Origin: Paraphysomonas bandaiensis
Lineage: Eukaryota > Protista > Chrysophyceae
DNA length: 51,205 nt
Direction: 5' to 3'
Assembly: GCA_965644295.1 (NCBI GenBank)
Contig: CBFFRP010000599.1
Location: 1-51,205, forward strand
Below are positions 1 to 51,205 of the stretch, piece by piece. A model generated the notes under the pieces. That model was given only the letters and a program-made list of their open reading frames with translations, had not been told where the DNA came from and made no database searches. Both the position numbers and the translations under genes were made by a program. Numbering within the stretch: position 1 is the stretch's first letter; each line of letters starts with the position of its first letter.

Positions 1-1
1 A

Positions 2-3000
2 AAACAGTATCAGTTCAAAGGGGATTTCCTAATTATTGACATGAAACATAATGATGTCATACTTGGATTGCCGGCACTTACTGGTACTTTATATCCCTTT
101 ATGTGTGAATTGATGAGGCATGCTTTTGAACAAACATCTTATGAGATAGAAAGCGATACCAAGAAGATTTCGAGTCATGATTTGTCTGGTTTAGAGCATG
201 GACAAATAGTGGAACCATGGTCTAAAGCGAGTACTCAAATTGCACCGGAGGAAGAGGATTCCGAATTGCCGGTTCAATTTAAAGAAGCTTTGGTATTCTT
301 AGGAAAGACTAGAGCGGAAGCTTTAAAAGACTATGAGCAGTTGTTGGAGACCCATGTTAGTAGTGAGATGAAGGAACAAACAAATGTGATGCATCTCTTA
401 CGAACTAAAGCGGTTAAAGTCTTTGTACCAGATGAGTGGTCTGGTGTAAAGGGCGTTGAACCTTTAAAAATTAAGTGGAAAGATACACTTCCGGATCGGA
501 TCAAACCCAAGGCGAGGCCTATTAATCCGAAGCTATGGGAAGCTTCAGAGAAAGAATTTCGTCGTCTGTGTGGGTATTTTTACCGGAAGAGTAGATCGCC
601 ATGGGCTTCTTGTCTTGTAGTAGCGCCCAAGGCTACACCTCCTTATATTCGATTTTGTGGGGATTACGTTAAGATCAATGATCATATGCATGTGGGAAAC
701 TACACTATTCCCAATGTCAAACATGAACTTGACAAGATCATTAATTTTCCATATTATTTGGATATAGATCTTACAAATGCGTTTCATCAAATACCTTTAG
801 ATGAGGAAACTTCCGAAAAATTGTCCATTCAAACGCCATGGGGACAGTTTGCACCTAATTTCATGCCAGAGGGTATAGCGCCTGCTACTGGTGTTCTGCA
901 AGAGGTTGTTCGGGAGATATTTGCCGATTTTTCAGACTGGGCTATCGTTATCTTTGATAATATGCTAATACTAGCCAAAGATCCCCAGGATGCTTATGAA
1001 AAGTTGGAACGAGTTATTGACAGATGTCTGGAGAGAAACATCAAATTGAAAATGGCTAAGAGCTGGCTTGGTTTTAAGAAAGTTAATTTTTTCGGATATG
1101 TATGCAAACACAAATCGTATGAAGTGTGTCCGGATAAAAAGGAAGCGTTGGCAAACATACCTATGCCAACATCGACTAAACAAGCTAGATCTCTGCTAGG
1201 CAAGGGAGTTTTCTTTTCCAGCTTCACGCCAAAGTATTCTGACTTAGTAGGTCATTTAACGGACCTCACTAAGAAATCTTTCAATTGGAATAAATCTACT
1301 TGGCGTCATGATTATGAAGCTGAGTACAAACGTTTCATAAAAGGTTTACAAGATGCTTGTGAGCTCTTCTACCCTGATTATGAGTTAGAGTGGATTTTAC
1401 GGACTGATGCAAGTGAGCTAGGTATAGGTTCTGTACTACTTCAACGGAAGATATTGCCGTCAGGAGAAGCTCAATTGCAACCTATTGCCTTTATCTCCAA
1501 AAAGTTTTCAGAGCAAGCAATGAAATGGGCTACTATAGAGCAGGAGGGCTATGGTATCTATTACTCGGTTAAACAGCTAGCGTATTACTTAGTTGGAAAG
1601 CAGTTTACAATAGAAACAGACCATAACAATTTGCTCTGGATGGAAGCGTCTGAGGTACCAAAAATTGTTAGATGGAGAATATTCTTGCAATCATTCAATT
1701 TTAAAATCCGACATATTTCGGGAGCACAGAATTGGTTAGCAGACTGGTTATCCAGGGAACACCAACTGGCTTATCTGTCGGGCATGTTCTTGGATGATTC
1801 TATGTGGGATGATGCCTATTTTCTGGGAGAGGACTGTCAGGATTCTGAGTATTTCTCATTCCTAGGAAATTTTATGGACCCGTCGGATCTCAGTGACCAA
1901 GAACAACCTTCCATGAATATATCTCGTGAGGAATGCTTGCGTGAGGTACACAACTCTCGCGTGGGTCATCTTGGAGGGAAAGCTACTTGGATTCGTCTCA
2001 ATAAACGTTTTCCAGGGCATGGAATACCATACCAGGTGGTAGCAGAATATATATCCAACTGTCCAACTTGCGTGAAAACCCGGTTAGCCATGAAGGAAGC
2101 ACTTATTCCCATAGTGCGCAACCTAAAACCACCGGGGGCTCGCAGTGCTATTGGAATTGATGCAGTGGAGATTACGCCACATGGCAAGGACGGTTACACT
2201 CATATCAATGTGATAGTGAACCTGCACACAAAGCTCGTTTTTCTGGAACCAGTAAAAGGAGTAACGGCTTTGAATTTAGCGAATACTGTGTGGAAATATT
2301 GGTCCTATTACGGTCACACGGACGTCGTGATTTCGGACCAGGGTCCGGATTTAACTTCGGATCTATTCCAACAGCTAACGGAGTACATGGGAATGCGCCA
2401 TACGTTCAGTATAGCCAACCGACATGCGAATGGCTCAGAACGTATCATAGGTGAGGTAGTACGTCACCTACGAGCTCTAGTATATGATGCTAGCGAGCGT
2501 CAAGAGCGCAAAGATGTTTTTGAAGATCCTAGCTGGATCGCCAGTGTCCAACACATTCTTAACTCTGAAGTGTCATCTGAGACGGGATTCTCACCATTTG
2601 AGTTGACTTTTGGATCGGAAGACAAGCGTTATTTTAACGTGGACACCGACTCTGTTTCCCAGGATGCGCATGCACGACTTAAACGTTTTAATGATAACCT
2701 TCGTGAGCTCAGGGCAGCTTCGCATGCTTATCAACAGCGTCTTGTGCAAGAGCGCGCTAGCCAAGGTATACCGGCCGACAAGCAGAACAGATATCAGCCG
2801 GGAGATCTTGTTTTGTTCGACAAGGGTGCTAAAGTCCATCCTAAGATGTCTCACCGCTATATGGGTCCTTTCAAAGTCATATCTCAATACAAGAATGACA
2901 TTGATTGCAGACATTTGGTGACAGGACAAGTTGTGAAAGTCGATGTGCGTGAGGTTAAACTTTTTGCGGGTGATCAAGACACAGCGTATAACATGGCTTG

Positions 3001-3502
3001 CAGAGACCATGAACAGCATGTGATTGACACGATTCTATACTACAGAGGTGATAGAGACACCAGAACCTCTCTAGTTTTCACTGTGAAATTTCAGGATGGT
3101 GATGTTCGCGATATTCCATTCAGTAAGGATATTTTTGACTCTATTCCATATGCCGATTTCTGTTCTAGGAAAAGATATTTGTATCATCTTATTTATCCGG
3201 TTAAAGAGGCAAAGGAATATATTGCAAAAATCCGTAAGCAGCCCATTACTAGTTTTCAACCAGGTGATGAGGCTTATGTTGACTTAAGAGTTTTCGGGGA
3301 CTTGTGGTATGAAAGCCTGGAGTTACCGGATTCACATTTAATTACTTATGTTGCACGTTTTGTCTTCACACATTGGTATCATAAAAGTTCCAAACGGATA
3401 CTCTCAACTAAAAATGTGATGACTAAACAAACTTTCCGACTTGATAATTACCATATCCATTGTTTCGCCCATAAAGAATTTGATTCTTCTACAATGGTGT
3501 GA
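2..3502 (+). CDS. pol: Gypsy Pol polyprotein of the outer element (protease end, RT, RNase H, integrase, chromodomain-like tail); 5'-partial, last 17 codons displaced by the nested insertion
   Basis: RT motifs IDLTNAFHQI, MPEG, IFDN; RNase H TDAS, EQE, TDH, ADWLSR; integrase HHCC (VHNSRVGH...CPTC), D,D,E and GPF motif. Frame is open back to base 2 (KQYQFKGDFLIIDM aligns with inner HTYQYTGEFLVIDM). Confidence 0.95.
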   Translation, partial: KQYQFKGDFLIIDMKHNDVILGLPALTGTLYPFMCELMRHAFEQTSYEIESDTKKISSHDLSGLEHGQIVEPWSKASTQIAPEEEDSELPVQFKEALVFLGKTRAEALKDYEQLLETHVSSEMKEQTNVMHLLRTKAVKVFVPDEWSGVKGVEPLKIKWKDTLPDRIKPKARPINPKLWEASEKEFRRLCGYFYRKSRSPWASCLVVAPKATPPYIRFCGDYVKINDHMHVGNYTIPNVKHELDKIINFPYYLDIDLTNAFHQIPLDEETSEKLSIQTPWGQFAPNFMPEGIAPATGVLQEVVREIFADFSDWAIVIFDNMLILAKDPQDAYEKLERVIDRCLERNIKLKMAKSWLGFKKVNFFGYVCKHKSYEVCPDKKEALANIPMPTSTKQARSLLGKGVFFSSFTPKYSDLVGHLTDLTKKSFNWNKSTWRHDYEAEYKRFIKGLQDACELFYPDYELEWILRTDASELGIGSVLLQRKILPSGEAQLQPIAFISKKFSEQAMKWATIEQEGYGIYYSVKQLAYYLVGKQFTIETDHNNLLWMEASEVPKIVRWRIFLQSFNFKIRHISGAQNWLADWLSREHQLAYLSGMFLDDSMWDDAYFLGEDCQDSEYFSFLGNFMDPSDLSDQEQPSMNISREECLREVHNSRVGHLGGKATWIRLNKRFPGHGIPYQVVAEYISNCPTCVKTRLAMKEALIPIVRNLKPPGARSAIGIDAVEITPHGKDGYTHINVIVNLHTKLVFLEPVKGVTALNLANTVWKYWSYYGHTDVVISDQGPDLTSDLFQQLTEYMGMRHTFSIANRHANGSERIIGEVVRHLRALVYDASERQERKDVFEDPSWIASVQHILNSEVSSETGFSPFELTFGSEDKRYFNVDTDSVSQDAHARLKRFNDNLRELRAASHAYQQRLVQERASQGIPADKQNRYQPGDLVLFDKGAKVHPKMSHRYMGPFKVISQYKNDIDCRHLVTGQVVKVDVREVKLFAGDQDTAYNMACRDHEQHVIDTILYYRGDRDTRTSLVFTVKFQDGDVRDIPFSKDIFDSIPYADFCSRKRYLYHLIYPVKEAKEYIAKIRKQPITSFQPGDEAYVDLRVFGDLWYESLELPDSHLITYVARFVFTHWYHKSSKRILSTKNVMTKQTFRLDNYHIHCFAHKEFDSSTMV

Positions 3503-4921
3503 CCACGTGGCATCTCGCGTGCCTTACTTACGTGGCTATAGTGTTTTCCTAAGGGGCTACAACAAGACACTAGATAGACTAACTACCAAGAAAACACTCA
3601 GAAATAACAGTCATTATTATTTATCACAGCATTGAAAACAACCATTCACTTACGGCGCAGTTTACTTTTTCGGTGATACCACTCACCGTAGTCAGCGAGC
3701 AGCTCTTCACCTGCCGGTATCGGTCTCAGAGTCTTGACCCAGACCACATCCAACCCAGACTCATCCATGCAGAATTCACAGTTGTAAGTCAGACCCGCAG
3801 CGAGATTCTCATCAAACAAGGTGTTTACGAACCTGCCGTGGTTATAAGGAGTCCTATGATATTTCCTCTCATGGCTGGGAACCGACATGAGATAACCTAC
3901 GTCATACTTCTCATGCTCGGCATCGATGTACACGGAGTCTTGCACACGAAGAATATAAGCACCCCAATTGGGGCACCGGTCATATATTTCTCCGCTATAG
4001 AGACACACTAGGAATCCAGACGCCAGGTCCACTAGAGCAAAGAGTCCTTTCTGCTGGGGACTCAAGCCATCTGGGTTGGCTATGTTGAGCCCCTTCCTAA
4101 CCTCGACGTATGGATTGTCGGTTCCACAACGAGCATAGAAATCCAGAACGGAGGCGCAAACATCAGGGGCTTCATCAAGGGATGCACTGTGCAAATAGGG
4201 GACTACTCTGCAGTGTTTACCACGCACGTCCGAGTGGACATCGGACTGCAAAGTCTCTGGCACGCCTCTTAGCCGCCTCTTCGCGAAAAGCTTGACGCCG
4301 GCGGTCTTCGTACTTCTTCTTGGAAGGCCGAACACGTGATTTGCATTTGCTTGGGTCTGTAATGGGTTCTTTCATTGCAAAATGCTGATTTAGGACAACT
4401 GTTGTTATGTTATGAAAGTGTACGTTAGCTAGTACTTTCCAAGTACCATTGTAGTTATGAGGAATGCAATACGATATACATTATACAGTGTTGTACAACC
4501 GTATTTGATAGAGTCGTTGACATGACTGTATATTGTTATACTGCTTGTATGACACAGCCTGCGTTGTGGTTGTGTGTTGCAACACAGTGTGACATGGATG
4601 ACGTTGTGTGTGTGCAGCTCTACGGTTGTCTTCATACTTTATGTTTCTGTTGTGACTCAGTTTTGTTTATGTTAACCATACTTGGGTACTAGCGACCTGA
4701 CATCACTAGCGGTGGTGTTTGCGTGCTGATTCTTCGCGGGAGTCAGTCACTCGAGTATAGTTGATTGAAACATAAGTTTACCTGTAATAATATCACTTCT
4801 TTGGTCTCATTGTCTTGATTCCTATACAGTGATAGTAGTTAGCGTTATCACGAGCCATAGTCTTGGTTATCAAACCAAACTGTGAGGTGACAGTTGAGTT
4901 GTCAAACGAGGCTGCGTCATA
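3498..4921 (+). repeat. 5' LTR of the inner element (1424 bp)
   Basis: Begins TGTGACCACGTGG, ends GCTGCGTCATA; direct repeat of 11395-12826. Confidence 0.95.
3646..4375 (-). pseudogene. SET-domain gene copy in the 5' LTR, frameshifted by an 8-bp deletion near 4235 relative to the 3' LTR copy
   Basis: SET-coding part translates identically to 11543-12280. ATG at 4375 corresponds to 12280, but CTCCTTGT is missing, so the ATG frame stops early (…RCPLGRAW*). Confidence 0.8.
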
Positions 4922-5427
4922 GTAATTAATTACTTAATTGCTCGTGCAAGATATTTTGCATTTTGTTATTGTATAACTGTAGTCAATAGACAAACATTTC
5001 ACACTGTCTTTTGCACTCATACTACACACCTGTAATTGAATTATATTGTTGATTTTTCACTTAGAATACTGAGCTAGACTTTTCCGTCTCCTCATATTCG
5101 ATACCTAATTATATAGGGCAAAGCCGATTAAAAGTCTCTGTTAGGACATAGTACGCAACGTAGCCTAGCTGCCTGAACCCCGTAAATCAACTGCGAGAAA
5201 GTCCTTGCTATTGTTTACAGTGGTGTTCTGTGCAGTGACAAGCTGTGAACAACATAACTGCTTCTCAAGCATTTGTTGTACTCAGTGGTGTGCTTTTGGA
5301 GTGAGAATATCCAGTATAGTTGGCAAGTCCGCCAGCTACTAGAATTCGAGCTACAAGTGCACAGGTGGTTGCTGAAAGCCCTGCAAGGACCAATAAAAGG
5401 CACAAACCCAGTCACTAAAACTTAATC

Positions 5428-7224
5428 ATGCATACACCTACTGAGGGTGAGCGTGGAAAGCAAGGGAGGAAGACCTTACCCAAGAAGTCTGACGTTCCTC
5501 AGGAAGAGAAAACTCAAACTGACCCAAGAGCTTCAAGCGCGGCCGCAGGAAAGAGTGAAGCCATGGCGGGTGCAAGCTCCAATCAGGAGATTTTAGACAC
5601 ACTCAGGACAATGTCAACCACTTTCACTGACGTTGTCTCAGCGGTTTCAACTTTGAATGATAGGATGCAGAGACTGGAGGAGAAGGTGCATGGATTGGAA
5701 GACACCGACCAAGTCCAATCACAACATTCAAGTAGCCCTGATGCGTCAGCAGGCGCAAAACACAAGCAACCTTCTAAACTGGAGAGAAGGAAGCCCAGGT
5801 ATTCCACAATGGGCGACCTGGCAAACTTTCGACCCAATCCAATGCAGAAAGAGGACGAGGAAGATTGTAAGTCGGAATCCAATGCAGAGAATGCAACTGT
5901 ACCTAAAAATCTGGCCGCGGAACAAATATTCAAGGGCAAGAAGCCAGGAAAACTTTTCAGAGATTTAAAGAAGAGCGCGGAGGTAGCAAATTCCAGAACG
6001 GTTACCATCACGAGGGAAGAGAAGCGTTGCCCGGTGCGCATAGAATCTCTAAAGTTAGGAGTGGTGGCCAAAGCAATTAATGACATTCTAGTATTCCAAG
6101 AGGAGGAGGAAACTGTAGTCCGGATACAGAAAGTTCTGTCCAGGAGTGTTAAGGACCATCTGCGAAATGTTTACAGCATTGCGTATTCAGATTTGGCTGC
6201 AATGGACTTATCAGATTTATTGAGAATCGTTGCTAGGGAGACGCGAGTGTTCAATTGTGTAGGCTTCTACAACGAGCTCAGAGATGCTTTGAAGCACATC
6301 AGAATTATGGAATGGAAACATGTAAACTCAGCTACTTTTGAAACGTTCTACAATCAGCAATTGAAGCTGATTCAAGCATTTAAGACCATATTGTCTATAA
6401 TGTTGGACTCGGACAACAAGAAGTGGTGCCCGAGGGTTGATGATAAAGAATTCGGTTTAATTCGTCTTTTCAAAAACCTGAATGATGGAAGTTATGTGAA
6501 GTTCGTCTTGGGATGCATGTCTTCCAACCGCTTTGATTCTATGAATGAATTTTTTGAAGAGTACTCAGCTATTCTGTTGGATCACTACCAAGTAACTATA
6601 GCTTACAAGCAAATACCTTTTGAGTCGAACATGCAGTTTCAACAAAAGCATGACGACTATATCAAAAGAAAGAGAGAGTTATTCAGCCAGCATAACAATA
6701 GCTCTAACTCTAGGAAGCCACAAACTAACCTACGTTTCTCTAGAGTGTCTCACATTGAAGCTTTTGATGATATAAACGAAGAGTGTGAGGATTATAGTTA
6801 CTGTGAGGATGAGTTACATATGGAGGAGGAAGCTTGGGATGCACCCAGTGAGACTTGGAAAACTGCCTTTCCAGGTTCACAACAGGACAATTCAGTGGAG
6901 TCTACGAAGGATACCACACCAGAAGAATTTAATCCCATGCTAGATGAAAGTCCTGATGTCGTCAAAGAACTGTCTGCGATGCATACCTCATATGAAACTC
7001 AGAACAAGAAGACTGAGAAGTACGGTTGTTTAAGGAAGATAATGTATGGGAAATGTAACAAACCGCAGTGCCCATACAATCATAATTCCAAATGTCTCCA
7101 AGATACTGCTGTCGAAATGAGAGAAAAGATCAACGCTTTCTTTCAAACGAAGGACGACACAGCACATCAGGAGAAACCTCCCGCTATCTTGAGGAGAGAA
7201 CGCTTCGGCGATTCTCGTCCTTGA
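5428..7224 (+). CDS. gag: Gag-like protein (598 aa) with coiled-coil N-terminal region and C-terminal CCCH zinc finger
   Basis: Long ORF between the 5' LTR and pol; C-x8-C-x4-C-x3-H (CLRKIMYGKCNKPQCPYNH). Assignment is mainly positional. Confidence 0.85.
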   Translation: MHTPTEGERGKQGRKTLPKKSDVPQEEKTQTDPRASSAAAGKSEAMAGASSNQEILDTLRTMSTTFTDVVSAVSTLNDRMQRLEEKVHGLEDTDQVQSQHSSSPDASAGAKHKQPSKLERRKPRYSTMGDLANFRPNPMQKEDEEDCKSESNAENATVPKNLAAEQIFKGKKPGKLFRDLKKSAEVANSRTVTITREEKRCPVRIESLKLGVVAKAINDILVFQEEEETVVRIQKVLSRSVKDHLRNVYSIAYSDLAAMDLSDLLRIVARETRVFNCVGFYNELRDALKHIRIMEWKHVNSATFETFYNQQLKLIQAFKTILSIMLDSDNKKWCPRVDDKEFGLIRLFKNLNDGSYVKFVLGCMSSNRFDSMNEFFEEYSAILLDHYQVTIAYKQIPFESNMQFQQKHDDYIKRKRELFSQHNNSSNSRKPQTNLRFSRVSHIEAFDDINEECEDYSYCEDELHMEEEAWDAPSETWKTAFPGSQQDNSVESTKDTTPEEFNPMLDESPDVVKELSAMHTSYETQNKKTEKYGCLRKIMYGKCNKPQCPYNHNSKCLQDTAVEMREKINAFFQTKDDTAHQEKPPAILRRERFGDSRP

Positions 7225-10200
7225 GGTAAGGAGGGATGTGAGGGTGTGGACCTGGATGAGTCTACAGTTAATGTTTGTAATGGAGAGACTGATTGTATGA
7301 AGCTCTCTAAATCTGAACATGAGACTGAAAATTCTTCCAGGGTTCGCACAGACAAGGATGAGGCAAAGCTGTACGCCTGCTATCCTTCCTCTAAAAGTTT
7401 TTCTTCAGCACATACCGTAGGTAGAGTAGTGATAGATAGAAAATTCAAAATGGAGGAATTAGTCAATGTATTGTGTGACACGGGGGCACTTGTGGCAAAC
7501 TATGTCGCAAAAGATTTAATTGAGAAACTTCGTGATAAACTACAGCCAAGCCGTTTCTACAAAGTGAAGCACAGAGTGGTATTAGCTGACAGCAGGACAG
7601 TCCAAGATTTGACTGAAGGAGTTCGACTGAATTTGGTATTGACTGATCCTAAGTCCCACACTTATCAATACACTGGAGAATTCTTGGTCATAGACATGAA
7701 AACCAATGATATTATTTTGGGATTGCCTGCGCTGACTGGAAAGTTATATCCTTTTATGTGTGCGGTTATGCGTGAGGCACATGAGACTCAAATCGAAGAT
7801 GTCTCTAATAGTGAAAATTCGAATGTGTTGTCATCTCTGGTAGGGGACACGGTTGATTCTGATGACCGTGTGCACCCGTGGAGGAAAGCAAGTGAGGATA
7901 CCGCCCCAGAGGATGATGAAACCGAGTTGCCGGTCCAATTTAAAGATGCGTTGACATTCTTAGGAAAGTCTCGAGAGGAAGCTCTCCAAGACTATCATGA
8001 GCAGATTAAAACTCACGTTAGTGAAGAGTTGAAGAGTGAGACTAACATCATGGAATTGTTAACAACTAAAGCGGAAAAAGTGTTCGTGCCAGACGAGTGG
8101 AGCGGTGTGAGAGGTGTGGAGCCTTTGTCTCTGAAATGGAAAAGTACTCTCCCAGAAAGGATGAAACCAAAGGCCCGGCCGATCAATCCTAAGCTGTGGG
8201 AAGCTTCGGAGAAGGAATTTCGACGATTGTGTGGCTATTTCTACAGAAAAAGTCGTTCTCCCTGGGCATCTTGCCTAGTGGTAGCTCCAAAAGCCACTCC
8301 TCCATACATACGTTTTTGTGGTGACTACGTGCAAATTAACAAGCATATGGAGGTAGGGAACTACACTATTCCCAATGTCAAGCATGAGCTTGACAAGATC
8401 ATCAACTTTCCACTGTACATGGACATAGACTTGACAAATGCTTTCCATCAGATTCCGTTGGCAGATGAAACATCAGAGAGGTTGTCTATTCAGACACCAT
8501 GGGGGCAATATGCTCCAAACTTCATGCCAGAAGGCATTGCTCCTGCCACAGGTGTTCTACAAGAGACAGTGCGAGACATATTCAGTGACTTTTCTGAATG
8601 GGCAATTGTTATTTTTGATAATATGCTCATACTTGCACATGATGCTCAGGACGCCTATGAAAAATTTGAAAAGATTATTGACCGATGTATCGAAAGAAAT
8701 GTAAAACTTAAAATGCCAAAGAGCTGGTTGGGATTTAGAAAAGTAGATTTCTTTGGATATGTTTGTCGACATAAGTCCTATGAAGTTAACCCCGAGAAAA
8801 AAGAAGCACTAGGAAAGATTCCGATGCCTACCACGACCAAGCAGGCTAGATCTCTTTTAGGCAAGGGTGTATTTTTCTCCAGCTTTACTCCAAAATACTC
8901 CGATTTGGTGGCTCATTTGACTGACATGACCAAAAAGACTTTTAATTGGGACAAAAGTACTTGGAGGCATGATTATGAAGCTGAATTCCGTCGCTTCATC
9001 AAGGGTCTTCAAGATTCATGTGAGCTGTTTTATCCAGACTATGAGCTGGAATGGACTTTACGAACCGATGCTAGTGAGTTGGGAGTAGGCGCTGTTTTGT
9101 TACAGAAAAAGATATTTCCGAGTGGGGAAACACAATTACAGCCTATAGCTTTCATTTCGAAAAAATTTTCCACTCAGGCTCAGAAATGGGCGACCATTGA
9201 GCAAGAGGCTTATGGTATCTTCTATAGTGTCAAGCAATTAGCTTACTATTTGATTGGAAAGCAGTTCACCATTGAAACGGATCACAATAATCTGCTATGG
9301 ATGGAGGCATCAGAGGTACCGAAGATAACCAGGTGGAGGATTTTCCTACAATCTTTCAACTTTAATATTCGCCACATTTCTGGTGCTAAGAACTGGCTAG
9401 CGGATTGGTTGTCTCGGGAACATCAAGTAGCTGCCTTGTCAGGCATATTTTTAGATGAAGACTTGGATGATGTCTATTTTCTCGGCGATGATTGCACTGA
9501 GGACGAGTTTTTCAATTTCTTGGGAAATTTTATGGAACCTGAGGATCGAGAAATAGCACCTCCATCCGAGACACAAGTTACTCCTGAAGAAGCGTTGCTC
9601 CAAGTACATAACGCCCGAGTAGGACACATGGGAGGTAGAGCTACATGGATACGTTTGAATAAGGAGTTCCCGGGTCATAACATTCCTTATAAGGTTGTTG
9701 AGGATTATATTTCCAAGTGTCCAAATTGTGTGAAAACGAGATTAGCTATGAGAGAGGCTCTCATTCCTATCGTTCGAAATCTCAAGCCGCCAAATGCTAG
9801 GAGCGCTATTGGCATTGATGCAGTAGAGATTACACCGCATGGCGCGGATGGATATACTCATATCAATGTGGTGGTTAACCTTTTCACCAAGTTAGTATAC
9901 CTTGAACCGGTAAAGGGAGTCACGGCCCTTAATCTTGCCAATACGGTTTGGAAATACTGGACTCACTATGGACACACAGATCTCATTATTTCTGATCAAG
10001 GACCGGACTTGACTTCCGATCTATTCAAACAGTTGACCGAATATATGGGTGTCCGGCACACTTTCAGCATCGCTAACCGTCACGCCAACGGTTGTGAGCG
10101 CATTATTGGGGAGGTTGTGCGACACTTGCGTGCTTTGGTCTATGATAACAGTGAGCGTGAAGAACGCAGAGATGCTTTTGAGGATCCCAGCTGGATAGCC

Positions 10201-11211
10201 AATGTCCAGTATATCTTGAATTCGGAGGTTTCATCAGAAACAGGCTATTCTCCTTTCGAGTTGACATTTGGCTCCAATGACCTTGAATATCTAACCATGG
10301 ACATTAAAGAGTTACCAGAAAAGGCTCATGCTCGCCTTTCTGCTCTCAATGATCAATTAGCGAAACTTCGTGAAGCTTCCAAAGCTTATCAACAAAAACT
10401 GGCCAGCGAGAGAGCCAGTGAGGGTGTTCATCCTGACAGACAGAACAGATATCAACCTGGCGACTTTGTATTGTTCGACAAGGGCGCTAAGGTGCATCCA
10501 AAAATGTCTCACAGGTACATGGGACCATTTACAGTCAAACATCAATACAAAAACGATGTTGACTGCCAGCATCTGGCGACTGGACAAATGGTACGCGTTT
10601 CTGTCAGTGATGTAAAATTATTTCCAGGAGATCGTGACACAGCATACAAAATGGCCTTGCGTGATCATGAACAACACGTCATAGACAAAATCCTTTATTA
10701 TAAAGGTGATCGCGACGTGAGATCTACTATGACTTTTACTGTGCGTTTCCAAGATGGTGATGTTAGAGAAGTGCCTTATAGCAAGGATCTTTTTGACTCG
10801 ATACCCTACGCTGAGTTTTGCTCCAGCAAAAGATATCTATACCATCTTATTTATTCTACTGAAGGTGCTAAGAAATACATATCAGACATTCGTAAACAAC
10901 CGATCACTCAGTTTCAACCTGGTGATCTCGCATATGTCGATTTGCGAATTTATGGCGATGTTTGGTATGATGAGTTGGATCTTCCAGATTCTCATCTACT
11001 CACTTATGTAGCTCCTATCCAGTTCACACACTGGTACCACAAGAGCTCTAAGCGAGTATTATCGGTAAAAGATCTTCTCACTCTCCGCACCTACCGTTAT
11101 GACAACTACCTGGTACATTGTTTCGTTCATTCAGAGGTGAATACCAGCAATATGGTACTAGTAGATGAGGATTTTGCCCGACAATTTCCACAAGTCCGTG
11201 AGTCTTATTAG
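7225..11211 (+). CDS. pol: Gypsy Pol polyprotein of the inner element (PR-RT-RNase H-IN-chromodomain-like), intact
   Basis: Protease LCDTGA…IILG; RT IDLTNAFHQI/IFDN; RNase H; integrase HHCC, DDE, GPF; domain order is Gypsy. Frame is open directly after the gag TGA; first ATG at 7297. Confidence 0.96.
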   Translation, partial: GKEGCEGVDLDESTVNVCNGETDCMKLSKSEHETENSSRVRTDKDEAKLYACYPSSKSFSSAHTVGRVVIDRKFKMEELVNVLCDTGALVANYVAKDLIEKLRDKLQPSRFYKVKHRVVLADSRTVQDLTEGVRLNLVLTDPKSHTYQYTGEFLVIDMKTNDIILGLPALTGKLYPFMCAVMREAHETQIEDVSNSENSNVLSSLVGDTVDSDDRVHPWRKASEDTAPEDDETELPVQFKDALTFLGKSREEALQDYHEQIKTHVSEELKSETNIMELLTTKAEKVFVPDEWSGVRGVEPLSLKWKSTLPERMKPKARPINPKLWEASEKEFRRLCGYFYRKSRSPWASCLVVAPKATPPYIRFCGDYVQINKHMEVGNYTIPNVKHELDKIINFPLYMDIDLTNAFHQIPLADETSERLSIQTPWGQYAPNFMPEGIAPATGVLQETVRDIFSDFSEWAIVIFDNMLILAHDAQDAYEKFEKIIDRCIERNVKLKMPKSWLGFRKVDFFGYVCRHKSYEVNPEKKEALGKIPMPTTTKQARSLLGKGVFFSSFTPKYSDLVAHLTDMTKKTFNWDKSTWRHDYEAEFRRFIKGLQDSCELFYPDYELEWTLRTDASELGVGAVLLQKKIFPSGETQLQPIAFISKKFSTQAQKWATIEQEAYGIFYSVKQLAYYLIGKQFTIETDHNNLLWMEASEVPKITRWRIFLQSFNFNIRHISGAKNWLADWLSREHQVAALSGIFLDEDLDDVYFLGDDCTEDEFFNFLGNFMEPEDREIAPPSETQVTPEEALLQVHNARVGHMGGRATWIRLNKEFPGHNIPYKVVEDYISKCPNCVKTRLAMREALIPIVRNLKPPNARSAIGIDAVEITPHGADGYTHINVVVNLFTKLVYLEPVKGVTALNLANTVWKYWTHYGHTDLIISDQGPDLTSDLFKQLTEYMGVRHTFSIANRHANGCERIIGEVVRHLRALVYDNSEREERRDAFEDPSWIANVQYILNSEVSSETGYSPFELTFGSNDLEYLTMDIKELPEKAHARLSALNDQLAKLREASKAYQQKLASERASEGVHPDRQNRYQPGDFVLFDKGAKVHPKMSHRYMGPFTVKHQYKNDVDCQHLATGQMVRVSVSDVKLFPGDRDTAYKMALRDHEQHVIDKILYYKGDRDVRSTMTFTVRFQDGDVREVPYSKDLFDSIPYAEFCSSKRYLYHLIYSTEGAKKYISDIRKQPITQFQPGDLAYVDLRIYGDVWYDELDLPDSHLLTYVAPIQFTHWYHKSSKRVLSVKDLLTLRTYRYDNYLVHCFVHSEVNTSNMVLVDEDFARQFPQVRESY

Positions 11212-11376
11212 ACTCACACACTCTGCTTTGACTACTTCCTTCAATATAATTTATATATCCCATGAGTTAATCCGGATTGTCTTCGTTCTGATGGCTACGT
11301 CAAACCTAGTTCTGTTGGCATCTGTAGGCGCCGGATCGGGATTTACTCAGTTTTATTTCCAAAAAAAAATTCAACC

Positions 11377-11394
11377 AAAGAGGGGAGGGGGCAA
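11377..11394 (+). promoter_or_regulatory. Polypurine tract of the inner element
   Basis: AAAGAGGGGAGGGGGCAA immediately before the 3' LTR TG. Confidence 0.9.
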
Positions 11395-12826
11395 TGTGAC
11401 CACGTGGCATCTCGCGTGCCTTACTTACGTGGCTATAGTGTTTTCCTAAGGGGCTACAACAAGACACTAGATAGACTAACTACCAAGAAAACACTCAGAA
11501 ATAACAGTCATTATTATTTATCACAGCATTGAAAACAACCATTCACTTACGGCGCAGTTTACTTTTTCGGTGATACCACTCACCGTAGTCAGCGAGCAGC
11601 TCTTCACCTGCCGGTATCGGTCTCAGAGTCTTGACCCAGACCACATCCAACCCAGACTCATCCATGCAGAATTCACAGTTGTAAGTCAGACCCGCAGCGA
11701 GATTCTCATCAAACAAGGTGTTTACGAACCTGCCGTGGTTATAAGGAGTCCTATGATATTTCCTCTCATGGCTGGGAACCGACATGAGATAACCTACGTC
11801 ATACTTCTCATGCTCGGCATCGATGTACACGGAGTCTTGCACACGAAGAATATAAGCACCCCAATTGGGGCACCGGTCATATATTTCTCCGCTATAGAGA
11901 CACACTAGGAATCCAGACGCCAGGTCCACTAGAGCAAAGAGTCCTTTCTGCTGGGGACTCAAGCCATCTGGGTTGGCTATGTTGAGCCCCTTCCTAACCT
12001 CGACGTATGGATTGTCGGTTCCACAACGAGCATAGAAATCCAGAACGGAGGCGCAAACATCAGGGGCTTCATCAAGGGATGCACTGTGCAAATAGGGGAC
12101 TACTCTGCAGTGTTTACCACGCACGTCCGAGTCTCCTTGTGGACATCGGACTGCAAAGTCTCTGGCCCGCCTCTTAGCTGCCTCTTCGCGAAAGGCCTGA
12201 CGCCGGCGGTCTTCGTACTTCTTCTTGGAAGGCCGAACACGTGATTTGCATTTGCTTGGGTCTGTAATGGGTTCTTTCATTGCAAAATGCTGATTTAGGA
12301 CAACTGTTGTTTTGTTATGAAAGTGTACGTTAGTTAGTATTTTTCAAGTACAAGTGTAGTTATGAGGAATGCAACATGATATACATTATACAGTGTTGTA
12401 CAACCGTATTTGATAGAGTCGTTGACATGACTGTATATTGTTATACTGCTTGTATGACACAGCCTGCGTTGTGGTTGTGTGTTGCAACACAGTGTGACAT
12501 GGATGACGTTGTGTGTGTGCAGCTCTACGGTTGTCTTCATACTTTATGTTTCTGTTGTGACTCAGTTTTGTTTATGTTAACCATACTTGGGTACTAGCGA
12601 CCTGACATCACTAGCGGTGGTGTTTGCGTGCTGATTCTTCGCGGGAGTCAGTCACTCGAGTATAGTTGATTGAAACATAAGTTTACCTGTAATAATATCA
12701 CTTCTTTGGTCTCATTTTCTTGATTCCCATACAGTGATAGTAGTTAGCGTTATCACGAGCCATAGTCTTGGTTATCAAACCAAACTGTGAGGTGACAGTT
12801 GAGTTGTCAAACGAGGCTGCATCATA
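11395..12826 (+). repeat. 3' LTR of the inner element (1432 bp)
   Basis: TGTGACCACGTGG…GCTGCATCATA; 8 bp longer than the 5' LTR. Confidence 0.95.
11543..12280 (-). CDS. SET-domain protein (putative protein-lysine methyltransferase), 245 aa, encoded antisense inside the LTR
   Basis: SET signatures in order: KGLFA…G..VCLYSGE, YIDAE, GRFVN…NCEF, VKTLRPIPAGEELLADYGEWY; basic NLS-like N- and C-terminal stretches. Confidence 0.88.
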   Translation of the reverse strand: MKEPITDPSKCKSRVRPSKKKYEDRRRQAFREEAAKRRARDFAVRCPQGDSDVRGKHCRVVPYLHSASLDEAPDVCASVLDFYARCGTDNPYVEVRKGLNIANPDGLSPQQKGLFALVDLASGFLVCLYSGEIYDRCPNWGAYILRVQDSVYIDAEHEKYDVGYLMSVPSHERKYHRTPYNHGRFVNTLFDENLAAGLTYNCEFCMDESGLDVVWVKTLRPIPAGEELLADYGEWYHRKSKLRRK

Positions 12827-13042
12827 ATGGTCTTGGTAGACGAGGAATTTGCCAGCAAATTTCCACAAGTTAATCAGTCGGTATAAAGTGTTCCTACTCT
12901 ACAATTTACGATGTGAAATTTTTCAGTATTCTCCGAATTACATCTATAATATGATAATAATACTCCATGGTGGTTCGTTTTGATGGCTATTTCAAACCTA
13001 GTCCCATTGACATGTGTGCGACCATGGATTTCTCACAAAAAC

Positions 13043-13057
13043 GAGGGGGGGAGGCAG
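13043..13057 (+). promoter_or_regulatory. Polypurine tract of the outer element
   Basis: GAGGGGGGGAGGCAG directly before TGTGACCACGTGG. Confidence 0.88.
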
Positions 13058-14076
13058 TGTGACCACGTGGCATTTCCTATGCCCTATCTACGTGTCTATA
13101 GTACTAGAATTACATGCATTGCCCACTCAGGACCCTATAATATTAGTTTAGGACCCTATATCAAGAACATTATATCATCAGGACCCCATACCATGTCTAG
13201 GATGCATATTCTATGTTACACTTATTAAGATGGGGTAACGAGCTATGATGTACCTACACACGGAATCAACGTTCAGGTGTAATGTCCACTTTATCTGCTG
13301 ATGATGATGTACACTATGTTCTGCTGATGGTGACTTCACGCAATGTGAAACCTGCCACAAATTTATAATAAAGTTATGTGGGTCAGTATTCCAGTGTAGC
13401 AGTTGCAGTGTATACTTCCATAGGAATACGTACTGGCATTACCCATACTACCCTCTATAGGGGGGCAAGTACATATCACACCAAGGGAGAATGGATATTA
13501 TATACTCGAGGTGCACGAGTGTTCATACCAGACTCAGTGGGGAATCAATTGTGATATGCAATACCTGGTATGCAGGGTTGTATTTACGTATAACCTGGAT
13601 ATTAGGGATTTTGGGTTTTTGAATGCTAAAATACACCAAAGTGGCGGTATACTGTTTTTGTAAGGGAATTTAGGTAGAAAGTAAAACGTAGGATGTAGTG
13701 TACTATTAGTATGCGGTTATACGTTGCTCCTAGGTTGCTGTGTGTATTCAGTTTATAGAATAAACACGTTTCTGTGGGTGGTTGTGAGGTTGCAGGGTGT
13801 TGTGATGTTGTTGAGGAGTAGGAGTGGGTGTAACATGTATGCTATGGTGTTATGCACTTGTTTAGGCTTAACCGAAGTGCTTGGTGCCAACGATCTTGTT
13901 GCACTGGCGGTGTTCCTTGCGTGGTGATACTTGGCGGGTATCATTTACTGAGCATTAGGTTTTTCCTAGAGCAGTCAAAACATAATTAATTATACATTGT
14001 TTTCACACTTGCGTGTTTGTGTGCTATACCTGTACTGCGAGCCGTGATTCTGGTTATCAAACCGGGTTGCGTCATA
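13058..14076 (+). repeat. 3' LTR of the outer element (1019 bp), without a SET ORF
   Basis: Starts TGTGACCACGTGGCAT and ends TGGTTATCAAACC…TGCGTCATA like the inner LTRs; interior not visibly homologous. Confidence 0.88.
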
Positions 14077-15007
14077 CATCTGTTATGTATGGTTTTAATT
14101 TATTATATAAGCTTTTAAAGTCATTGAAGTTATGAACTATTTCATCTAAAAAACATAATGCTTTACCACACAACGAACCGTTAAATTCTCCCATGAAGAC
14201 ATTCTCATTAGACAATGTGATTGTGTTATATAAACCCATTACTAATGATATGAATCTAACTATTGAACTTTTACCAACACCCATTGGCCCTTTCAAATAA
14301 ATCATTGTTTTCATCTTATGTCCTTTTATAAGCTTTCTTATCCAGCTTTTGTCATACTTATAATTAACTTCATTCCCTGAATTCCACACTTCTTTAATGT
14401 GATTCCATATGAACTTCATTCCTTTTTTACCTTGCTCAATTTTCTTCATATCTTTTTTTGAATTCTTATCGTATTTATATCCTGAAAACAAATTTAAGAA
14501 GTCGTCATCACCTTTAGAAAATATCCTGGGTTTTGTGTTATCACATACTAAAGTATGTTTATCAGAATATTTATTAAACCATGCTTTAATATGATCGGGA
14601 AAGTACTTTCCAAATGTGTTTATAAAATTAGTTTGTGAATACTCATATGGTAGTATATGACCATCTGGGTTTTTTGTTAATACGTAAAACATACTATCGT
14701 AACCATGGAATATATTTTGTTTAATGTAAGTTGTTGACTTAGGGAAAACTTTTTCATAATCTTCTGTTTCTAGTTTCTTAATTATATCTGTTCTTATTGT
14801 GTTTTCATTTATTCTTATCTTTGTATTTAACGTTCCTACAGTTTCAGAGACTTTCTTATTTATATATGTTTCATAATTATCAACTTCTTCTTTATATAAT
14901 CTTTTAAGTTCTTTGTCTTTGTAAAGTTGTAAATATTTACCTATAAATTGCTCCTTCTCTTCTTTTGTAATCTTTTCACCATTGATCTCAGATTTTGTTT
15001 TTGTCAT
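14072..15007 (-). pseudogene. D5-like/SF3 helicase (primase-helicase type) of viral or Polinton-like origin, 3'-truncated by the Gypsy LTR
   Basis: Walker A GPMGVGKS, FNG motif, Walker B LCFLDE, then KLKPYIT; the stop codon lies inside the LTR terminus; intronless, very AT- and Lys-rich. Confidence 0.85.
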
Positions 15008-15170
15008 AACTATATATATTATATATATATAATTATTTTTTTAAATGATTTTATATATTAAAAAATGCTTTATATATTTTTATAAAATTGTGGAGTTTTA
15101 TTATTAAAATTAAGGGTTTTTATATAAATCAAGGTTTTTATATAAAAATTGGGACGTTTTTGCTTAAAGC

Positions 15171-15259
15171 TTCGCCATTATATCACTACAACTACATTCC
15201 AGAGCTTTAAGCATATTCGCCATTATATCACTACAACTACATTCCAGAGCTTTAAGCAT
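15171..15259 (+). repeat. 45-bp tandem direct repeat (2 copies plus a fragment)
   Basis: TTCGCCATTATATCACTACAACTACATTCCAGAGCTTTAAGCAT repeated at 15171 and 15216. Confidence 0.9.
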
Positions 15260-15275
15260 TGCCATTATACATTAT

Positions 15276-15456
15276 TATAAAAAAGTCATATAGATAACAA
15301 AGTAGATTTAATAAGTAGTTTTTATGGTAGAATCCCGGGGTTTTACAACCTTTACAAATTTAAATTATTTTTCATTTTAATTTTTCCCTCTCTCTATATC
15401 TACTATTAAATCTACTTATTAAATCTACTTTGTTATCTATATTACTTTTTATTATA
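15276..15456. repeat. ~55-bp imperfect inverted repeat containing iterated AGTAGATTTA motifs
   Basis: ATATAGATAACAAAGTAGATTTAATAAGTAG in the left arm (15276-15331) is the reverse complement of CTACTTATTAAATCTACTTTGTTATCTATAT in the right arm (15399-15456). Confidence 0.88.
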
Positions 15457-15745
15457 AACATTATAAATAATATATAAAGTTATTAATTTTATTTAAGAAT
15501 ATAAATAATATATAAAGTAATTATAACTTATTAATAATAAGTTATAAGTTAAACTTACAAAGAGAAGGAATTACAACCGAAGGTTGTAATTGGAAACACT
15601 CGAAGAGAAGAAGCCCCTTGCAGGGGTTGGGGGTAGAAAAGAGGCCCGCCCTTGTCCCTCCCCTTGTTTTTTAACTTTTTAAAATCCCTTGATATACAAC
15701 CAAGAAACAGCTAACAATATATAGTTGAAAATCTAATTTGACGTG

Positions 15746-16801
15746 CTACACCAATAAACGAATTTCTCTGTCTGAGGGCGGAAGACGATCCAACGCTGTT
15801 GGTGCCGAGAAGTTATACTCAGGACAAAGTTTTTCAACCAGTGGTAAAAGTTTACGATAGTTGGTAATAACGCTACTGATCTCCTCATTGACACGTTTCA
15901 CAAAAATGGATGTGAGATCAGTTGTAGTGCGATTATAAGCATAGCCTAAAAAGCGTAGAACTGAATCCATTGTAGTATCCTTGTTATCGAGGAGCTGTTC
16001 ATAGGGAACATATAAAACAGGTACGGAGTAGTTACGCGAAACTTGAGTCATATTTTCTATTGCAGAATTTTGAACTGCCACGTGTTTATAGTAGAATCTC
16101 TTAAAATCATTTTCTGTTATGATTAAGGAATGTTGTGGGGACACCTTATCGCACTTGACAGAGGTACTTGTGCAGTGCTGAGGCTTTCCGTGATACAGCA
16201 TCGATACCATGGACTCCAGTACATTGCGCCGAAGCAATAGAATAACACGTATGTTTCTAGTGCTCAAGTAAGTCCCTATTCTTTTCACGGCATTTTTAGA
16301 ACTAAAATCCAGAAATTTATTATTCAATCCAGGAATACTGGCGTCTTTAAATAGCATATTTTTCGATCCCAAACTGATGTTTGCTTCAGGACAAGATTTC
16401 AGTGGTTTCATTTTCTTAACTAATTCCTTTATATATACAGAGGGGTCAGATATATTACCGCGCCCAATTGTGATCATCTCTCCAGCATTGTCAATGCAGG
16501 GGTGTGACGCCAACAACGAAACAAAATATGTGGATCCGCTCCTTGGTTGTGTTAGAACAACATAATAGTTAATACTACGTCCTTCATATTCATATGTGTT
16601 TACATTGAGGGACGCTCTACTATCACCTACATTGGTTTTCTTTACAGCTGGTATAGACGAGCGAGATGTTGATGGAGGGTGAATATATGATGATGTCTTA
16701 ACCTTCTTCTTATCAGTAGCACGTTTAATTATCGACACTTGCCTATGGGAGGCCAATGCCAGAGTACAATGAGCAACTGCAAGCACGTAGATTAGGTGCA
16801 T
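15746..16801 (-). CDS. Sulfotransferase (Stf0/sulfotransferase-family-like) with N-terminal signal/anchor peptide
   Basis: 5'-PSB motif QPRSGST…LASHP, 3'-PB motif LLRRNVLESMVS, VPYEQL…VLRFLG; hydrophobic N-terminus. Confidence 0.85.
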   Translation of the reverse strand: MHLIYVLAVAHCTLALASHRQVSIIKRATDKKKVKTSSYIHPPSTSRSSIPAVKKTNVGDSRASLNVNTYEYEGRSINYYVVLTQPRSGSTYFVSLLASHPCIDNAGEMITIGRGNISDPSVYIKELVKKMKPLKSCPEANISLGSKNMLFKDASIPGLNNKFLDFSSKNAVKRIGTYLSTRNIRVILLLRRNVLESMVSMLYHGKPQHCTSTSVKCDKVSPQHSLIITENDFKRFYYKHVAVQNSAIENMTQVSRNYSVPVLYVPYEQLLDNKDTTMDSVLRFLGYAYNRTTTDLTSIFVKRVNEEISSVITNYRKLLPLVEKLCPEYNFSAPTALDRLPPSDREIRLLV

Positions 16802-16915
16802 TGCTTACTACTACAATTCAACTCTGACAGTTTAGACTAGTTAACAATAGATCTGCGAACAAGTAAGATGTACGCACAGAGTACGTATGCGTTGCACGGT
16901 ATCTATGTACACTCC

Positions 16916-17091
16916 TATGTATGTATGTATGTATGTATGTATGTATGTATGTATGTATGTATGTATGTATGTATGTATGTATGTATGTATGTATGTATGT
17001 ATGTATGTATGTATGTATGTATGTATGTATGTATGTATGTATGTATGTATGTATGTATGTATGTATGTATGTATGTATGTATGTATGTATG
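16916..17091 (+). repeat. (TATG)n microsatellite, about 44 units
   Basis: Perfect tetranucleotide run. Confidence 0.98.
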
Positions 17092-17223
17092 TTGGGGTGT
17101 GTGTTCGTGTTGGGTGAAGTGATGTGTGTGGATTGGAAGTAAGTTGTGTTGTGTATGTATCTGTTGATGCATACGTGTATAGTAGTTTTGATCATATCTG
17201 ACGAGCACTAAAAACTGTGGAAT

Positions 17224-18660
17224 ATGTTGAGACGTGTGTGTATTGCCGGTGGATCTTCATTGCGACATGCTCGCCGTTCATTCAGCAGTGTATCTGTTGA
17301 TGAAATGAGGCGGTTAGATTTATTTAATCCCACTGAAGAGCATGCGCAGGTAACACGGCTTCCCCTCTATATATCTCTGTTAATATTATACTTAGCTTCG
17401 TCAAATGCTTCGTACCTTTGTAGAGAGTGAGGTAGACCCACAGGCTCTTGCGTTTAACAGGAGGGAGGAGTTCAATACTGATTTGTTCAGAAAGCTTGGA
17501 TCTGAAATCGGCCTTCTCGGTATCACCGCATCTACTGAGTACGGTGGAAGTGGAATGGATGCAACAGCAGCTGTCATTGCCCACGAAGAACTCGCTGCCT
17601 CTGATCCCGCTTTTTGTTTGTCTTTCCTCGCCCATTCTATGCTTTTCGTGAACAATGTCAACCAAAACTGCAGTCATGAGCAGAAACTTAAGTATCTGCC
17701 TGGCGCATGTGATGGAAGTAAGATATGTGGAATGGGTATGAGTGAACCAGGTGCTGGTACAGGTAAGTTTATATGTTAAATCTTTAGACTTACGATTTAT
17801 TTATATTCAAAAATGCAGACGTTTTGGGCATGACCACAACCGCTAAGAAGAGCTCTGACGGATCACACTATGTGCTCAATGGAAACAAGATGTGGATTAC
17901 TAATGGAACCATAAATGGAGAGGACACAGGTGATACCTTCCTCGTTTACGCCAAGACGAGTGATGGACGTTCGCCTGGTGATCTCTCCGCATTCCTCGTC
18001 GAAAAAGGAATGCCTGGATTTTCCCTTGGGTCCAAAATTATGGATAAGTGTGGAATGAGAGCCTCGAATACCGCGGAACTAGTGTTTGATAGCGTCCAGG
18101 TACCGGTAGAGAATCTTGTGGGCAAGGAGGGAGGAGCAGGTATTTGCATGATGCGCAACCTCGAAATCGAACGCATTACACTGGCTGCAATGTCTCTTGG
18201 AATTGCTCGTCGCAGCATTGAGGTAATGTCTAGGTAAGAAATATTCATAAATTTCACTTGTATGTGTAAATCATGGGCTTGTGACAGCTATGCACAAGAG
18301 CGCAAAGCTTTCGGAAAAACTGTTGGGGACTTTGGGCAGACACAGAAGGCTATTGCTGAGTCGTATGCCGAGTACATGGCCGGACGCACGTATGTTTACA
18401 ACGTTGCAAGAAAGTTGGACCTCTCTAGTTACGGCAACACCCTTGACGCTGATGGAGTGAAGCTATACTGTGCTCCGATGGCGAAGAATATTGCTGACCG
18501 TGCCATCCAGTTGCTGGGCGGTAATGGGTACGTTGGTGAGTATCAGGTAGAGAGACTATGGAGAGATGCCAAACTCATCGAGATCGGTGGTGGAACGAAC
18601 GAAGCTCACCACAAGAATATGTATCGCGATATAAGGAAGAATCGCGACACTCTGTTTTAA
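17224..18660 (+). CDS. IVD: Isovaleryl-CoA dehydrogenase, mitochondrial; exons 17224-17349, 17396-17762, 17819-18233, 18288-18660
   Basis: Acyl-CoA dehydrogenase motifs GMGMSEPGAGTD, LNGNKMWITNG, GMRASNTAELVF, LERI-type motif (LEIERI), GGNGY…ERLWRDAKLIEIGGGT. Three GT-AG introns (46, 56, 54 nt) splice in frame; Arg/Ser-rich transit peptide. Confidence 0.92.
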
Positions 18661-19992
18661 TGCTATGCTTTCTGATATAGTATATCCACATTAACATATA
18701 TCTAACAAGCAAGTATTTTTTAGCTTTTTCGTGTTGACATATTGCACTACCTAGCTACCTAGTAGCATTACATTATTACATTGCATATCGAATTCACCAA
18801 CTATAGCTGGTACATAGTGCATAGAGTTCTCGTCGAATACGAACATTTTGGTTGGTGTTAGTATGTTAGCATTGACTTTGTTTTGACGTGCACGTTACTT
18901 ACTATTTACTATGTGACCAACTTCATGGACATGATTGTCGCTAATGGAAAGAACTGCAAAGTTAAAAGAAACTAGATTTAGCGTCCTATATTCGTCATAT
19001 AGGATAGAATAAAGCAGGACAAAGGAACAATAGCACAATATATAGTAGTATTATAAATAAATTAAAGGGGGAGAGAGGATAGAGTAGCGTACTTGGTACT
19101 TGCCAAGTTGACTGTAAAATGACTAAAACCTGAAACACATTGCCCTAGCTTACTTTGATCACATTTTCATTTGTGGCCCCGTAATACGCCATAATCAGCG
19201 CGTATACAATTTTCACAAATACTAGAGCTAAGCTGACATACAGTTCTTTCGGTACTTTGAAATTTCAAAATAATTTGACGTGTGATACACCTGAAAGCTT
19301 GATATGGATAACGACACTACTGGTCCATCTTCTTGAATAATGAGAACAAGCACGGTCCATACCGATTGTGACACTTTACTGGTGGTATACTTCGGAATGA
19401 AGTCGGCACACTACTGAAGATGAAGTGTGGTCGTTGTAGCATTGGATGGTGTTTACCGAGAAGTTAAAACTAGTATAGTGGAGGACTAAAATAGATAGTG
19501 TATATACTAGACGCGCTGCAAAACAAGGAGAATCAAAACTAGGGAATACATGCTAGAGTGGAAGTCAGAAAAGGACAGGATGTATTCTCACAAAACAATG
19601 TTGCTGCCTTTTCTTCAAGTCGACTTGTCAAGCACCAAGACTAGTCAACTGAGACGAAACAAATTTCACTCGTACATCCGCCTAATGTGACGTCTATAAC
19701 AGAACATTCACTTGTACCATCACCAGACAACCAATAGTAATGATAGCACACTCCACTCAATCCTTATAGTAGTATCCAATGAATCTATTAGAAGATCTAC
19801 TTACGTCGCTTCTATTAGCGCATGAGCATATCTAACACTACATCACTAATCCAGTACATCAGACAGGCTCATACTTTTGATATGATTGTCTAGGAACAAC
19901 CATACTATAAACCGCTATATCATCTCTAGCTACACCGTATACGGTATACATACATACATACACACATACTACATACATACATACACACATAC

Positions 19993-20217
19993 TACATACA
20001 TACATACATACATACATACATACATACATACATACATACATACATACATACATACATACATACATACATACATACATACATACATACATACATACATACA
20101 TACATACATACATACATACATACATACATACATACATACATACATACATACATACATACATACATACATACATACATACATACATACATACATACATACA
20201 TACATACATACATACAT
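19993..20217 (+). repeat. (TACA)n microsatellite, about 56 units, with a degenerate lead-in from ~19946
   Basis: Perfect run; reverse complement of the 16916 array motif. Confidence 0.98.
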
Positions 20218-20335
20218 GTACATACGGAGATCCTTGAGGGGATATTGATGTGGGTTTGGATAGGAATCGAATTCTCTCATCGCCCTCTTTTATATTCTAG
20301 CATAGCCCAGCTTCCAGGTTAAGTGCGACTTACAG

Positions 20336-21170
20336 ATGGCAGGGCGAGGTTGTAGCATCTCAGGTGCTGTATTCATCCTCATATCTGTCTATACATCTAT
20401 GTGTATATGTATATATAATCATATTGTTATGCAGTGGAGGTCACCAGATCAACTGGAGATGAAACCGAAACATTAACATTACCAGTGGCTCTTCACAGTC
20501 CATTACATGTGTTACAAGAGCAACTTGAGGATCACAGGAATCTCTCAATCTCGTCAAGTTGTTATATTGTGTGACCTGTCAGATCCCGATAGAAACAATG
20601 ATACTCTGCTAACAGATAGACAATATCAGAGTTTATTTGAATGTGGTATTAGGTATGTTGTCTTATATGGGTACGATGGTTTGACATGACTACAGAGACG
20701 GATCAGTACTTACCCTGCACCCACTTGGTCTAGTGCGTCAGGAATCTAAAGAAGATACACTGCACCGTCTCCATAGACAGGATAGAGAAACGGAAGAGTC
20801 ATATGAACTGACTACCAGTATTACTGCTGCTAATGCGGACCACTCATACAATGGTATCATGTTTGATGTAGAAGCACGCGGACCCTTCGAGGTGTATGTT
20901 ATCTCTGTATCTGTTGGAGGTATGCTGGGCAGAGTGGTGAGTTCTCTTGAACATGACACACCTTTTAACCGGTGCATGATTTTATTGCTATTTTTGTCTT
21001 GATCTTTTTCACAGCGTGTTTTTGCCCGTGATCGTCCATGGGAGGATGGAGAAATTGAACGGTCCTCTGGGCGGTGGTGGGCACACCAAGGCAGTGTGTC
21101 AACAGAGGGTTGGGAAGAAGTTGCGGACGAGTTCTGTAGCCCATCGTGGGACCACCCTGCCCCATATTGA
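20336..21170 (+). pseudogene. Intron-containing gene with N-terminal ubiquitin-like domain, frameshifted (~20528) and apparently 3'-truncated
   Basis: Spliced reading gives …LQEQLE/RITGISQSRQVVILCD…SLFECGIR|DGSVLTLHPL (Ubl pattern), then NGIMFDVEARG…; a 2-nt correction is needed at CTTGAGGATC and coding signal is lost after ~21170. Confidence 0.55.
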
Positions 21171-22449
21171 CAGCGTAACTAATTACTGCGTGCGGCCCCC
21201 TAGTGGGTGCGGCTGAGTGCTGCTGCGATTGCTCACCTCTATCTATGTACACATTGCTTAGTTCAGCACAACCCCACCCGGGGTCTCACTGCATATTCAG
21301 CGCTGAATACCGTGTGATAATGATGTAGCTAGTTGGGATCAGTAGGTAGCTAGCAAATAACATATGGGACTTAAATCAAGTATTAGTTAGGTACCCACCC
21401 GACCCCCATCCGAATCTACCTAAGTACGCGCTCAGAATGGGGCATGTATAAATGCCAAATTATAGCTAAATATACAATGTTCATATAGTTTACAATGTAT
21501 CTGTCATGCGTTTCATCCTCTGAAGGTCATTTCACAGCCTCGCTCTGGGGGGTGATATATAGAGGAGAACGATATCTGTTTTTTCAATAGTAAATAACAA
21601 GATTTTTATTAGATGAAATCATTATTTCTTCGGTTAACAGCTGCCACAGTATATGTGTTTATGAAGTATGCACTTCTATGGTGTCTATGAAGGTGTAATC
21701 GGCTTCAGGGCTCACAGTAAGGAGTACTCGTGATATGCATAATAAGGGTGTGAGCGTGTGTCAACGTGTTATTACTCTGTATATATTTTCATACTCTCTC
21801 TATGGAAGAGATGAACGTTATACACTCTATGAGTATAAAAATATATACACTCCGTATCATCCAAGTCAACTTTAGGCCTTCGACTCATCTTCTTCTTCAT
21901 ACATACCAGATCGTCTTCTTGCTCAATAAGATGCCTAATAACGACTGAAATGACCCACTTAATGATGCCACAAATAAGTCTCTTCCTATCATTTCTTTAT
22001 ATGGTTGTTACACTGCTGTCTGAGGTCTATATTGTCGTCTAATTGTTGGTATGTTTTAATGTGTATTTGATGTCTCTGACCTCTTCTGCAGATATAGGTA
22101 TGTTATTGGGATAAACCGTATGCAAAAAATTACATTTTTTACATCAACCCTTTTCTGAATAGAATGCTCTGTTTTTAGGGTAAAACGAGTAAAAATTGTG
22201 AAAAGGTGAGAAAAAAATAAATTACCCATAGCCGTTAATCTTACGACTTTCGTAAGGTGTGGGGATAGTGAGTGGTGATGATGAGTGAGAATATTTCTCG
22301 TTTTTCTGCAGCCACTTGTCTGGTAGGACGGATGTATTCATATGTATGTATCGGTGTACTGGAACCCGATATATGCATATATTAATACTCATATAGCCTA
22401 TATATACCATAATCATCTCTGTATTGCCACTCTATTAGTCATATAAACC

Positions 22450-23757
22450 ATGAATCAGTGTTCTTATATGTCGCATATATCTGATCTTAACGATGATGTT
22501 GTTCGTGTCATCATCTCCATGATCCCACACACGGCTGTCCTTCCAGTGATCATGACTTGTAGGAGATTTCACGATATAGTATACACTGATAGGAGGAGAG
22601 TACAGTCACATGCATCTCACTACTGTATGACCAACTCAATGGTCTCATGGGCTCTGGCTATGGGCTGCCCAGAGATATGGATGATGAATACATGTGCACT
22701 ATACGGCAGACTACAGCAGATGATACACATGAAACGCGCCATCATGAGACATGATTCGCATTCACAGGACCCTCCATGTCCATGGGATAAAGGGACTTGC
22801 AATGCTGCTGCTGATGGTGGACACTTGGATGTTCTGAAGTGGCTTCGTTCACAGGACCCTCCATGTCCATGGAATGAATGTACTTGCAATGCTGCTGCTA
22901 GTGGTGGACACTTGGACGTTCTGAAGTGGCTTCGTTCACAGGACCCTCCATGTCCATGGAGTATATACACTTGCTCTACTGCTGGTGGTGATGGACAGCT
23001 AGATGTTCTGAAGTGGCTTCGTTCACAGGACCCTCCATGTCCATGGGATGAATGTACTTGCAATACTGCTGCTAGTGGTGGACACTTGGACGTTCTGAAG
23101 TGGCTTCGTTCACAGGACCCTCCATGTCCATGGGATCGCTACATTTACAACATAGCAGCTCGATATGGACAGTTGGATGTTTTGAAGTGGCTTCGTTCAC
23201 AGGACCCTTCATGTCCATGGAGTGAATGGATTTGCACTTCTGCTGCTGATGGTGGACACTTGGATGTACTGAAGTGGCTTCGTTCACAGGACCCTCCATG
23301 TCCATGGGATGAAAGGACTTGCAATGCTGCTGCTAGTGGTGGGTATGATGCTGCTAGTGGTGGACACTTGGATGTTCTGAAGTGGCTTCGTTCACAGAAC
23401 CCTCCATGTCCATGGGATGAAGATACTTGCAAAGCTGCTGCTAGTGGTGGACACTTGGATGATCTGAAGTGGCTTCGATCACAGGACCCTCCATGTCCAT
23501 GGGATGAATATACTTGCAAAGCTGCTGCTGATGGTGGACACTTGGATGTTCTGAAGTGGCTTCGTTCACAAGACCCTCCATGTCCATGGGATAAAGGTAC
23601 TTGCAATGCTGCTGCTAGTGGTGGACACTTGGACGTTCTGAAGTGGCTTCGTTCACAGGACCCTCCATATCCATGTGAAAGGTTGCGTCACAATAGGTAT
23701 GTTTCAAGAACACTATTAGAGCACAGTACTGCTGGCTCAATTTATTTATTAATATAA
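22450..23757 (+). CDS. F-box-like N-terminus plus ~10 ankyrin-like 29-aa repeats (GHLDVLKWLRSQDPPCPW type), intronless
   Basis: SDLNDDVVRVIISMI…TCRRFHDI resembles an F-box; 87-bp tandem units. This repeat type is known from giant viruses and algae. Confidence 0.85.
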   Translation: MNQCSYMSHISDLNDDVVRVIISMIPHTAVLPVIMTCRRFHDIVYTDRRRVQSHASHYCMTNSMVSWALAMGCPEIWMMNTCALYGRLQQMIHMKRAIMRHDSHSQDPPCPWDKGTCNAAADGGHLDVLKWLRSQDPPCPWNECTCNAAASGGHLDVLKWLRSQDPPCPWSIYTCSTAGGDGQLDVLKWLRSQDPPCPWDECTCNTAASGGHLDVLKWLRSQDPPCPWDRYIYNIAARYGQLDVLKWLRSQDPSCPWSEWICTSAADGGHLDVLKWLRSQDPPCPWDERTCNAAASGGYDAASGGHLDVLKWLRSQNPPCPWDEDTCKAAASGGHLDDLKWLRSQDPPCPWDEYTCKAAADGGHLDVLKWLRSQDPPCPWDKGTCNAAASGGHLDVLKWLRSQDPPYPCERLRHNRYVSRTLLEHSTAGSIYLLI

Positions 23758-24260
23758 TAATACACAGCAGATACATACCATAGTTATCTACTGTATTAAT
23801 ATAATATTTATGATTTGTTATACTTGCGTCCTATAAACTCTGAACTCGTTGTGTACTCGACTTTGTTTCAGGAAGCAGTTCTGTACGTTACACTCGATAT
23901 GACGAGTCACTTGACCCATCGGCCTGCAACTGGATGGTGGGACATAATTGTGTAGAAGAATGCAGGATCTGTGGGAGAGGTTATTGAAGCAGTCGAAGGC
24001 TTGATATGTAGATACCTTAGCTACATGCTGGTATTGTACGTTGTACACATTGTATTCTCTATTCTCTTTGTATCCTTTCTTTGAATGTCAATAATATAAG
24101 CTTCATACATGCTGATGATGCTAAAAGAATATTATCTTTTGACCTCACTTCATTTCCTGGTGCATGGGGTATTAGAATATGGACTGTATCCTAGTATATT
24201 CAATGTGGTACTTGAAGACAATGTACGAGAATACAGTGAAGTATAGTGATGTGTAGATGC

Positions 24261-24668
24261 TGTTATGATATAGAGAAAACTGAAATAGTTTGCTCTTTCA
24301 AGATATGTTTAGTAGCGAAAGGTCTACATAAATAGTGATTTATGCATGGCGCTAAACGAGGTTGTGTTGTTTATCACAACTCGTGTAAACGATTATAATA
24401 AGTCTATCTAGTTTAAGAACTTAATCTCTCTTTGATCTAAGTGAAAATGAGCGTTTTCCAACATGGTAGCGAGCGAGGAGGAGAGAAGGAGGATAGAGGA
24501 GTAGTTCCTCAGTTCAACGAGACTAATGTTGAGCAATGGATTGAGGACTTCGAGACGTTCCTCATGAGAAAGGAGCAAAGCGAGGTAGCGGTGGAACTGC
24601 CACCTAAGGAGAGCGACTTCGGGGAGCAGCCACTCACGTTGATGGAGGAGAAGCTAGATGAATGCTAG
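24261..24668 (+). mobile_element. Truncated Copia-like fragment: putative LTR end, PBS and gag N-terminus
   Basis: …CCAACA (ends 24463) followed by TGGTAGCGAGC (PBS-like, 24464-24474) and VPQFNETNVEQWIEDFETFL, similar to Copia Gag N-termini. LTR start uncertain. Confidence 0.55.
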
Positions 24669-25119
24669 TCAACCTAGTTAGACCTCTATCTATAACTAAT
24701 CAGTACAGACTCTCTTATCCTGCTATGTGTGTATGTATGTATCAGTGTACTGGAACCCGATATATGCTTAGTCTGTAGCCTATTGGATTTAGTTAATTCC
24801 CATATTTTTGGTGTTTTGCACATATTTAAAATTTTGTTCTGATTATGTTCATGATGCACACATATAACTCCCAGTTGATTTAGAAGACAACTCCTTTCAT
24901 TGTTATTAACTTGAGTATTAAATAGCAGTTGTCATCATCACTTCCAAAATTTTCAACACACTTTCAACATATTTTCAGCATTAATACATTCATCTATTTA
25001 ATACACAGAATATACATACATATATACATCATCATGTATTACAGTGACAATTACAAAAGTATACAAGGCGGAGTGAGCTCAGCATCACCACAAAAGGAGG
25101 GTCACCATGAAAAATATCA

Positions 25120-25685
25120 GTAATACTATCAGGAACAACACCGGTCATGGCTTCAGATGACACACGACAGGAGCAATACCAGTAGAAATGGCACAAGATG
25201 ATTCAGGACGAGAAGCATCAGTACCATCATCTCTGGCACAATATCAGTCAAGGCTTCAGATGACACACAATAGCAAAAACATTAGAAATGGCATAAGATG
25301 ATTCAGGACGAGAAGCATCAGTACCATCATCTCTGGGACAATATCAGTCATGGAATCTCACAGCATGGAAGCAATGACAGTAGAAAGAACATCAAATGCT
25401 TCAGGTCGAGAAGCATCAGTACTATCTGGGACAATATCCGTCATGGATTCCGACGACATGGGAGAAATACCAGTATAAGATGTCTCAAGACAAGAAGCAT
25501 TAGTACCATCTGGGACAATATCCGTCATGGACTCCGACCACATGGGGAAAATACCAGTATAAAATGTTTCAAGGTAAGAAGCACTAGTATCATCTGGACA
25601 ATATCCGTCATGGATTCCGACGACATGGGAGAAATACCAGTATAATAATATGTTTTAGGACGAGAAGCATTAGTACCATCTGAAA
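25120..25685. repeat. Degenerate tandem repeat, ~84-100-bp units, about 6 copies
   Basis: Recurrent AGAAGCATYAGTACCATC…GGACAATATCMGTCATGG. Confidence 0.8.
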
Positions 25686-25719
25686 CACATGAAACACTTC
25701 ATCATAAGCCACAATAAAC

Positions 25720-25822
25720 ATTCACAGGACCTCCATGTCCATGGAATGTAGGCACCTGTCATGCTGCTGAGGGTAGGCACTTAGATTAATTATTGGTGAA
25801 GGTATGTTTGAAGAACACTATT
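25720..25822 (+). pseudogene. Remnant of a paralogue of the ankyrin-like repeat gene
   Basis: CATTCACAGGAC-CTCCATGTCCATGG…GCTGCTGA…GCACTTAGAT matches one repeat unit; GGTATGTTTGAAGAACACTATT matches ~23696-23717. Confidence 0.75.
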
Positions 25823-26667
25823 TTCGAACTGTTATACCGGTTCGTTTTAATAATATAATATACAGTATATATTATATATATTGAAAGTCTTTTTATTTAG
25901 CAATAGGCTAAAAAATCTGCATCAATTTAGAAGCTAGATGAATGCTAGTCAACCTAGTTAGACCTCTATCTATAACTAATCAGTACAGACTCTCTTATCC
26001 TACTATTTAACGCTACGAAAGCTGCTTGTGCGTCGCCGCAAGCGCCAAGGTGCAACCACTCCCGTTCTATATATATATTATATACAATAATCGTCTAATG
26101 TATTAATATAATATTTATGTTTTGTTTTACTGGTGCCCTATAAATTCTGAGCGCGTTGTTCACTCAACTTTGTTTCAGACAGAACCAGAAATGAATGACG
26201 AGAAATGATTATCATAATTTTCATTAATTGAGAGTGTTGTTTACCATAAGTAAACATTATGCAAACGTGGGAATTTTACGATATTTTGGGAAATTTAGGA
26301 GTATTTACAGTATTTAAGTAGAAATGTTATTCTATTTGTGGTATTAGGGTTAGAGACAACAAAAAATATTAATTTTATTATAATTTTAAGTCTCATAGGA
26401 TGTAACAGAAGCGCCTTTTTGCTTACCAGCAACCACGTTATCTGCCCTCATACTACCACTGTCAACCCATTGATCATCATGATGCCAGCAGTCATTGCCC
26501 TACTCGTAGCTACATTGTTTCTAGCCACTTGTGATTTAATATACAACTTACGTACGATCATGAATACATTACATCATATATCTATCCTTTCAAATATGAA
26601 CAACAAACACTAAGTCCATGAATATTTATCACTTTCTCACTCAATTGAACTGTAGTTCACCCCATTG

Positions 26668-29600
26668 CCATCACACAAACAATACACGTCATACACTATT
26701 GTCTCTCAGTACAACATGAGCCTCTTGCATGCACTCGGCTCAACGAGAGAATATAAGTGTAGCATAACATATACAACATACCCATCACACAACCAATACT
26801 GCCTGAGCATACTATATTCACTCAGCTAACACGAACGTAGCAGCAGTATTACTGTACAACATATACCCATCACACAACCAATACACGTGATGCACTATTG
26901 TCTCTCAGTTCAACATGAGCCTCTTGCATGCACTCGGCTCAACGAGAGAATATAAGTGTAGCATAACATATACAACAAACCCATCACACAACCATTTCTG
27001 CCTGAGCATACTATATTCACTCAGCTAACACACGTAGCAGCAGTATTACTGTACAACATATACCCATCACACAACCAATACACGTGATGCACTATTGTCT
27101 CTCAGTACAACATGAGTCTCTTGCATGCACTCGGCTCAACGAGAGAATATAAGTGTAGCGTAACAATATACAATATATACCCATCACACAACCAATACAC
27201 ACGTCATACACTTTCTCTCGGTGTACCTTGCCTGAGCATACTATATTCACTCAGCTAACACACGTAGCAGCAGTATTACTGTACAACATATACCCATTAC
27301 ACGTGATGCACTATTGTCTCTCAGTTCAACATGAGCCTCTTGCACGCACTCGGCCCAACGAGAGAATATAAGTGTAGCATAACATATACAACAAACCCAT
27401 CACACAACCAATACACACCATATACACTATCTCTCGGTGCACCCTCCTGCCTGAGCATACTATATTCACTCAGCTAACACGAACGTAGCAGCAGTATTAC
27501 TGTACAACATATACCCATCACACAACCAATACACGTGATGCACTATTGTCTCTCAGTTCAACATGAGCCTGTTGCATGCACTCGGCTCAACGAGAGAATA
27601 TAAGTGTAGCATAACATATACAACAAACCCATCACACAACCAATACTGCCTGAGCATACTATATTCACTCAGCTAACACACGTAGCAGCAGTATTACTGT
27701 ACAACATATACCCATCACACAACCAATACACGTGATGCACTATTGTTTCTCAGTACAACATGAGTCTCTTGCATGCACTCGGCTCAACGAGAGAATATAA
27801 GTGTAGCGTAACAATATACAATATATACCCATCACACAACCAATACACACGTCATACACTTTCTCTCGGTGTACCTTGCCTGAGCATACTATATTCACTC
27901 AGCTAACACACGTAGCAGCAGTATTACTGTACAACATATACCCATTACACGTGATGCACTATTGTCTCTCAGTTCAACATGAGCCTCTTGCACACACTCG
28001 GCCCAACGAGAGAATATAAGTGTAGCATAACATATACAACAAACCCATCACACAACCAATACACACCATATACACTATCTCTCGGTGCACCCTCCTGCCT
28101 GAGCATACTATATTCACTCAGCTAACACGAACGTAGCAGCAGTATTACTGTACAACATATACCCATCACACAACCAATACACGTGATGCACTATTGTCTC
28201 TCAGTTCAACATGAGCCTGTTGCATGCACTCGGCTCAACGAGAGAATATAAGTGTAGCATAACATATACAACAAACCCATCACACAACCATTTCTGCCTG
28301 AGCATACTATATTCACTCAGCTAACACACGTAGCAGCAGTATTACTGTACAACATATACCCATCACACAACCAATACACGTGATGCACTATTGTTTCTCA
28401 GTACAACATGAGTCTCTTGCATGCACTCGGCTCAACGAGAGAATATAAGTGTAGCGTAACAATATACAATATATACCCATCACACAACCAATACACGTGA
28501 TGCACTATTGTTTCTCAGTACAACATGAGTCTCTTGCATGCACTCGGCTCAACGAGAGAATATAAGTGTAGCGTAACAATATACAATATATACCCATCAC
28601 ACAACCAATACACACGTCATACACTTTCTCTCGGTGCACCTTGCCTGAGCATACTATATTCACTCAGCTAACACACGTAGCAGCAGTATGACTGTACAAC
28701 ATATACCCATTACACGTGATGCACTATTGTCTCTCAGTTCAACATGAGCCTCTTGCACGCACTCGGCCCAACGAGAGAATATAAGTGTAGCATAACATAT
28801 ACAACAAACCCATCACACAACCAATACACACCATATACACTATCTCTCGGTGCACCCTCCTGCCTGAGCATACTATATTCACTCAGCTAACACGAACGTA
28901 GCAGCAGTATTACTGTACAACATATACCCATCACACAACCAATACACGTGATGCACTATTGTCTCTCAGTTCAACATGAGCCTCTTGCATGCACTCGGCT
29001 CAACGAGAGAATATAAGTGTAGCATAACATATACAACAAACCCATCACACAACCATTTCTGCCTGAGCATACTATATTCACTCAGCTAACACACGTAGCA
29101 GCAGTATTACTGTACAACATATACCCATCACACAACCAATACACGTGATGCACTATTGTCTCTCAGTACAACATGAGTCTCTTGCATGCACTCGGCTCAA
29201 CGAGAGAATATAAGTGTAGCGTAACAATATACAATATATACCCATCACACAACCAATACACACGTCATACACTTTCTCTCGGTGTACCTTGCCTGAGCAT
29301 ACTATATTCACTCAGCTAACACACGTAGCAGCAGTATTACTGTACAACATATACCCATTACACGTGATGCACTATTGTCTCTCAGTTCAACATGAGCCTC
29401 TTGCACGCACTCGGCCCAACGAGAGAATATAAGTGTAGCATAACATATACAACAAACCCATCACACAACCAATACACACCATATACACTATCTCTCGGTG
29501 CACCCTCCTGCCTGAGCATACTATATTCACTCAGCTAACACGAACGTAGCAGCAGTATTACTGTACAACATATACCCATCACACAACCAATACACGTGAT

Positions 29601-32600
29601 GCACTATTGTCTCTCAGTTCAACATGAGCCTGTTGCATGCACTCGGCTCAACGAGAGAATATAAGTGTAGCATAACATATACAACAAACCCATCACACAA
29701 CCATTTCTGCCTGAGCATACTATATTCACTCAGCTAACACACGTAGCAGCAGTATTACTGTACAACATATACCCATCACACAACCAATACACGTGATGCA
29801 CTATTGTCTCTCAGTACAACATGAGTCTCTTGCATGCACTCGGCTCAACGAGAGAATATAAGTGTAGCGTAACAATATACAATATATACCCATCACACAA
29901 CCAATACACACGTCATACACTTTCTCTCGGTGTACCTTGCCTGAGCATACTATATTCACTCAGCTAACACACGTAGCAGCAGTATGACTGTACAACATAT
30001 ACCCATTACACGTGATGCACTATTGTCTCTCAGTTCAACATGAGCCTCTTGCACGCACTCGGCCCAACGAGAGAATATAAGTGTAGCATAACATATACAA
30101 CAAACCCATCACACAACCAATACACACCATATACACTATCTCTCGGTGCACCCTCCTGCCTGAGCATACTATATTCACTCAGCTAACACGAACGTAGCAG
30201 CAGTATTACTGTACAACATATACCCATCACACAACCAATACACGTGATGCACTATTGTCTCTCAGTTCAACATGAGCCTGTTGCATGCACTCGGCTCAAC
30301 GAGAGAATATAAGTGTAGCATAACATATACAACAAACCCATCACACAACCATTTCTGCCTGAGCATACTATATTCACTCAGCTAACACACGTAGCAGCAG
30401 TATTACTGTACAACATATACCCATCACACAACCAATACACGTGATGCACTATTGTTTCTCAGTACAACATGAGTCTCTTGCATGCACTCGGCTCAACGAG
30501 AGAATATAAGTGTAGCGTAACAATATACAATATATACCCATCACACAACCAATACACACGTCATACACTTTCTCTCGGTGTACCTTGCCTGAGCATACTA
30601 TATTCACTCAGCTAACACACGTAGCAGCAGTATGACTGTACAACATATACCCATTACACGTGATGCACTATTGTCTCTCAGTTCAACATGAGCCTCTTGC
30701 ACGCACTCGGCCCAACGAGAGAATATAAGTGTAGCATAACATATACAACAAACCCATCACACAACCAATACACACCATATACACTATCTCTCGGTGCACC
30801 CTCCTGCCTGAGCATACTATATTCACTCAGCTAACACGAACGTAGCAGCAGTATTACTGTACAACATATACCCATCACACAACCAATACACGTGATGCAC
30901 TATTGTCTCTCAGTTCAACATGAGCCTGTTGCATGCACTCGGCTCAACGAGAGAATATAAGTGTAGCATAACATATACAACAAACCCATCACACAACCAT
31001 TTCTGCCTGAGCATACTATATTCACTCAGCTAACACACGTAGCAGCAGTATTACTGTACAACATATACCCATCACACAACCAATACACGTGATGCACTAT
31101 TGTTTCTCAGTACAACATGAGTCTCTTGCATGCACTCGGCTCAACGAGAGAATATAAGTGTAGCGTAACAATATACAATATATACCCATCACACAACCAA
31201 TACACGTGATGCACTATTGTTTCTCAGTACAACATGAGTCTCTTGCATGCACTCGGCTCAACGAGAGAATATAAGTGTAGCGTAACAATATACAATATAT
31301 ACCCATCACACAACCAATACACACGTCATACACTTTCTCTCGGTGCACCCTCCTGCCTGAGCATACTATATTCACTCAGCTAACACACGTAGCAGCAGTA
31401 TGACTGTACAACATATACCCATTACACGTGATGCACTATTGTCTCTCAGTTCAACATGAGCCTCTTGCACGCACTCGGCCCAACGAGAGAATATAAGTGT
31501 AGCATAACATATACAACAAACCCATCACACAACCAATACACACCATATACACTATCTCTCGGTGCACCCTCCTGCCTGAGCATACTATATTCACTCAGCT
31601 AACACGCACGTAGCAGCAGTATTACTGTACAACATATACCCATCACACAACCAATACACGTCATACACTATTGTTTCTCAGTACATAAGCCTCTTGCATG
31701 CACTCGGCTCAACGAGAGAATATAAGTGTAGCATAACATATACAACAAACCCATCACACAACCATTTCTGCCTGAGCATACTATATTCACTCAGCTAACA
31801 CACGTAGCAGCAGTATTACTGTACAACATATACCCATCACACAACCAATACACGTGATGCACTATTGTCTCTCAGTACAACATGAGTCTCTTGCATGCAC
31901 TCGGCTCAACGAGAGAATATAAGTGTAGCGTAACAATATACAATATATACCCATCACACATCCAATACACACGTCATACACTTTCTCTCGGTGCACCTTG
32001 CCTGAGCATACTATATTCACTCAGCTAACACACGTAGCAGCAGTATGACTGTACAACATATACCCATTACACGTGATGCACTATTGTCTCTCAGTTCAAC
32101 ATGAGCCTCTTGCACGCACTCGGCCCAACGAGAGAATATAAGTGTAGCATAACATATACAACAAACCCATCACACAACCAATACACACCATATACACTAT
32201 CTCTCGGTGCACCCTCCTGCCTGAGCATACTATATTCACTCAGCTAACACGCACGTAGCAGCAGTATTACTGTACAACATATACCCATCACACAACCAAT
32301 ACACGTCATACACTATTGTTTCTCAGTACATAAGCCTCTTGCATGCACTCGGCTCAACGAGAGAATATAAGTGTAGCATAACATATACAACAAACCCATC
32401 ACACAACCATTTCTGCCTGAGCATACTATATTCACTCAGCTAACACACGTAGCAGCAGTATTACTGTACAACATATACCCATCACACAACCAATACACGT
32501 GATGCACTATTGTCTCTCAGTACAACATGAGTCTCTTGCATGCACTCGGCTCAACGAGAGAATATAAGTGTAGCGTAACAATATACAATATATACCCATC

Positions 32601-35600
32601 ACACATCCAATACACACGTCATACACTTTCTCTCGGTGCACCTTGCCTGAGCATACTATATTCACTCAGCTAACACACGTAGCAGCAGTATGACTGTACA
32701 ACATATACCCATTACACGTGATGCACTATTGTCTCTCAGTACAACATGAGCCTCTTGCATGCACTCGGCTCAACGAGAGAATATAAGTGTAGCATAACAT
32801 ATACAACATACCCATCACACAACCAATACTGCCTGAGCATACTATATTCACTCAGCTAACACACGTAGCAGCAGTATTACTGTACAACATATACCCATCA
32901 CACAACCAATACACGTGATGCACTATTGTCTCTCAGTTCAACATGAGCCTCTTGCATGCACTCGGCTCAACGAGAGAATATAAGTGTAGCATAACATATA
33001 CAACAAACCCATCACACAACCATTTCTGCCTGAGCATACTATATTCACTCAGCTAACACACGTAGCAGCAGTATGACTGTACAACATATACCCATCACAC
33101 AACCAATACACGTGATGCACTATTGTTTCTCAGTCCAACATGAGTCTCTTGCATGCACTCGGCTCAACGAGAGAATATAAGTGTGGCGTAACAATATACA
33201 ATATATACCCATCACACATCCAATACACACGTCATACACTTTCTCTCGGTGCACCTTGCCTGAGCATACTATATTCACTCAGCTAACACACGTAGCAGCA
33301 GTATTACTGTACAACATATACCCATTACACGTGATGCACTATTGTCTCTCAGTTCAACATGAGCCTCTTGCACGCACTCGGCCCAACGAGAGAATATAAG
33401 TGTAGCATAACATATACAACAAACCCATCACACAACCAATACACGTCATATACACTATCTCTCGGTGCACCCTCCTGCCTGAGCATACTATATTCACTCA
33501 GCTAACACACGTAGCAGCAGTATTACTGTACAACATATACCCATCACACAACCAATACACGTCATACACTATTGTCTCTCAGTACAACATGAGTCTCTTG
33601 CATGCACTCGGCTCAACGAGAGAATATAAGTGTAGCATAACATATACAACATACCCATCACACAACCAATACTGCCTGAGCATACTATATTCACTCAGCT
33701 AACACACGTAGCAGCAGTATTACTGTACAACATATACCCATCACACAACCAATACACGTGATGCACTATTGTCTCTCAGTTCAACATGAGCCTCTTGCAT
33801 GCACTCGGCTCAACGAGAGAATATAAGTGTAGCATAACATATACAACAAACCCATCACACAACCATTTCTGCCTGAGCATACTATATTCACTCAGCTAAC
33901 ACACGTAGCAGCAGTATTACTGTACAACATATACCCATCACACAACCAATACACGTGATGCACTATTGTTTCTCAGTCCAACATGAGTCTCTTGCATGCA
34001 CTCGGCTCAACGAGAGAATATAAGTGTAGCGTAACAATATACAATATATACCCATCACACATCCAATACACACGTCATACACTTTCTCTCGGTGCACCTT
34101 GCCTGAGCATACTATATTCACTCAGCTAACACACGTAGCAGCAGTATTACTGTACAACATATACCCATCACACGTGATGCACTATTGTCTCTCAGTTCAA
34201 CATGAGCCTCTTGCACGCACTCGGCCCAACGAGAGAATATAAGTGTAGCATAACATATACAACAAACCCATCACACAACCAATACACGTCATATACACTA
34301 TCTCTCGGTGCACCCTCCTGCCTGAGCATACTATATTCACTCAGCTAATACACGTAGCAGCAGTATTACTGTACAACATATACCCATCACACAACCAATA
34401 CACGTCATACACTATTGTCTCTCAGTACAACATGAGTCTCTTGCATGCACTCGGCTCAACGAGAGAATATAAGTGTAGCATAACATATACAACATACCCA
34501 TCACACAACCAATACTGCCTGAGCATACTATATTCACTCAGCTAACACACGTAGCAGCAGTATTACTGTACAACATATACCCATCACACAACCAATACAC
34601 GTGATGCACTATTGTCTCTCAGTTCAACATGAGCCTCTTGCATGCACTCGGCTCAACGAGAGAATATAAGTGTAGCATAACATATACAACAAACCCATCA
34701 CACAACCATTTCTGCCTGAGCATACTATATTCACTCAGCTAACACACGTAGCAGCAGTATTACTGTACAACATATACCCATCACACAACCAATACACGTG
34801 ATGCACTATTGTTTCTCAGTACAACATGAGTCTCTTGCATGCACTCGGCTCAACGAGAGAATATAAGTGTAGCGTAACAATATACAACAAACCCATCACA
34901 CAACCAATACACGTCATATACACTATCTCTCGGTGCACCCTCCTGCCTGAGCATACTATATTCACTCAGCTAACACACGTAGCAGCAGTATTACTGTACA
35001 ACATATACCCATCACACAACCAATACACGTCATACACTATTGTCTCTCAGTACAACATGAGTCTCTTGCATGCACTCGGCTCAACGAGAGAATATAAGTG
35101 TAGCATAACATATACAACATACCCATCACACAACCAATACTGCCTGAGCATACTATATTCACTCAGCTAACACACGTAGCAGCAGTATTACTGTACAACA
35201 TATACCCATCACACAACCAATACACGTGATGCACTATTGTTTCTCAGTACAACATGAGTCTCTTGCATGCACTCGGCTCAACGAGAGAATATAAGTGTAG
35301 CGTAACAATATACAACAAACCCATCACACAACCAATACACGTCATATACACTATCTCTCGGTGCACCCTCCTGCCTGAGCATACTATATTCACTCAGCTA
35401 ACACACGTAGCAGCAGTATTACTGTACAACATATACCCATCACACAACCAATACACGTCATACACTATTGTCTCTCAGTTCAAAATGAGCCTCTTGCATG
35501 CACTCGGCTCAACGAGAGAATATAAGTGTAGCATAACATATACAACATACCCATCACACAACCATTTCTGCCTGAGCATACTATATTCACTCAGCTAACA

Positions 35601-38600
35601 CACGTAGCAGCAGTATTACTGTACAACATATACCCATCACACAACCAATACACGTGATGCATTATTGTTTCTCAGTACAACATGAGTCTCTTGCATGCAC
35701 TACATATATATACAATATATACCCATCACACAACCAATACACGTCATACACTTTCTCTCGGTGCACCTTGCCTGAGCATACTATATTCACTCAGCTAACA
35801 CACGTAGCAGCAGTATGACTGTACAACATATACCCATTACACGTGATGCACTATTGTCTCTCAGTTCAACATGAGCCTCTTGCATGCACTCGGCTCAACG
35901 AGAGAATATAAGTGTAGCATAACATATACAACAAACCCATCACACAACCAATACACGTCATATACACTATCTCTCGGTGCACCCTCCTGCCTGAGCATAC
36001 TATATTCACTCAGCTAACACACGTAGCAGCAGTATTACTGTACAACATATACCCATCACACAACCAATACACGTCATACACTATTGTCTCTCAGTACAAC
36101 ATGAGTCTCTTGCATGCACTCGGCCCAACGAGAGAATATAAGTGTAGCATAACATATACAACATACCCATCACACAACCAATACTGCCTGAGCATACTAT
36201 ATTCACTCAGCTAACACACGTAGCAGCAGTATTACTGTACAACATATACCCATCACACAACCAATACACGTGATGCACTATTGTTTCTCAGTACAACATG
36301 AGTCTCTTGCATGCACTCGGCTCAACGAGAGAATATAAGTGTAGCGTAACAATATACAACAAACCCATCACACAACCAATACACGTCATATACACTATCT
36401 CTCGGTGCACCCTCCTGCCTGAGCATACTATATTCACTCAGCTAACACACGTAGCAGCAGTATTACTGTACAACATATACCCATCACACAACCAATACAC
36501 GTCATACACTATTGTCTCTCAGTTCAAAATGAGCCTCTTGCATGCACTCGGCTCAACGAGAGAATATAAGTGTAGCATAACATATACAACATACCCATCA
36601 CACAACCATTTCTGCCTGAGCATACTATATTCACTCAGCTAACACACGTAGCAGCAGTATTACTGTACAACATATACCCATCACACAACCAATACACGTG
36701 ATGCACTATTGTTTCTCAGTACAACATGAGTCTCTTGCATGCACTACATATATATACAATATATACCCATCACACAACCAATACACGTCATACACTTTCT
36801 CTCGGTGCACCTTGCCTGAGCATACTATATTCACTCAGCTAACACACCTAGCAGCAGTATGACTGTACAACATATACCCATTACACGTGATGCACTATTG
36901 TCTCTCAGTTCAACATGAGCCTCTTGCATGCACTCGGCTCAACGAGAGAATATAAGTGTAGCATAACATATACAACAAACCCATCACACAACCAATACAC
37001 GTCATATACACTATCTCTCGGTGCACCCTCCTGCCTGAGCATACTATATTCACTCAGCTAACACACGTAGCAGCAGTATTACTGTACAACATATACCCAT
37101 CACACAACCAATACACGTCATACACTATTGTCTCTCAGTACAACATGAGTCTCTTGCATGCACTCGGCTCAACGAGAGAATATAAGTGTAGCATAACATA
37201 TACAACAAACCCATCACACAACCAATACACGTCATATACACTATCTCTCGGTGCACCCTCCTGCCTGAGCATACTATATTCACTCAGCTAACACACGTAG
37301 CAGCAGTATTACTGTACAACATATACCCATCACACAACCAATACACGTCATACACTATTGTCTCTCAGTACATAAGCCTCTTGCATGCACTCGGCTCAAC
37401 GAGAGAATATAAGTGTAGCATAACATATACAACATACCCATCACACAACCAATACTGCCTGAGCATACTATATTCACTCAGCTAACACACGTAGCAGCAG
37501 TATTACTGTACAACATATACCCATCACACAACCAATACACGTGATGCACTATTGTTTCTCAGTACAACATGAGTCTCTTGCATGCACTCGGCTCAACGAG
37601 AGAATATAAGTGTAGCGTAACAATATACAACAAACCCATCACACAACCAATACACGTCATATACACTATCTCTCGGTGCACCCTCCTGCCTGAGCATACT
37701 ATATTCACTCAGCTAACACACGTAGCAGCAGTATTACTGTACAACATATACCCATCACACAACCAATACACGTCATACACTATTGTCTCTCAGTACATAA
37801 GCCTCTTGCATGCACTCGGCTCAACGAGAGAATATAAGTGTAGCATAACATATACAACATACCCATCACACAACCAATACTGCCTGAGCATACTATATTC
37901 ACTCAGCTAACACACGTAGCAGCAGTATTACTGTACAACATATACCCATCACACAACCAATACACGTGATGCACTATTTTTTCTCAGTACAACATGAGTC
38001 TCTTGCATGCACTTCATATATATACAATATATACCCATCACACAACCAATACACGTCATACACTTTCTCTCGGTGCACCTTGCCTGAGCATACTATATTC
38101 ACTCAGCTAACACACGTAGCAGTAGTATGACTGTACAACATATACCCATTACACGTGATGCACTATTGTCTCTCAGTTCAACATGAGCCTCTTGCATGCA
38201 CTCGGCTCAACGAGAGAATATAAGTGTAGCATAACATATACAACAAACCCATCACACAACCAATACACGTCATATACACTATCTCTCGGTGCACCCTCCT
38301 GCCTGAGCATACTATATTCACTCAGCTAACACACGTAGCAGCAGTATTACTGTACAACATATACCCATCACACAACCAATACACGTCATACACTATTGTC
38401 TCTCAGTACAACATGAGTCTCTTGCATGCACTCGGCTCAACGAGAGAATATAAGTGTAGCATAACATATACAACAAACCCATCACACAACCAATACACAC
38501 CATATACACTATCTCTCGGTGCACCCTCCTGCCTGAGCATACTATATTCACTCAGCTAACACACGTAGCAGCAGTATTACTGTACAACATATACCCATCA

Positions 38601-41261
38601 CACAACCAATACACGTCATACACTATTGTCTCTCAGTACATAAGCCTCTTGCATGCACTCGGCTCAACGAGAGAATATAAGTGTAGCATAACATATACAA
38701 CATACCCATCACACAACCAATACTGCCTGAGCATACTATATTCACTCAGCTAACACACGTAGCAGCAGTATTACTGTACAACATATACCCATCACACAAC
38801 CAATACACGTGATGCACTATTGTTTCTCAGTACAACATGAGTCTCTTGCATACACTCGGCTCAACGAGAGAATATAAGTGTAGCGTAACAATATACAACA
38901 AACCCATCACACAACCAATACACGTCATATACACTATCTCTCGGTGCACCCTCCTGCCTGAGCATACTATATTCACTCAGCTAACACACGTAGCAGCAGT
39001 ATTACTGTACAACATATACCCATCACACAACCAATACACGTCATACACTATTGTCTCTCAGTACATAAGCCTCTTGCATGCACTCGGCTCAACGAGAGAA
39101 TATAAGTGTAGCATAACATATACAACATACCCATCACACAACCAATACTGCCTGAGCATACTATATTCACTCAGCTAACACACGTAGCAGCAGTATTACT
39201 GTACAACATATACCCATCACACAACCAATACACGTGATGCACTATTTTTTCTCAGTACAACATGAGTCTCTTGCATGCACTTCATATATATACAATATAT
39301 ACCCATCACACAACCAATACACGTCATACACTTTCTCTCGGTGCACCTTGCCTGAGCATACTATATTCACTCAGCTAACACACGTAGCAGTAGTATGACT
39401 GTACAACATATACCCATTACACGTGATGCACTATTGTCTCTCAGTTCAACATGAGCCTCTTGCATGCACTCGGCTCAACGAGAGAATATAAGTGTAGCAT
39501 AACATATACAACAAACCCATCACACAACCAATACACGTCATATACACTATCTCTCGGTGCACCCTCCTGCCTGAGCATACTATATTCACTCAGCTAACAC
39601 ACGTAGCAGCAGTATTACTGTACAACATATACCCATCACACAACCAATACACGTCATACACTATTGTCTCTCAGTACAACATGAGTCTCTTGCATGCACT
39701 CGGCTCAACGAGAGAATATAAGTGTAGCATAACATATACAACAAACCCATCACACAACCAATACACGTCATATACACTATCTCTCGGTGCACCCTCCTGC
39801 CTGAGCATACTATATTCACTCAGCTAACACACGTAGCAGCAGTATTACTGTACAACATATACCCATCACACAACCAATACACGTCATACACTATTGTCTC
39901 TCAGTACATAAGCCTCTTGCATGCACTCGGCTCAACGAGAGAATATAAGTGTAGCATAACATATACAACATACCCATCACACAACCAATACTGCCTGAGC
40001 ATACTATATTCACTCAGCTAACACACGTAGCAGCAGTATTACTGTACAACATATACCCATCACACAACCAATACACGTGATGCACTATTGTTTCTCAGTA
40101 CAACATGAGTCTCTTGCATACACTCGGCTCAACGAGAGAATATAAGTGTAGCGTAACAATATACAACAAACCCATCACACAACCAATACACGTCATATAC
40201 ACTATCTCTCGGTGCACCCTCCTGCCTGAGCATACTATATTCACTCAGCTAACACACGTAGCAGCAGTATTACTGTACAACATATACCCATCACACAACC
40301 AATACACGTCATACACTATTGTCTCTCAGTACATAAGCCTCTTGCATGCACTCGGCTCAACGAGAGAATATAAGTGTAGCATAACATATACAACATACCC
40401 ATCACACAACCAATACTGCCTGAGCATACTATATTCACTCAGCTAACACACGTAGCAGCAGTATTACTGTACAACATATACCCATCACACAACCAATACA
40501 CGTGATGCACTATTTTTTCTCAGTACAACATGAGTCTCTTGCATGCACTACATATATATACAATATATACCCATCACACAACCAATACACACGTCATACA
40601 CTTTCTCTCGGTGCACCTTGCCTGAGCATACTATATTCACTCAGCTAACACACGTAGCAGTAGTATGACTGTACAACATATACCCATTACACGTGATGCA
40701 CTATTGTCTCTCAGTTCAACATGAGCCTCTTGCATGCACTCGGCTCAACGAGAGAATATAAGTGTAGCATAACATATACAACAAACCCATCACACAACCA
40801 ATACACGTCATATACACTATCTCTCGGTGCACCCTCCTGCCTGAGCATACTATATTCACTCAGCTAACACGAACGTAGCAGCAGTATTACTGTACAACAT
40901 ATACCCATCACACAACCAATACACGTGATGCACTATTGTTTCTCAGTACAACATGAGTCTCTTGCATGCACTACATATATATACAAGATATACCCATCAC
41001 ACAACCAATACACGTCATACACTTTCTCTCGGTGCACCTTGCCTGGGCATACTATATTCACTCAGCTAACACACGTAGCAGCAGTATGACTGTACAACAT
41101 ATACCCATTACACGTGATGCACTATTGTCTCTCAGTACAACATGAGCCTCTTGCATGCACTCGGCCCAACGAGAGAATATAAGTGTAGCATAACATATAC
41201 AACAAACCCATCACACAACCAATACACGTCATACACTATTGTTTCTCAGTACAAGATGAGC
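26668..41261. repeat. Complex satellite array (~14.6 kb), ~200-230-bp monomers arranged in higher-order repeats
   Basis: Alternating modules all starting CCCATYACAC; diagnostic variants recur every 648 bp on the left and 1268 bp on the right. Confidence 0.97.
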
Positions 41262-42304
41262 ATAGAGCAGTCAATTAGCTCAACAAGAGATCACACGTGA
41301 AGCAATGCGGCCTGATCACGTTTAGACTCCTTCTCGCTAATATATGGCTGGCCGATCTACGATACAGGCGCAACAAAGCAGTGTATTAGGACAGTGTCAA
41401 TCATAAGTATTGACATAATATTGACATGCACGTCATACACTACAGGTACAGTGGGAATGTACAGCTATATGCGGTTTTGCCATTAATCTAGAAAACTGGC
41501 TCACGTACAGTGATGCGAGGGCCGTCGTCTTACACTCTAACCCAGCACAAGGCTGAGCAGAGAAGCGCGTCTTAATTGCCAGCAACAAAACTCTCGTTAA
41601 GTGCTGACAAATCCCCGTTTAGGGAGGTGCCTTTATATCTCATATCCGTGTTACCGGAGAGAAGACCTGCACCCCACTGCGCCCCCAAGACCCACTTATA
41701 CCATTCAACTCACATCAGTGCGCACAGTGCTGATCAGACACATGTGAACAGAGAGTGTGAGTTGGTAGCATGCGACACACGCAACAGACCACTTCACGCC
41801 TGACAACTAACCTGATTAATAGTGAACAACCTTCTTCTGCTGGAGATGAGACCGTATATCAGAGGAGTCTGTGCTATGATGGTATCATGTATGTATGTCA
41901 TGTGCTGTGGTGTGAGTATGTGTGTGCTGATCTGTGCACAAGAATTCAAATATCCTCCTCACACACATACATACACCTCTATGCGCATAGAGTACTACTC
42001 GCGTAGAGAAATAAGAGGATGTTCTTTTCAGTTTAGTACTTGAAGTGACTGTATAAGATATGCATAGGGCACATAGAGGTGTATGGTGTTATGTTATGCA
42101 GTGTGTTGTGTACGGCTGTAGACTAGAAGCATAATTTTCTCTTATTAACGAGTTCTGTAGAAACTGCGAAGAGAACCTTGCTTTTGACTACCTGTAGTGT
42201 AGACTGTGTGAAAAGGCAACGGGGGTATTCCGTCCGTTTATTGATCTGTAGCATCCGTGACTTCCGACCGAGTACCGTGTTTTTTCTCTGCGTAAGAGAA
42301 AATT

Positions 42305-45300
42305 ATGAAGAAAACGACAAAAGAGAGATATCCCAGATATCCAAGATCTGGAAGAAGACAAGAGTCTGACAGTTATGACGCAGTGCCAATGCTAAGATAT
42401 GGCGCAAAATGTAATCTGCCTATTTTCAAGCAGAAATTGGTGGCCGAAGCCATGGTGAGGTACGGAGACCTTGCAAAGATGCTGGAGACTGACCAGTACT
42501 ACGAGCCACCAAGACCCGACACCAGGGATGTCAATCCGAGGACAGACCCCATCGGGTACAAGGAGATCGAAGATCAATGCATCAGAAGATCTCGGGCCAT
42601 AGGAGAGATGGCCAAGAACAGAACCCCACTGTACGGATTCATGATACAGCACCTGAGCAACGAATCCCACGACGCTATAAAACTATTAGACGAATATCAA
42701 GAGTTCAACGCAACGAAAGATCCACTATCGCTATGGCTTGCAATAAAAAAGACACACAAGGTGGCGACAAGCTCCAATGTGGGAGCAGTAATGAAAGCGG
42801 AAACTAGGCGAAAGTACCAAGAAGTTCGGCAAGGAACTTTCGAAAGCATCGTGACATATAAGGAGAAATTTGATTATTTACTGGAAGCATACAAAGAAAT
42901 GGACAACGCCAAAATGTCCGACACCGATGTGGCGATGGACTTCTTTAACGGACTGGACGAAACAAGATATGGGGATTTCAAAACTAACTATCTGAACGAC
43001 CTAACCATGGGAACTCAAATTGCGCCCACACACGTGAACGACATATACAACAAGGTTTCTAAATACCTACCGGCCAGGAAGCAGACACGCGCGGCAGGAG
43101 GAGCGGCTTTCGTCACCAAAGCTGAACGCAAAACTACCAGCAAAGGGAAACACAGCGCAAGTGACAGTGACGAAAATGGCGACAGAGACGACAAAGAATC
43201 CAAAAGGGGGCAGAAGAATCCACGGCACAGAGAACAACGGAGGAAACCCCTGATATGTTGGGGGTGCGGCGAGCCAGGACACCGACTCAATGAATGCCCT
43301 GACAACCAAGATGCAGATGAGAGAAACTGTGCGGTGACCCTAAAGAACGCATTCACATCCGGAGGCCACCCATTCAGGTGGTACGAGGTACTGCTAGATA
43401 ATCAGGCGGATGTGTCAGTGGTTCACCCTGCATTACTGCACAATATAAGGCCGGCGACCAGGAAATGTACCGTGGCAGGGCTCTCAGGGCACGCTATGGA
43501 GTTACCAAATGTAGGAGATCTGGATCAATTCTTTCCCTGCACAACGGCTGATCATTTACGTGCGAGTGTGCTATGTCAATCAGATGTGGAGGATATGTAC
43601 GATGTAACATATGTGCAAGGCAAATCGTATACTGTGCATCTACCTGGTAAAGACCTGGTATTCGCAAGAAGGAACAAAATGTACGTGGCTGATATGCGAG
43701 ACTGGGCCACTGGAAACGTACATGTCACAACAGTAGCTGACATGGAAGCGAGGCACTCGAAGGCCGAAGTGGCTCGAGCACGAGAGGCATGGGATTTAGT
43801 CAAGACCTCGGGATTTGACTCTGAGAAAGACGCAATCAACTTAGTCAGTGATGGCAACATAACAGGACTGAAACTCACCGCAAGTGACGTACGGAGAGCA
43901 TTTGAGATATATGGAATCCCATACGAGTCAGTGCGCGGGAAGCACACTCACAAAAAAACGGGGCGCCAGTACGTAGACACCGCACTGAAATCGGAGATGC
44001 AGCGAGAGCAGAGGCTATACTCAGACATCTTCAGCGTGCGACAGCAGTCATTTCTTCTCACGATGGCGGAGCCACTGGGAGTGTCAGTAGTCTCTGCAAT
44101 ACAGAATGAGACAACAGAAGCATTAGGACTCGCACTTCAGGAACACGTTAATCTGCTACGGAGCTACGGGTATGTGCCGACCATCGCTTACCTCGACCCA
44201 CAACCTGGCTTCAAACCACTCCGAGGGCAGATTACAGGGGTGGAGATAGACGTCGCGGGAGCAGGCGACCACCTCGACAAAATCGACTCGAAAATACGAC
44301 GCCTGAAAGAGATGATCAGGAGCATCCATGCAGGACTACCGTGGGACTTACCTGACGCCAATGTGAAAGATCTGGTACGGTATGCAAACAGCAGGATGAA
44401 TCTAAGAAGGCCATCCACCAATGGATCAACGGTAGCGCCGCGAGTGGCATTGACAGGGATCAAACCGAATTTCAAGAAGGAGCTGGCTCTCGCATTCGGT
44501 GATTATATGTGGAGTGCTACGACCCGAAGGTCAAGAGCAACGACGCAGAGCAGGACCGGACAGAGCCGTGCATAGCCTTGTATCCTGCAGGCAATGCAAA
44601 CGGCAGCTGGATTTTCCTGAATCTGAAGACAAACCGATACGTCAGCAGAACAAACTGGAGGAAGATGATAACCACGCAGTTGGTAATAGACGCAGTGAAC
44701 AAGACCGCACAACTAAATCGAAAAAATGCAAGGCACTCACCAGCTATCGCGGACCAACCGGATCAGTGCGGAGAAGCGCAAGACGACACCGCAGAGGGTG
44801 GCAATGCAACTGCGACAACAGAGCATGAGAGCAATACCACAGAGATGAGCGAAGACGCACCTGCTACAAACAATTCGGAATCTGTGGGGCAAATGGGCGA
44901 GGAAGAGAGCCCGACGACTACCGGCAGTGACGCCCCTAATGAAATAAATACAGAAGATATAACAGGGGTGGTACACAATACAATGAGCTCACCGTCACTA
45001 ACAGAAGGGAGGAGAGCAGCTGGCGCGATACGGAAACCAGTGATGTACCGTGCCTATCACACGAGCATTACACAAGGGTTGAAGGAACACGGTAAGGATG
45101 CATACCTAGCTATAGTGCGGGAGCTGAAACAGTTGCTGCACGACAAGAAGGCCATAGCCCCAGTGCATCGGAGTGAGCTGTCAACGACCCAGATCAAAAG
45201 GGCGATTCGGTCATTGATGTTCCTGAAAACCAAGTACGATGGCCTTGGGCGTTTCGAAAAAATCAAGGCCAGACTGGTTGCAAATGGCGCGCAGCAGGAC

Positions 45301-46565
45301 AGAAAGCTGTACACCGATACATCGTCGCCTACAGTAGCGATGCAATCAGTATTCGCATGTCTAGCGATAGCAGCTAAAGAGAGACGACATATTTTAACAG
45401 TGGACATTGGAGGAGCTTACCTGAATGCCGAGATGACCGGAGAAGAAGTCATTATGGAGCTCGAACCGATGCTGGCCGCTATCCTGAAAAAGATGGACCC
45501 AGCCGTACAGCCATACATAGACGAGCGCGGAAGACTGCTAGTACGATTGGACCGGGCCCTATACGGATGTGTTCAGAGCGCGAGATTGTGGTACAATACA
45601 CTGAGGACGTACCTCGAGAGCATCGGCTTTGCAGTCAACCCCGTAGACCAATGCGTCTTCAATCGGACCGTCAACGGAAAACAATGCACAGTGACCCTGC
45701 ACGTAGACGACCTATTAGTGATGTCACAGTGCAAGGAAGACACAGAATGGCTAGCGGCAAAACTGAAACAGCAATACGGCGAGGTGAAACACTGTACCGA
45801 CCATGACATGTCGTATATAGGTATGCACATAAATGCACAGGACGGGAAGGCAGTGGTATCGATGAGGGCATACCTGGAGGGAGTGCTCGAGGAGACGGGG
45901 ACCACAGGAGGGACGGCTTCCCCGGCAACAGCATCTCTTTTCACCGAGAAGTTCGAGCAGAAATTGGGCAAGAGAGACGCCGCAGAATTCCACACAGTGG
46001 TGGCAAAGCTGCTATACCTGGCAACAAGGGTGAGGCCGGATATTTTGTTGTCTATTGCGTACCTGGCTACTAGGGTGAAGGACCCGACTCAAGATGACAA
46101 GCAGAAGCTGGGGAGAGTGTTGAAGTACCTGGCGGCCACCAAGAATCAGGATTTACACCTGCGAATAGGAGATAAGATTCAGGTAAAAGCATACATTGAC
46201 GCATCATTTGCGACACATCAGAATGGAAAGGGCCATACCGGAGTGGTGGTCAGCGTGGGGGATGCGGCGGTGCTTTGTCGGTCGACAAAGCAGAAACTGG
46301 TCACTAAGGACTCCACTGAGTCGGAATTGGTCGCACTCTCTGACATGCTGCCGTGTGTGATGAAATTGCATGAGTTCCTGTGTGGTCAGGGGTGTATAAT
46401 GGACTCACCTACAATATTCCAGGACAATGCATCTACTCTCAGCCTCGTAACGAAAGGAGGAGGCAAATACCGATCGAAATATCTACGAGTATAAGGCAGG
46501 CTTTAGTCAAAGAACACCATGATAGGGGAGACGTGAAGCTTCAGTACTTACCTACAGGAGAGATA
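42305..46565 (+). mobile_element. Ty1/Copia gag-pol (CoDi-like), two frameshifts (~44506, ~46492), 3'-truncated at the end of RNase H
   Basis: CCHC knuckle CWGCGEPGHRLNEC, protease LLDNQA, integrase before RT (KARLVA, DIGGAYLNA, LYG, HVDD), RNase H YIDASF/STESE/QDN. LTRs not confidently located. Confidence 0.92.
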
Positions 46566-49500
46566 TATGAAAGTCTGATTATTACATGAGTACGGTTGCG
46601 TACAGAAACTAGTTTATGTCTATAGACTAGCTAATAACTAGATTTGCTATATACTACTAGTGGCGGGCAACCGTCTCGGGACTGCTTGTGCATCGCTGCG
46701 AGCACCATGGTGCAACCGTCCCTTGTAGTGAGGTTAGTCGGGGGGTCTACCTTTGGGCAATGTGTCTGGCGGGCCTGTGCCATGGATTATGTGGGGGGTG
46801 GGTGAGGCGAGTTGTATATGAGAGTGCAAGTCGGTGGTGGAGATGGTGCTGGTTGTTGAGGTGGGGTTTCGGCTACAAGTAAGGAGAAGTTGTTTTCCGG
46901 AGTGGTTGCGCTTGCCTCTGTCGGGTCTGGGCTCTTGCAGAGAGTGTAGTTCGTGGGGTGGATGTCGCCTGGAGTAGCTGGAGTACTTTTGGTGTCGGGT
47001 GGGTATCCTGGGGCTGGCGGGGCTTTGCGTGTGTCGGGACCGGTGTCGCCGGTGTCGTGTCTACGTTGTGGTGTCTGTGTCCCCTATTGCGAAGCATGCG
47101 GAGCCCTCCATCATATAGGGGGAGTAGGATAGAGGCGATGGATTTTTCTAGGGCGTGGAATTGATGTTCGAGCAGTGAGCTGGATATGTGGCGTCCGAAT
47201 GCGTCGGCCATTTGTGTGGCAGTAATGTGGCCGGTCCAGTAGCGCTCAACCTGGGGGGTGGCTGGGTTCCATGCGGCTTTGGCTAGTTTGGTTATGGCGG
47301 TGTAAAACCAGGGATGGGGGAGCGTGCGCGTGCGAAGTTTGTCAAGCTTATTGTGGTGTGCTTGGTGGACATCTTCACGTATGTGAATGATGTGAGTGCA
47401 GGTGAGAAGCATGTGCGCCATGTTGTCTGTGGGGTGTGCACAGTCTGCGCATGTGGAAGCCGTTGTGCGATCGTGTCCGGATTTTCCTTTGGCTCGGTTT
47501 CTACCCATTGCAAAGGATTTGTCCCATACGTATGCCGTCTCGCGTATACGCTCTGCGAGGGGGATGTAGTGTTTGGAGGAGTTATGGGTACGGAGGGGAT
47601 GGAGCTTGTGTGGGAGCCTTGTTCCGCTGCGTGTCCAATACTGCGGGTCTCGTTGCGTTTGTGCAGCATACATGCTATCTCGTCGGAGGGTGTATTGATG
47701 GAGGTCCCACTGGTGGTGGAGATCTGTAACGTCTCCTAGCATAGGACCGAGGTCTGTGAGGAGGTGTGTATCGTATCTACGCCAGTGCCATTGACCCGTG
47801 GTGAAGAATTCTTCCAGTATGTGCGTAGCGTCTGTTGTGACAACACTGTAGTTGGAGGCTCCGAGCACTTTGTCTAGTGTCTTCCAGTCGCCGCTGGCGG
47901 CGGCGTCAGCTATATAAATGCCGTGGTCAGTGTAGGTCCAGTTGCTTTGATCTTGTGTTCTACGTTCGGGGTGCGAACGCGTCCATTGTATTGGGCGCTG
48001 TTTAAGAGCTGTGGTGGCGAGGCATTCGTAAAATATTCCCTGGGGCTTTGTTCCGAGGGCGCGCCGTCTGTGTGAGAGGGCCTCTTTGGTCCGCGTCTGT
48101 ACCGCCTGGCAGTCAGTCCAGATTGGCACGGAAGAGTGGAGTACATTGGAGAATGTCAGTGCTGCTGACATTGCAAGGGTTTCGTAGGTGTATGCGTTGA
48201 GGCCAGGCGCAGTGTACTGTGGTGCCGTAAGTTGTAGGATTTTGGTTTGTCTGTGACCCCAGGTGTTCTTGGGCGGGAGCCATACAATTGCAGCTCCTCC
48301 GTCGTGAGAATTGGGCTGTGTGTGGGTGTTGCCGAGTAGGTGAGCAGGGGTGAGGTGTGTGCGTGTGAAGGATCCATCCGTGAAGATGGCTTTGTAAGCA
48401 TATTTGTGATCATTGTACAGTTGTAGCTGTGATTGGACTTTGTCAATGGTAGCTCGGAATTGTGGCGTAGCTGGGGAGGGAGGTTGTATTCTGATGCCTA
48501 GTTGTTGCCCCCATTGTACCAGACTGGTGATGTACGTGTCAACGTCCTGGGGGGGGTGCTCGTAGCGTTGCAAGAGCGATATGGCCGCACTCTTGGGCTG
48601 TCCTCCGAGTGTGAGAGCTCGTTGAAGAGTATGCCATTTCTGAGTCTGGGCGTGGGTTGAAAATTTGCGCAGTCCAAGCCCTTTGTATTTCGGGGGAAGG
48701 TAGATAAGATCCGTGGGATATCCAGGGGGGAGACGGAGTATTTTCCTAGCGGCCTGCGCGAGTAGTTTGTCTATGGCGATGTATTTAGCGTATGTCCAGG
48801 ATGCTTTGGTGGCCTTGTATAGTAGGGTCGGGAGTATTTGTGTGTTGAGGACGAGTAGCTTGCAGTCAGGTGTCGCGCATTTGGATCGTAGAACTGCCGT
48901 GGATGTGGCTATATGTAGGTGGTGCACCAGCTGTGGGAGTCGGTGTCCTTTACTGAGAATGGAAGTTGTACGCCGAGATACTTGGTGGAATTGGTGGTTG
49001 TTCGGATGGGGATGGGGTGTGGGCACCAGTTCCAGTCTCTGATGATGATGTGTGGGTTTGATTCTAACATGGCCGTCACCGCAAATGGGGCTCCCAGGGC
49101 AATGCATTCAGTTTTGGGGATGTTTAGTTGCATTCCGGAGAAGGCGCAGAAGGATGAGAGTTTGTCGGCCTTGAGCTGTGATTTGGGAGAGGTCATCTGC
49201 GTACGCCTCATCTTGGCTATCATCATCATGTAGGTCAGACCAGCATAGGATCATGTCAAAGATGACGATCCATGCAACTGTGGATTCAGTTCCACCTTGT
49301 GTGACCCCTCTCTCCGCGGAGAATCCCATGTCAGGGTGCTGGATAAAGGAGCCATCTGAGCCAAGCAGTTCTTCGAGTGATCGGGGATCGATGTTGTCGG
49401 CCATGTGTGGGGTCCAGATGAAGGTGCGACCCCCATCGTCGAGGTCGCTTAGCCATTTGATCGTGTCATCGGGGACACCAAGTCTTGCCCATGCTAATTT

Positions 49501-51205
49501 GAGAAGATTGGGTGCGATGGAGTCGAAGGCCTTTTGAAAGTCCCAGAAGGTGCAGAGTTTCACATGCCCGGTAAGTTTGGCCAGTTCCGTGGCCGCGAGG
49601 ACTCGTAGAATGGCCGTGTCCGTGCCGTGTCGCCATCGATAGCCGTGTTGCGCAGGGTGTAGGACTTCATCTTCTTCCCATATGTGGAGGAGCCGGTGGG
49701 TGATGATACGGGTCATTAGTTTGCGCAAAACCTCTAGGAGCCCTATCGGTCGGAGGTTCTTTAGAGACGTGTGTCCTGGTTTTTTAAGAAGTGGCGTCAT
49801 GACTCTGTCTCTCCACCAGCGTGGCACATGGCGATGGGTCCAGAGGGTTTGGAGGAGGCCTAAAACTTCAATCTTTATTTCAGGGGTCCATTTCTTTATC
49901 ATGTTGGTGGTGACCATGGATGGTCCGGGCGCTTTATCCTTGGCCATCCCGTCCAGAGTGGAGTGGAACTCGCTTATTGTGATCTGCTGTCGTAGAGCGT
50001 CTTGGATCTTTTTAGCTGTGGCGGAGGTAACCTTTGTTTTGCATAGGTTTCGTAAGCCGAGCTGGTGGTGATCGGGAATGGCGGAGTGTGGATGCAAGGG
50101 TGTGTTCATGTCGGCGCCAGCTGCGAGCTCGTGCCACCAGGTGTCGTCATGATGTAGCTTGTGGGCGACTGGGTCAAGTCCGGATGGGATGGAGTGGTGG
50201 GCTGTGAAATGTTTGTTCAGCTCGTCCTGTATGTCTATGGGGAGGGTTAGGGTGGCTCCGTCCTCTAGGGTGAGTCGGGTGAGGGGTGGCGTCTGTTTGC
50301 GCTTCAATCCTATTGTCTGAAGGACTTTTCCGATGTGTTGGAGTTCCAGGTGGGCTTGGATGGTGTGGGTCCTGTGGGTCATACGCTTCCGCATTTCTGT
50401 TCTTGCTCTTCCTTGGAGCATTCGGGTAAGGTTATCCCGTAGGGTGTCAAAGTGTGTGCTATTGATGGTCGCAACAGTCCATGTCAGCATCTGGCGTGGA
50501 TCCACGGCAGGCTTGATGATGGTGGTGGGTGGGTGGGATGGGTCCTCTGAAGCGTGGTCCAGGGCGGCTATGGTGACCTCCCATCGCTGGAGGCCTCTTC
50601 GTGTAAGACTGTAGAGACGTGTGTCATCTACATGAGGGTGGAGATAGCCGGCTCTGTTGAAAAACTTTCTCTTTAGATAGATGACTAAGTGGAGTGCTGT
50701 TTGAATAACTCTCATTTCCGCAGAAAAGCCGTCTTTGAAGCGGGAACGTTTGCGTTGGCAGAGGTGGTGAATGCGTGTTTTCTTCGTTCTATCTGCGCTA
50801 CGTGTGTCGTGAGCCGCGTCGATGGTGATGCGATGGATTAGTGCTAGTTTGGTGGCGGCGCGGTCGGCAGGGTGTGGGTGTGCCGAGGGCTCCGGGAGGG
50901 ATTGATGATGTGTGCTGAGATGCTGTTGGTATTCCTCCACCATTTCCTGATCGGCGGGATTGATGTTAAGCCTTGGCGGGATCTGAAGGTGTTGCTCCTT
51001 CGGCAGGGGGGGTCCTGTTCCACTGATGCAGAGGTCGGTCCAGACCGGTCTGTGGTCAAAAGTTGCTGCCGTGAGGGCGTCCGAGGTGTAGCACCCGTTG
51101 CCAGAAATTTGTATGTATGTGGGAAGAGGTGTATGTAGAATGTGGTCTATTCTGGAGATTCCGCGGTCTTTCCGGAAGAAGGTGAAGTACGGGTCCTCAG
51201 TGTTT
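46566..51205 (-). mobile_element. Non-LTR retrotransposon (LINE) ORF2: APE endonuclease-RT-RNase H-zinc finger; 5'-partial, frameshifts near 49185 and 48912
   Basis: Frame open to the window end with APE motifs YFTF, SRIDHIL, DHRPV; RT KAPGP, RPIGLL, QHGYR, DFQKAFDS, GVTQG, YADD, KYLGV; RNase H FTDGS, E, WTDCQ, WTRSH, ADAAA; CADC…HMLLTC. Confidence 0.93.

Follow-up and report, generated by a model that had tools for sequence, protein, structure and literature searches.

An antisense SET-domain gene inside the long terminal repeats of a Ty3/gypsy-type retrotransposon lineage

Retrotransposons are known to read chromatin through chromodomain integrases, and a few of them carry DNA-methylation enzymes or fused chromatin domains. 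Among the SET proteins of genetic parasites, vSET of chlorella virus PBCV-1 is small, at about 120 aa, and carries the canonical NHS motif. The SET protein described here, which is encoded within long terminal repeats (LTRs), resembles vSET as a small stand-alone SET without pre- or post-SET zinc clusters, but it is longer (245 aa), has a structured N-terminal part of 110 aa and reads N-T instead of NHS. It is also similar to the PR/SET domains of PRDM9, PRDM1 and PRDM2, sharing in the C-terminal half the motif RY(V/I)N, which has no His, and, two positions ahead of the Tyr in GEELL-x-x-Y, a small hydrophobic residue; however, it is free of zinc-finger arrays and does not score as a match to the PR model.

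A survey of TE-chromatin gene fusions reported SET among the catalytic domains fused with TE domains (Grau-Bove et al., 10.1101/2021.11.30.470311). These fusions, including SETMAR, also associate a transposable element with a SET domain, but they are single gene models, whereas the SET gene here is separate, on the opposite strand, with its own transcript and inside the LTR. Because the survey was limited to single gene models, a fusion screen of this kind would have missed it. Retrotransposon-encoded DNA methyltransferases (de Mendoza et al. 2018, PMC5890265) and a Copia-borne MBD (PMC6673714) are comparable in that a host epigenetic component has been acquired and kept; they are in sense orientation in the coding region and act on or read DNA methylation, whereas the LTR SET is of the lysine methylation type. 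Antisense extra ORFs are found in the plant Ty3/gypsy elements Grande, RIRE2 and Retand (PMC7264820), where they are likewise accessory, conserved within lineages and located 3' of pol, with some nuclear products; in contrast to the SET gene they lie between pol and the 3' LTR rather than inside it and have no recognizable enzymatic domain. LTRs were described as normally non-coding in the first-pass annotation of this DNA, a view that has to be qualified, as most of the MMTV sag gene lies in U3 of the LTR (PMC4667437) and is hence present in both LTRs. The sag gene is a sense gene of a mouse retrovirus with several promoters and encodes a superantigen, not an enzyme, whereas the SET gene is antisense and complete with a candidate promoter and poly(A) site inside the LTR. 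Full-text literature searches gave no account of a SET gene located within an LTR. The arrangement belongs with retrotransposon accessory genes and with the capture of chromatin enzymes, both of which are known.

The window, that is, the whole stretch of 51,205 nucleotides from Paraphysomonas bandaiensis that was analyzed (contig CBFFRP010000599.1), has a GC content of 43%. It bears a Ty3/gypsy-type LTR retrotransposon of 9.3 kb, here called element B, at 3498-12826. The 5' LTR (1424 bp, 3498-4921, plus strand, termini TGTGA...TCATA) and the 3' LTR (1432 bp, 11395-12826, plus strand, delimited by self-comparison and direct reading) are 98.4% identical with one indel in a blastn self-comparison and form the sole long direct repeat in the window. 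The same four bases, ATGG, were read directly on both sides of the element (3494-3497 and 12827-12830) as the target-site duplication, and the LTR terminus TGTGACCACGTGGCA is common to many copies of the family. A polypurine tract, aaagaggggagggggcaa, abuts the 3' LTR at 11377-11394 (plus strand), and sister elements as well as environmental ones have an equivalent tract in this position. The gag gene (5428-7224, plus strand, 598 aa) is homologous to the gag of sister elements and ends in a CCCH-type zinc knuckle, for which the zf-CCCH match is weak. It shares one frame with pol (7225-11211, plus strand), with a single stop codon between them. According to Pfam matches (RVT_1, RT_RNaseH, Integrase_H2C2 and rve), the protease motif DTG read in the ORF and a structural model, pol comprises protease, reverse transcriptase, RNase H, integrase, an SH3-like domain, a chromo-like domain and a further barrel. 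The LTR pair, the target duplication, the polypurine tract and the order PR-RT-RNase H-IN are those of Ty3/gypsy elements. The YxDD motif of reverse transcriptase, however, reads IFDN in element B and in 29 of the 39 clade homologs, the remaining 10 giving no such motif with the pattern used; elements of the IFDN type are still young, with LTRs up to 100% identical. In the sequence following 4921 (GTAATTAATTAC...) no TGG-type primer binding site was seen by eye.

Element B is a young, recent insertion into a sister element, A. The pol of element A (plus strand, about 72% identical with that of element B in DNA) occupies 41-3497, is interrupted by element B in its last codons and resumes at 12827-12889, its frame continuing right after the right ATGG and its stop codon lying at 12887-12889; when the flanks of element B are joined, the pol frame of element A is restored (STMV|LVDEEF). 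The 3' LTR of element A (13058-14076, plus strand) has the same termini as those of element B, including the 15-base terminus at its start, and is 97% identical to the LTR that follows a pol of the 70% identity lineage on contig C132 (see below). No SET match was found in this LTR (13058-14076).

The first-pass annotation had claimed an intact antisense ORF of 245 aa that fills half of the 3' LTR, and this is borne out: the ORF at 11543-12280 (minus strand) starts with ATG, is open without an intron and takes up 738 of the 1432 bases (52%) of the LTR. The gene was also said to be duplicated in the 5' LTR, which is true for the DNA only. The copy in the 5' LTR (3646-4375, minus strand) has lost 8 bp between 4233 and 4234 and is frameshifted after codon 47; its first 47 codons agree with the 3' copy in protein, and its SET core is still matched by Pfam (E = 4e-7) but has no ATG, so that the copy is a pseudogene. 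The other differences between the two LTRs all lie right of 12130, and the four substitutions within the SET ORF are all synonymous. These suggest that the variation was filtered by selection before the insertion, for example through recombination between two templates, rather than arising by later decay, and LTR identity is thus a poor clock in element B. A candidate poly(A) signal, ATAAATAATAATGA, is located 22 nt past the SET stop codon (11508-11521, minus strand); its function is suggested by the match to the transcript L032 described below, and within the window the motif is present only in the two LTRs. On the other side of the gene, a TATA-like sequence that precedes the ATG by about 100 nt (12378-12391, minus strand) might, by analogy with the sister transcript, be an antisense promoter. 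It lies in a conserved LTR core (12305-12826, plus strand) that presumably holds the sense promoter, R, U5 and the promoter side of the SET gene, and that persists at 87-99% in copies that have exchanged (C400) or lost part of (C315) the SET cassette.

The 245-aa protein matches the Pfam SET profile (PF00856) with 30.9 bits (E = 3.8e-7; curated cut-off, 22.4 bits), and the motifs that had been noticed earlier, GLFA, YSGE, RFVNT and EELLADYG with its conserved Tyr, are all present in that order. Among 1.84 billion cluster representatives, 110 clusters proved to be related, all of small proteins (~70-430 aa), and 49 of them were used for the family alignment and as input for AlphaFold2. The resulting model (pLDDT 92, pTM 0.85) agrees with the SET domain that the first-pass annotation had proposed to check by profile search and structure prediction: the best 50 PDB matches in Foldseek are all SET lysine methyltransferases (probability 1.0, E about 1e-7 to 1e-6, target TM up to 0.68), among them MLL1, MLL3, MLL4, SET7/9, SETD8, NSD1, NSD2 and LegAS4, and vSET is absent from these 50. 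The predicted protein thus has the SET beta-fold, as judged from the match of the whole model. The 110 N-terminal residues are structured in the model, with a long basic helix, a hairpin and two helices; a zinc site in this part was considered and rejected, since its four Cys are not conserved across the family. With the single protein as a query, phmmer found no match among PDB sequences, and the family profile matches KMT2C, EHMT2/G9a, LegAS4, SETD8, EZH2, PRDM9 and PRDM1, aligning NYGRYiNT with NISRFINH and GEELLvDYG with GEELGFDYG of G9a. Because the best profile matches are as diverse as KMT2C, EHMT2 and LegAS4, no assignment to a subfamily is possible, and the structural neighbors span H3K4, H3K9, H3K36, H4K20 and non-histone enzymes.

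Conservation within the family is concentrated at the active site. At a family-wide identity of ~25-30%, Pfam SET is matched by 46 of the 49 members, the cofactor Asn187 and the catalytic Tyr232 are each kept in 47, Tyr129 and Tyr143 each in 46, and an aromatic residue follows DYG at +4 in 45. The canonical cofactor motif NH(S/C)xxPN is altered in all 49, the His position being Thr in 28, Ser in 19 and Cys in 2. The NT motif and the missing post-SET cysteines had been taken earlier as reasons to doubt activity. Both were read correctly, and the 245-aa protein has no post-SET cysteine or zinc cluster; however, as N-T or N-S occurs in 47 of the 49 members, NT is a conserved signature of a distinct PR/SET-like clade rather than a lesion. 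The PR-domain model PRDM2_PR is matched by 22 of the 49 members, the protein of the window giving no match to it at E <= 0.01, and no zinc fingers of the kind that mark PRDM proteins were found in its 245 aa. The protein is most likely an active S-adenosylmethionine-dependent lysine methyltransferase.

A homolog of the SET protein (P0002) is encoded as a complete ORF in a transcriptome contig of MMETSP (L032, 915 nt). Bases 1-909 of this contig are 99% identical with the P. bandaiensis genome at 268801-269709 of contig C338 (G000:C338:268801-269709) and colinear with it, so that the transcript has no intron, and its last six A's are absent from the genome, which continues TTTATGC, indicating a real poly(A) tail. 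The motif ATAAATAATAATGA, identical to that in both LTRs of the window, stands ~20 nt ahead of this tail, and a TATA-like box is located ~30 nt upstream of the 5' end of L032. Taken together, the extent of L032, the poly(A) signal and the TATA-like box fit a transcription unit contained within the LTR. The C338 copies are truncated LTR remnants that retain the 5' terminus and the SET unit together with no more than 144 bp upstream, without gag or pol, and they lie in a duplicated segment in which both SET ORFs are intact. A SET copy of this sister lineage is therefore transcribed as its own polyadenylated, unspliced mRNA, the evidence coming from a truncated LTR remnant. This fits the earlier suggestion that the gene would be left behind in solo LTRs; the metagenome contigs L068 and L071, in which an LTR has non-element DNA on both sides, are not counted as solo LTRs, as they show no matching target duplication and may be assembly joins. 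For transcripts of the B type, exact-pattern scans of metagenome contigs gave no match.

The antisense SET gene belongs to the element lineage, and its layout recurs in several lineages and in environmental contigs. In a six-frame search of the 62.6-Mb assembly we found 66 SET pieces at about 43 loci, with identities from 100% down to 37%, and many of the pieces are paired at a distance of 5.5-7.9 kb. In every locus fetched (C70, C564, C589, C378, C645, C242, C496, C218, C656 and C491), SET is antisense to pol directly past the end of pol and antisense ahead of gag, and most of these loci share the 15-base LTR terminus without change. Beyond this genome, the exact 245-aa protein is encoded on at least 16 contigs from Tara Oceans and other marine metagenomes. 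Diverged SET genes (31-70% identity) occupy the same place in the same orientation in other lineages of the genome and in three environmental contigs: L055 (pol 58% and SET 34% identical), L057 (pol 47%, gag 28% and SET 31% identical) and L078, where gag and pol are followed by an antisense SET of 289 aa. In all three contigs SET adjoins the LTR edge and the polypurine tract. In element B, C70, C242, L055 and L078, the LTR edge and the complement of the polypurine tract come 75-150 nt past the SET stop codon, which places the gene inside the LTR in C70, C242, L055 and L078 as well. All three of the distant SET homologs with an informative context are in retroelements.

It is also evident that the SET gene is under purifying selection between lineages, as estimated from sequence comparison. 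In the comparison of element B with the C338 lineage, pN is 0.19 and pS 0.73 (dN/dS about 0.08), and for more distant lineages pS is saturated at 0.74-0.84 while pN is 0.33-0.54. Indels in SET between lineages are in frame, and DNA similarity between lineages is limited to the SET ORF and a few short non-coding blocks. Open SET frames of 229-329 aa have been kept in at least 11 lineages with saturated synonymous sites, which excludes a chance ORF. Within lineages dN/dS is higher (0.43-0.47), as expected because much of the difference there is decay after insertion. The first-pass annotation had regarded a disrupted ORF in most copies together with dN/dS near 1 as evidence against a functional gene; about 70% of the copies are indeed broken, but dN/dS between lineages is ~0.1. 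The identity of SET is correlated with that of pol (r = 0.88 over 21 pairs, which are not independent). In one and the same lineage pair, SET is 58%, Gag 48% and Pol 84% identical, so SET is no less conserved than Gag.

Despite this conservation, SET is an optional cassette of the LTR. The gene is intact at only about 12 of the 43 genomic loci, about 70% of the copies being broken, and in several families both LTRs carry an identical truncation or internal deletion of SET. As elements with a truncated SET can have 100% identical LTRs, elements without a working SET still transpose, and SET is dispensable in cis. A search with the C-terminus of pol found at least 135 copies, which fall into lineages at 100, 99, 88, 85, 70, 66, 46, 44 and 35% identity. 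Within 2.2 kb downstream of pol, the family HMM detected no SET in the sampled copies of the 99% (C400), 88% (C69 and C39), 70% (C132, of the element A type), 66% (C109 and C12), 46% and 44% lineages, and a Tara element of a 43% lineage is likewise without SET. A comparison of LTRs shows a conserved core, the stretch 12305-12826 of element B, next to a left part that varies. The stretch corresponding to 11465-12316 has been replaced in C400, and in C315, whose pol is identical to that of element B, a deleted SET of another type takes its place in part. These results indicate that the LTR interior behaves as an exchangeable module and that SET is an accessory function, acting in trans or conditionally useful.

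We consider it likely, with room for doubt, that this element lineage carries an accessory antisense gene in U3 whose product is an active nuclear SET lysine methyltransferase that aids the element in trans. The anatomy of the element, the fold, the selection, the place and orientation across lineages and organisms and the transcription of the sister copy give this explanation direct support, whereas the activity, nuclear site, substrate and benefit to the element are inferred. The gene lies in the U3 part of the LTR on the opposite strand, as a 738-nt intronless ORF for a 245-aa PR/SET-like protein. Its presumed promoter side falls in the conserved LTR core, it has a candidate poly(A) signal of its own, and it ends ~100 nt inside the LTR edge; because of its place in U3, each LTR receives a copy of the gene in reverse transcription. 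The protein combines a basic helical N-terminal part with a complete SET core that has the cofactor Asn and the catalytic Tyr. Its basic N- and C-terminal tails suggest that it is most likely nuclear, where it probably modifies histone tails, or else proteins of the element or the host, and so would benefit the element; as possible roles the first-pass annotation had named anti-silencing, self-regulation and the marking of target sites. It would work in trans, and many mobile copies do without it. The element group thus probably brings its own protein- or chromatin-marking enzyme. The features of the active site could also be explained by a catalytically dead SET-fold module that serves as a regulator or decoy by binding SAM, lysine tails or a partner, which we regard as unlikely. 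The His of the NH motif is replaced by Thr or Ser in 47 of the 49 members, the post-SET cluster is absent, and the C338 lineage stops right after DYG, which removes the aromatic C-flank; moreover, 22 of the 49 members resemble PR-domain proteins, many of which have little or no measured activity. However, PRDM9, which the family profile matches, is an active enzyme despite the absent His, and a near-invariant cofactor Asn and three near-invariant channel or catalytic Tyr at ~25-30% identity are what selection on catalysis predicts.

That SET is optional and often lost, and that its sole transcript comes from a truncated LTR remnant which lacks gag and pol and is duplicated with both ORFs intact, could instead mean that a captured host or viral SET gene is hitch-hiking in the LTR, with selection acting for the host, for example on the stranded C338 copies. 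The GC3 of SET (0.53, against 0.41 for pol) and the nearest Atlas clusters, which are haptophyte and giant-virus SET proteins (a lead only), are in line with such an origin. It is nevertheless rather improbable, since elements with a pol only 47-58% identical, and other organisms, have the gene in the same position and orientation and equally far from the LTR edge, the ORF is open while synonymous sites are saturated, SET divergence follows pol divergence, and the three informative contexts of distant homologs are all retroelements. Less probable still is that the antisense RNA is what matters and the coding is incidental. Being complementary to the U3 part at the 3' end of the sense genomic RNA, the SET mRNA could pair with this end to regulate it or to trigger RNAi, and antisense transcripts regulate other retroelements and have been discussed for plant elements (PMC7264820); but the dN/dS of ~0.1 with saturated dS, the indels that are only in frame and the conserved catalytic residues show selection on the SET protein.

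If the preferred reading of an active accessory enzyme is true, an independently transcribed lysine-methyltransferase gene in the LTR would be a further way for retrotransposons to interfere with or exploit host chromatin. The case also shows that LTRs can serve as exchangeable gene cassettes. A gene in the LTR is doubled with each insertion and can persist in LTR remnants. The SET family is also present in ocean metagenomes. Its significance hinges on the biochemistry of the SET protein, and the system is testable because the protein is small, intronless and models well; intact and naturally SET-less sister elements in one genome provide natural controls.

The C-terminal part of pol may bear on the same question. 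In a model of its last 301 residues (pLDDT 87), residues 43-110 form the expected SH3/Tudor-like barrel of integrase, residues 121-177 match chromo and chromoshadow folds with modest Z (5.7-5.8), and the whole tail has only a loose likeness to tandem Tudor and MBT readers. A canonical chromodomain, and with it membership in the chromoviruses, was rejected: Pfam Chromo gave no match in the pol of element B even at E up to 10, and none of the 39 homologs carries a precomputed Chromo match. The residues that we take to be the aromatic-cage positions, from an alignment with HP1, are His, Phe and Asp/Gly and not canonical. The tail is therefore described as a chromo-like fold in the model, with a putative reader function. 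It is conceivable, although very doubtful, that the LTR-borne SET and this chromo-like/Tudor-like integrase tail form a writer-reader pair that steers insertions to element-rich 'safe' chromatin. The SET protein would then mark lysines on chromatin at or near existing copies and the integrase tail would read the mark, so that the retrotransposon would build its own landing pad, which would explain the nesting of elements in one another.

A SET domain of a different kind was met downstream of a pol of the 35% lineage on contig C377. This SET-HMM match was rejected as an LTR SET, as it belongs to a LINE with a SET-endonuclease fusion whose SET has only a remote likeness to the LTR SET. The genome thus also contains a LINE-borne SET-endonuclease fusion of the kind already published.

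The differences between the two LTRs of the SET-carrying element (element B, a Ty3/gypsy-type LTR retrotransposon at 3498-12826) are very unevenly spread. When the 3' LTR (11395-12826) is aligned with the 5' LTR (3498-4921), no mismatch is found in the first 736 bp, whereas the other 696 bp of the alignment hold 15 substitutions and an 8-bp indel. This distribution suggests a recombinant origin of the LTRs or gene conversion. All four substitutions that fall within the SET ORF (11543-12280, minus strand) are synonymous. The ORF also stands out in base composition, with a GC content of 51% and a GC3 of 0.53, against a GC3 of 0.41 in pol (7246-11211) and a GC content of 39.5% in the LTR core, and this excess may stem from a separate origin or from a difference in codon selection.

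A SET domain is also found in a LINE-type open frame on another contig of the same genome (C377, positions 4720-6120, minus strand; Pfam SET, E = 1.7e-9), where it runs straight into the beginning of an AP-type endonuclease and bears the motif N-D, not N-H. This fusion is a second and different mode by which a retroelement in this genome carries a SET domain.

Gag and pol of element B lie in one frame and are parted by a single stop codon (7222-7224), which suggests that pol is expressed by stop-codon read-through rather than by frameshifting. In the pol of both elements in the window, that is, element B and the sister element that it interrupts (element A), IFDN replaces YxDD as the active-site motif of the reverse transcriptase (8599-8625 in element B). 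The same motif is present in 29 of the 39 pol homologs of the clade, and a pattern search detected no such motif in the remaining 10. Despite this, the elements look recently mobile. Head-to-tail tandems with one common LTR exist among elements of the clade, both in this genome (contig C70, 5001-15000; unit of 6143 bp, 99.9% identity) and in a Tara contig (period of 6527 bp).

The 3' LTR of element A directly adjoins the end of a 311-aa ORF (14072-15007, minus strand) that carries a P-loop, matches DUF5906, is of the D5-like viral primase-helicase type and has a GC content of only 27%. The SET element is therefore nested in element A, which in turn lies in a fragment of a virus-like gene. Other repeats are present in the window. 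Long microsatellites of the (TATGTATG)n type flank a gene cluster on both sides in inverted orientation (16855-17140 and 19937-20272), a 435-aa ORF contains an array of 87-bp tandem repeats (22715-23818), and a block of about 14 kb (26668-40416) consists of 1.3-2-kb repeats of 82-95% identity.
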